The notes: generated by a model from the sequence alone, not told the origin. A DNA stretch of 64,000 nt from Anthoceros angustus (GCA_010909165.1 VJWM01000025.1:1364001-1428000), one strand, 5' to 3'; shown: positions 1-64,000, numbered from the stretch's first letter. Program-made: numbers and translations.

Positions 1-190
1 TGAGTTGTCTCCTTTACCTCCTAGAAGAATTGTAGATCATTTGATTGATTTGAAGCCAAGAAGTACACCGCCTGCAAGAGGACCATACAAACCATACAAA
101 TTATCGCAAGATGAGCTGCAAAAGCTAAAGAGACATGTCTTACCACTCAGCCAAGGGCTATGTTAAAATCTCAAAGCCCATTCTTTTATA
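1..190 (+). mobile_element. Ty3/Gypsy pol fragment (region just upstream of RT), truncated
   Basis: Frame 2 reads ELSPLPPRRIVDHLIDLKPRSTPPARGPYKPYKLSQDELQKLKRH, matching the Gypsy LPPxRxxDHxIxLxPGxxPPxxxPYRLSxxEL motif. Confidence 0.7.
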
Positions 191-405
191 AATGATTCCG
201 AGTAGCTCTTGTTTTCCTTGAAGGCTTGAAAGGGCCTTTGCTTGTACATATGTTTTGAGCAATGCGAAATAACCACTGAACAAAGAAATATGTGGTTCGA
301 ACATGTCCTCCCTTGCTGCATTTCAAATCTACAAAGCTCTTGCACCTTTGGTGATTTTGGGTCTTGCCATTAGAGCAATCTAGATCCTGCAGGACATTTT
401 TTCTA

Positions 406-922
406 CTTCGAGCCTTCTATAAATTACTGCCGCTGCCGTACGACTGATTGGTTGCCGTCCGACTGATTGGTTTACCCGCAGTACGATGCTCTTGTTCTGC
501 GTGAAGTTGAATTCTGAAATAGAATGAGAACGAGTCCTTCATCAGGCAACCACACTCACTGTAACTGTAACAGCACAGGAGCAACAACTTGAGCTTGTTG
601 CGAGGAAAAATCAGAATCCAGAATCTAGGTGCACGTACCAATCATAGAGAGGTTGACCAAAGGTCCCGGCAAGATGTTCTCGTAGAAGTTGGCATCTGTC
701 TGACGCTGCCATGGAATTGTTATCATCAAGGGCGCCGGCGGTGTCCTGGGCTGGCGTCCCTTGTTGCGAATCAGGACCCGGAGGCTGGGATCCGGGCAGC
801 ATCAGGAGGAGGACTCAAATGTGGAGAGCTAGTTGTTTGAAATCCAGTAGCATGCCCCTTCAAAATGCCACTGATGGCAGCCGAGGCTTGACCAGACTTC
901 CCGAAATTTCCACTGGTCACAA
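406..922 (-). pseudogene. Scrambled partial copy of the adjacent phytocyanin-kinase gene
   Basis: 465-815 is a near-identical copy of 2721-3072 and 840-922 is a near-identical copy of 2070-2152. The pieces are out of gene order and carry no kinase domain. Confidence 0.75.
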
Positions 923-925
923 CCG

Positions 926-3653
926 TCACCTGGGTCTCATTGACTCTGCAACAATTCCCGAATCCAAGCTGGAAGTTGCCCTGGTTGTTGACTCTGAATC
1001 CGACGAGATGCCGTAAGCTTGCATCTCAATTATCCTCTGATCACTGTGGGTAACATCAGCCTTGTTGTAAAACTCCTCAGCCTTCAGCTTGGATCCCTTG
1101 ATCCTTTGCAGCATTTCCACGACTTCACTCATGGACGGTCTTGAGGCTCTTGACGACACCACGCATGCCACCGCAACCTGCCACCAGAAACGGTTAGTCC
1201 CCGTTCTGCTCTGAGCTTACCTGAAGGGCTCCTTACAGCTGTAATGACGAAGTGACTCACCTGTGCAACAGCCTCGACTGCGTGGAACTCCTCTCGTGAG
1301 AGAGAGGACAACATACACGACTCAATGATTTCACGGACCCTCCCACTCCTGATGACGGGGATCGAGCACAGAGCAAGGTTCTGCTCCCCAGCAGGATTTG
1401 AAAGGTCAATCGGCTTCTTGGACGTGATCAACTCCAGTAGCACAACCCCAAAGCTGTACACATCTGTTTTGTCGGTGAGCTGGAAGTTGTGGAAATATTC
1501 CGGATCCAGATAGCCAGGAGTTCCCTTCACAAGTGTGGACACATGTGTGGCTTCCAAATCCACCAGCTTAGAAAGCCCAAAGTCCGCAACTTTGCCATTG
1601 AAATGCTCGTCCAGTAGGATATTGGCAGACTTCACATCACGATGGAAGATTGGTGGTGTTGCCTGAACATGCAAGTACTTGAGTGCCTCAGCTGTTTGAA
1701 GAGCAATCCTGAACCTTGTGTTCCAATCGAGCATGGTGTTGAAGCCCTTCTGTGCTATGGATAGGTGATCCTGCAAAGTCCCATTGGGTATGAATTCATA
1801 CACCAGAAGCGGAACGTCCACCTCGATGCAGCAACCCAGAAGCTTGACAAGATTCCTGTTGTTCACTTGAGAGAGGATGGCCACCTCGTTTACGAAGGAC
1901 TCCACATCACTGGCATGCTTTGCCATTTTAATGGCCACGGTTGTGCCATCATCCAGAGTCCCTTTATACACTGTGCCAAACCCTCCTCTCCCAACCTCGT
2001 TGTCTGCAGAGAAACTTTTTGTTGCTCGATCCAGCTCATCGTAGGTGAAGATGGTGAATGCGGCGGCAAATCCAGTAGCATGCCCCTTCAAAATGCCACT
2101 GATGGCAGCCGAGGCTTGACCAGACTTCCCGAAATTTCCACTGGTCACAACACGTCGTTCTGGATACCTCCCTCTAGGTTTAGATCCATACTGCCGCCGA
2201 TAGTACCGAAGCCCTAGAAGGGCTGGCACAAGTATTGAGATGACGACGACAGGCACCGCCACCGCTGCAGCCACCGGAACAAATTGCTGCACTTCAGTAC
2301 TGGTCCAGAAGAAGCCTGGACAGCAAGCAACATCGGTCTACCTGCCACTGGGAGCGTCTTCCCCGCCGCCGTCTTCCCCTGCTCCCCCTGACCGGTATTG
2401 GGACTTGAGCTGCCATCCCCTGCCAAAGCCCGGGCCCATCTGCCTCAGAGAGGTTCGGCATACCAATTGCAAGCTTGCAACTGTGGAGGGGAATAACGAG
2501 GCAAGGCAAGGCAAGGCAAGGCAAGGTGAAGAAGGTTCCCAGGAAACGTACCCACTTGCAATGGCACTCTCAGCTTCATGTGGCCAGCCTCGCAGTTATC
2601 TCCGATTCCATCAATGTAGTAGTACACCGTGTCCCCATCTTCTCCAAGACGCAGAGGAAAGTTGGGCACGGTGTAGTTACCCAGCCGATTGCTGGGTTTG
2701 ACGTTGCAAGAGTCGAAATCAGATTGGTTTACCCGCAGTACGATGCTCTTGTTCTGCGTGAAGTTGAATTCTGAAATAGAATGAGAACGAGTCCTTCATC
2801 AGGCAACCACACTCACTGTAACTGTAACAGCACAGGGAGCAACAACTTGAGCTTGTTGCGAGGGAAAAAATCCAGAATCCAGAATCTAGGTGCACGTACC
2901 AATCATAGAGAGGTTGACCAAAGGTCCCGGCAAGATGTTCTCGTAGAAGTTGGCATCTGTCTGACGCTGCCATGGAATTGTTATCATCAAGGGCGCCGGC
3001 GGGGTGTCCTGGGCTGGCGTCCCTTGTTGCGAATCAGGACCCGGAGAGCTGGGATCCGGAGCAGCATCAGGAGGAGGACTGGACTGCCGGTACAGGACGT
3101 TGATGTTAAAGCGCATTCCATCTTGGCAGTCTGAACTAGTGTTATCACTGGTGAGCCCGGTGCTGGTTAAGTAGAACGTGCCATTGAACGGTATAATAAG
3201 CGCGAGAGCGGGTCCGGTGAAATAGGCAGCCGTGTCCACGAGCGAGCAGGTGGTGAGGTCACTGGCTCTCCAAACCTGCGTCACGTCATGGGCGCTGTCG
3301 TCGAACTTGAACACTGGGGCCATGGCAACAGTCAGCAAGCTACTCGTGATCCGAAACCACCAAAGGCTTCCACAAGCATGACAGCCAGCTGCAAATTCAG
3401 TGCGAAGCTGCAACACTACTGTCTTACACAAGGAATCGTTCACGTAGAACGTCAACTTGTCGGCCCAATCCTGGTAGAAGGTCAGTTCTTCCGGATGAGG
3501 AAACCAGTTGGGGTTCCCTGGAATGCCTCCGACGTCATACTGCACAGGGCCGTCTCCACGCACATGTACAGGAGCGGCAGCCAACATGAGAGCGAGCAGC
3601 GCGAGAGCGATCCAGCTCCAGCTCCAGCTCCAGCCGATTCCTGAACACTCCAT
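926..3653 (-). CDS. Receptor-like kinase: signal peptide, two phytocyanin/ENODL-like domains, Pro-rich linker, possible EGF-like remnant, TM helix, WAK-type RD kinase
   Basis: GT-AG exons 3653-3428, 3313-2900, 2770-2552, about 2480-1261 and 1177-926. Domain 1: QYDVGG..W..FYQDWADKLTFYVNDSL|LFKFDDSAHDVTQV..C..FYLTSTG..DCQDGMRFNINV. Domain 2: IEFNFTQNKSIVLRVNQSDFDSC..YYYIDGIGDNCEAGHMKLRV. TM: FVPVAAAVAVPVVVISILVPALLGL followed by RYYRR. Kinase motifs: GRGGFGTVYKG, VAIK, HRDVKSANILL, DFG, GTPGYLDPEY. One in-frame TAG at 2338-2340 in exon 4 is unresolved. Confidence 0.85.
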
Positions 3654-4645
3654 CGCTGGCTATGGCGATGGTGAGCCGATGGCCAGCCAGCCTCCTCCAA
3701 CTCAAACGTGCTCACGATTTCCTCTGGAGGCTGGACTCAGAGATTTCAATGCAGTCCGAGCCGCCCGCCGCCCCGAACGACCAACGCGGTTGGGCCAAAT
3801 GCGCGTGGGGATGCTTTTTCAGCGGACCCAAATATCACCGTACGTATGGTAGGGCTGTCATCCATTGAATATGTATACATGTACATGCATCTGGAGGGCC
3901 TGTCACCCTTGTGACAGGAGAAGGCAGGAAGGCAGGAGTTTTCTGAACAATTTCTTTGCAGCCTCGCTGGAATCCACAAAAAATATAACCCATATTCTAT
4001 CGCAAAACTGTGTGGCTTCTGTAGCTGGATTACACAAACGAGCGAATTGAGCGGACTAAGGTCTCCGGAAGCAAAAGCGAAACCAAATCGGCTCATCATT
4101 TCGTCTGGCTGGCGAATGCAGACCTCAGGCCGGTTTCCTGTGCCAGAGACTAGGTCGCCTAGCTTTGCTGCCTGGCGTCTGGTGGAAGCAGCAGGCTTCA
4201 CGACTCACTGACACTACACCTGGTTGACGCCTTGCGTCGGAAGCCGGGGCTTGACGAACGAGACTTTGACTCCATAGCTCAAACTTTGCAGCCCCCTCCA
4301 ATGAGACGTGTGACGTGTCAACAACTGCGGTAGCAAAGTCGGCCGTTAACGTTTCAGCGCGGCAGGTCTCGCCACGCATTGCGCACGCGGTCACCGGGAA
4401 ATCAATTATTAGTTTGGAATTTCACCAGAATGCGGATCTGATTGGGTGCAGTCCCGCACCCAATCAGATCAGGCTGTGAGTCAACAAGAATACATGAGAT
4501 CAGAGAGAGCTCCCCATCTTCCTGTCCTCGTTTGCGGGTACCTGGAGTGCCAACTGGACTGAGGAGATGATAGGATCTCAGCAAACCAGGTGTTGAAATC
4601 CCTCAGCTTCTCGTAAGCACTTCTCATAACTTACGCCAAAAATAA

Positions 4646-5450
4646 CCTAGGCCTGCAGTGATGCTCCACAGCCTAGCTGTTCAATCTGACTTCACCAAAG
4701 TTTGAGCAACACTCAATTGTGATGGACATGTCAGCTGCAGCAGGCACGTAACAATCTGCAAGCTTGAACATGGAAGCAATGCTCAATTCTGACCTAGGCC
4801 TGCAGTGATGCTCCACAGCCTAGCTGTTCAATCTGACTTCACCAAAGTTTGAGCAACACTCAATTGTGATGGACATATCAGCTGCAGCAGGCACGTAACA
4901 ATCTGCAAGCTTGAACATGGAAGCAATGCTCAATTCTGACCTAGGCCTGCAGTGATGCACAACCTGTGGAGCCGCAGTCCTCGCCCTGCACCACGCGTAG
5001 CCCTTGCCCTAGCGCTGCAGCCCTTGCCCTTGCCCTTGCCAAACTATATGTATCTAGCCTGTCCAATGGTAGTCTAAGGCCGGAGCGTGTCCCAGGACTC
5101 GGGCTACCCTGCTCAAAGTTGTACATCAACAGTGGAAGAGAGTAAATTCAACCTAGGAAGGTCATCTTCATTTGAGTCTTGGAAAGGTGGAACTAGAGGA
5201 GAATCAGCTGGCTGGCATTGGATTGTTTGTCCAGGGTTAGCTAAGGCTAGGGCTAGGGAAAGGGCAAGGGCAAGCTCAAGGGCTGCAGCGGTACATCATT
5301 GCACTGCAGGCTAGAATTGTGCATTGCTTCCTTCTTCAAGCTCGTAGATTGCTAAAAGTGCCTGATGCAGCTAGACACATATATCGCTGGTCCACCACAA
5401 CTGAGTGTTGCTTGAATTTGGTGAAGTCAGATTGAACAGCTAGGATTGCA
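4646..5450. repeat. 147-bp tandem repeat (2 units plus the start of a third) and an inverted diverged copy, forming a foldback
   Basis: CCTAGGCCTGCAGTGATGC recurs at 4646, 4793 and 4940. About 5290-5450 is the reverse complement of one unit. GCAGCCCTTGCCCTTGCC (about 5017-5040) pairs with GGGCAAGGGGCAAG..GGGCTGCAGCG (about 5260-5290). Confidence 0.85.
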
Positions 5451-6000
5451 AGCTTGCCAAAGTGTCTTGGACTGTACGGAGCCGAGCAGGGGGAGGTTCA
5501 AGCAGCACCATCCACCATTACTGAGGCTCCCTGGAAGAAACCAGCGCGCGTAATGACGACTACGACTAAAAGAAAAGGTGAAGATTGTGTTCGACTCGCT
5601 GAAGGAGAGCTGGACGGGACTGCACCAAAAGTTCTTCCAACTCGGGAACTTTTCTCCCGAGATGGTTCATCGGTCCCTACAACAGTTGACTGATGAATTG
5701 GATGAGACCAAGGCGAATTGGTCCAGAGGCATTGACAACGGTACCAGGAGTCGGCAGGCTTGTTTGTGAAGGCGGTTACTTCCGTGCGAAAAATCATCAG
5801 ATTCTGGACAAATGTGTTTGAGCAGATTGTGGCGAAAGCAAATGCGGTCCTCCGAGCTGTGGCCAACGCGGTGGCGAAAGCTGCCCGGGCTGTGGTTCTC
5901 GTTGCCAAGCAAGTCATGAAGAGTGCGTTTGTGGTGGGATCCCGTCATTTCTTTGGCCAACGTGACACAGTAATCAAGCGTTCTTCCACCGCACCTCTCA

Positions 6001-6378
6001 GCATTGCTGGATAACGGAGTGGTGGGCAACTGCTTGGTGGATATGTCTGCAAAATGTAGTGAATTCCAGGGAGATGCACGCCAGTTTTTGACAGCTTGGC
6101 AACAAACGATGATGTTGTGACATGGAATTCCCTAATAGCTGGTTATGCACAGCAAGGACTCGATCAAGAGGCGCCAAGAAGGCCTCATTCTTGCTGACCG
6201 GGTTACTTTTGCATGCCTTCTCAAAGCCTGTGGAAGCACTGGTCAGAAGGGCAGGCAGTTGCACTCACAGATTGGGGGAAGAGAACTGCGGGATAACGTA
6301 CTGTTGGGCAACTGCCTGGTGGATACGTATGCAAATGTAGTGAACTGGAAGCTGCACGCCAGGTTTTTCACAGCATGA
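6001..6378 (+). pseudogene. PLS-class pentatricopeptide repeat gene fragment
   Basis: Across frameshifts: VVGNCLVDM.AKC, DVVTWNSLIAGYAQQG, DRVTFACLLKACGS, GRQLHSQI, NVLLGNCLVDTYA. Confidence 0.85.
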
Positions 6379-7149
6379 ACACAAACAATGCTTGCGCATG
6401 TCACGCTGCGATTGGTACCAGAATCGGTGTTCAACAGGCGGGCAGGCGGTGGCCTCGTTGTGAGCCTGATGTGTGACGAGGTTGGGTCAATATGGGTGAC
6501 CATTCTGGGGTTCAAGGTAATGGCTCTCCTCCCAAACAGCCAAATGAGCTAGCTGGCCGCGTCCCTCTATATTCGTTAAAGATGAAACTCTGGGAGTTGA
6601 AAGCCTTCTCCACGTCCACTCCCATAACCACTCATTCTGGATGGTATTCAAACACAGCCTGGATGCTACGAATCCCACTTTCGAGACCACTCAATCCGGA
6701 TGGTACACTTTCCAAACCTCTCGTGTCGGATGGTATTCAAGCATAGCCCCATGGGTGGTATCCAACTGATGGTAGCCAAGATCGACATGACTATGGGCCA
6801 AGCCGAAGCGCCATGAACTTCTAAGCCGTTAGAAGCCTCTCCACAACATCGAGGGCAAAGGAAAAGAGTTAACAGTTAACTGCAGGGCCCAGACACAGTC
6901 TGCACCCGAAAGGGAAGTCTGTTGGCAAAAGACAAAACGAGTTACATAGACAGCAGAGCCCTCACAAACAATCAGAACCGTAGAGACGTTTGACGACTCC
7001 CGAGCACCACAAGCACAGAACCGTGGCCGGAAAACTGAAGGCAGCAAAACTGAAAATACAACAGGCACTTGAGTGTTGCATTCCAGTGAGATGCTGAGGA
7101 CAAAATTTCTACGAGCTTGAAACAAAAACCCACAGGCACTGAGGCAAGG

Positions 7150-7739
7150 CTAATCCTCATCCTCGGCCTCGTTGTCGGCGATATTGAAGTATCGCAATTC
7201 ATACATGTTCCTGTCCTTATTGGAGGCTATGACTCGCAGCCAGTCCCTCACGTTGTGCTTCTTCAAGTACTTCTTCGTCAAGTACTTCAAGTACCTGCAA
7301 ACAGCCACCAGGGGCGTCCTTCACATCTGAACAGCAAAGAAAACCCTGACCGCAAAACTAACATAACAGGCCATCCAGCGGCACGCTCAGTCTGACCTAA
7401 AGAGCAGGGGTGCTGCTACCAACAAATTCCAAACAATTGCCAACAGCTACAAATCCCAGACAATCCCCCACAGCTAAGCCTCTCAACTAACCTCTTCGAG
7501 AACGCAGCCTCGGAGGTGACGCTTATTCTGTTGTTCTGACGCGCGATCGTGACGATGTCCCCCAGGACGCCCGCCTTGCCTCCAACCTTGATCCGCTCTT
7601 GTAAAAATTTCTCGAAGGACGCAATGTCCATGATCTTGTCCTCCACTGGCTTCCCGCAGTCGATGGTAAAGGTGGAAGACCTCTTCTTACTCTTGACACC
7701 CTGGCCCTTCTTGGCCGCAGCCGCAGCAGGTGGCGCCAT
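7150..7739 (-). CDS. RPL22: 60S ribosomal protein eL22, 2 coding exons, 130 aa
   Basis: Exon 7739-7492 reads [55 protein letters not shown] intron 7491-7295. Exon 7294-7150 reads [47 protein letters not shown]. The frame is intact. Confidence 0.97.
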
Positions 7740-9151
7740 CGCTACAACAAACCTGCTGGGACAACAATACCTGAACGGAAAGTAATGGACGGAACTGCGG
7801 TCCAAATCCCGTGGAGCAGAACAGACCAAAACCCTGATCCTGAATTGCCTGTGATGAACAGGGTGAGTTGCCCCGATCACGATCCCAGGTGAACGCGCAC
7901 CGCCAGTTCTGTCGGCTCGGCACTCTACGTAGGTAGAACCGATAATACCGATAGTGGTACATAAGATCTAATTTTGCCTAAAATTTTGTTCAATTTTGTG
8001 TATCCACGCAGCTCACGACTTCGATACCGTCTTCGGCATGATCCCCTGTTCAGAGAGGAGAGACAACATTCCAACATCCCGCTGTGCAACGCTTTCTGGC
8101 TGGCACTGGCTCCAATACTGGTGACCTCATTTCTAGTGACTTTTGGCATGGTGTTACCAATGTTTGATTCTTCGTTCAGCCTACACAGTATTTGCAGTAT
8201 CACAGAGAGCTCGAAGAATACATCCCAGTCCAGCCTTCTCTACAAGCTTCTCATGTAGGCGGAGACACTGATCACACGTTAGTCTGTCACCCGTTGACAG
8301 CCCTTTATACAAATATCTGCATCACAAGAAAGGGAGCGAGGCGATTAACGCCATGGCACACATCCACATGGAAGGATGACTCAATGAGTCACCTTGGACT
8401 GGCGAGACATCAACTCACTTCATCAGAATGTCGTGATAATGTGAGTCCAGGCTATGATCCAGCAGAGAATCAACATCTTTGACAGCCATCAATGCACGGT
8501 GGACGACCAGCCAATTCGCAGACTGATCACAAAACGGGACAAGGATGTTGGAAGCTCAGCCTCCTCCCGCTCGTCTCACCACCGGAATTGCGAAATTTAG
8601 GTTTCTCTCACCTTACACGAATCATCCCTCGTCTTCGTCGGAGGATCCTCCAAGGACGTTCTCAGTGCCTCGTTGAACAAAGATCTGTCAACACAACGAT
8701 TCCGAGTCAGCCCAGGCTCCAAATCAGCCTCATGATTTTGTCACACAAAGCTGGCTCAAGGTAACCACAATTGTATCAATCGATCCACTCTGCGAGATTT
8801 GTGCTCTATCCGGTTGATGATTGCTTCTGCGCTTTCCGTCTCCACAAATTTCTCTGCCTCCAGATGGCCGTCATCATCGTCAGCCATGTGCAGCGGGAGC
8901 CTGGAGGTTTTCACGGGTTGTATGAGGTTGCTCAATTTGGCCAAGGTTCTGCCGAGGAGCCTTGTTGTGAAATGTGCGGTCTCGTGTTATGCTCTGCACA
9001 TGGGGACAGCATGCCGGCTGAAACCAGCATCAGCTCTGTCGTCTTTCGGTCTCTACGAAGTCATGGTTTAGCAAAACACGCCACCACCTTCGAGCGACGG
9101 AGGGCTTAAGGAAAACCGTGTCTCCTTTTGCACAATTGGAGGATGCTTGGA

Positions 9152-9905
<754 letters not shown>

Positions 9906-9991
9906 TTAATAGCTGTCCTGTTAAGAAATGCATATGTTCATGCAATCTCCTATTAGAGAAGAATTGCTACAGCCACTAATAAAGAGCTGCC

Positions 9992-10700
9992 TATGGAATA
10001 CCGATCTGGTCACGTGGCATCCACATTTTTTTAGGGTTGTGGACAGAAAGAAATAATCTGCCCACATACGGCGGAACTATTTCGGTATGTCACGCATGAC
10101 CACATCGGTCGGGGCTGTGGCCACCCGGTGTCCCGATGTCGTCAACCTACCCTTTGATGCACGAAAAGATTTCACGATACACAGAAACTTTTCTTCTCTC
10201 GGGTTTAGGGTTGCGTTTAGGTCATTTGCATTGTTGCGCCATTGCGGCATGGGGCTCCATAAATGTCAATGGTTGCATTAGCATTGCGCTCACCGTTTGC
10301 AATTGCGCTTGTTGCACTCATCAGCCCCGTGTTTGCGCGCTGCCGAAAGTCTTGGTTGCCACGTGCAAAATTTGCAACGGTGTTGTGGCGGGTGAATCTC
10401 TGAGTACAGCGTTTACTCCTGCTGTGGGGTGCAAGATGTGTCTTGGCTGCATGTTTAATATGTATGTATGGTGATCGGAATCTCAAAACCCTAAAGAAAA
10501 AAAACATGTGCATGACGCACCGAATACCAGCCTATGATCGTGTGATACAAAGTTTTGCCCCCGAACCCATGAGAGCTTTAATGGCACGACATATGTGTAT
10601 GTATGCAAGTATCTCGAAAGATGCGTGGCATATTTCGTGAGCGTGCATACCAAAAAAAAGTCACATACACGCTCCCGTGTGACCAAATCGGTATTCCATA
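9992..10700. mobile_element. Non-autonomous TIR element (MITE), 709 bp
   Basis: TIR TATGGAATACCGATCTGGTCAC pairs with GTGACCAAATCGGTATTCCATA (1 mismatch). Flanking direct repeat is GCTGCC (9986-9991, 10701-10706). It can also be parsed as an 8-bp repeat, AGCTGCCT. Confidence 0.85.
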
Positions 10701-10773
10701 GCTGCCTAGAGAGGACTCTTAGTGATAAGTGGTCTGAAAGAATCCCCTGAGTCAACAACTGACACGGAAGCGA

Positions 10774-12605
10774 TGTAACGCATAAAGAAGAATACATTAC
10801 AATAAAGAGCAAAAGAGATGCCTTAAATACAAAAAGTGTATGTGTCTTTTGAGTTTAATATATAACCTAAGTTTAGGGTTAAGCTACTATTGGTTTATCG
10901 CTGTCCCAACACTCCCACTAAAACTAACGGGAGGTTAACGATGTCAGGTAGGCACTTAAAGAGTAGAATCATTTCACTCCAGCTACCCTGCTACACGGCA
11001 TACTCTGCTCGAAGCATGGAGCTCATGCCTGTGACCATATTCATTTCAGTAGCTATCCTTGTGATTCAGCTGCATGCTTGAAGATAAAGACGCGCATAGG
11101 GGCTTCTTACAGTAGCGGCTCCCTCACCACACCACCGCGCCAGAAGATGGAGCACTCTCGAAGTGAAGAAGGGCAATCGCGTGGGTGGAGGGCACGCCGA
11201 AACTTGCTCCAAACAGCTCTGCAGCCTGCTGTTCTGCAACGGCCTTCCTCTTGATGTTCAAGAGCTCATCCATTTCAGCCAGGGTGGTCATCACGGCTGT
11301 CACCTATTTTGCCAGTGTAGCGTTAGTGGCGGTTGCCCTACCTGCAGGACCTTGGTGATGCTCCTGCTTGTTTCCACTTGTCTCAGAGTTAACGAGTCTA
11401 GGCGGTTGCCAGAGGCTTGGTCATGAACAATCACTCCAGGAGGTCGATCATAGGAGCACGGCACTGGACGATGCAGTGAGCATGGACTCAAAGGGTCGAA
11501 TCACTTGGCAAGTTGCTATCTCAACAGCAGAGGCTGGCATTACTATGGTTGTAGCAAGTGCCACAATTGCAAGACGAGACTGCAGCATGTGTGCCTACAG
11601 ACGAAGACTTTGTTCTGTGTGAGGCAAAAAACTCTACATTGTAAGTGTTTGACTGCCTCACAATTTACAGCTGTTTGTTATCTTGTTCACGACTAGACTT
11701 TAAACTCTTAAGCTTCTTCCACTGAAGAGGATAACTAATTGAGGACCTGACCCATACTTTTTGTGCAGGACGACGAACGGTCTGTCTCCCAGACTTCTAA
11801 GAGGCCAAGACCACTACACTAGGTGCTTACCTAAGTGTGTTTTGGCAGCGTGGACAGTGTAGAGGGAGAAATTCTATGTCCTGCAGAGCATTAGCTAGGT
11901 GTTCACAGTAGGGAGTACAAACTCATGCAGACCTAAGGCTGCCAAATGCTGGAAGTGTTTAGCTCTAGGTAGCCCTTTTGTGAAAATGTCCGCAACATTG
12001 TCATGTGTGTTCACATACTCCACTCTGATTGATCACCTTTCGGCCAGATCTCTGATGTAGTGATGATACAACTCAATATATTTGGTTCTTGCGTGAAATC
12101 TTGGGAATTGCACTCATATTGTCATAGAACAACTTGGTAGGACTTGAATGTGTTTGCTGTACAGATTCCAGGAACTGCCTCTAGCACCTAGCTTCCTTGC
12201 AAGCATCAGTGAGTGCTTTATACTCAGCCTCCGTGGATGAGAGAGCAGTTTCTTCCCCGGCTCACAATGGACACAAGAGGAAAGCAGGATGCGTAAAGGC
12301 TTTTCCTTGTGTCGGCGTTCGAGGCCCAATCAGCGTCGGCAAACGAGGTTAGTATCAATGACTTGCTCCTACTGGATGTATATTCCAGGCCATAGGTAAG
12401 AGTCCCTTTCAAATAGCGAAAGATCCTTTTAACCGCTGCCCAATAGGATCTGCCTGGGTGCTGTAGGAACTGGGAGACCATACTAACAGAATAACTGATA
12501 TCGGGGCGAGTCCAATTGGTCAAGAAGATAAGGCTACCCACAGTCTCGGCATAAGGTATTGTGCTCATATCCTGGTTTTCTTGACTTAGAGTGGTTTGAG
12601 GAGAA
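10774..12605 (-). mobile_element. Copia element A, 3' part: RT end, RNase H, 3' region, PPT and putative short 3' LTR
   Basis: PYAETVGSLIFLTNWTRPDISYSV, FADADWA, AEYKALTDA, PRFHARTKYIE, VADIFTKGL. On the minus strand, PPT AGTGGGAG (10919-10912) is followed by TGTTGGG. The putative LTR is 10911-10774 and ends in TTACA. Confidence 0.85.
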
Positions 12606-13771
12606 AAGGAAGATTTTATTAAGGTGAAAAAACGATGGGAAAAGCCCATCTAGGAGGGGACAACCAAAGGGGACCAGGGGTCGAGGTGAAGAGGAGCAAA
12701 TAAGCTCCCTACCTAAAGTCACCCATCGCACCCACAATGTCATATGCGGGAAGAATAAACGCGCTGCAACCACGGAGGTGAGAGGAAGATCGTCACCCAC
12801 GCGGCGCCTGTGGAGGATCGCTGAGAGCCGTTGAAGGCAATTGAAACCCTTGAAGTATGCTATGAAGCACGAGGGACACTTGCAGTGTTCATGGCATGGT
12901 AAGCTTTGGCACATGACCACAAATTTGTCAAAGTCCTCACCATTGCCCCATACGCTTCTAGTGCAAGCGGAATAAGAGGTGGCCCTTGCATCACACTATA
13001 TTCTGACCTTGAGAGCCTCAGCTGACCAACGGGCAGTTAGTGATGACTGGCGGAGATGGTGTCTCGTGTAGGATCGGTAACCACCATCCGCCACCCAAAA
13101 CACAGTTGCCACGGACAAGTGCAGTCGTACGATTGAACGACCATGCAGTACACATCCCTCCTCCGAGGCCATGTAGCAGCTTTGTGGCGATGGCGAACAT
13201 GTTGCGGATGGCGTCATGAGTGGCAATGCGATGACCCGTGGGGACAACGAGCAAGGTGTACCCCGTCATCGAGCCGCTTTTCGCAAGTAAGGAGCGAAGA
13301 AGCCACGGTGGAGCGGGCCAAGGCGGAATCGCGCCAGCGATGGTGAAGGTGGTTGGTGCGATGTGAAACCCGTATGCATGGGCGGGCCAATAGCACTGCG
13401 CCTTCCCGAACAAGGCGGGCCGCGCCTTTGGACACAGGGATGGAGGGGTCATGGAGGCGGGCCCAGAAAGCCCGGCCGAGCGCTTCTCGGCGAGATCACG
13501 ATGGCGTAGGGGGTCAAGGTGTACCCGAGAATCGCCGAGGCGAGCACTCGCAAGTAAGGAGCGAAGAAGCCACAGTGCCGGGAGCCAAGACATCGCATCG
13601 CGATGGTGAAGGTGGTTGGTGCGATGTGAAACCCCCGATGCATGGGCGGGCCAATAGCCAAGCACTTGCGCCCTTCCCAGAACAAGAGCAGAGCCGCGCC
13701 CTTGTGGACCTTGGGATGGAGGGGTCATGGAGGCTGAAACGGCGCTTCTCGGCAGATGCCCGCAACCACGG
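12606..13771 (-). mobile_element. CRE-like non-LTR retrotransposon, 3' part (CCHC knuckle, RLE-type endonuclease, 3' UTR)
   Basis: Across frameshifts: RARLCSCSGKGASAWLLARP, LLTCEKRLDDGVHLARCPHG/HRIATHDAIRN, VVTDPTRD, IPLALEAYG and RVSIAL.RL.AI. Confidence 0.8.
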
Positions 13772-16700
13772 CGAAGGGTAACCTACACTTGGTCAACTAA
13801 CTAGCCGAGTTAGGGTCCTGTGGTTAGTAAACTGGACATGATACTTAAAGACCTTTTCCTGTTCATTTCTTTTAATTATCATATTGAGTAGTTTGCACAC
13901 ACACGCTCTCTCGCCCTCCGGCTCTCACCTCCCGCTACATGCAAACTTAACATGGTATCAGAGCCATCTTGGTTCTGATGATTCCTCATCGTCGCTAAGA
14001 ATGCCTCGGCGAGGCGGTTCCGCCAACAAGGGGCGCGGATCACATTTCTACAAGTGCGACAACTCGCCCCGCTTTCCTAAGACGGTCAGAAATCGCCTTA
14101 GCGTTTATCTTCTTGGTGGAGCGAGCTCCCATGACCATTACAGTCCCGCTGATCGAACGGGTAATAACCGGCAATTCTACAGACAGGACCGAAACCCCAA
14201 AGCCTTTCGCCAGGACCGAAGCCCTGGCGACCACAAATCGGGCGCGATGACAATTCTACCCCACCGCATCGGCCTTCCACACCGCCGGAGGCGCCTGTGA
14301 GATATTCATTACATGCCAACAAGGGGTTCCTTGTCTGGCAGCCCACGGCCAATTCAACGACCACTTCGAGGAGACCTCCACCACCTCAGAATCCGTCCAC
14401 GTTAGAACTCTTATCAGTGAAATGAAGAACCTAATGGACGGATTGACGATGAAGATCAAGGAATTGGCGATTACACCGCTGATTTGAGATCTCACCTGAT
14501 ATCTCGCAGCACGCTCTTCCCGACCACACACATTCCGAGCTCGAGAGGCTGCGGTTTAAGCGCCTCGCGTTTTTCGACGGCACGCGGTGAGCGGCATGTC
14601 CACGCTGTCAAGGTGTGAGCGAGGCCGAAACGCCACGCCATGAGTGCAGTCGCTGTCGTTTGGCGGTGCCCCATGCCAGCGGACACCTCTAATCGAAAAC
14701 TGTTGATCAAGGGAAGGACTCTCCCGGCCAACCCAGAGTCAATCAATTTCCTTAGTTGCTTGGCTCTTCCTGTGTGTCTAGGCAGCCCCCTCCCCTGCGA
14801 TCCCACGGATTAGTCGCATTTACGTTAGCTAGCGAGTTGGGTCATCATACCTCGTCACCCTGCGTATGTCGAGACATACGATCCCACGACGTCGGCGGCG
14901 ATGCAGTTCACCACAACCCGGTTTTCTTGATTCCCTGGTAGACCAGCTATCAGCTCAGTTGCAGGCGCTTGTATTAGTACCCGAGATGGGCACTAATCCC
15001 ACACAACCGCCTCCTCCACCTCCGCCGCCACCACCTCTTCCCTCAAATCCGGTGTGGCACCGGTCAGCACCCCTCCCCACCTTCACCTCGGACATGAAAG
15101 AAAAGGACCGCTTCAATGGCACCAAGTACCCTGTTTGGAAGGTGCGCATGCGCTCAGCACTTGAAGCCCGAGGAGTCTGGGGAGTGGTGGACCAGTCAGT
15201 TCCGGAGCCAGACCTCAACAGCAATCCTCCCCCATCGGCAATTGCTGTGGAGCGCTGGCAGTCACTCAATTCCATTGCTCTTGCTTTCTTGATAAACGGG
15301 CTTGATGAGGACCTCGTACCTACAGTGGAATTCCATACGAAAGCACACCAGGTTTGGGATCAGCTTGCAAGTACGTATCAAGTTAAAAACCTTATGTCCC
15401 TTTGTGCCGTCAGGCAGGAATTCTATACCTTGAAGATGAGAGAGGGGGAAAAGATGGCTGCACACATCACCAAATTTCGTCAGCTCCGCTCTCAGTTGCT
15501 GAGTATGGGCACGAAAATGGATGAGTTGGATGCAGCTGCTCACCTCCTCACGACGTTGCCACCTTCTTACCAAGGCTTCATCACTACACAGAACATTCCC
15601 TATTTGACTGCCTCGGCTGGCCGTACCTCCACTTATACAGTTGACATCCTTATCGGAGCCCTTTTTCAGGAGGAACAAGCCAGGAGTCATTCTTCAGGGA
15701 GCTCACGCTCCAAGGGAGATAAGATTCTGTCAGCTCGGCACACACCTAACAAAGGCAAGAGCAAATTTCAGAAACCTGATTCAAGCCCTGCTAACCCTCC
15801 CAAAAGGCGGGGACTTATGGCGGTGTGGAATTCTTGAGCCGGTCCGTGAGTGTAAAGAAGAGGGCATTTGGCGACAGGTGAACATCCAAGACTTGACTAG
15901 CGTTGCTGAAATCGGTGATACTAAGAACGTGGTTAAGATACTTACAGTTTGCTTGACTAGTTCTTGTTCGGACACAGAAAGCTGGTACCTGGATTCTGGT
16001 GCCACGGCTCACATTTGTCGAAACAAGAATCACTTCACCTCTCTGACCCTTTGTTGTGAGAATGACAAGGTGCTCCTTGGAGATGAACAGCTCGATAGCA
16101 GTCTGCAAGTCAAAGGACAAGGCAAGGTTACTTTCCGATTGAAGGACGGTTCAGATCTTACTCTTGAACGCGTTCTGTACGTACCAGCCATGGCGAAGAA
16201 TCTACTGTCCATGAGTCAGCTCCTGAAGCTGCGGACGTTTGAGATGCAAGCCACCGGTGATACGTGCACCTTCTACAGGAAGGTTGCCCCAGACACTTGC
16301 ATTTTCAAGGGTTTCCTTGATAATGATCTGTATTGCCTTGATCTGCTGCCTGTAAGGAATGCCACCGTGCATAGCACTGGATTAGCTAACCTGGACACCA
16401 AGCAGCTGGCTATGTTATGGCACGCAAGACTCGGACATCCCAACAAACAGAAGTTGCTGGACATGTCCGTCAAACAATGTTTTAGGGAACCCCTTCCCCG
16501 TTGTTTCAAGGACTTACCGTCCTGTGAGGCGTGCATAATAGCCAAGCAAAAGGAACACCCCTTTCCTTCCACTCCAGCATACAGAGCTACCTCTGTCTTA
16601 GGCTTGGTCCATGCGGACATCTCTCGAAGGATACAGGTGCCGTCTATAGGTGGTTCCAATTACTACCTTACCTTAACGGACGACTACAGCTTACACTTGG

Positions 16701-19700
16701 ACATTCCCTATGCAGAGGAAGAACGATGTCTTCGACATCTTCAAAGAATGGCTTCCTGCAGTACAACGCCAAACGGGTTTGCTGTTAAAGTACCTGCGTA
16801 CAGATAATGGCACCGAGTTTGTTAATGATGCCTTTGATGAATACCTAGCTGCGGAGGGGATTCAGCGGCAACTTACCGTTCCCTATACACCCCAGCAAAA
16901 TGGGGTTTCTGAGAGGAAGAATCAGTCCTTGTTGGCCATGACCCGGAGCATGTTGCTCTGGTCCGGCCTCCCTCAAGCGTATTGGGCAGAAGCCATTTGT
17001 GCAGCAACATACATTCTGAACAGAATTCTTACGAGCTCTGTCCCGAATCAAACACCCTATGAGGTCTTCCATAAGAGGAAACCAAGTCTGCTGCACCTGA
17101 GAGTTTTTGGTTCCCGAGCATATGCGTTTATTCCTGCGAAGAAACGCCAGAAGTTAGACCCGAGAGCTCAAGCCCTTGTTTTTGTAGGGTACAGTGAGCA
17201 GTCTAAGGCTTATCGACTGTATGACCCGACTCTCAGGAAGATGTCACTCGCACGGAGTGTCACCTTCATTGAGCCCCATTCTCCATTGCTCACACATGCT
17301 CCGCAGACAGAGGGAGCTTCGGACATACCTGAGGAGACAGAGGGAGGATCTACGTACCCTGTGCATGAGGGACAGGTCACTTATCAGATGTATCCTCAGG
17401 ATGCCGAACCCCAGGATGCCGAACTCCAGGATGCTGAACCCTTGGACGCTGTCTTGCCGACACCCGATTTGGTCGCACCTCTTCCCGCTGAACCAGACCC
17501 TCAGGATGACCCGGACCTCATCCCTTTTGACGACCCAGGTGCTCCTGTCCAAGTTGCTGCGGACTTACCAGATGCTGCTCTTTTCGACGAGCCGGATCCA
17601 GCACCCATTATGGATGAGCATCTACCGGAGGTCATTGAAACTCCACCAATCCCTCCTGCAGTAGTTGCCCGCGACACCGAGGAAGTGGTACCTCGCCGTT
17701 CTGGCCGCCACCGACCACCACCTGATCAATGGGCTGAACCGCGTTACCAATCTATTGACTTCCGCCATCGGGCAGCCCCAGCTACAGCACACACTGCTCC
17801 GTCGGCCATCCCGGATGAGCCACGCACTTTGGCCGAGGCTTACAACGGACCGATGAAGAGGTGGCGTGGGCCGAAGACGAGTACTACCGATTAAAACAAG
17901 ACCTGGACTCTTGTGGACTTGCCACCCGGCCGCAAACCCATTTCATGTAAATGGGTCTTCAAACATAAACTGAATGCTGAGGGCGAGATCGCCCGGTACA
18001 AGGCCCGTCTCGTGGCCCGTGGTTTTACCCAGGTGGAGGGTCTGGACTATCAGGAGACATTCTCCCCTGTCGTCCGGTCCCAATCCATACGCATGCTGCT
18101 GGCTCTGGCTGCAGAATTCGACCTTGACTTATGGATGCATGGATGTCTCAGATACCTTATGGGTCTGATGAAGAACCGTATATGCAATGTAGGAAGGTTA
18201 CGTTAGTAAGCAAAGACCAAGGTGTTCTTAAACTTTTAAAATGCATCTACGGACTGAAGCAATCTGGTAGGGTTTGGTATTTTACCATCCACGTCTATCT
18301 GTTGGACTTGTCTTTTGTTCAAAGTGCCGCAGACACCAATGTTTACCGGCTGACTAGGGGCACAGCTTTCGTCATAGTTGCCTTGTATGTCGATGATGTC
18401 ATTCTGGTCACAAACAGTAAAACTCTGTTAGATGAAGTCAAGCAAATGCTCAGCGACAGGTTCGAAATGAAAGACATTGGTGATCTAAAGTTCTGTTTAG
18501 GGATACAGATCCTCCGAGTTCGTGAGGAGGGTCTTCTGGTTATCCACCAGCATAAATACATTCGGGAAATCCTGCATAAGTTCAAGATGGATCAAGCCCG
18601 TCCAGCCACCACTCCTTCAGCTGTGGGCATCAAGTTAACAACTGATCAGTGCCCTACCACTAAGGAAGCTAAGCAGGATATGGCGGATGTACCTTACAGG
18701 CATGCTGTTGGCAGTCTTTTGTTTGTGGCAAACTGGACTCGCCCAGACATACAGTATGCAGTGAGCACCGCTTCTCAGTTTATGGAAAACCACGCCCCCA
18801 CCGGGTCGCCGTAAAAGAATCTTGATTCGCAGGCACACACACATATGGGTTATTCTATGAGCATGTACGGGCACATTCCATCTATCTCGGGCTTCACTGA
18901 TTGGGTTGGCGTGACGGACGTAGGTTTATCTACTTACTGTTTCTTGCTGGCCAATGCGTCTGTAAGTTGGAGCTGCAAGAAACAAACTACAATAGCACTG
19001 TCCTCAACGGAGGCTGAATACAAATCTCTTACAGAAGCCTCCAAGGAGGCAGAGTGGGCTCGACAGTTTCTGGCCGACCTTGGTCATCCTCAACGTGCTC
19101 CCACTCCTATTCTCTGTGACAACACTGGTGCTCTTGACCTTGTGGCAAATCCCCGGTATCATGCTCGTACAAAGCATATCGAAATCCAACACCACTATAT
19201 TCGTGATGTATCTGCACGAGGCGTGGTGAGAGTGGGTTATGTTGATACCGAGCTGAATACTGCCGACATCTTTACTAAGCCACTACCTAAGCTCAAGCAC
19301 TATACACACATGACGGGACTTGGCCTGCAGGATTACTCTGCTCATTTTGATTCAGTGCCATGACTCTAGCTACTGCAGCTGGATATGAACACTTATGGGG
19401 GGTGGGAACTAAGTTCCCTAGTTGCTGCTCCTCTCCGGACATCTTTCTTGACCACTTCCACGATGCTGTCTGTCTGCTTCGAGCTGATGCAGGAAGCTTC
19501 ACTCACGATCTAATCACTGCACCGGCCTCACGGTACTCCCTTCCATCCTCCGGTGGCCGGCACGAACTCCATTGGGGAATCTTGGCGACCATTTGTGATC
19601 GCGGGTGCTTCAGGTATCTGTGTCGCTTGAGGACTTCTTCGGCACGCCTAACTCTGGCTATGGCGACCTCCATTGACCACTTGCCTCCGGCCCGGCAAAC

Positions 19701-20196
19701 TGATCAACACCCACTCACGGCGTCCGACTCGGCCTACCTCTTCTTCTCTTCTGGTGGCGGCGCTGCTCTCCTTGCCCTTGCTTTTTTCTCTTTTGGGGGT
19801 CTTGCACAACTGTGAAGATCCAATCCATATCTACGACCACTGCGCGTTGCCATAATCCGGTGGTGGATCCCTATGTCAGCTAGCTAAGGAGGGTGGAGCC
19901 GTCACCGCAAGGTTTCGCCGGTTTTTGCCCATGGGCGCTGAGCTCGTCCGGGCGATGGCCTTCCTCTTCTAACGGGTGTTGCCCTTCGCCGCCGTAAGTA
20001 GTTAATTAGGTTAGAGAGGAGTGACGGGTAACCTACACTTGGTCAACTAACTAGCTAGTTGGGGTCAAGTAAAGCTGGACATGATACTTAAAGACCTTTT
20101 CACTGTTCATTTCTTTTAATTATCATATTGAGTAGTTTGCACACACACGCTCTCTCGCCCTCCGGCTCTCACCTCCCGCTACATGCAAACTTAACA
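13772..20196 (+). mobile_element. Full-length degenerate Ty1/Copia element B, about 6.4 kb
   Basis: LTRs 13772-13952 and 20022-20196, PBS TGGTATCAGAGCC at 13953-13965, PPT AGAGAGGAG at 20013-20021. Gag FNGTKYPVWKVRM, protease WYLDSGATAH, integrase [42 protein letters not shown], RNase H ALSSTEAEY/RTKHIE. Several frameshifts; no TSD seen. Confidence 0.95.
13953..13965 (+). promoter_or_regulatory. Primer-binding site (initiator tRNA-Met) of Copia B
   Basis: TGGTATCAGAGCC immediately follows the LTR end TTAACA. Confidence 0.9.
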
Positions 20197-23100
20197 AACC
20201 CCCTGAAACCATCGTAATAAATGTCGAGAAAGGAGAAGTCCTTCCGAGCATCCACCGATAACATGTCCTAGCTTGCCTCAAGGACGCTTTGAGAGAGAAG
20301 GTTCCCTCCACACTGATACGAGATCCTCCGTAAAGGCCTCATGGAGGATGAACCGAGAAGCCAGAGAGAGGGCCCAACGCCTGAAAGCCGCTGGAAGAGA
20401 CCTCCAGCCGAGAGTGCACTGCCTCCAAATTGCATGTAGGACGCCGACGCCCATAGGGCACTCAAAAGCCCCCGAGCCTGTGATGTCCCCGAGAGTATCC
20501 ATAATCTTCCTATCAAACCGCCGCAGACAAAAGTGTCGGGACGGAGGCAACAGACGGATGAGGTAACTGTGGCGCCTAGCAAAACAGAGGAAAGAATTCC
20601 AAAGGCCACCTGCATCCTCCAAAGAAAGGAGGTCCTCGACATGGAGAGGTCTCATGAGAGAGCCCCGTCCAGAAGCTCCCGATGAAGTCGTGGGAACCGG
20701 GGACCCCTAGAACTGCAGCCCAGAGCCGAGCAATCTCCCAGGAAATTGCAAAGTAGGTAGAATCGACGAGACCAGACGCTGCACTTGGATGCCTTGACCT
20801 TCAAGCCCACCAGAAAGCTCATGAGAGAAGAGCTCAAAGGCCTCCTTAACTTTGTCCCTGTGCCCGAGGATGTGAGAGTCACAAATCAAGGGAAGACAGG
20901 CTGAGAAGGCGGCCTAGATAGGGCCCTATAGTGAGCAATGGCGAAGAGAGCCGCCTAGTCGCCTTGCACAGTACACATGGCCGATTCAAGGCAGAGGCAA
21001 ATCCACGAAGAGCGTTCTTGTCTTTGGTAGTAGAGGTTGGAGGACCTCCGGTAGAAACCAGGACAAAAGGTATAAGGCTCCCAGCATGCATCCTAAGCTC
21101 CTCGAAGATGGCGCTCCTAGAAATGGTATTGAAGGCGTTCTCGACATCAACACCTGTAAGACCACCCACTCGGGTGGGTATCATGCCTTCACTCCAAGCA
21201 CCACGGACTCACGGCCCGGGTGTGCCAAATTGAAGGGGTTGAGGTCTTGAAGAAGAGGCGGCAGAAGGGCAATAGTCTTGGTGAGTAGTCGCATGAAGGC
21301 TTCCACGGGCAGTGGGCGCGAACAGAGGCGAGGCTTGTCCAGCGACAAGCTGGTACTAAGAACATGGGAAATCCGGTGAGGCGTCTCAGGCCACCGCGGC
21401 GGAGAAAAGAGCTGCTAGGAAGCCACTAGATGGATCTTGGGGAGAAAAAGGTCCAGGTGTTCAAACACCATTCGACAACCGGATGAAAGGCGTGGGGTCG
21501 TGAGAGTGCGAGCAAAAGCGCCCGATCCGGAGAGAAGGATCCTCGGGACGTAGTCGAGATATGTCCGGGATGGCATCCTTGGGAGGCTGGATGGAGCACG
21601 AGGAGGGCAACAATGGTCTCCTCCGCGGGGGCTAGGGGAGGTCGAAGAGCCACAGTATGACATACTCACACACTGGCAAGCTTACAGCAGCGAGTTTGTT
21701 GCATTACCGGGACTGTTCAAGCTGCATGCTTGATTCCGAGCCTTGGCGACCATAAAGCCTCCTCACGGAGGATGCCCGATCCTGACCAGCGGCGAGGCGG
21801 CTAGCAACTTCCGATGCCCAGCCCCTAGAAACAAGGCACCAGAGAAGGCGGAGAAGGCACCAAGCTAACTCGTCACGGGATCGGCGCAAGGCGATCAAGG
21901 GAAGGCCAGGCAAGCGGGCATCATCATGAAGGTGGCGGGAAGCTGCGGAAGATCGCGGGCATGGAAGCGGGTTTCAAACATCCCAAGTATGTGATCCGGT
22001 GACCCGCAACCATTCCGGAAGAGGCACCCCACGATGGGCGATCTTGGGCCGGGCAGCGCTGCGGGCGGAGGAGGTCGCAATGTGCAGGCAGCCCAAGTAG
22101 TCGGTGAAATCTTTATGCATGTGCCCAATGTGGGTTTCACCCCTTGACACGCTGAGTTGAGCACAGACGAGGACACTCCGTGTCCTTAGCGATCCTGAGG
22201 AGGTGTAGGCCGCCCCATTGGGAAGGTACTAAAAGAACCCATAAGCGCCCGGTCGAGGCGGCGGCCGAGGAGTGCGGGGAGGGACAAACGACCCACTTTC
22301 AGGACACAGTGTGAGCTCGTATGGCGAACCAAACGGCCAAGAGCTCGCCTAGAGGTGCAACCCAGAACCACGCCGACCCACCAAACTAGCGCCCGCTTGA
22401 CCTCGCAACCAAAAGGCTGGGGTAGAAATCCACCACAGAAAGGCCGAACAAAATCGGGAAAAATAAATTCCCACCGCCACATGACACACCTTGCAGCACC
22501 CAACTCGGGTGGCACACTAGCGGCGTGAACCGGCCGGGCCCCCTCTGGGCCGTGCCAGGGGCGCTGCCGTTGCGGCTCTACTCGCCCACCCTACCTACCC
22601 GACTCGACCAACCCGCCCACCCTACCTCCGAGGCACACCACCTCCGGCCAAGCCTTGCCGTCCCGGACAGCGGTCCGCACCGGTGAGACTGGAGCCCCGC
22701 CCGCCCACGGAAGGCTGCAGCGATCTGCCGCCTCGCACTCACCTCGTCTCCTTGCTGCCATGATACGCACACCGCAACCGCGCGCACCACTGTCGCGCCC
22801 GGTGGTACGCCGTGCCCCGCCCGTCTGCTTACGGCGCCCACTTCGCACCACTCGCGCTGGCCTGCTCTGCGCGCCAGCGCCCGCCTCCGCCCGCTCCGCA
22901 CCGTCACGCTCCAGCACCGCCCCTCCAGCGCCCACCGCGCCGGGCACCTCCCGCCAGCGTCACGACGCGCTTGGCCGCCCCGCACCGTCCGCTGCGCCCC
23001 GCCCGTTCCGCGCCGCTCACTATCGCCGCTCCGCGCAACCCGTCGCGCCCCGCCCCGCCCGGCCGCCGCCCGCCGCCCGCGTCCGCCGCCGCCCGCGCCC

Positions 23101-23222
23101 GCGCCTTCCCGCCCGCCCGCCCGCGGCAGTCCCTCGCGCCGCCGCTCCCTCCCGCCCGCCCCCCCTCCTCCCTCACCGCCGCCGCTCCTCACTGCCCGCC
23201 GCCGCTCCTCACCGCCCGCCGC
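20197..23222 (-). mobile_element. CRE-like non-LTR retrotransposon, 5' part (GC-rich 5' region, N-terminal zinc-finger-like region, RT)
   Basis: Across frameshifts: Cys/His-rich N-terminus (..GCTSRRALGRLVRHTSSHC), APAEETIVALLVLHP, SGCRMVFEHL, PEWVVLQV/DVENAFNTISRSAIFEEL, RHSYLIRLLPP and LGWRSLPAAF. 22560-23222 is an extremely GC-rich low-complexity stretch. Confidence 0.8.
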
Positions 23223-23834
23223 TTGAGGAGAAGGCACTAGCTCCCCCGCCGAGGGTGTGGCGACAGGACGAGCACCATCAAGATTAAACCGTTTAAGTAT
23301 TTCCTTGATGTACTTAGTCTGATGAAGAGTGATCTTCCCTCTGTCCCTGTCACGCAGGATTTGAATATCAAGGCAGAACTGCAAGTCACCTTGATCCGTC
23401 ATCTCAAACTCTTGACGAAGCATATTCTTCACTTTGGCAAGTTGGTGGGAGCTGTTTCTTAAAAGTACACAATCATCAACGTATAGAGCAATGGCCACAA
23501 ACAAGCCACCCTTGGACAAATAGAAAACATTGCTGTCAACTGGGGACTGAACGAATCCAAGCTTGCATAAGTACTTCATGATACGGCGATACCAAGCCCG
23601 AGGGCTCTGTTTCAACCCGTAGATTGTCTTCAATAGCTTGCATACCTTATGGGGCCATTGCTTACTAACAAACCCTTCTGGTTGTTGCATGTAAAGGACT
23701 TCTTCAAGTTCGCCATGGAGGAAGGCAGTGCAGACATCCATCTGCTGTAACTCAAGGTTGTATTCGGCAGCCATGGCAAGAAGAATCCACACAGAAGGCA
23801 CTACTAGGAAACTCAGCAGTTTATTACCCCTCAA
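23223..23834 (-). mobile_element. Copia element A, RT 5' half (continues at about 12605)
   Basis: QMDVCTAFLHGELEEVLYMQQPEGF, YGLKQSPRAWY, LYVDD, KYIKEILKRF, ARPVATPSAGELVPSPQ. Joins in frame to TTLSQENQDMSTIPY at 12595. Confidence 0.85.
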
Positions 23835-23839
23835 ATCTA

Positions 23840-26800
23840 GAGAGGGGATTTTTAGATGACTGTTCGTTTTACAACGGAGGTTTTCAGCCCATGTATTATT
23901 TTCGTATAGATTTTAACACTTTACAACATGGGTATAGGGTTTTTGCAACATGCCGTATTTTTTTATGGGCTTTTTGATGACGTGGCACTCTTTACGTGCA
24001 TTTACAACACGGGTTTGCAAGATTACTACAGACTCTTGTTTTCAACTTATATTTTTTACAACGGCTATTCTTGTAACTACAACACGATGTTTGTTTATAA
24101 CAATGGCCGGAATTTTACAAAAGGTGGTTTACAACGTCTTAAACTACATTTACAACACGGGGTTTGTTTACAATGATGGCCTTTATTTTACTACAATATT
24201 TTTACAACAGGGAATACGCCTTTTACAACAGAGCGTCTTTTACAACAATGTCTGCTATTTTACAACGTTTCTTTTACAACAGGGAATACGCTCCTTACAG
24301 CGGGACGTCTTTTACAACAATACCCGGTATTTTACATTACTTCTTTTACAACGCCCAAAACTACATCTACAATACGAGCTTTGTTTACAATGATGGCCTT
24401 TGTTTTACTACAACACTTTTACATTAGGGACTACACCTTTTACAACGGAGCATCTTTTACAACAATGTATGGTGTTTTACAATGGTTCTTCTACAACATA
24501 GATTACGCTTTTTACAATGGGGTGCCTTTTACAACAATGCCGTAGTTTATCATTTTTACAATACAATACCCTTTTTACAACGAGACGTCTATTACAACAA
24601 TGGGTGGAATTTTATAACAGAGTTATTTACAACACACAAATCCATATTAACAATATAATTTAGGTTTTTTCTTAATGTTTTAAACTATCCGTTGTTACTT
24701 CCATAGTAAATGCTTATTTTTTTAGAACATAATTCAGGGTTTTTCATAACATCTTAAACTATTAGTTGTTTCTTTCGTAGTAAATGCTTGTTGTTTTAAC
24801 ATGCCACATCCATTTACCAACTATGGCAATTATAATACTTTATTATTTTGAATGATTGTTCTAATTTGTGTTGTGAAATAGAGATGTTGTTAAATTAGCC
24901 ACCTTTTTCACAACAAGTGTGAGCGAAACACTTATATGATGGTAACTTGAATTGTAATTGATGCTGTAAAAATGTAAAACATAGTTCTCTATTGCAATGC
25001 ACAGTCTATGAACAACATGCATTGTTTATGAATTGAGTATGCTTTTCCTTTCAAACAACTTGGAATACAAGATAACAAACTCAAGGAGAATTTCAAGTGT
25101 TACATGGACAGACAATCAAAAGGTGGAACCAAAGAATAAGACGTACTATGCATCATTATCAACTTCAAAACGATAATGCTCTCCACGCACTAGTCCCAAC
25201 AACCACCTTAATGTCATAGAGAAAAGTCTGAACTAATTTTGGTGACACAAGGGTAAAGGGTTCATCTTGGACTCTTGGAGAAGGATAAACAGAATTGGGA
25301 TTCACAATGTGCATTCAAGATGTGTCCTTCTTCAATCCCTTGTTGTGATCATTCGCGTCTTCATAAACAGGTTTGAACCACTTTACTTTCAAGAAATTTG
25401 CGGTTGTTGATAGCCCAAAGTCAACCTGTATAATTCAATTCAACACATCTAAACAGCTGTTGAATTCGTGGCTTTAGTGGGAAATACCTAAAACCTTGTT
25501 TGGCACATAAGGACCTTTTGTATCCGGACGATATCTACTCTTGTTACAAAACAAACATTTTTAACCTCCTTATCCTCGTATTCACCCATGAACAACATGC
25601 AATCATCAGGACATGCATGAATCTTCAGGAAAGTAAACCCAAATGCATTCAACATTAACCGTAACTCATCCTTGCTATGGGGAAGCTTGTTCCCTTTTGG
25701 AAGGGCCTCAGTTGACAAAAGTTTCAATAAGGCATTGAAGCTGGTATTAGAAATGCTACCCTTCATTTGCCAATTGAGCAACAACATTACAAAAGAAAGC
25801 AATGATATGTTTGCTCCCAGCGAGGATGCTTGGCAGACGGAGAAACCTGGATCAAACCTTCCTTTGTTCCAGGCGGGTGGGTGGGTGGCTTGTTGTATGC
25901 CACCGCGTGGGTGGGTGGCTTACTGTATGCAGGAACGAGGACGGGAATCCTAGATGTGATGTTTCTTCAAGGTGGTGTGTTTGTGCTAGGAGCAGGTGAA
26001 CCAGGAGTTGCATCACGATACAAATGTTTTATTGCGTGATGAGGGTTGGAAATTCCTGACAGTCAAGCAGCAGGTCTTGAGTCCATCCTCAACATAAAGG
26101 GAAGTCACTTATCATTGGGAGGGGGTAATGAAGTGGAGAGTGCTTTTCCCACTCCTGGGAGAACTCCACTTCCTTCTGTGGTTCGAGGTCCAAACAACAA
26201 GAGAGTGAGGGTAGATGCACAGGAGGGGCATATTGCACCACAAAAGGAAGAACCAGAGCCACGTGAGGCCCGATTTTTGACGCCTCATTCTTGGTTCCAC
26301 AGAGGACATATGTCCCATGACAGTGCATGTCTCCTCCTTGTCCAGTAGTCTCTAATATAGCTGGTTTCGTCATGTCATGTCTTTGGGTGCCTAGATTTAT
26401 ATTCTAATTTTAGTCATGTGATTCAGTGCATTCTGTCCAGCCTAAATTATTGTGTTGTTATTGCAGGCTGGATCAAGCATGATTTTGACTCCTTTCTACA
26501 CATGAAGGACCAATGTCATTGGAGCATGAAGTTTTTTTGCAATCCTCTTTGTCTATCTTGATGATGAGCCAGCAACCAAGTTACTGTGGAGACTAACCTC
26601 CTGAGGGTGTGACCTTGGGAAATGGAGGCTATTACATTGCAGTTTTTCTCTAATACCTCCTTGAAATTTTGAAGGAACAATCTTAGGAGCTCAGCCCATG
26701 GTTTTCTAGCCGGGGTGAAGAAGAGCAAGCCCAAGTCCGTGAAGGAGGAGCATTGGCAAGTCCTCCTCTAGCAAGAGAGGGACAAGATAGATGGAGTAGT

Positions 26801-28117
26801 CGCCCCCTCCCAGCAAAAGATGGTTGCGGCGAGAAGGAAAGAGGCTGGAGATATCCAGACTCATGCTTTTTTTGGTTTGGGTGGTCAGAAAGGTCTTGTG
26901 GCTTGTTTTAAGCGCACGTTTGAAAGGGATCTCACCCACCGAAATTGAGGTGGGCACGAAACCCCGCAATTGGCTAAAAAGCTTGCGCCTATTGGAAGGA
27001 GTCTTCCATGCCAAGACCTCGTGTGGTTCCCATGTTTGATCGAAAAGGAAGAAGGAGAAGGCTCACCATGTGGAATGATTTGAGAGGTGCTGGCTATTCT
27101 ATGAGAAAGTGTGATGAGGAGGTCATGCAGGCAATCTTGAACAAGAGTGTGCAGGATGATGGCTTTTGGTGAATCATTGAATCCACGCCGGCATGAGAAG
27201 GAGTAGAAACCGATTCGATTGTTGGTATTGGACTCACCTCAATGTACCTTGTTTGAAACCTGAGTTGGTTGTTGATAAGATGTTGATGTTCACTTTCATG
27301 ATCCCATTTTGCAAGCTAGTCGTGTGTTTAGGGTGGAGGAATGAAGAAGGAATCCAGAATGTAGGTCTCAGATGCTTCTCTTAAAGTAGACCAATGTAGA
27401 GTTCAGGCACCGAGAGTATTAATAAGAAGCATTCTCAGGGGCATTTTGGGGAACTTGACTATAGCCCTACATATTGTTTGCAACAAAGATATTGAGAAAT
27501 TATTTTTATATTTTACAACAATTAATATCAAAATTTACAACGGAATTAAAAGGAGAATTTACAATGGAATTAAAAGGAGAATTTGAAACAATTAAAAGGA
27601 GAATTTACAATAATTAATTAAAAGGAGAATTTACAATAAAATTAAAACGGAATTTACAACGGAATTTAAAGCCGAATTTACAATGGAAAGTTGTTGGCGG
27701 AAAATGGTTTGAATTTTTGGCGGGAATTGGTTTTGAATTTTAAACCCCGTAATTAATTAACTATAGTTATAATACTTGAGTTAATTAACTCTAGTTACTT
27801 AATTCCGATTAAAAAAACATAGTTAATTAAGCATTGTTAATTAACCAGAAGATGTTAACCATAATTAGTTTGTTGTAAATTGCATATTATAATGTCCAAT
27901 AGTAGATATTTTGTTGTAACTTCCAGTAGTAAATGATCTACTGTAATTTGTGGTAGTAGATATCCTATTGTAGTTTATAGTAGTAAATAACTTATTATAA
28001 AATCTAGTTGTAAATATCCTGATGTAATATGTAGTAGTAAATATCCTGTTGCAATATCTAGTAGTAAATTATCCTTTTGTAACGCGTAGTAATAAAATAC
28101 GTGTAGTAATGTACAGT
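23840..28117. mobile_element. CACTA/En-Spm-like remnant with TTTACAAC-type subterminal repeat arrays and deleted transposase fragments
   Basis: Minus strand about 25050-25800: LPKGNKLP..KIHACPDDCMLF, KVLRYFPLKPRIQQLF and DUF4216-like KVKWFKPV..DEPFTL. Plus strand about 26460-27200: KPKSVKEEHWQVL..AARRK..THAFFGLGG (Ptta/Transposase_24-like). Dense TTTACAAC arrays at 23870-24700 and 27500-27700. No CACTA terminus seen. Confidence 0.7.
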
Positions 28118-29530
28118 TGTAATAGGGTTACTAACACGAGAGCGATGTATTTGTGCGCACACACATATATGCTCTTATGGTTGAATAATTAGAAGAATGA
28201 TTTCTCAAAAGTACAAAAGTGTTTTTATACTAAACCCTAATACGAAAAGTCATCTGGATATGTAATGCTTAAACATACCTAAACTACGTCGAAGGTTTAC
28301 TAACCCTAACACTCCCTCTTAAACGAGACTAGTTTAACTGAACAACATTGTATGTTGCGCTTAAACCCTGTACCCGTTCCAAGTGATGCCATCGTACATC
28401 CGTATCGTCTTGGCGGTGGGGCGTAGCCATCATCATACAGAACACAGGCTCCACGCCCAAAGCCCGAGAGTAAAGACTGAACGCTTCAGCTTAAGATGAC
28501 GAACCTCGCGGTAGCATTGGCAGTGTTCCAGCTTTCCGTTTTCTACATCCTCAATCTGGATTGTCATCATGAGGACAAGAAGCGGGAAACTATACACAGC
28601 TAGCGCACCAACGGGGAGTAGAAGGAGGATCAGAGCAGCTGCAAATAGCAGACGGGAAACTAGATCCGCACAGATTCCACAAACAACTGAGACAGGAGAT
28701 TGGGACGAGACACTGCTACGTCTGCCTAGGTCAGTAGGTCTCTCTCAACACGCCCTCGCTTGAGGAAATTAGGTCCGACTGCTCCCTCTCGGCCAAGAAT
28801 ACCCAAAGGTCCCATCGGGACATCTCGAGGAAGCTCGGGTTCGTCCTCTCAGGGAAACCATCGTACTTATGGATCGCCTGAAGAGTGCATATCACTTGGA
28901 GGTAGATGCAGTCAAGAAGGAGGACTCGGAGGGATAACGAACAACAGGTGATTGGGTTTGCATGAAGCTTCATCCACCTGTGCCCATTGGCTGTTTCTTG
29001 TTGGTACTAAGCACACGTTTGTATGTGACAGGTAGTAGCCTCGTTGGTGAGAGAGGCACATCTTAGAATTCGGAATTCCAACTAAGGAGCTTTTTCTCCC
29101 CACCCCCCCAACATCAGATAAGTCTAGGAGACTATCCTGTTTTTGGGTCGAAGTATGCTGAGAAGTCGACCAGCCCAAGGCCTACCATTTGAAAATAGTG
29201 CTTGTGTTTGGACAAAGCTTTAGTCAAGATGTATGCAGTATTTTCTTCTGTAGGAACATAGGCAACTTTCACTGCTCCTTTAGCAACCACATCACGGTTA
29301 TAGTGATGCTGTATTTCAATGTGTTTTGTCCTTGCATGGAACCTTGAGTTAGCAACAAGGTCCAAGGTCTTTGAAATATTATCACACCGTATTGTCCGTA
29401 GGTTGCCACTTGTTGGCCAATGCTGGCGAGGAAAGAGCGTTCCCATTCTACCTCCTTCGAGGCCCCGGTAAGACTCTTATACTCAGTGGATGATAACGCT
29501 ACCGTAAGAGTTTCGCCCAGCTGATGACCA
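28118..29530 (-). mobile_element. Copia element C 3' end: RNase H, 3' region, PPT, 3' LTR (duplicated at 37899-39276)
   Basis: VNWSSKKQTTVALSSTEAEYKSL, RFHARTKHIEIQHHY and ILTKAL. On the minus strand, PPT AAGAGGGAG is followed by TGTTAGGG. The LTR is 28311-28118. Confidence 0.85.
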
Positions 29531-32075
29531 GGAATGGGTTTTTGCATCCAAAGACGCAAGGAGGCTATTTACCCTCTATGTCGTTATAGTCCTAGGATTC
29601 GATCCCAAGGGAATGGTTTTGTGTCAAGATGTTCCAAGCTAAGGATTTTAACTCTACTACGGTTTGGTTTTACCCACCGCAACCCACTACTACTTCCCGA
29701 ACTCACCACCGGTAAGTTCGACCACCGCTGGTAGACTCCTACCCGCAGTATGGCGGACTCAGCCATTGCGGTGGGACCCACCTATCCTACCTCGTCTACT
29801 AGGGCCCCTGTTCCTCCGGAGATTCTAACCTCGCACCTAGATTCGCTAATTCTAGTTCACCTTCAGGAGCATCCACCCTAGAAACTCACGACCGACACCT
29901 ACTTTGGCCACTCACACCGCGGCGCCTCCACCGTCACCAATTCGCTCCGTTCTCTTACTTCCTTCCCAAACTCTCGAATACCCCCACACACACAAGCTAC
30001 ACTTACGACACCCTCTCATAGGCCACATGGGACCTCTCACCCCGGGCCGCACACCTCTACCCCGGCCACATGCTCCCTTTTCCTGCCACACAGGACCCAC
30101 CCTTCATAGAATGGAACACGATCCAGGATAAACAGTGCTTGGGAAGAAGAGGGAGGAAACAATTGTCAAGATTTGCCGTCACCGCTGATCTCCCTAACCT
30201 TATGCGGAAATTTCCTTCCAGCATGCACAGGCCCCTATCACTGGTCGCTCACGTGAGCTTGGCCACTCGACCACCTGTGGATCTTCCCACCTTCTTGTGA
30301 CGAGAGGCGGTTCAATCACCCATTGGTGATCGATCGCTCCAATCAACCTCGACAGACCGATACACTAAGCTCACACCGAATTTGTCTATCAAGAGAGACA
30401 GGGTGTCTTATACATCCACCGCAGATCACCACAACCACCCTCTCCAAAGGTCTAAAAAAATATGGCTAACCACCACGAGCGCACTCCACCAATTTAGGTG
30501 ACTACATCACGCATGATCTTTAAAACACCCTATCCCTAATCCAAGAAAAGGCCTTGACCTATGATGCCGCTCTAAAATCGGGCCATGTTGCCGCCCAGCC
30601 TCAAGGCCATGGAGTTCCTCGCCTCCCGCCACGCCTCGATCCGAACAATTCTCCTAAACTTCCACCTCACTTCTGCACCGGTTCCTTCGGCTCTCCGAGG
30701 GCGTGGCCCATTGCCTATATGCCTGCTTATTCCTCATCGCTGGACAGCCACACCGGCGCCTCCTCTCTCCACGCCTGCCTCCGCCTCGCCATCTCCTCAA
30801 GCACCACTTATGGGGGTAGGCCCCATCTTCAAGAAACCACCGTAGACGCCTGGCAGGTAAGATGTGTAGCTGTGAGCCGCCTCCCCGCCCCAACAACCAC
30901 AACCACATTTAGAGTGAGCACCTGGCCACCATGCAGTGCGTGTGACATGAGCATCCTCATCCAGACGTCAAGACAATACGCCTTTCGCATGTAGGTCCTT
31001 ACCTCTCCGCCTGCGTGGACAATCCTGAATCGGCCTCCCTAATCTGTGAGTTGTATCCCCACTGCAGCCTCGCTTGGTGGCTTCCCACCTCGCCTCCTTC
31101 CTACAGGCCGGCTAGCCACCTGGTAGTTGCTTTCCCACGGTGGTTGCTTCAGCCCATCGGTGGTGGCTCGCCTTCTTCTTTGGCCTCTTCTCAGCCTCAT
31201 CTCTCTCCCGCTTATATCTCTCCTTCTTGAATTTCTCCTGGTGCCACTGCCTCCACCCCGCTCTTGGACCTGTGGAAACCTCATTCCTGAGCTCCTCAAT
31301 CGTAGCGCGCCCTTTACTTGATTCACTAGGGCCTCCTATTGGGTGGACATGGCCCTTAGCTGCTCCTGTGCCTTGCACAATGCCTCCTCGACCTCCTGCG
31401 GTCCCTCACGCCTTTGTTCTCGCCCTCCAATCCCTCTAACTTTTCCTTGAGCAACTTCTCTTGTTGCCCCTGCACACTCAGCCAAGTGAGAGCCACGACT
31501 GCCTGGTCGAGAAGGTCCGCCTGGGTCTGAGCCATGGCAGAGGTTAGAGCTCAGATTCTAAATCAATGCCCTGCTCCCCTTCCACAATAACTCTGACCCG
31601 GCCGGCCACTGGCCCCGATACACTGGACAAATCAATGAGATATCTCCAAAATGCCCTTTGAGTTCACGCGAGCCTTGCTCAAATAAATTAACCCTTCCTC
31701 CCTAGGGATTGGTCTGCCTCCCTCATTCGTACTAAACTCCTCCCGGGCCATGACTCATCCTCCGCACTGTGAAGGGGGGACAACCTGCTTCCTTTTGCTT
31801 TCTCCTTCACCCAAGGCCCTTCATTGCTGGAATTGTGACCCCGGGTGTAGGGTTCCTCCTCATGCATTGCTCTTCCCTTTTGGTCAATTCTGTCATGCCG
31901 CCGCTCCTCCTCTACCCTTGGAAACCTCCCCACCTTCATCCGAATCTTCCGGAGAGGCCAACTCCTGGAATCCTTTCCTAAATCCTCCTTAGACTCCTCT
32001 TCTTCTACCTTGAGTTCCCCGACCGGCCTCCATATGAAGGCGCATACAACCTCCAACCCGCCATTGGACATCATA
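29531..32075 (-). mobile_element. Element X2: truncated inverted relative of LTR-like element X1 (duplicated at 39277-41865)
   Basis: Begins TGTGGAATGGGTTTTTGCATCC (clear in the 39277 copy), the reverse complement of the X1 end at 46702. Encodes the same coiled-coil remnant (ATIEELQNEVSRVQ..APLEKFKK). Confidence 0.7.
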
Positions 32076-35000
32076 CATTGGCGTAGATTGAGGACCTCTC
32101 ACAGAGAAAGAAGGAAACGTGCATGATTACGTGGAGATCACAGCATTGACTGCCCAAGTGAAAGGCTTTCCCGAGTTATGGAGCATCGTTGAGAGATGCT
32201 ACCAAGGCCATGGGTCAGCAGGACAACCAAGACAGTATTAGTTTCATGTAGTTATTGGGGCTTGGGGCTTTTGTGAAGAGCAAACACGCATGTGCTCTCA
32301 TTCCAACTCGTCAACTAAAAATGGACAAGGTGCTTTACAGCTCTAAGTCACGGCCTCCCCATACAAACAATAAACACAAGACTGGATACTCATATGCAGT
32401 TGGCCTTTCGAAAGACTCGAAACCAGGTCAAATCAAACGTGACCGCTCCTCGAATCAAAAGTGGATCTCGGGTCATTGAGCGAGAGCGAAAAAGAACTGG
32501 GACCGTAAACGGGCTGATCAATCCCAAAAGGTCATGTCGCTTTCCATGACAAAGGCCATCTTTCAAAGCTCAGTGTAAATGGTCACATGACAACTTTGTC
32601 TTACTTCCTCCAAGGCGGATAACTCCTGGTACTTGGACTCCGGAGCAACGATGCATATTTTCCACAATCGGAGTTTGATTAGCAACTTTGTTCCTCTTCA
32701 TACCTTTGAGAGGGTGCTGCTAGGTGATGAACTCACCTGTTCAGGTCTGAAGATTTTGGGCAAAGGTTCCTGTCACTTTCAGAACTCTAGTGGCTAGTGT
32801 TTCCAACTCGACGAGGTCCTTTATGTCCCTCGACATACAAGCACTTGTCACCACCGCCTTACTAAGTGCCTACACACTGACCTTTACCTCCACTGGCTGC
32901 AACATTTTTCAGATAGGTTCTGTTAAGTCGCTAGTTGCCAAGGGCCTCTTAGAGAATGACCTTTATCGTCTTGACATGACATGCGTCCCTGCCCGCAGCA
33001 TTCACCTGGTTGCTAAGTCCCAGCAAGTTTTAGCACAGCTTTGGCATGCCAGATTAGGTCATGCCAACCAAGACAAGCTGATCCGTATGTCTAGCCTCGA
33101 CTGCTATACGGAGCCCTTACCTAAATGTTTCAAAGAGCTACCTACCTTCACTTCTTGTATCGTCGCTAAGCAGAAAGAGCTTCCTTTTCCCTCTACCCCT
33201 GCATATCGGACTTCCACGCTTTTAGAACTTGTCCATGCTGACATTTCTGGGAAGATCCATGTGGCATCACTCGGAGGTTCTCTTTATTATCTGACTGTGG
33301 AAGACCACATGTGTACTAACCCCGCTCCCAAGTGTCAGGATGAACGATTTTTTTTTGTTTTGGATGTGTTAGAATAGCAAAGTGCTTTGAGAATCATCTG
33401 AGTCTTTATACGGAATGGTCCTTGGCCCTTGGAGATAATAATAATTTTTCGACCCTTAGGTTTGACCTAGAGGGTGGGTAGAAATAGAGTCCTTGGGTAT
33501 TGGGAATTTTAGAATAAAAGGTGTCTATATATGCTAGGATGCTCACAATATGCCATTGAGTAGTCAAGGGGTGGTGGCTAGTTCCACCACGGTGGCCGAG
33601 AAACGGACGCATGCACTGTGGGAATTTACAACCCTAGTGAGCGGACTACTACCACGGAGCGAACCGGGAGAAGGGCACACCCAAAGATCGCGAGGTCGCG
33701 ACTTTCCGTGAGGGGCAATGGAGCGAGTCAGCAAGAGGGGCGCACGCAACGACGCCAGCCAAATCACCGCCGGCAGGAGGAAGGGCGACGATCGTGACAG
33801 AAAGGCGCGGAGGAGAGAAATCGCCGCAAGTTCGCGAGGAGGCGGAAGGAGCGCGCGAGGGCGGCTTCGATTTTTTTCTCTTCCCGACCGTAACTGCAGG
33901 GTAGTCGAGGTTTTGTTTTGGGAAACAACGAGAAGGAGATGGCGCCCGAGCCGCAAATTACTCACGCAGCGGGCCCAACATGGACCATGGAGAGAGGGTA
34001 GCGCAGAGCTCAAGTTCATGGAGAAGAAATGGTGCTACACCGCATTGGTGCAAGAGTGCAATTAAGGACCAAGTCGCAAGAGGGTGACGCGAGGAAAAGG
34101 CCGCAGAATCTGGCCCTTTTCGAGCGTAAGGGCGAGAAGCATCAAGATGGGAGCTTGGTGATTGACCTCAGCCGAAAGAAGACCTTGAAAGCAGCAGCCG
34201 CGCCATGAAGCCTCGGGAAGTGAGAGGAATAATGGTCGGGTGACTCGCCAACTCGGTTCACCGGTGGATTGGCCAAATGGATTTTGTGTTTCCTACGTAA
34301 CCTAAGTCGGATCATATGGCGGATCACTTCTGGTTTTTCTTCACGAGGTGGTCAAGGGTACACAAATTGATTGGGGAGGATGATTTTCGAAAGAGCCTGA
34401 GGAGAGGAGAAGGCGACTTATTTCTCTCTTCCCTCGGCCCTCCTTGATTTCGCCTTTTCCGATTCATGTATTTGCGCATTCCGTGTTTAACTGAGTTGAA
34501 GTCGGTCCGCCCGCATGGTTGGAAGCCGTGGAACCCAAGGTAGAAGAGGAGGAATTGAAGGAGGATTGCAAGGATTCCAAGCTGGGAGTGCGCCTCGAAG
34601 GTTCTAAGAGGGTGGGAAGTTTCCAAGGGTAAGAAGCGGCGGCGGCACGAACGGAAGGGGAGGACAACAGAAGCAGAGGAGGAACCCATACCACACCTGT
34701 GGTCACCAAGACCAGCAGAACGTAAAGGAGGAGAAAATAAAGGGAATGGCAAGTTGCTCCTGTGTGGATGAATTTAGGGGAGAATGAAGCGGGAAGAGGC
34801 AGGCATCAACCCCTAGGAGAGGAGGGGTTAACTTCACGAGACCGCAACGAGCTCCGGACATTTTTGGCGACATTTCACCGAACCGTCTACCGAGGTGGGA
34901 TAGGAGACACCGATACGAGAATTGTTGTGGAGGCGGATGGGCAAAGGGACAGCCCAATTTGGGGATTTGCGGTGGTTTGACTTCGCCATGGCAGACGCAG

Positions 35001-38000
35001 TGATCTCCTCGATCACCCATGGCTCTCACCGGCCGAGTGTGCAAGGCCAAGGAGAAGTTGCTCAAGGAGAAGTTGGAAAGCCTGAAGAGCAAGGCGGCCG
35101 AGGAGCGCAGACGGAGTGCGGCCTTATGCAAGGCATGGAGCAAGGGACATGTCCACTCAGAGGCTTTAGTAAATCAGTCAAGGGGCGATGCTACAATTGA
35201 AGAGCTTCAAGATGAGGTCTCGCGAGTCCAGAGTGTGGAAGCGATGGCGCCTTTGGAGAAATTCAAGAAGTCATGAGAGGTACAAGCGGAAAGAGACGGT
35301 TAGCCGAGTCAAGAGAGAGGTGGCCAAACCAAGAAAGGCCGAGCAACAACCACCGCAGGAGCCAAGCAACCACCGTGGAAGAACCACCACGGTGGCTAAA
35401 CCAGCCACCGTGGAACGGGAACCGAGGTGGGGAAGTCACCTGTGAGTGTCGCAGATGGAGGGATGATCCTGAGAATCAACAGCACCGCCTGGATTGTCCA
35501 CGGAGGAGAGGGTAAGGACCTCTCAGATCGAAGGGCGACAGTTACGGCGTCCGGATGAGGATGCTCATGTCCTCGGCTCGCCGCATGGTGAGCGTGCTCA
35601 CTCTAAACGTGTATGTGGTTGTTGGGACAGAGGGGCGTAAACCACCGGTCAGACATCTTGACCGCCACAGCGCTACTGCTGGTTCCTTCGAGTAGGAGCG
35701 CCATCCTCCGCAAGTGGTGCCGGAAGAGATGAGCGAGGCGCAGCGAGCATGGAGGAGGAGACACGTATGGTTGTCCAAATGAGGAGGAGCGGACAATGGA
35801 CATAGAGGACAAAGGCAACGCCCTGGAAGGCGCGAGGGAAAAAAGGAGAGTGAGGTGGAGGTTGTGGGGAAAATCGCCGACTGGAGAGGCCAAGAGCGAG
35901 AGGGGTCCCCATGGCAGGGCGAGGCAAAGAATCGCGAGGCGGCAGCTGATTTTAGGGGAGTCGCGATAGCCTAGGACCGGGTTTTTCAAAGCGAGGATAG
36001 GGAGTTCCATCACCGAGAGTCTTGTTGCTTAGATTGGTAAGGCGCCGTGGTAGGAGCTACAATTTTAGACACTAAAGAGAAGTGAGCCGTGTTGGACCAC
36101 CCAGATGTATAAGAGACCCTTTGGGTGTCTCTCAAAGATGCACGATTTCGTGTGAACTTCCGTATCGAACCGTGGGGTTGATTGAGACGTCAAGATCAAA
36201 CGGGTTCGACCGCCTTCGTCACAAGAAGGCCGGAAGATCTCGGATGGTCGAGAGAGTGGCCAAGCTCCACGCCTGGGTAACGGAAGGTAGGCGAAAAGAG
36301 GTAGGAATTGCCGGCCGAGGCGGAACCGCCGGAAGGCGAATCGCCCAAGCACGACCGGGTTTTCTTCCCGATCCTCTTTCCAACCGCCACACTGTGTGTG
36401 TCATTCCATGAGAGAGGGGTCTGTGGGTGGCCCAAGGAGGGGTCTGTGGCCCAAGGGGAGGGGTCTGTGGCCCGTGAGACGAGGGAGAGTTCATTGGAAG
36501 GGGAAAGGTTCTGAGGGTCTCACCATGTGGTTTTCTAGCCGGGTGAAGAAGAGCAAGCCCAAGTCCGTGAAGGAGGAGCATTGGCAAGTCCTCCTAGCAA
36601 GAGAGGGACAAGATAGATGGAGAGTCGCCTCCCAAGAAAAGATGGTCCGAGAAGGAAAGAGGCCGAGATACTCGACTCATGCTTTTTTGGTTTGGGTGGT
36701 CGAAAGGTTTTGTGGCTCGTTTTAAGCGCGTTTGAAAGGGATCCCACCCACTGAAATTGAGGTGACCAAAGAAATTGGCTAAAAAGCTTGCTGCCTATTG
36801 GAAGGAGTCTTCCATGCCAAGACCTCGTGTGGTTCTATGTTTGATCGAAGAAGGAGAAGGCAAATCACCATGTGGAATGATTTGAGAGGTGCTGGCTATT
36901 CTATGAGAAGAGTGTGATGAGGAGGTCATGCAGCAATCTTGAACAAGAGTGCAGGATGATGGCTTTTGGTGAATCATTGAATCCACGGCATGAGAAGGAG
37001 TAGAAACCGATTCGATTGTTGGTATTGACTCACCTCAATGTACCTTGTTTGAAACCTGAGTTGGTTGTTGATAAGATGTTGATGTTCACTTTCATGATCC
37101 CATTTTGCAAGCTAGTCGGTGTTTAGGGTGGAGGAATGAAGAAGGAATCCAGAAATGTAGGTCTCAGATGCTTCTCTTAAAGTAGACCAATGTAGAGTTC
37201 GTAACGAGAGTATTAATAAGAAAGCATTCTAGGGGCATTTTTGGGGAACTTGACTATAGCCCTACATATTGTTTGCAATAAGATAAAGTAAATTATTTTT
37301 ATATATTTTACAACAATTTATCAATAATTAATATCAAAATTTACAACGGAATTAAAAGGAGAATTTACAATGGAGTTAAAAAGGAGAATTTGAAACTGAA
37401 TTAAGGAGGATTTACAACAGAATTAAAAGGAGAATTTACAATAAAATTAAAAAGGAATTTACAAGGAATTTAAATAGAATTTACAATGGAAATTGTTAAA
37501 AGGAAATGGTTTGAATTATGGAATTGGTTTGAATTTTAAACCAGTAATTAATTAACTATAGTTAATACTTGAGTTAATTAACTAGTTACTTAACCGATTA
37601 AAAATAGTTAACTAAGCATTGTTAATTAACCAGAAGATGTTAACCATGATTAGTTTGTTGTAAATTGCATATTATAATGTCCAATAGTAGATGTTTTGTT
37701 GTAACTTCCAAAGAGTAAATGATCTAATTTATGGTAGTAGATATCCTATTGTAGTTTATAGTAGTAAATAACTTATTATAAAATCTAGTTGTAAATATCC
37801 TGATGTAATATGTAGTAGTAAATATCCTGTTGCAATATCTAGTAGTAAATTATCCTTTTGTAACGCGTAGTAATAAAATACGTGTAGTAATGTACAGTTG
37901 TAATAGGGTTACTAACACGAGAGCGATGTATTTGTGCGCACACACATATATGCTCTTATGGTTGAATAATTAGAAGAATGATTTCTCAAAAGTACAAAAG

Positions 38001-41000
38001 TGTTTTTATACTAAACCCTAATACGAAAAGTCATCCGGATATGTAATGCTTAAACATACCTAAACTACGTCAAGGTTTACTAACCCTAACACCCTCTTAA
38101 ACGAGACTAGTTTAATCGAACAACATTGTATGTTGCGCTTAAACCCCTGCACTGCTCCAAGTGATGCCATCGATATCCGTATCGCGTCTTGGCGGTGGGC
38201 GTAGCCATCATCATTAACACGTGCCCACGCCCAAAGCCGAGTAAAGACCTAACGCTCAAATTAAGATGACGAACCTCGTAGCATGGCAAAGGTTCCGCCT
38301 TTCCGCTTTCACATCCTCAACTGGATTGTCATCATGAGGACAAGAAGTGAAACTATACAGCTAGCGCACTAACGGGGAGAAGGAGGATCAGCAATAGACG
38401 GAAACTAGATCCGCATGATTCCACACAAACAACTCGAGACAGATTGGGACGAGAGACACTGCGTCGGTGCTACAGTGCGCCTAGGAGGCTGCAGGGTCTC
38501 TCTCAACATCGCTTGAGGAAATTAGGTCCGACCGCCCTCTCGCCAAGAATACCCAAAGGTCCCGATCGACATCTCGAGGAAATCGTTCGCCCCTCTCGTG
38601 AAACCATCGATTATGGATCGCTCAAGAGTGCATATCACTTGGAGGTAGATGCGCCAAGAAGGAGGACTGAGGGATAACGAACAATGTGTGATTGGGTTTG
38701 CATGAAGCTTCATCCACGTGCCCATTGGTCAAGCTTTTGTTGGTACTAAGCACACGCTTATATGTGTAGTAGCCTCACAGAGAGAGGCACATCTTAGAAT
38801 TGAATTCCAACTAAGGAGCTTTTTCTCCCACCCCCAACATCGATAAGTCTAGGAGACTATCCTGTTTTTGGGTCGAAGTATGCTGAGAAGTCGACCAGCC
38901 CAAGGCCTACCATTTGAAAATAGTGCTTGTGTTTGGACAAAGCTTTAGTCAAGATGTATGTGATTTTCTTCTCAGAGGAACATAGGCAACTTTCACTGCT
39001 CCTTTAGCAACCACATCACGGTTATAGTGATGCTGTATTTCAATGTGTTTTGTCCTTGCATGGAACCTTGAGTTAGCAACAAGGTCCAGTGCTGAAATAT
39101 TATCACACTGTATTGTCGTAGGTTGCTACTGTTGTTGGCCAATGCTGGCGAGGAAAGAGCGTTCCCATTCTACCTCCTTCGAGGCCTCAGTAAGACTCTT
39201 ATACTCGGCTTCAGTGGATGATAACGCTACCGTAGTTTGTTTCTTGCTGCTCCAGTTGACAGTAGCGGAAGACAGCTGTGGAATGGGTTTTTGCATCCAA
39301 AGACGCAAGGAGGCTACATTTACCCTCTATGTCGTTATAGTCCTAGGATTCGATCCCAAGGGAATGGTTTTGTGTCAAGATGTTCCAAGCTAAGGGATTT
39401 TAACTCTACTACGGTTTGGTTTTACCCAGCTGCAACCCACTACTACTTCCGAACTCACCACCGTGGTAAGTTCGACCACCGCCGTGGTAGACTCGGCCAC
39501 TGCAGTGGCGGACTCAGCCATTGCGGTGGGACCCACCTATCCTACCTCGTCCGTCTACTAGGCCCCGGTTCCTCCGGCGAGATTCTAACAACCTCGCACC
39601 TAGATTCGCGCCTAATTCTAGTTCACCTTCAGGAGCATCCACCCTAGAAACTCACGACCGACACCTACTTTGGCCACTCACACCGCGCCCACCCTCACCC
39701 GCCTCCGCTTCTCTACTTCCTTCCCAAACTCTCAATACCCCCACACACACAAGCCACACTTATACACCCTCTCATAGGCCACAGACCTCTCTACCGGGCG
39801 CAGATCTCTACCGGGCCACATTGCACTTTTCCTCGGGCCACACAGACCCCCACCCTTCATAGAATGGAACACGATCCAGATAAACAGCAGTTTGGGAAGA
39901 AGAGGAGGAAAGGTCAAGATGCGATTCGTCACCACGATCTCCCGCAACCTTATGGAAATTTCCTTCCAGATGCAGGCGCCCATCACGTGGTCGCCCAGAC
40001 GTGGAGCTTGGCCACTCTCCTCTCGACCACCTGTGGATCTTCCCCTTGTGAGAGCGAAGGCGGTGTTCAATCACCCATTGGTGATCAGACGTCTCCAATC
40101 AACCTCGCGCGCAGATTCGACACACGGAAGCTCACACCTGAATTTGTCTATCAAGAGAGACACAAAAGGGTGTCTTATACATCCAGCTGCAGATCACCAC
40201 AGCTCACTCCTCTCCAGTGTCTAAAAAAATATGGCTAACCACCACGAGCGCACCTACCAATTTAGGTGACTACAGCTCCACAGATCTTTAAAACACCCTA
40301 TCCCCTAATCCAAGAAAAGGCCTTGACCTATGATGCCGCTCCCCTCTAAAATCGCGCCTCATGCTTGCCGCCAGCCTCAGCCCATGGAGTTCCCTCGCCT
40401 CCGCCACGCCTCGATCCGAACCTCCCTAAAACTTCCACCTCACTTTGCCTCATGGGTCTTCGCTTCCGTGAGGGCGCCGCCTATTGCTCATATGCCTGTT
40501 ATTCGCCTCCTCATCGCCGGACAGCCACACTGCCTCTCTCCACGCCTGCCTCCGCCCGCCATCTCCTCAAGCACCACTATGGGTAGGCCCCAGCCCCATT
40601 CAAGAAACCACCGTAGACGCCTGTGGCAATTAAGATGTGTAGCCGAGTTTCGCCTCCCCGTCCCAACAACCATACCACATTTAGAGTGAGCACTGGCCAT
40701 GCGTGTGGTGACATGAGCATCCTCATCCGAGACGCCGCAAGACACACGCTTCTGTAGGTCCTTACCTCTCCGCCTGTGGACAATCCCGAATCGGCGCCTC
40801 TAATCCGTGGGAGTTGTATCCCCACTGCAGCCTCCCCGCTTGTGGCTTCCCCACCTCGCCTCCTTCCATGACGGTGGGTTTAGCCACCGTGGTAGTTGCT
40901 TCTCCCACGGTGGTTGCTTCAGCCATGTGGTGTTGCTCCCTTCTTCTGCTTTGCCTGCCTCTCTCTTGACTCTGGCCCTAGCCTCATCTCTCTCCCGCTT

Positions 41001-43087
41001 ATATCTCTCCGCCAGTTTCTTGAATTTCTCCAGGGGTGCCATCGTCTCCACCTGCTCTTGGACTCGTGAAACCTCATTCTGGAGCTCCTCAATCGTAGCG
41101 TGCGCTCCTTTTACTTGATTCACTAGGGCCTCCTATTGGGTGGACATGGCCCTTAGCTGCTCCTGTGCCTTGCACAATGCCTCCTCGCACTCTGCTCTCC
41201 TCCTCACGCTTGTTCTCGCCTCCAATCCCTCTAACTTTTCCTTGAGCAACTTCTTGCCTCGACACTCACCAAGTGAGAGCCACGACGCCTCGGGTCGAGA
41301 AGGTCCGCCTGGTCTCGAGCCATGGCAGGTTAGAGCTCGCAGATTCCCCAAATTGCTGTTCCCTGTGCCCATTCCTTCCACAATTCCCTGACCGTCAAGG
41401 CCACTGTCCGATACAATGGACAAATCAATGAGATATCTCCAAAATGCCTTGAGTTCCGCGAGCCTTGCTAAATTAACCCTTCCTCCCTAGGGATTGGTCG
41501 CAAATGCCTCCCTCATTCGTACTAAACTCTCCCGGGCGACTCATCCTCCGCACTGTGAAGGGGACAACCTGCTGCTTCCTTTGCTTTCCTCCTTCACCCA
41601 AGGCCCTTCGCTGCTGACCACGTGACCCTGGGTGTAGTTGTGGGTTCCTCCTCTACTGCAGCTGTTCTTCCCTTTTTGGCCGACCCTGCCGCCGCCGCCC
41701 TCTTCTTACCCTTGGAAACCTCCCCACCTTCATCCGAATCTTCCTGAGAGGCGATTCCCAACCGCTGGAATTTTCCCAAATCCTCCTTAGACTCTTCTTC
41801 TACCTTGAGTTCCCCGACCGGCCCACTATGAAGGGCGCACAACCTCCAACCTGCCATTACATCATACATTGGCGAGATTGAGGACTCTCTGCAGGAGAAA
41901 GAAGGAAACGGTGTATGATTACGTGGAGAGATTCTACAGTTACTTGGATCGCGTTCCAAGTGAAAGGCTTTTCGTCCCGAGTTATGGAGCATCGTTGAGA
42001 GATGCTACCAAGGCCATGGCTGCAGGACAACCAGTACAGATTAGTTTCACAGAAGTTATTGGGGCTTTGTTTCAGGAAGAGCAAACACGTACAGGCTCTC
42101 ATTCCAACTCTGGCCGAACTAAAATGGACAAGGTGCTTTACAGCTCTAAGTCACGGCCTCCCCATACAAACAATAAACACAAGACTGGATACTCATGCAG
42201 CTATTTCAAAGACTCAAAACCGTCAAATCAAACGACTGCTCCTCGCAATCAAAAGCGGATCTCGCGGTCATTGGGAGCGAATGCCGAAAAAGAACTGGGA
42301 CCAAACGGCTGATCAATCCTGGGTAATGCAATTCATGTCGCTTTCCAAGACAAAGCCATCTTCAAACTTCAAAGAAGTACCTTTCAAGTTATGACAACTT
42401 GCTTGTCTACTTCCTCCAAGGCATAACTCCCGTACTTGACCCGAGCAACGATGCATATTTTCCACAATCGGAGTTTGATTAGCAACTTTGTTCCTCTTCA
42501 TACCTGAGAGGGTGCATGTGATGAACTCCACCGTTGCAGTCTCAAGATTTTGGGCAAAGGTTCCTGTCACTTTCAGAACTCTAGTGGCTAGTGTTTCCAA
42601 CTCGACGAGGTCCTTTATGTCCCTGACATGGCTAAGCACTTGCTGTCAGTCAGTCAGCTTTTACGGTTAAGTGCCTACACACTGACCTTTACCTCCACTG
42701 GCTGCAACATTTTTCAGATAGGTTCTGTTAAGTCGCTAGTTGCCAAGGGCCTCTTAGAGAATGACCTTTATCGTCTTGACATGACATGCGCCCCTCGCCT
42801 CGCAAAGATTCACCGCTAAGTCCCAAAGAAGTTTTAGTACGCCTTGCATGCCGACAGGTCATGCCAACCAAGACAAGCTGATCCGTATGTCTAGCCTCGA
42901 CTGCTATACGGAGCCCTTACCTAAATGTTTCAAAGAGCTACCTACCTTCACTGTATCGCCGCCGCTAAAAGAGCCTTTCCTCTACCCCGCATCGGACTCC
43001 ACGCTTTTAGAACTTGTCCATGCCGATTTCGGAAGATCCATGTGGCATCACTGAGGTTCTCTTTATTATCCGACCGTGAAGACCACA

Positions 43088-46000
43088 TGTGTACTAACCC
43101 GCTCCCAAGTGTCGATGAACGATTTTTTTGTTTTGATGTGTTAGAATAGCAAAGTGCTTTGAGAATCATCCGAGTCGTCTTTTATACGAATGGTCCTTGG
43201 CCCTTGGAGATAATAATAATTTTTCGACTTAGGTTTGACCCCGAGGGTGGGTAGAAATAGAGTCCTTGGGTATTGGGAATTTTAGAATAAAAGGTGTCTA
43301 TATATGCTAGGATGCTCACATACATGCAGCTTGAGTAGTCAAGGCTAGTTCCACCACGGTGGCCGAGAAACGGACGCATGCACTGTGGGGAATTTACAAC
43401 CCTAGTGGCGGAGCGGGACTACCACGGAGCGCAATCGGGAGAAGGGCACACCCAAAGACTGCGAGGTCGCGACTTTCCGTGAGGGGCACGGAGCGGAGCC
43501 GCAAGAAGAGGGGCGCGCACAGACACCACGCCAGCCAAATCACCTCGGCAGGAGGAAGGCGCGACGATCGTGCAGGGCGGGCGCGGAGGAGAGAAATCGG
43601 GCGCAAGTTCGCGAGGAGGCGGAAGGAGCGCGAGGGCGGCTCGATTTTTTTCTTCCGACCGTAACCGCAGGTAGTTTTTGTTTTGGGAAACAACGAGAAG
43701 GAGATGGCGCGGCCGAAATCCCTCACACGCAGGGCCCAACATGGACCACCGGAAAGTGAGAGTGCAGTGAGCCGGGCCTCAAGTTCATGGAGAAGAAATG
43801 GTGCTAATGTACCGCATTGGTGCAAGAGTGCGCCCGCAATTAAGGACCAAGTCGCAAGAGGGTGACGCGAGGAAAAGGCCGCAGAATCGGATTTGGCCTC
43901 TTCGAGCAGCGGCGAAGCATCAAGATGGGAGCTTGGTGATTGACCTCAAATAAAGAAGACCTTGAGAGCCGCAGCCGCGCCATGAAGCCTGGGGAAGAGT
44001 GAATAACTGGTGACTCGCCAACTCGTTCTCACAGTGGATTGGCCAAATGGATTTTGTGTTTCTGTAACCCAAGTCGGATCATATGGCGGATCACTTCTTG
44101 GTTTTTCTTCACGAGGTGGTCAAGGGTACACAAATTGATTGGGGAAGGATGATTTTCAAAGAGCCGTGAGGAGAAGGCGACTACTCTCCTTCCCTCGGCC
44201 CTCCTTGATTTCGCCTTTTCCGATTCATGTATTTCCCGGTGTTTAACTGAGTTGAAGTCGTGGTCCGCCCGCATGGTTGGAAGCCAGGAACCCAAGGTAG
44301 AAGAGGAGGAATTTAAGGAGGATTGCAAGGATTCCAAGAATGCTCCCGAAGGTTCTAAGAGGGTGGGAAGTTTCCAAGGGTAAGAAGCGAAGGGCGACGA
44401 ACGGGTCAAAAGGGAGGAGCAAGAAGAGGAGGAACCCACACCACACCTGTGGTCACCAGTGTCAAGACTAGCAGGAACGCTGTAAAGGAGGAGAAAATAA
44501 AGGGAAATGGCAAGTTGCTCCCTGTGGGGATGAACCGCTAGGGGAGAATGAAGGGGAAGAGGCAAGGCATCAACCCCTAGGAGAGGAGGGGTTAACTTCA
44601 ACCGAGACCGCAACGAGCTCCGGACATTTTTGGCGACATTTCACCGAACCGAACTGCCGAGGTGGGGATAGGAGACACCGCCGACAAGAATTGTTGTGGA
44701 GGCGGATGGGCAAAGGGACAGCCCAATTTGGGGATTTGCAGGTTTGACTTCGCCATACGACGCAGCGGATCTCCTCGATCAAGCCCATGGCTCTCACCGA
44801 GTGTGCAAGGCCAACAGGAGAAGTTGCTCAAGGAGAAGTTGGAAAGCCCGAAGGCGAGAGCAAGGCGCCGAGGAGCGCAGACGGAGTGCGGCCTTATGCA
44901 AGGCATGGAGCGCGGGGACATGTCCACTCACAGAGGCCTTAGTAAATCAGTCAAGGGGCGATGCTACAATTGAAGAGCTTCAAGATGAGGTCTCGCGAGT
45001 CCAGAGCAGTGGAAGCGATGGCGCCTTGGAGAAATTCAAGAAGTCATGAGAGGTACAAGCGGAAAGAGACGGGTTAGCCAGAGTCAAGAGAGAGGTGGCC
45101 AAACCAAGAAAGGCCGAGCACCACCGCAGAGCCAAGCAACCACCGTGGGGAAGAACCACCACGGTGGCTAAACCAGCCACCGCCGTGGAACGGGAACCGA
45201 GGTGGGGAAGTCACCACGGAGTGTCGCAGATGGAGGGATGATCTCCGAGAATCAACAGCACCGCCTGTGATTGTCCACGGAGGAGAGGGTAAGGACCTCA
45301 GATCAAGGGGCGACAGTTACGGCGTCCGGATGAGGATGCTCATGTCCCCGCCGCGCATGGTGAGCGGGTGCTCACCTAAACGTGTATGTGGTTGTTGGGA
45401 CAGGAGGGGCGTAAACCACCGGGTCAGACATCTTGACCGCCACAGCGCTACTGCTGGTTCCTTCGAGGAGCGGCGCCATCCTCCGCAAGTGGTGCCGAAG
45501 AGATGAGCGAGGCGCAGCGAGCATGGAGGGAGGAGCACGGTATGGTTGTCCAAATGAGGAGGAGCGGGACATATAGAGGTCAAAGGCAACGCCCGCTGGA
45601 AGGCGCGAGGGAAACTAAAAAGGAGAGTGAGGTGGAGGTTGTGGGGAAAATCGCCGGATCGAGGCGAGGTCAAGAGCGAGAGGGGTCCCCATGGGCCGAG
45701 GGCGAGGCAAAGAATCGCGGAGGCGGCAGCACTGATTTTAGGGGAGTCGCGATAGCCTAGGACCGGGTTTTTCAAAGTAGGGATAGGGAGTTCCATCACC
45801 AGAGAGTCATGTTGCTTAGATTGGTAAGGGCGCCGTGGTAGGAGCTACAATTTTAGACACTAAAGAGAAGTGAGTGGTTGGACCACAGATGTATAAGAGA
45901 CCCTTTGGGTGTCTCTCAAAGATGACGATTTCGTGTGAACTTCCGATCGAACCTTCGTGGGGTTGATTGGAGACGCCCGTCAAGATCAAACGGGTTCGCG

Positions 46001-46702
46001 ACCGCCTTCGTCACAAGAAGGCCGGAAGATCTCTCGGATGGTCGAGAGCGGAGTGGCCAAGCTCCACGCCTGGGTAACTGAAGGCCGCCGAAAAGAGGTA
46101 GGAATTGCCGCGAAGGCCGAGGCGGAACCGGGAAGGCGACCGCCCAAGCACCGACCGGGTTTTCTTCCCGATCCTCTTTCCAACCGCTGCCACTGTGTGT
46201 TCATTCCATGAGAGAGGGGTCCGTGTGGCCCAAGGAGGAGGTCTGTGGCCCAAGGAGGGAGGGGTCTGTGGCCCGTGAGACGAGGGAGAGTTCATTAGGA
46301 AGGGGAGGTTCCCGAGGGAGATGAGTGCTACCGAGGGATTGTGAGAGTGTGTGAGGGAAAATCGAAATGTAAGAGGAGTGGAAGCGTGGAATCGCAAATT
46401 CCGGTAAGTGAGGCGTATAGGTGTCCGATGCCCATAGCCCCTAGGTCCGAGAGAAGCCGTGACGATAGACTCCGCGAAGGCGCACGGAGGGGACCCGCCG
46501 AACTGCCACGGTGGCCGAGTCTACCACGGTGGTGGGCAGGGGTGGCCGGAGAAGGTGGGTAGTGAGCGACGGTAGGTCTAGAATCCATAGATTTAGCAAC
46601 ACCTTGACACAACACCATTCCCTTGGGATCGAATCCTAGGACTATAACGACATAGAGGGTAAATGTGGCCTCTTTGCCTTCGGATGCAAAACCCATTCCA
46701 CA
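43088..46702 (+). mobile_element. Element X1: 3.6-kb solo-LTR-like insert in the Copia D integrase (partial copy 33310-36515)
   Basis: Termini TGTGTAC..TTCCACA. TATAAG at 45892, about 800 bp before the 3' end. Contains a degenerate coiled-coil ORF. No gag/pol; TSD not resolved. Confidence 0.65.
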
Positions 46703-47243
46703 TCGATCACGACATGGGATTTTGGACATTCCCCATGAAACGGAAATCGGATACCTTTCAATATTTCCAAGAATGGCTGGTCATGATTCAGCGCCAAACA
46801 GGTTGCCTTCTTCGCTGCCTCCGGTCTGACAATGGGACTGAATTTTTTAATTCACCTTTCAATGAATATCTGGCAAAGTGTATTACTTCGTCACCAAGAT
46901 ATTCGCATACACTCAAGAATGTAACGGCGCACCGATGAGGAATCAAACCTTACTTAACATGACGAGGAGCATGCTTGCCTGGTCTGGATTAAGCAAGGCA
47001 TATCAAGTATTGTCACCGCTACCTATATTTTAAATGCATTTTACCTGCGGCTCGATCGACGCCTTTGAAGTCATGTGGAAAAGAAAACCCAGCCTTCTTC
47101 ACCTTCAGGTTTTCGGGCCACCCGCTTATGCTCTCATTCATGCTGCCCAATGCAGGAAACTGGATGATAGGGCCCGTCCCCTTATTTTTTGTCGGGTATG
47201 GAGAAGAATCTAAGGCCTATAAACTCTATGACCCGCTCTGTCA

Positions 47244-47801
47244 TGTCGTGTGATACTAATCTCTGCACTTGGGTTTAGTGTTTGATTAGCATTAATTAAT
47301 CTAATTACTTATCTTTAAGTAAGTAATTAGTGTTAATTAATCTAATGTGCTTATGTTAATTAAGCATTGATTAGTGTTAATTAAACATGATTAGCAATAG
47401 CTGTGGATAAGCTCAAGTAATATGCTTTGGCATATTCCTTGCATATTATAGTGTATTCTTAGGATACAATAGCTAAGTGGATAACCTCAAGTAATATGCT
47501 TGGCATATTCCTTACATATTATAGTGTATTCTTAGGATATTTCCGGCATATGCTGATGCCAATAGGATATCTTAGGAATATGCTGATGCCAAGGGCTAGT
47601 ATATATAGACCCTTCCATTGAGGACAAGCTCAGACCAAAGCTATGACTCCGAGAGCGATGCGTGAGGAGAGTGTGTTTGTGCCACGAGGTGCGAGCTACT
47701 CCCTCCTGTTGTTATTGGTTGCACCTATATATCTGCGTATTAGATTTGTTTGCTTGGCTATTGGTCGAGGTGCATGAATTCAAGTGCTTTACCGTGCGAC
47801 A
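47244..47801. mobile_element. Solo LTR W (558 bp, AT-rich)
   Basis: Termini TGTCG..CGACA, flanked by CTGTCA/CTTTCA. Internal direct repeat of about 75 bp. The Copia frame YDPL..FCHDVSFRE resumes across it. Confidence 0.75.
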
Positions 47802-48946
47802 CTTTCAAGTCCGGTTTTGCCATGACGTTAGCTTTCGGGAGCTCGTTAACCTTGCCCCTTCCTCTGACGGGCTTGCTCCTGAGTCCTCTTCTGACCAGCC
47901 TGAGTTCGATGCTTCTCCCTCTGAGTATCCCCAGGATGCTTCATATGAACTATCCCCTGCCCTTTTCCCCGTGGCGTTGGCGATTCGGTGGAATTACTCG
48001 GCCTTACTGTGCAATATAATGCGGACGTGCTGATCTCAAGCTCCATCACCTGCCCATACTATTGACTCGCAGTACCTGGCCCAGCCTCATTTCGAAATCC
48101 GAGTCGGTTGTTCGGCGGTTGCACTTACGCCGCGAGCAGATCGTGATCGCACAGTGTAGATGAGACAGATGACGCAATTTCTAAAGCCGATATACCAGCA
48201 GCTGATCCTGCAATGGATGATTTTGAGCACGTTCAGCATTTAGATCTCGGAGATCAACCCCTCTCACCTATTTCTGAACATGAGCAGGTTGATGAACAGG
48301 TTCACACTTATCTGGAGCCTGAACCAGCTGTGACTGAGCCTCCTGTTCTTGAACCTGCTATGGAAGAACGAAGATACCCCACCAGGTCGCGTCCTCCACG
48401 AGATCAATGGAGTGAACGACCTTATCAGCCTGAAGATTTTCGGCAGCCTCATTCAGCTCGACTCTGTGAGGCCTTCTCCACCAGCACTGTTCACCCTGCT
48501 GAACCACGCTCATATAAGGAGGCTATTAACGGCAAGGACAAGCATCACTGGATCCCTTCCATTCAAGATGAATACGATTCCCTCATGAAAAATGAAACAT
48601 GGGAACTGTGTCCTTTACCTGCCGGACGCAAAGCTGTGAGCTGTAAATGGGTCTTCAAACATAAGCTGAACGCACAAGGAGAGATTGCCAGGTACAAGAG
48701 TCGTCTTGTAGCCCGAGGTTTTTCTCAAGTGGCTGGAGTGGACTTCCATGAAACTTTCAGCCTGTAGAAAACACCAATCGTCCAGATGACAGCCTCGGCT
48801 GCGCAAAGAAGGGACTGGGACTTGGAACAAATGGATGTTTCAACGACTTTCCTCTACGGGGATCTTGAGGAAGACATATACATGGAACAGCCCGAAGGCT
48901 TTGTGGACCACAGGCATCCTACCAGGTGCAAGAAGGCGTTATGCGG

Positions 48947-50355
48947 TGTGGAGTGCCAAATCCAGTGTCCACTCTTGGCGGCTTGTTTTGCTTTTTTGGT
49001 CACGTTCTTGTTAAAGAGGGATGAGGAGGTTAGCCAATAGGCCATTTTCGGCCGTTGCATACAGTGCAATCCCCTGACCCTATCCGTTGGAGGACTGGAG
49101 TGGTCCGTCCGGCGGTCAGATGGAGTGGTCCGTCCTTCAGGAGGTCCGACGGAGTGGTCCTCTTGAGAGGTCAGGCGGAGTGGTCGTCAGGGGTCCGGTC
49201 AGCGGAGTGGTCCGTCCGGCGGTCAGGCGGAGTGGTCCGTCCTTGAGAGGTCGGCGGGTGGTCCGTCGGGCGTCACGGTCCGAGGTGGTACGGGGTGGTT
49301 TAGTTTGGTGGCATCGCTGGCATGGATCTCTTGTTTGGCGGGGAAGCGGTGGTGCAGAAGTCCGGCGTGATGAGCTACGTCCGTGCGGTTACCACGACCA
49401 GGGGTTAGGGTACATACATAGGGTTAGGATACATACATAGGCGGGTTAGGTTAGGTATGGGAGTATATAGGAAGGCTCATGCCCAAGACGTGACTATCCT
49501 GCACTGCTCAAGGCCTCCGTGCAGGCTCTTGCCTTCGTGGCTCGAGGAGGAGTGAGTTCTCATCACCGCAGGATTAATTGGTGGTAGAGGATGTAGAGCT
49601 CGTGACGAGCTCCGCCAACACGCTTGATGGGTGCACTGGGATGGACTCGAGCTCGTGAGGTGCATGGGTGATTTCAAAAGTAGACTAACCTTGAGGCCGC
49701 CGGAACGGAGGTGGAGTTGCAGTATGCGGTTACCGCAACGTGAAGCGGTCGCAGGGATTAGGAGGCGCTTTGGGGTGACTGGCGGAAGCCACCCTTGAGT
49801 CACTTTGGAACGGAGGTCGTGGAGTTGCGGTGGTCAAGCCACTTCTGCAGTAACGGCATCGGAGGGGATTAGGAGGCGCTTGGGGTGACTGGCGGAAGCC
49901 ATCCTTGAGGCCGGAACGGAGGTCGGGGTTGCTGCCAAATCTACTTCTCCGCAGAACGGAAGCGCCCGAAGAGGCAAAGCGGCCCGTGAATACATACAGA
50001 GATTGGTGTTTACCACCGGTGATGGACAAGAGAGGAGGGTCGCGCTGGCGTGTGTGTTGAGGTGAGTTGTGGCTTATGACAGGAGCTACCGTTGTGGGAG
50101 CACGATCGATGGAGGAACGCCGTTAAACCTGCTCCGTGGACTGGAGAAAACCCGGGGTTTGTGGGAAGGTTCAGTGGCCCGTCCGACGTAGTTGGGGAGG
50201 CACACTTAGGTTGTGCCGCCGACCCAACATGATGAAGTCCGAGCGTGTTGTAGAGCTTCAGTATAAGCACGATCATTCCCTTGGGAACAGACTCCTTACT
50301 ACAATGACACGGGATTGTGCGCGCCCGGCTGGCCGTCAGCGAAAGTCGCGCCACA
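48947..50355. mobile_element. Solo-LTR-like element Y (1.4 kb)
   Basis: Termini TGTGG..CCACA. Flanks TGCGG/TACGA are consistent with a decayed TACGG TSD in the Copia LYGLK motif. Internal GGAGTGGTCCGTCC repeats (49085-49270) and a direct repeat of about 110 bp (49750-49910). Confidence 0.75.
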
Positions 50356-50783
50356 TACGACCTCAAACATAGCGCACGAGAATGGTACAAGTGTATTGAC
50401 AAATACTTGAAATCTATTGGGTTCATCCCAAACCCTGCAGATGCAAACGTCTACATCTACAACAAAGGAGGATACATGGTTATCTTGGCTCTTTATGTCG
50501 ATGACGCGATCCTGGCGTCAAACAATCGGAAGCTGTTAGACTGGGTAAAAGGGATGCTCCACAAGCGCTATGACATGAAGGATATCAGTCCTCTTACCTT
50601 TGTTTTAGGTGTGCAACTCATCCGGACAGGACCAATCGTACTCTCATCCTGCACCAGACCAAGTACATTGGTGAGACTCTCCAAAGATTTAATCTGCAGG
50701 ATGCGAAGTCAGTGAGCACTCCCGGCAGCGTTGGTTTGAAACTTACCTCTATGCAGAGCCCTCAAGATGAGGTTGATCGCGAG

Positions 50784-53700
50784 TCGTGGGCGCCACCGAT
50801 GGCTACCGGCGCATAACAATCCGGTCGTTGTAGGAAGAAGTCCGCTCCAAGGGAATGATAGGCTCCGCTGCCGTTTGTGATTCTACTCACTTTGCGCCTG
50901 CTCACTCAACGCACACATACGCCTAACCGCAACGCTCACCGACAGTCTTGTGAGATGGCTAAACGCTTAGGGACCTGTCAGATCGCTCACATTCGCCACT
51001 CACACTCCTTTCCTCTCTCCACTCACGCCACACTCATCGCCTTAGAAAGACGCTGGTTACACGACCTCCTCCGCTGCTCCGCTGGCCTCTCCGTCCGGCT
51101 CAGACGCCTCCCGAGTTCCTCCGCCCACACGCCCACCGCTCGGCCGGGTCGCTGCTCGACGAGCACGGGTCACCGCCACCCTTCCCCGCACACACCACAA
51201 CACGCTAGGTCCGCCACCGTGACCCCGATCAATCTCCCGAGCGCCGTGCTCGCTGACTCAGACTCACGCTAGCAAGAAGACACACAAAGGTCTCGCAAGA
51301 ACGCGCATCAACACCAAGAGAAAGATGATTTATTCTGTAGCGCCTTAGCCCTCTTATACGCACGCCAAGGTCCGCCTTTATTACACCTCTATTCGAGCCG
51401 AGGGCCACCGTGCCCTAACCGCCTACTATCCTCCCTATTCCGCCTATCGCCTGGTGGTGGGCTGGATGGCCCCCGATTCCTTCTTGGCACCGCGGCCCAA
51501 AGCCGAGCCCCCGCCGGGCGCACCTAATCGGATGATCCGCGAGGCGGACCCTTCCTCTTCCCGAGGGTCTGCTGCCGCGCCACCGGCGGCTCGACAACGC
51601 GGCCACCACCAAGTCTTCCTCGCCTCCCTCTCTCTCTCTCCGGCCTCGCAGCGGGCCTCCAAGGGCTGGATCTCTGGGCCAGGACCGTGGCTCTCCACTC
51701 CCGAGTTTGGACCTCGTGACTGCCTCGACCGAGTCCGGACCTCTAGGTCCGGCTTCCTCCGGGTCCGGCCTCCGCCCGGCCTGAGTCCGGCCCCTGGGTC
51801 CCCTCGGGGTCCTGACCCAACCTCGGGTCCGGACCTCGTGGTCCTCTGGCCACTAGAGTCGATCCCTAAGTCCAGATCAGGGGCCGGACCTGATCCGCCT
51901 TTCTGAGTCCGGACAAAGTCCGACCTCGTGCCCCCGGCATGCCTCCTCACCGGCTGGTCACGGGTTCATCCATCGAGCCTCCCTTGGTTCCCGAATGCCC
52001 GCTGCACCCTTTCCCTTCCTCCAAGATCCTCCCTCTTCCTTCCATGCGAGGGTGCCGAGTGCTTACCTCCGCAGGCGACCTTCCTCCTCCCGCCTCCCGC
52101 CGCTTCCTCCTCGCCGGCCATCAAACAGCCCTAGGACTCCTGCAGGCCGTCCCGGTCCGTCCTCGCCTCCTTCCATCCTTCCGAAGTCCACCTCCCGCCT
52201 AGGGTGGCGCAGACCTCCAGCCTTGAGGAGCTCGCGTGGTAGGCGGTCGGAATCGACTTGCCAATCGCCTCCTCCACATGAGCCCGAGCACCCAGATTCT
52301 CCTCCAGGTGCTCCGAATCGAGCGCACCTCACCGCCTGCCTCCGCGGGCCAGCCGGACTTTGAGGCCAAGGCCGCCTACCTCTTGCAACCTTCGCCGCCG
52401 ACGCCTCTCCTCCCTGTTGTTCCACCTCCGCTTATGGGCCATGGAGCCGAGCCCTTCTCGCTTCTCGCAACCGGACGAGCAAGCTTGCCTCTCCTCCGTG
52501 CTTTCTTCCCTCTCTATTCTTTCCGGAGGTCCTCCACTTCCTTCTCCAGCGGGCGCAGATCCCCGTCCGACTCGGCTTCCTCCACATCCGCCGCAACCTT
52601 GCGACGCCGAACTCCTTGCACCGCCGCCATTCTCCTCCGTTTCAAGCGGAGCTGAGGCTACCTCTCGTCAAGTCTTGGATTCTCGCTGAGAACCCCCGCC
52701 GCTCCGATGCATCTTGGAGTTGCAACCCAAGGTGTCCTTGTTGTCCTCCAGCCTCCGCCGCCGCCTCTTCTACCTCCCGCACTGCACTCGAGGTCCCCAA
52801 TCTCCTCCGGCCTCCGCTCCCTCACTGCCGACTGCGGTTCCCGCCACTTGCTCGGCCTTCGATTGGCTGGCTCTCCGCCTCCTCCACCGGCCCGATCACG
52901 CCGAGTGATCGCGATCGCCTCGCCGTGGCCTCCGCCTCCTGGCCACCTTCACCGAGCCTCCGCCTTGGCTCGTCCCGGCCGCCTCCGCTGATCCCGCCTG
53001 CTCGCTGCGCCCGGCCCTTCTCGCCGGCCACGCCTCGCAGAGGTCCTCCGCCCGCTGGGCCTCTCCGCTCACTGCCTCCTCCTGAAGGAATTTGGTCCGG
53101 CCCTGCGGATGGACCAGACCTCCTCTCCGCCTGCTTCCTTCCTCAATCCGCCGAGAGCTTCGCCTTCCTTCTCGCCTCCTGGCCCCTCCAACCGCCTCCC
53201 GGAGGAGTACCATGCGCCCGGTGGCTTCCACCTCCGGGTCTTCGGCCATCCCGCAGACCAGAGCATACCGTCCATGAGCCAGACCGCCTGTGTTTCTTCC
53301 ACGGCCGGGTGAGGCTCCCACAAAGTCCGAGTGAGCCGATCTCGCCAAGGACCTCCATACCAGCCCCGAGTAAGTCCGGACGGGTTCTCGACCCAATCAG
53401 ACCCTTAGGTCCCGAGGCCGAGCTCGAGCTCCTTGGCCCTTTTGGTCAGCTCCTTCTCCGCCTCTTTCTCCCGGGCTCAGGAGGTGATGGAGTCCGGAGC
53501 ACGCCTTTTGCCCTTCCGCCGGGCGACGGCCCGATGCGCCGCCGCCGCTGTCCTCGCCTCGCGCGCCCTTTCTCGCCTCCCATCGCTTCCTCCGCTTGCC
53601 ACCCGCGGGGAAGAGGTACTGCACCGACCGGGTGCCGCGCTGGTAGCCGTGGTCTTGCGCCTTCGGCCTCGGTCCGGGCTCACCGAGTGATGGCCGGGCG

Positions 53701-55165
53701 GCTGGCCTGGGCCGCCTCGCTGATCGGGCCGCCGTTGGGGCAGAGGAGGGAGGGGAATTGCTTCCCATACCGGTGGTGAGGGGTCCGCTCCACGATGGAG
53801 TCCGAATCCTCCGCTGCCCTCCTCCCGAGTCCGCTTGGTCGACGACCGGCCTCCCTCCCCCGCCTTGCCTCCACTTCCCAGGGCCTCCAGCCCTTTCCCG
53901 AGCCAAGCCTCCTTCCTGAGGAGTTCAAATGCCCCATACATGGATCGTGCATGGGGATGCCTGATGGCTAAGGCCCCGAGCTATGAGCCTCGCTAAACCG
54001 GCGAAGATAATCCTTCCCCGCCTTCTTCCCCGCAGTGTGAATAATACTAGATTATCACCAAGGTGATCCACCTTGGTGAGTAGGTTCCAGGACAATGATC
54101 CGCCACCGCCTTACTCGACGTCAACAGCCTGGATATCGCCCAACCGCTGGTGGTCCGCTGCCCTGTGCCTTAGCATCGCCGCCGTGGTCGGCCCTATCTT
54201 CCCTTCGCCTTGAGGGGCCCGCACCACTCCCCTTCCTCCTTGGGCTAGGCCTCAGACCTCCAAGGTCCATCGCCTTGGTCCTCCCGGAGGTTCTTGACCG
54301 CACCTCCTTATTGACCGCCAAGATCTTCCGCAAACTCCCGACCAGAGTGACACTATCAAATGTCCGCACTATCCGAACACATCCAAATGCCACTCCCGCA
54401 CTCCTCCCGCCTCGGAGCTGAGCCCAAAGTCCGGATAGCGCCGGTCACAATGTTGCGCCCACAAGGTTCCATGGCTCCCAAACTTCCGCTGGCTTTTGGG
54501 TGCCATCGCCTTCTCCTCCCTTGGTTGCCGAGCTTGTCAGACCGCCGGGCACGCTGCGCCTTCGCCGCTGCTCACGCCCGACCTCAACGGTGAGCCGCCA
54601 AGGCCAAGACGTCGAGTGTCCCACGAGATACCGCCAGAGCCGGATCGGAGCGCAAGAGATCGCGAGAATTGTCTCGAGGTCGAAAATGACCTTCTTCCGC
54701 GACCACGCCGGAGTAACTCCTGGGCGGGAGGGCGCTTCTCGTCTGTGAATCGCTGAGGTCCGCATGGCTTACTCGCCCTTACGCGCCGCTGCCACGACTG
54801 CCCACGCTGCCAGCAGCCTGCGTGAATACCGCTATAACGGCCTCGCAAGGTTACGGCCCGACCGCAGATGCCCGCCTCCACCTGTGGTCGCCCACGTGGC
54901 CGCTTAGTCCGCCCACGCCCAACTCTAAGTTACTTTCCGCGATTTATCCCGCCTCGGTCCGGAGTGGGTCCGGACTTATCCTGCTACCCGCGCCATCGTA
55001 GGCCTAGGTACGCTCTCACTCCGAGTCCGAGTATACTCCGGAGTGCCATCCGGAGTGCTAACCGTGCTTATTTCCCCCTTTCTCGCCTCATTTTATCCTT
55101 TACTCCTACAAAAAAAACAAAACCCTACCTAATTTCTAACCCCCCAGGGAAGTCCGTAGTCCACA
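50784..55165 (-). mobile_element. Element Z: 4.4-kb GC-rich solo-LTR-like insert in the Copia D RT
   Basis: Ends T(C)GTGG..CCACA with CGAG(C)/TGAGC flanks. Removing it restores Copia DEVDRELMSMVPY. On the minus strand, TATAAG (51358-51353) is followed by AATAAA (51334-51329). No gag/pol. Confidence 0.7.
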
Positions 55166-56408
55166 TGAGCTTATGAGCATGGTGCCCTATAGGCACGCTG
55201 TTGGGTGCCTCAACTACATTAGTTGCTGGACACGGCCGGACATTCAACACTTGGCCAGTGCTGTTTCGCAATTCCTTGAGGATCCAGGCCAGACTCACTG
55301 GGTTGCAGTCAAGAGAATTCTGCGTAACCTTAAGGGTACTTCCACACTTGGACTCTGCTTCCGAGGCATAGATGAGACTGTTAGCTTGCAGGGTTATTGT
55401 GATGCGGACTGGGCGACAGATCCAGATCAAAGACGCAGCATCTCTGCTTATTGCTTCCTCCTATCTGGAGCAGCTGTCAACTGGAGCTCAAAGAAACAAG
55501 TTTCAGTAGCACTCTCCTCAACGGAAGCGGAATATAAAGCTCTAACAGATTCAGCAAAAGAGGCCGAGTGGGAACGCACTTTCCTTGCTGGCTTGAACTT
55601 TACACAGAAGATCCCTACCACCACCTATTGTGACAACATGCTCACTATTGCCCTGGTTGGGAATCCCCGCTTCCACGCACGCACGAAGCACATAGAAATC
55701 CACCATCACATTGTGAGGCACTCAGTGGAGCGGAAGGTTGTTAGCATCGAGCATATCCCTACAGAGGTGAACACGGCAGACATCCTCACAAAAGTCTCAC
55801 CCCACGCTCACACAATTTTCATGAAGCCACAGGCTTGTGTCTAACCCCTACCCGCCACCTCTTCTCTGCACTATTAGGGTGGAGCGATATTTGATCCGTG
55901 GATGAAGCTCGGATCGCCTGCTCTGTCACGGGATTACTCGTCCTCAAGGCGCAAGCGACCAAGCGCTTCTTCAATCCTTCTTCTCTTGCAGTCTTGGGCG
56001 TTGGGGCCTTCACCCCATGACGATGGCGATCCTCGCCTCACGCTGATCGAGCATTGCATAGCTTGCCGCTTCCGTTGCTCGTGTCGCCGCTGGTCTCTCT
56101 TGGTCTTCTCTTATCGTTCCTTGGCGTGAGGGCACACCGTAATGGCCAAGGTGCACATATTCACCATCAGCAGAAGCGCGCCAGCCATCTTCGCACCTTC
56201 GTGTCCCCGTCTTTAGTCGCGTTTAACGCCTATCTCCTAACCAGTGTCGTGGTTAAGGGGGCGTGTTAAGATAACCCCCGTTAGGGTTATGTTTATATAA
56301 CCAGCGATCATGGTTAGTTTAGTTTAGGGTTAATATCCAAAGGACACTTAGGCTTGTATATAAGACATACTTTCTTATGTGTGTATTAATTCCTTTTTTG
56401 CTTGTGCT

Positions 56409-59400
56409 CATATATTTTGTCTGCTATGCCTAGCAACTTGCTCTCTTCACACGTTCGTGCCGAGGATTGCCGCTTGCCGCTTATGAGCTCGAGTCACCTT
56501 CGCCTACTCGGCTTCCTCGTGTGGACGCCTATGGGTACTTGTTCGAGATGGACGTTGAACATCCAAAGGCGGAACAGGAACTGCGCTTGCGCCTTATGAC
56601 AGCTATGGGTAAATGTCCCACGCTCAGATCAATCGAGCTCGACCTCTAGGGCGTCAAATTGACGAGTGGTGGCAGGCGACGGTGTTCTTGGAAGGTCTTA
56701 ACTCGAATGCAGTAGTGGAATTGCTGGATTTGTGAGGGTACCGTGGGTTTGGAACAGGTGGAGTCTACATTGCACTGGCAGCTACCTTGCAATCGAGCCG
56801 CACCTTGCAAATTCTTAGTATGGAATGCACTGGCATGACTGTCGATGGACTGGGTCGCATAGCTGCAGCCCTGCAAGAGAATGCCTGGTGCTCCGCGGCT
56901 TGCTCTTTCTGGGAACCCGACCATAGGAGAAAGTGCCCGCAGCTTGTATCTTCTGGAGACACTCTAGTGGAAGGTGCTGGAGCAGACCACCTGGCTGACA
57001 TCCTGACTAGCACTCCCTTCGCGACCTGATTTCCCGATAGGCATGGATGAGGCGGGAGCATTGAAGATAGGGAATGCTCTGGCTCAAAACACCACGCTTG
57101 ACCACACATAGGATTTAACCGAAGTAAGCCAAAGCAGGGATAACGGCCATGCTGTTGGCCCGATCATTGACCCTGGTATGCAGGACGCAGAGCAGGAGGC
57201 TGGGAGTGTTCCCCAAGCCTCTTTCTGCCAACGAGTCTGTCAGACACCTCCAGACATATTTGGACCGGCCACGGGCCCATCGACGCTTCATTGGGAGAAG
57301 CTGTGCATGCATGCTGCGCGCCAACACCACTTTAACGCATTTCCAGCTATCTAGCTGTCTCATAAGCCAGGGATTGAGGACTGTGTGACAACAGCAGCAT
57401 CACTCGTGTGACAGTCCGACAGAATTACTCTAGCCATAACGACGACTACTTCAAACTGATGCCAATCCTGCAGAGGTGCCAGTTCGAAAAGTTTGCACCT
57501 GGTTCAGGAGCGGATCGTGCAACCTCTCGAAGATGTTTTCAGGTCGTTGCAGACCAATCGCTACCTCAAGAGTTGGTATTGGATGACTGGAAGGGTTGGA
57601 TGACGATATGTTTCGAGAGCTCATGCACTGCAGGTGAACACCAATCTGGAGCGTATATCTTTCGAAAACACTGCGTGGAAAAAGACAGGGAAAGGTGCTG
57701 CAGTGGATGAAGTGCTGCGGCAAAACAGGAATATAGAAGAGCTCTGGCAGGAATTCCCACAATGCCCGTCAAATCATGTCGCCTTGTACTTTGTGGATTT
57801 CCATACGCAGGTAAGCGGCATAGGGCATGTTGAATGTAGAGCGAGTGACGTGTATTGATATTGCTCATATCTCCGTACCGGTTAGGAATGATCACTAAAA
57901 TGATTTTGTTGCAGGCAAAACGACCATAAGAAACACTTTGATGAAGATGGAGACACATGAAGACTATGCTGAAATGGAACGCGAAACAATTTCGGAAGAG
58001 ATACCTCGAACACTTGGATTTGAAGTGAAGGTGATAAAAGATGCTCCGCATTAAGGATTACAATTTGGGACCTTGCAGGCCATAGAGTATCACGCGCTTC
58101 ATGATTTTGTTTTTCCTAATGTTAATAATTCTTCTGTCTTCTTATTTGTTACAATCCATTCAAGTTCGGTGGGAATTTTCAACCATGGATATGAAGGATA
58201 GAAAAGATTTGTGGAAGAATTTATTTATTGGTTAAAATTTATTGCTTCCAATGCGATTGGGTCAATAGGTGAAACCTTATGTACATGTAATCGTAACATT
58301 TGGTGACAAGCTTCAAGGGATAAGCATTCTTGTTGCAATATGTGAAGAGATGTTATTGGTGAAGAAAAGTTTAAAATTTGGTGGAGTTATCGTATGAACC
58401 TACTTTTATCAATGGACAAAGTTGGGAAGATGTGTATGCATTGGGCACTAGTATGGAGAAGAAGTTGCATCGAGTTGTTAGTAAGTTGGCCCAGTTCCCA
58501 ATATTTGTGAGCAAACAAGGATACATGTACAAAGGTGGGCTGAAGACCAACAAGGTACCCCAATCATTTCTATTGACAAGTTTAGTGAGTTATTCCATAA
58601 CACATGTAAGGTGGCATTAGAGCATCCACATTTCGGAGGATTATAAAAGATTTCTTTTGGATTTCATGGTAAAGGAGGATAGTTGGAAAGTGGTTGCATC
58701 CTTAAGGATTCCGGGAGATCATATATTTGTCTGCTATGCCTAGCAACTTGCTCTCTCACACGTGTCCGAGGAGCCGCTTGCCCTGCTGCGGAGCTCGAGT
58801 CACCTTCGCCTACTCTCTCGTCGGTTCCTCGTGGACGCCTATGGGTACTTGTTCGAGATGGACGTTGAACATCCAAAGGCGGAACAGGAACTGCGCTTGC
58901 GCCTTATGACAGCTATGGGTAAATGTCCCACGCTCAGATCAATCGAGCTCGACCTCTAGGGCGTCAAATTGCAGTGACGTGGCAGAGGCGACGGCGTTCT
59001 TGGAAGGTCTTAACTCGAATGCAGTAGTGGAATTGCTGGATTTGAGTACCGTGGGTTTGGAACAGGTGGAGCCTGCATTGCACTGGCAGCTACCTTGCGA
59101 TCGAGCCGCACCTTGCAATCTTAGTATGGAATGCACTGGCATGACTGTCGATGGACTGGGTCGCATAGCTGCAGCCCTGCAAGAGAATAGCAGCTCAGTG
59201 CTCCGCAGCTTGCATCTTTCTGGGAACCCGACCATAGAAGAAAGTGCCCGCATCTTGTATCTTTCTGGAGACACTCAAGTGGAAGGTGCTGGAGCAGACC
59301 ACCTAGCTGACATCCTGACTAGCACTCCCTCCCTTCGCTACCTGGGGATTTCCGATATAGGCATGGATGAGGCGGGAGCATTGAAGATAGGGAATGCTTT

Positions 59401-61052
59401 GGCATAAAACACCACGCTTAACCGACTACGGATAGGATTTAACCGACGTAAGCCAAAGCAGGCAGGGATAACGGCCATGCTGTTGGCCCGATCATTGACC
59501 CCCGGTGTGCAGGACGCAGAGCAGGAGGCTGGGAGTGTTGCTCCCAAGCCTCTTTCTGCCAACGAGTCTGTCAGACACCTCCGGCTAGACATATTTGGAC
59601 CTGGCCACGGGCCCATCGACGCTTCATTGGGAGAAGCTGTGGCCCGCATGCGCGCCAACACCACTTTAACGCATTTCAGCTATCTAGCTGTCTCAAGCCA
59701 GGGATTGGGACTGTGTGACAACAGCAGCATCACTCTTGTGACAGTCCGACAGAATTACTCTAGCCATAACGACGACTACTTCAAACTGATGCCAATCCTG
59801 CAGAGGTGCCAGTTCGTGAAAAGTTTGCACCTGGTTCAGGAGCGTGCGGATCGTGCAACCTCTCGAAGATGTTTTTGCAGACCAATCGCTACCTCAAGAC
59901 GTTGGTATTGGATGACTGGAAGGGGTTGGATGACGATATGTTTCGAGAGCTCATGCAGACTGCAGGTGAACACCAATCTGGAGCGTATATCTTTCGAAAA
60001 CACTGCGTGGAAAGACAGGGAAAGGTGCTGCAGTGGATGAAGTGCTGCGGCAAAACAGGGAATATAGAAGAGCTCTGGCAGGAATTCCCACAATGCCCGT
60101 CAAATCATGTCGCCTTGTACTTTGTGGATTTCCATACGCAGGCATAGGGCATGTTGAATGTAGAGCGAGTGACGTGTATTCATATTGCTCATATCTCCGT
60201 ACCGGTTAGGAATGATCACTAAAATGATTTTGTTGCAGGCAAAACGACCATAAGAAACACTTTGATGATGATGGAGACACATGAAGACTATGCTGAAATA
60301 ACAATTTCGGAAGAGATACCTCGAACACTTGGATTTGAAGTGAAGGTGATAAAAGATGCTCCCGCATTAAGGATTACAATTTGGGACCTTGCAGGCCATA
60401 GAGTATCACGCGCTTCATGATTTTGTTTTTCCTAATGTTAATAATTCTTCTGTCTTCTTATTTGTTTACAATCCATTCAAGTTCGTGGGAATTTTCAACC
60501 ATGGATATGAAGGATAGAAAAGATTTAGGAAGAAGAATTTATTTATTGGTTAAAATTTATTGCTTCCAATTGGACAATAAAACAAACCTTATGTGCATGT
60601 AATCGTAACATTTGGTGACAAGCTTCAAGGGGATAAGCATCTTGTTGCAATATGTGAAGAGATGATATTGGTGAAGAATAAGTTTATGAATTTGGTGGAG
60701 TTATCGTATGAACCTACTTTTATCAATGGACAAAGTTGGGAAGATGTGTATCCATTGGGCACTAGTATGGACAAGAAGTTGCATCAAGTTGTTAGTAAGT
60801 TGGCCCCAGTTCCCAATATTTGTGAGCAAACAAGGATACATGTACAAAGGTGGGCTGAAGACCAACAAGGTACCCCAATCATTTCTATTGACAAGTTTAG
60901 TGAGGTATTCCATAACACATGTAAGGTGGCATTAGAGCATCCTCACATTTCGGAGGATTATAAAAGATTTCTTTTGGATTTCATGGTAAAGGAGGATAGT
61001 TGGAAAGTGGTTGCATCGTACCTTAAGGATTCCAGGGAGATCATATATTTTG
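56409..61052. repeat. About 2.3-kb tandem duplication of the LRR-Roc-early COR region
   Basis: Units start at 56409 and 58720. The junction motif CATATATTT(T)G occurs at 56409, 58720 and 61042. Confidence 0.9.
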
Positions 61053-62149
61053 AGATATCGGGGCTTGTGGTGCTTAACCTCCAATGGCTGGAAATGGGGG
61101 TTTTTGGTCAATTGATTGGAATATTTGGCGAACCTGGTGATGGATGAGATTGGCTTCAAAATGGGTTTATAAGCAAGTGTCGGTTGAGCAAGCTTCTAAA
61201 GATGTCTTTGAACAAGGTTGGGCTTGAAGAGACCATTGTGAGCGAAGAATAATTTATCCAACTCCTTCTTGAGTTACACCTTTGCTTGGGAAGTAGAGAT
61301 GGAGAAGATCAAGTGCGTTACTTTATACTAACATGCATGTATGGAGAAGAAGATATAGCAAGAGTAGACCGCCAACTAGAATGGCCTGCAAAGGATGATT
61401 CTACTGATTACATCTTTATCGGTTTGCGTTTACAATGTGATGATCAAGATTGCACATTTCTCACACCAGGATTTTTCCCTCGGTTGCAAGTATGTAACTC
61501 TTTCAAAGATGAATTTTTCCTTAGTCCTACTCGCAACAGTGGTTTTTGAATGTTTTCTGTTATTGACCACGTCTACATTGTTTTTGTCTATATGTGTGAT
61601 AGGTTTTATTGTACACCTATTGTTTGGAGAAAGGTTGGTTGATGAGGATGTTAGATGCATTGATTCGACCGTAAAGCTGCAGCCGAACATGCTTCTCATA
61701 TTTGCAGAGTTTCTTGATATCTTTGTAGAATTTAATGCAGAAATAGGTTGTTACATAAATATATTAGCTCGATCCACCCAAGGTTATTTGAGGTCCTTAT
61801 CGTTCTTGCAAGAGCATATTGTATCTCAAATTCGTTCATTTTGTGCTTATGAGGTTGTGCAGGGGTTACCTTAGTTGAAGGTGTCCCGAGGCGTGAATGT
61901 GTAGTGTCCCTCACGCCATGTAGACACAGAAACATCAGTGCATTCTGATAGATAAGCTTATCAAGGAAGTGGCTACTACAAAAGAAAAAGGCTATGCACA
62001 CTACACGCAGTCTTGGGGAGCTCTCTCCATCAGTACACAAGGTCCGCCACTTATTTTAAAGGCCAACAAGGAGTATGCAACCGTGGTAGATGGGCACGTC
62101 ATCTTGGGGCGAAAAAGGGATCTGGCTAGAGCCGAAGTAGAGTATGAAG
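56450..62149 (+). pseudogene. TORNADO1-like Roco gene (RI-type LRRs, Roc GTPase, COR) with an internal 2.3-kb duplication and several frame disruptions
   Basis: LRRs: LRSLHLSGN, LRYLGISDIGMDEAGALKIGNAL, NTTL, LKTLVLDDW. Roc: PVKSCRLVLCGFPYAG|KTT (intron 57811-57914), RTLGFEV, IWDLAG, EYHALHDFVFP, VTFGDK. COR: EIIYFEISGLVVLNLQW, RLQCDDQDCTFLTPGFFPRLQV, GVTLVEGVPRRECV. These parallel Arabidopsis TRN1 motifs. The N-terminus abuts a Copia LTR. Whether the lesions are biological or consensus errors is unresolved. Confidence 0.85.
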
Positions 62150-62217
62150 GTTAGTATTTCTGAACCATCTGAATGCGTTTGAATGTCCTGGTTTTCGAGA
62201 AGTAGTTGCTAGTAGGA

Positions 62218-62628
62218 TGGCTGCCAAATTTGTAGTATACATCGTTCCTTGCATGCTCTAAGGTTGCACTTGTTGTAGGATCGAAATCAAAAAGCGTCTT
62301 GGAACTCCTACAGCTATCTCGCAAGTGCAGGCAGTAGGGTGAGTCAACATGAGTGTTATCCTAATAAAGGTGGAAAGAAAATGGAGAGGTTTGGCAGTGA
62401 TTGTGAGCATAGAAGAGGATGACTGCCAAATTTGTAGTATACATTGTTCCTTGCATGCTCTGAGGTTGCACTTGTTGTAGGATCGAAATCAAAAACAGCT
62501 TCTGTCGGGAACTCCTACAGCTATCCCCGCAAGTGCAGGCAGTGCAGCGTTTTGCAGTGTTATCCTAATGACAGTGTGGCAGCAGGCAAATGGAGAGGTT
62601 TGGCAGTGATTGTGAGCATAGAAGAGGA
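62218..62628. repeat. Local tandem duplication of about 200 bp covering the intron end and start of the caspase exon
   Basis: CTGCCAAATTTGTAGTATAC..GAGCATAGAAGAGGA appears twice, with AG acceptors ending at 62278 and 62480. Confidence 0.85.
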
Positions 62629-63049
62629 CAGACCTGGTGGAGCTGTCGACCGAGGGCAACTTGAACCTCTTCTCAAGAATTTGAAGTTCCATACTGATAT
62701 AGTGGTGAACCAATCTGAGAACGTCAAAGCTTATCTTAGGAGACTTGCCAAGCTCCCTATCCTGGCTAACGACGATTGCTTTCTGTGTTGCATTAATGCT
62801 CATGGGGGGATCGATGAAAATGGACGAGATTACATCCTCATAAGTGGAGCAGGTGGGGAGAAGCTATATGTTGATAATGATATCTTGAAGCCCATCTCTG
62901 AATCCAGGTATCTTGCAAACAAGCATAAGGTCTTTGTGATCAATGCTTGTCGAGGAAGTGGCAGCCTTATAACAATCAAGAAAGCCGAGGACTCTGAAGT
63001 TGAGAAGAGCCAAGTGGTGAGCAAGAGAGCCGGAGAAGTCCGAGCCCTG
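62481..63049 (+). CDS. Caspase-type (peptidase C14) p20 domain exon
   Basis: Open frame: WRGLAVIVSIEEDRPGGAVDRGQLEPLLKNLKF..DDCFLCCINAHGG..KHKVFVINACRG. Catalytic His codon at 62801-62803 and Cys codon at 62948-62950. Confidence 0.88.
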
Positions 63050-63840
63050 TCATGATGGGGTCACGCTGTATCGGGATCAGCGATTGTAGCAAGTCCATGT
63101 ACGTAGAGAGAGGATATCGGTAATATCCTAACATATAGAAATGTCATGTATTGTTAGCCATGGGTTTCCAGGTAGGTCGTGACGCAGAATTACCAATCGA
63201 TTTGCTGGATCATAACAAGGAGATTCGCGCGGGAGCTGGTGAGGGTGACTAGACCGGGAAAACACAATCATGGAAAACGATGGAAGGCGATGCATGGCAG
63301 GAGGGAGCAGCGACAGGAGAGCGACAGGCGACTAGGCGCGGGATACAAGAGGCAAGCGTGCTTGGCTTAGGATAGTCTTGAGAGTCTCTTTGAGCCAGAG
63401 GGAGTGACGAGCTCCTGGCCGCTGTAACCGTTAGTGAATGCCGAAAGCTTGCTTGGGAATTTCGAGTGGATGTCCGAGTCTGACATTTGGTTTTGGGTTG
63501 CGGCACTATGCCTGGCTCCTGTTGCGAACTCTCAAACTCACCACGTTCGATCGGCTGATAGACGCTGATTGAATGAGGCATTTTGGATGGGAATTTAGCA
63601 GGATTGTTGCTTTCTTTTTCTAATCAGCTCTCAACCATATGGGCATACGGGTCGTAGTTGAGCTGTTGATCATGACATGGACGCGTTGCGATTGCTATGA
63701 CCAGGGTTGTGCTGGTGTGTGTTGGACATGTCGCGTTGCTGCAAATGCCTGCAGCCGGTTAGTGGTGTCAGCACATGCACAAGCTGTGAGAACAGGAGAT
63801 GTTGTGCTATTCCGATGTCCAGCTGTTTTTGCACGACACC

Positions 63841-64000
63841 TAAGGTCTTTGTGATCAATGCTTGTCGAGGAAGTGGCAGCCTTATCACAATCAAGAAAGC
63901 CGAGGACTCTGAAGTTGAGAAGAGCCAAGTGGTGAGCAAGAGAGCCGGAGAAGTCCGAGCCCTGCATTCTGTGCGCGATTGTCTCATTGTTTACTCCACC
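63841..64000 (+). CDS. Repeat of the caspase NACRG/linker segment continuing into the start of a p10-like subunit, running off the window
   Basis: 63841-63964 repeats 62926-63049 and then continues in frame as HSVRDCLIVYST, aligning with the caspase p10 start (compare caspase-3 PVEADFLYAYST). Confidence 0.75.

What the first reader, a model, noticed from the sequence alone, without database searches (positions are those of the whole stretch)
56450..64000. Plant LRR-Roc-COR (TORNADO1-like) gene fused to a caspase protease domain: candidate sensor-dimeriser-protease system
Seen in sequence: RI-type LRRs, then a Roc P-loop (CGFPYAG|KTT), G2 (RTLG), G3 (WDLAG) and TRN1-like COR motifs (FLTPGFFPRLQV). 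After the COR tail (..RAEVEYE-G), a GTTAGT donor at 62150 and TTGTAG acceptors (62278, duplicated at 62480) join G+GA in phase. This gives YE-G-SKSKT.. in the same frame as the caspase exon when the 62480 acceptor is used. Established: TRN1 is the known land-plant Roco and has no protease domain; Roc-COR modules are GTP-regulated dimerisers; initiator caspases are activated by dimerisation. Inference: a one-polypeptide receptor in which LRR sensing and COR dimerisation switch on a caspase, analogous to an inflammasome. I do not know this architecture from plants. This copy is disrupted (an in-frame TAG near 56647/58957 in both duplicates, frameshifts, and an LTR at the 5' end), so intact paralogues may matter more.
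Basis: partly seen in the sequence, partly recalled or inferred. Interest (0 to 1): 0.95.

Follow-up and report, generated by a model that had tools for sequence, protein, structure and literature searches.

The report
Broken plant Roco-GTPase–caspase fusion gene copy
This stretch holds a damaged, partly duplicated copy of a land-plant gene that joins a TORNADO1-type sensor and GTPase switch to an animal-style caspase protease. I found no paper describing this combination, although relatives in other plant data carry it intact.

Summary

- **Roco part:** it is TORNADO1-like by profile and by two shared intron positions, both confirmed by spliced contigs.
- **Protease part:** its only solved relatives at E<=0.01 are animal caspases. 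It keeps AHG/ACRG and the first S1 arginine.
- **Fusion:** it is real in relatives. COR-B and caspase share one ORF in three contigs (L001, L002, L047) and in a transcript of the hornwort Nothoceros. By contrast, 40 TORNADO1-like loci have no caspase.
- **Junction in this copy:** no read joining 62149 to 62481 was seen.
- **State of this copy:** it is worse than described. It has a 2.3-kb tandem duplication, a 202-bp duplication over the acceptor, a 791-bp insert with 124-bp flanking repeats in the caspase exon, four in-frame stops and many small gaps. It is either a pseudogene or a badly assembled copy.

The scan noted the same family earlier at other loci of this genome. The proposed mechanism (dimerisation-activated protease) is inference, with weak support from one homodimer prediction. 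I found no paper describing the architecture.

The parts
55173..55844 (+). Flanking copia-type retrotransposon RNase H ORF (not part of the gene). It is the only TE evidence near the 5' end.
   Evidence: Weak RVT_3 hit and a typical copia C-terminus. RVT_2 pieces lie upstream at 48213-50715. No LTR pair was found.
56408..58718 (+). Tandem unit 1: LRRs, Roc and the first half of COR-A. It keeps the GT donor (CAG|GTAAGC) of the P-loop intron.
   Evidence: Aligns to unit 2 with 40 mismatches and 63 indels over 2261 nt. Profile hits fall at 57625-57818 (LRR) and 58085-58264 (Roc).
58719..61050 (+). Tandem unit 2, which continues into the rest of the gene.
58762..60141 (+). RI-type LRR region and the first half of the P-loop (..CGFPYAG). 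It is broken by TAG at 58957, TAA at 59405 and several frame changes (for example near 59959 and 60017).
   Evidence: Ribonuclease inhibitor hit at 7.4e-6. LRR profile hits. Contigs read C at 59405 and carry extra bases at 59959 and 60017.
60142..60238 (+). Intron splitting the P-loop between G and K. The GT donor is missing in this unit because of a 7-nt gap.
   Evidence: Spliced contig joint 60137>60235. Sequence. Unit 1 has GGTAAGC here. The same intron position occurs in TRN1-like L008 and L024.
60239..60583 (+). Rest of the Roc G-domain (KTT, RTLG, WDLAG, ..VFLFVYNP). It is frame-shifted near 60400 and between 60484 and 60530.
   Evidence: Roc-COR-A profile hits at 60295-60402, 60401-60484 and 60529-60582 lie in different frames. 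Contigs add AG after 60399, G after 60484 and T after 60491.
60584..61489 (+). G4-like TFGD and COR-A, ending in FLTPGFFPRLQ. In-frame TGA at 61145 and TAA at 61250.
   Evidence: Profile hits 2.6e-23 and 2.6e-19. Atlas COR-A clusters score 0.96. Stops located.
61490..61602 (+). Phase-0 intron (GTATGT..TAG) after RLQ, at the position shared with TRN1-like genes.
   Evidence: Contig joint 61489>61603, GT..AG. Sequence. L008 and L024 break at the same place.
61603..62149 (+). COR-B and the linker tail (..RAEVEYE-G). It passes through three frames (shifts near 61636, 61860 and 61929-61969).
   Evidence: COR-B profile hits 5.9e-11 and 6e-6 in two frames. The tail is homologous to the P0009 tail, which is continuous with a caspase (1e-9). 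Contigs add G after 61636 and A after 61929.
62150..62480 (+). Putative intron (GTTAGT..TTGTAG). It is lengthened by a 202-bp tandem duplication (62214-62415) that repeats the acceptor and the first ~135 nt of the caspase exon.
   Evidence: Sequence. Duplication 84% alike over 218 columns. Contig depth is about 0 at 62240-62416. No joint was observed, so the splice is inferred.
62481..63049 (+). Caspase p20 exon: YP..RGLAVIVSIEE, RPGGAVDRG (first S1 Arg), NAHGG (His), NACRG (Cys).
   Evidence: Peptidase_C14 1e-13. PDB hits are caspase-8, -2, -1 and -3/6/7 only.
63050..63840 (+). 791-bp insert of unknown origin that interrupts the caspase exon. It is flanked by 124-bp direct repeats (62926-63049 and 63841-63964).
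   Evidence: Repeats 99% alike. No other copy in the window. Zero contig depth at 63125-63832. A paralogue contig runs from 63047 straight into ..DCLIV...
63841..64000 (+). Repeated end of the p20 exon, continuing into the start of p10 (HSVRDCLIVYST). It runs off the window.
   Evidence: Translation. Aligns with D.L.VFST of the family.

Best explanation
The locus is a 5'-truncated, internally duplicated and probably non-functional copy of a gene family found in land plants, with at least one hornwort member. Members of the family consist of TORNADO1-type RI-LRRs, a Roc GTPase, COR-A and COR-B. The TORNADO1 C-terminal domain is replaced by a complete animal-type (C14A-like) caspase domain.

Shown:
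- the domain order in the window;
- homology of each part;
- two RNA-confirmed introns shared with TRN1-like genes;
- COR-B and caspase on one ORF in relatives;
- the breaks in this copy.

Inferred for intact members:
- The LRRs bind a ligand or a guarded protein.
- The Roc nucleotide state changes COR-mediated pairing.
- Paired C-terminal caspase domains become active by proximity, as initiator caspases do.
- They cut after acidic residues. Both S1 arginines are conserved in relatives; the first is visible in the window.

A role in immunity or cell death is a guess. It rests on the long, fast-evolving branches, the multi-copy state and a gasdermin-like gene that other notes report just beyond the window.
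For: Domains:
- LRR matches ribonuclease inhibitor.
- The Roc motifs can be read directly.
- Roc-COR-A and COR-B profiles, built mainly from TRN1-like loci (L001 and L002 included), map collinearly at 2.6e-23, 2.6e-19 and 5.9e-11.
- Two of those loci checked (L008, L024) hit Pfam LRR_6, Roc, COR-A and COR-B.
- A family profile finds the C. tepidum Roco COR domain as four of its six best PDB hits, E 0.03-0.1.
- Atlas look-alikes are Roc/COR-A clusters, 0.94-0.96.

Caspase:
- Pfam 1e-13.
- The only PDB hits at E<=0.01 are caspases.
- The intact relative P0001 aligns to caspase-3 over p20 and p10 at 1.3e-15.
- Its model matches caspase-3/7/6/8/9 and CED-3, TM 0.8-0.88.

Fusion:
- L001, L002 and L047 carry COR-B and caspase contiguously.
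- A Nothoceros transcript ORF does too.
- The window tail is homologous to P0009.
- Caspase-linked COR-B rows fall on one side of a branch, support 88/84.

Plant origin: a WAK-type kinase in the same window has plant best hits.

Transcription of the family: spliced contigs.

Breaks.

Dimer: ipSAE 0.75 against a best control of 0.15. This mark was reached by 21 of 30 proteins solved as pairs and 0 of 23 solved as single chains. The runs agree in at least 56% of contacts and pLDDT is at least 72. The interface is the last beta-strand, 413-423.
Against: - No contig was seen joining 62149 to 62481, so the fusion is not shown for this locus.
- Pfam finds no Roc, COR or LRR in the window's own pieces.
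- The AF2 model of a relative's Roc-COR failed, pLDDT 46.
- The indel-to-substitution ratio between the two units (63:40) is unnatural, and contigs mostly add bases that the assembly lacks. Many breaks may therefore be assembly errors and the copy may be less dead than it looks.
- The dimer pass may come from memory of solved caspase dimers.
- The COR-B tree joins long branches.
- Some relatives are degenerate: L002 lacks the catalytic Cys, and L001 has a degenerate G3 motif.
- No functional data exist.
Confidence: 0.6

Rival explanations
1. The gene is intact and functional in the organism. On this reading the small gaps, the stops and perhaps the three duplications are artefacts of a long-read assembly that was poorly polished in a multi-copy region.
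For: - The two units differ by 63 indels against 40 substitutions.
- Ten of the twelve listed indels in contigs are bases the assembly lacks. Several sit in homopolymers or short repeats, and several are present in the other unit, such as GGAACGCGA and TGC.
- Contigs read CAA where unit 2 has TAA at 59405.
- Other notes on this genome report the same pattern at other loci.
Against: - Long ORFs elsewhere in the window are intact: a 387-aa kinase ORF and a 255-aa ORF. The assembly is therefore not noisy everywhere.
- Merging the two units does not restore a frame.
- Four stops are substitutions, and the TAG is shared by both units.
- Gaps of 7-9 nt and three structural duplications are not typical consensus errors.
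- The contigs may come from paralogues.
Confidence: 0.25
2. There are two separate genes: a decayed TORNADO1-like Roco gene ending near 62150, and an independent stand-alone caspase-like gene starting near 62440.
For: - No joint across 62150-62480 is listed, and contig depth there is about 0.
- Stand-alone caspase-like genes of this family exist (L003, L004, L006).
- ORF 62444-63055 has its own possible TTG start.
Against: - The window tail 61969-62149 is homologous to the linker that is continuous with the caspase in P0009.
- Three contigs and a hornwort transcript carry the fusion.
- The usual TRN1 C-terminal domain is absent here, whereas L008 and L024, the TRN1-like loci read through, carry one.
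- Donor and acceptor join in phase.
Confidence: 0.08
3. The caspase or the whole locus is foreign: contaminating animal DNA, or a recent transfer that is not part of the plant gene set.
For: The nearest named look-alikes of the caspase and COR pieces in the Atlas are animal clusters. The nearest solved structures are animal caspases.
Against: - The same 64-kb window carries a plant WAK-type kinase with a plastocyanin-like (phytocyanin-type) ectodomain ORF (Pfam Cu_bind_like, E 7.6e-4) and copia elements.
- The Roco half shares profile and intron positions with plant TRN1-like genes.
- Related caspase domains occur in Marchantia and Nothoceros.
- Identity to any animal caspase is only about 25-35%.
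Confidence: 0.03

Closest known systems
TORNADO1 (TRN1/LOPPED1), the land-plant Roco protein, represented here by 40 TRN1-like loci L007-L046
   Same: RI-type LRRs, Roc, COR-A (..FLTPGFFPRLQ) and COR-B in the same order. The intron between G and K of the P-loop and the phase-0 intron after RLQ are both shared. The non-canonical G4 (T-x-x-D) is also shared.
   Different: L008 and L024, the TRN1-like loci read through, continue after COR-B into a non-protease C-terminal domain of about 300 aa, and none of the 40 has a caspase. Here and in L001, L002 and L047 that domain is replaced by a caspase. Caspase-linked members sit on much longer branches (0.7-1.2 against a median of 0.05).
Other Roco proteins: C. 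tepidum Roco, LRRK1/2, MFHAS1, DAPK1, and brown-algal LRR-ROCO candidate immune receptors (PMC11378527)
   Same: A central Roc-COR tandem with N-terminal repeats and a variable output domain. COR mediates dimerisation. DAPK1 and invertebrate Rocos with Death or CARD domains (Atlas clusters) link Rocos to death signalling.
   Different: The known outputs are kinases or death-fold adaptors. The papers searched describe no Roco with a caspase domain. Sequence similarity to CtRoco is marginal (E 0.03-0.1).
Animal caspases (MEROPS C14A), especially the initiators caspase-8, -9 and -2
   Same: Full p20+p10 fold in relatives. His (AHG), Cys (ACRG), both S1 arginines, and the GxxFIQ and D.L..YST motifs. 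A predicted dimer through the last beta-strand. All the best sequence and fold matches are caspases.
   Different: Gln of QACRG is Asn. There is no CARD or DED prodomain; the recruiting module is a covalently attached LRR-Roc-COR. Identity is only 22-26%. Activity and specificity are untested.
Inflammasome and apoptosome sensors (NLRC4/NLRP1, Apaf-1) and bacterial or fungal NTPase-caspase-like conflict systems (PMC7159879)
   Same: The logic: a repeat-domain sensor plus a nucleotide switch controlling a clan-CD protease by induced proximity.
   Different: The switch here is a Ras-like Roc GTPase with a COR dimeriser, not a STAND ATPase ring. Sensor and protease sit on one chain. No adaptor is needed. 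Everything beyond the architecture is inference.
Other bryophyte caspase-type proteins: Marchantia alpha/beta-hydrolase (SERAC1-like)-caspase proteins P0010 and P0012, and the stand-alone genes in L003, L004 and L006
   Same: The same caspase subfamily (33-46% identity), with YP..RG.AVIISME, CF.C..SAHG and KPKVFFINACRG motifs.
   Different: Different N-terminal partners, or none. This shows the caspase module is shuffled among plant architectures.

Membership tests
Roco (Roc-COR) proteins | Ras-like Roc G-domain with P-loop, switch I Thr and DxxG | tested here: met
   GFPYAG|KTT (spliced), RTLG and WDLAG can be read in the window. Profile hits at 60295-60582 score 1.8e-4 to 4.5e-7. G4 is TFGD, as in TRN1-like T-H-x-D. 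The frame is broken as assembled.
Roco (Roc-COR) proteins | COR-A directly after Roc | tested here: met
   Profile mainly from TRN1-like loci (L001 and L002 included) scores 2.6e-23 and 2.6e-19 on 60584-61501. L008 and L024 hit Pfam COR-A at 3.6e-7 and 2.3e-8. CtRoco COR is among the top PDB hits at E 0.03-0.1. Pfam on the window's own piece finds nothing.
Roco (Roc-COR) proteins | COR-B after COR-A | tested here: met
   COR-B profile scores 5.9e-11 (61656-61865) and 6e-6 (61853-61936), in two frames. L008 COR-B hits Pfam at 1.5e-8, above the cut-off.
TORNADO1 family | RI-type LRR N-terminus and shared gene structure | tested here: met
   Ribonuclease inhibitor hit at 7.4e-6. The P-loop intron and the intron after RLQ lie at the same positions as in L008 and L024, and both are confirmed by spliced contigs. 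Arabidopsis TRN1 itself was not available for comparison.
TORNADO1 family | TRN1-type C-terminal domain after COR-B | tested here: not met
   After COR-B the window has a linker and a caspase exon. L008 and L024, the TRN1-like loci read through, have a different C-terminus, and none of the 40 has a caspase.
Caspases (Peptidase_C14, subfamily C14A-like) | Significant match to the family model and nearest relatives are caspases | tested here: met
   Pfam 52 bits against a cut-off of 21.4. The 17 PDB sequences at E<=0.01 are all caspases; no metacaspase or paracaspase appears.
Caspases (Peptidase_C14, subfamily C14A-like) | Catalytic His-Cys dyad | tested here: met
   NAHGG and NACRG in 62481-63049 align with SHG and QACxG of caspase-8.
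Caspases (Peptidase_C14, subfamily C14A-like) | p10 subunit with the second S1 arginine and GSWFIQ-like motif | not testable with these tools
   Only the first 12 residues (HSVRDCLIVYST) lie inside the window. In the relative P0001, SLRN..GTAFIQ aligns with SWRN..GSWFIQ of caspase-3.
Caspases (Peptidase_C14, subfamily C14A-like) | Cleavage after Asp | not testable with these tools
   Inferred only from the conserved S1 arginines. Gln283 is Asn.
Sensor-activated caspase platforms (inflammasome-like) | Protease activated by induced pairing | tested here: inconclusive
   The homodimer of the P0001 caspase domain scores 0.75 against a best control of 0.15. The mark was reached by 21 of 30 paired and 0 of 23 single-chain proteins. 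Contacts agree in at least 56% of cases and pLDDT is at least 72. The pass may come from memory of solved caspase dimers.
Functional gene | Open reading frame across all exons | tested here: not met
   Stops at 58957, 59405, 61145 and 61250; at least eight frame changes; three duplications. Some of these may be assembly errors.

The most novel reading that the evidence does not exclude
Intact members of this family are single-chain, GTPase-gated caspase receptors of non-seed land plants. On sensing a ligand they pair through COR, switch on a true Asp/Glu-directed caspase and process a neighbouring gasdermin-like pore protein. That would be a pyroptosis-like death pathway in plants, which are said to lack caspases.
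Probability: 0.15. Interest if true: 0.92.

Novelty: new variant of a known kind. Interest (0 to 1): 0.68.

Why it matters
Plants are usually said to have metacaspases but no caspases (for example PMC12521494), and TORNADO1 is regarded as their only Roco. A family that puts an animal-type caspase fold, with both S1 arginines, behind a TRN1-type LRR-Roc-COR would do three things:

- It would add a new output domain to the Roco family.
- It would give a directly testable link between a GTPase switch and a death-type protease.
- It would bear on the origin and loss of caspases in the green lineage.

This copy is not the one to study. Its value is as one more family member, and as a copy lying next to a reported gasdermin-like gene.

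Tried and rejected
- Pfam on the window's own LRR, Roc and COR pieces, and on L001 and L002 pieces, found nothing or only weak hits (Arf 0.056, COR-A 0.015).
- phmmer of the L001 Roc-COR ORF against PDB found nothing.
- The word-index protein search with the caspase exon found nothing, and with the L001 Roc-COR ORF found only itself.
- The AF2 model of L001 Roc-COR-A from a 4-row alignment had pLDDT 46. I did not use it for fold search.
- The metagenome scan with caspase patterns gave no relative.
- The bacterial and archaeal genome scan with caspase patterns gave no relative.
- Merging the two tandem units, keeping every base present in either, did not give an open frame.
- Neither blastn nor the repeat finder found an LTR pair for the upstream copia, or any other copy of the 791-bp insert.
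- blastn of the fetched loci L001-L006 against the window gave no DNA-level match, so I could not tell whether the SRR33208241/2 data come from the same species.
- Read laying listed no joint for 62149>62481. Because many rows were not shown and the contigs are short, this is no evidence against the splice.

Full report
**What is there.** On the + strand from about 56408 to the window end lies a string of homologous coding pieces in the order LRR, Roc, COR-A, COR-B, caspase.

- The LRR piece 58979-59407 matches ribonuclease inhibitor (1dfj, E 7.4e-6).
- The P-loop is split. ..CGFPYAG ends at 60141 and KTTIRNTL starts at 60239. A spliced contig of a public run of the same organism joins these points (60137>60235, placement free by 7 nt; sequence).
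- RTLG and WDLAG follow.
- COR-A ends in FLTPGFFPRLQ at 61489. A GTATGT..TAG intron runs to 61602, and this joint is also seen in contigs.
- After COR-B and a tail (..RAEVEYE) there is GTTAGT at 62150, with TTGTAG ending at 62278 and again at 62480. Only the second acceptor gives an open G-SKSKT.. continuation.
- The next exon is a Peptidase_C14 domain (Pfam 1e-13) with RPGGAVDRG, NAHGG and NACRG.

**The Roco half.** Pfam does not recognise the window's own Roc and COR pieces, so I took an indirect route.
- A scan of metagenome contigs with the COR-A end motif returned 40 loci. All carry Roc-COR-A and/or COR-B homologues, and none has a caspase.
- Two that I read through, L008 and L024, have RI-type LRRs, a P-loop split by an intron between G and K..FLTPGFFPRLQ followed by an intron, COR-B, and then a non-protease C-terminal domain. 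They hit Pfam LRR_6, Roc, COR-A (3.6e-7, 2.3e-8) and COR-B (1.5e-8). I treat them as TORNADO1-like.
- Profiles built mainly from these loci (L001 and L002 included) map collinearly onto the window: Roc 60295-60582, COR-A 60584-61123 (2.6e-23) and 61256-61501 (2.6e-19), COR-B 61656-61865 (5.9e-11) and 61853-61936.
- A small family profile finds the C. tepidum Roco COR domain as four of its six best PDB hits, at marginal E-values.
- Atlas look-alikes are Roc/COR-A clusters.

The TRN1-like reading is supported, except that the TRN1 C-terminal domain is missing.

**The caspase half.**
- The window exon finds only animal caspases among solved structures at E<=0.01: caspase-8, -2, -1 and -3/6/7.
- An exhaustive phmmer search of 1.8 billion representatives found no protein more than 46% identical.
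- The best hits include Marchantia alpha/beta-hydrolase-caspase proteins.
- The intact relative P0001 aligns with caspase-3 over p20 and p10 (1.3e-15) and keeps both S1 arginines, His, Cys and GxxFIQ.
- Its AF2 model is confident over the caspase domain and matches caspase-3/7/6/8/9 and CED-3 at TM 0.8-0.88.

**Is the fusion real?**
- In contig L001, LRR tail, Roc-COR-A and one 450-aa ORF holding COR-B, linker and caspase lie in a row.
- L002 has COR-A end, an intron, and one ORF with COR-B and caspase. Its catalytic Cys is lost.
- L047 has COR-A, COR-B, tail and caspase within 1.7 kb.
- P0011 and P0204 are ORFs of a Trinity transcript of the hornwort Nothoceros aenigmaticus that hold COR-B, linker and caspase.
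- The window tail 61969-62149 aligns end to end with the first 60 residues of P0009, which run directly into its caspase (E 1e-9).
- In a COR-B tree the caspase-linked rows fall on one side of a branch (88/84). Their branches are long and the join may be an artefact.
- For this locus the 62149>62481 joint was not among the joints listed. Contig depth is about 0 between 62240 and 62416 and present on both sides.

So the fusion is shown for the family and inferred for this copy.

**State of this copy.**
- Units 56408-58728 and 58719-61050 are a tandem duplication of LRR, Roc and half of COR-A, with 40 mismatches and 63 indels.
- The first contig laid near the unit boundary carries 86 upstream letters that do not fit the window. 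This suggests that the true 5' part of the gene is absent.
- A 202-bp duplication repeats the acceptor and the exon start.
- The caspase exon is cut at 63049 by a 791-bp insert flanked by 124-bp repeats. A paralogue contig runs straight through into ..DCLIV...
- In-frame stops lie at 58957 (shared with unit 1 at 56647), 59405, 61145 and 61250.
- There are at least eight frame changes.
- Unit 2 lacks the GT donor of the P-loop intron.

The evidence on whether these breaks are real points both ways. The indel-to-substitution ratio, the excess of bases that contigs add to the assembly, and repair of some breaks in the other unit all point to assembly error. On the other side, long ORFs elsewhere in the window are intact, merging the units does not open the frame, and four breaks are substitutions. 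I put about 0.65 on real decay.

**Origin.** The same window holds a WAK-type receptor kinase whose best hits are plants (Calypogeia 54%), a ribosomal L22e piece and copia elements. The organism is a land plant, probably a bryophyte. No close bacterial or archaeal relative of the caspase was found.

**Mechanism.** This part is inferred. It rests on what is established for Rocos (COR dimerises; nucleotide state changes the monomer-dimer balance, and in CtRoco GTP monomerises the protein, PMC11052575) and for initiator caspases (activation by induced pairing). From that I propose a single-chain sensor-switch-protease. A homodimer prediction for the P0001 caspase domain passed:
- score 0.75 against a best control of 0.15;
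- the mark was reached by 21 of 30 proteins solved as pairs and 0 of 23 solved as single chains;
- contacts agree in at least 56% of cases, and pLDDT is at least 72;
- the interface is the last beta-strand.

This pass may reflect memory of caspase dimers. The direction of GTP control and the substrates are unknown.

**Novelty.** Eight full-text searches found no paper describing a Roco-caspase protein or caspase-type proteases in bryophytes. Earlier notes of this scan report the same architecture at several other loci of this genome, and a gasdermin-like gene 2.7 kb beyond this window. I could not read that stretch.

Noticed in passing
window 926-3653 (-): A receptor kinase. The kinase ORF 1129-2292 scores Pkinase 4e-43 and its best hits are plant WAK-type kinases. 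The upstream ORF 2886-3653 has a weak plastocyanin-like hit. The same Cu_bind_like+kinase architecture occurs in Calypogeia and Ceratodon hits.
   Followed up: partly
L004 591-6749 (+), L005, L003 10001-12501 (+): Stand-alone caspase-type genes of the same family lie on the same strand 2.5 kb (L004) and 1 kb (L003) upstream of NB-ARC(-LRR) ORFs in other plant-like contigs. They could be neighbours, or one caspase-NLR gene.
   Followed up: no
P0010, P0012 and cluster members (Marchantia paleacea, M. polymorpha): Liverwort proteins annotated 'SERAC1' or 'caspase family p20 domain-containing' join alpha/beta-hydrolase domains to a C-terminal caspase-type domain. The caspase module is combined with several partners in bryophytes.
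   Followed up: partly
L002 607-1977: This Roco-caspase paralogue has ISGHG in place of NACRG (catalytic Cys lost) and MGHGG for the His motif. It is probably a pseudo-protease. In L001 the Roc domain has a degenerate G3 motif (NFHDG) and, if the splice site I inferred is right, Gln in place of the P-loop Lys.
   Followed up: partly
window 50900-55100: A very GC-rich block (up to 66% GC) with long spurious-looking ORFs on both strands sits inside a copia element, between its RT pieces (48213-50715) and its RNase H (55173-55844).
   Followed up: no
window 7416-7880 (-): An ORF with a ribosomal protein L22e domain (8.8e-21).
   Followed up: no
L008 8722-10125, L024 6243-7439: In the two TRN1-like genes read through, COR-B is followed by a C-terminal region of about 300 aa with no Pfam match. 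This is the part replaced by the caspase in the fusion family.
   Followed up: partly
window 62926-63964: The 124-bp repeats flanking the 791-bp insert begin with TAAG|GT. This could serve as donor in the first copy and acceptor in the second, and splicing there would restore the exon exactly. No read evidence either way.
   Followed up: no
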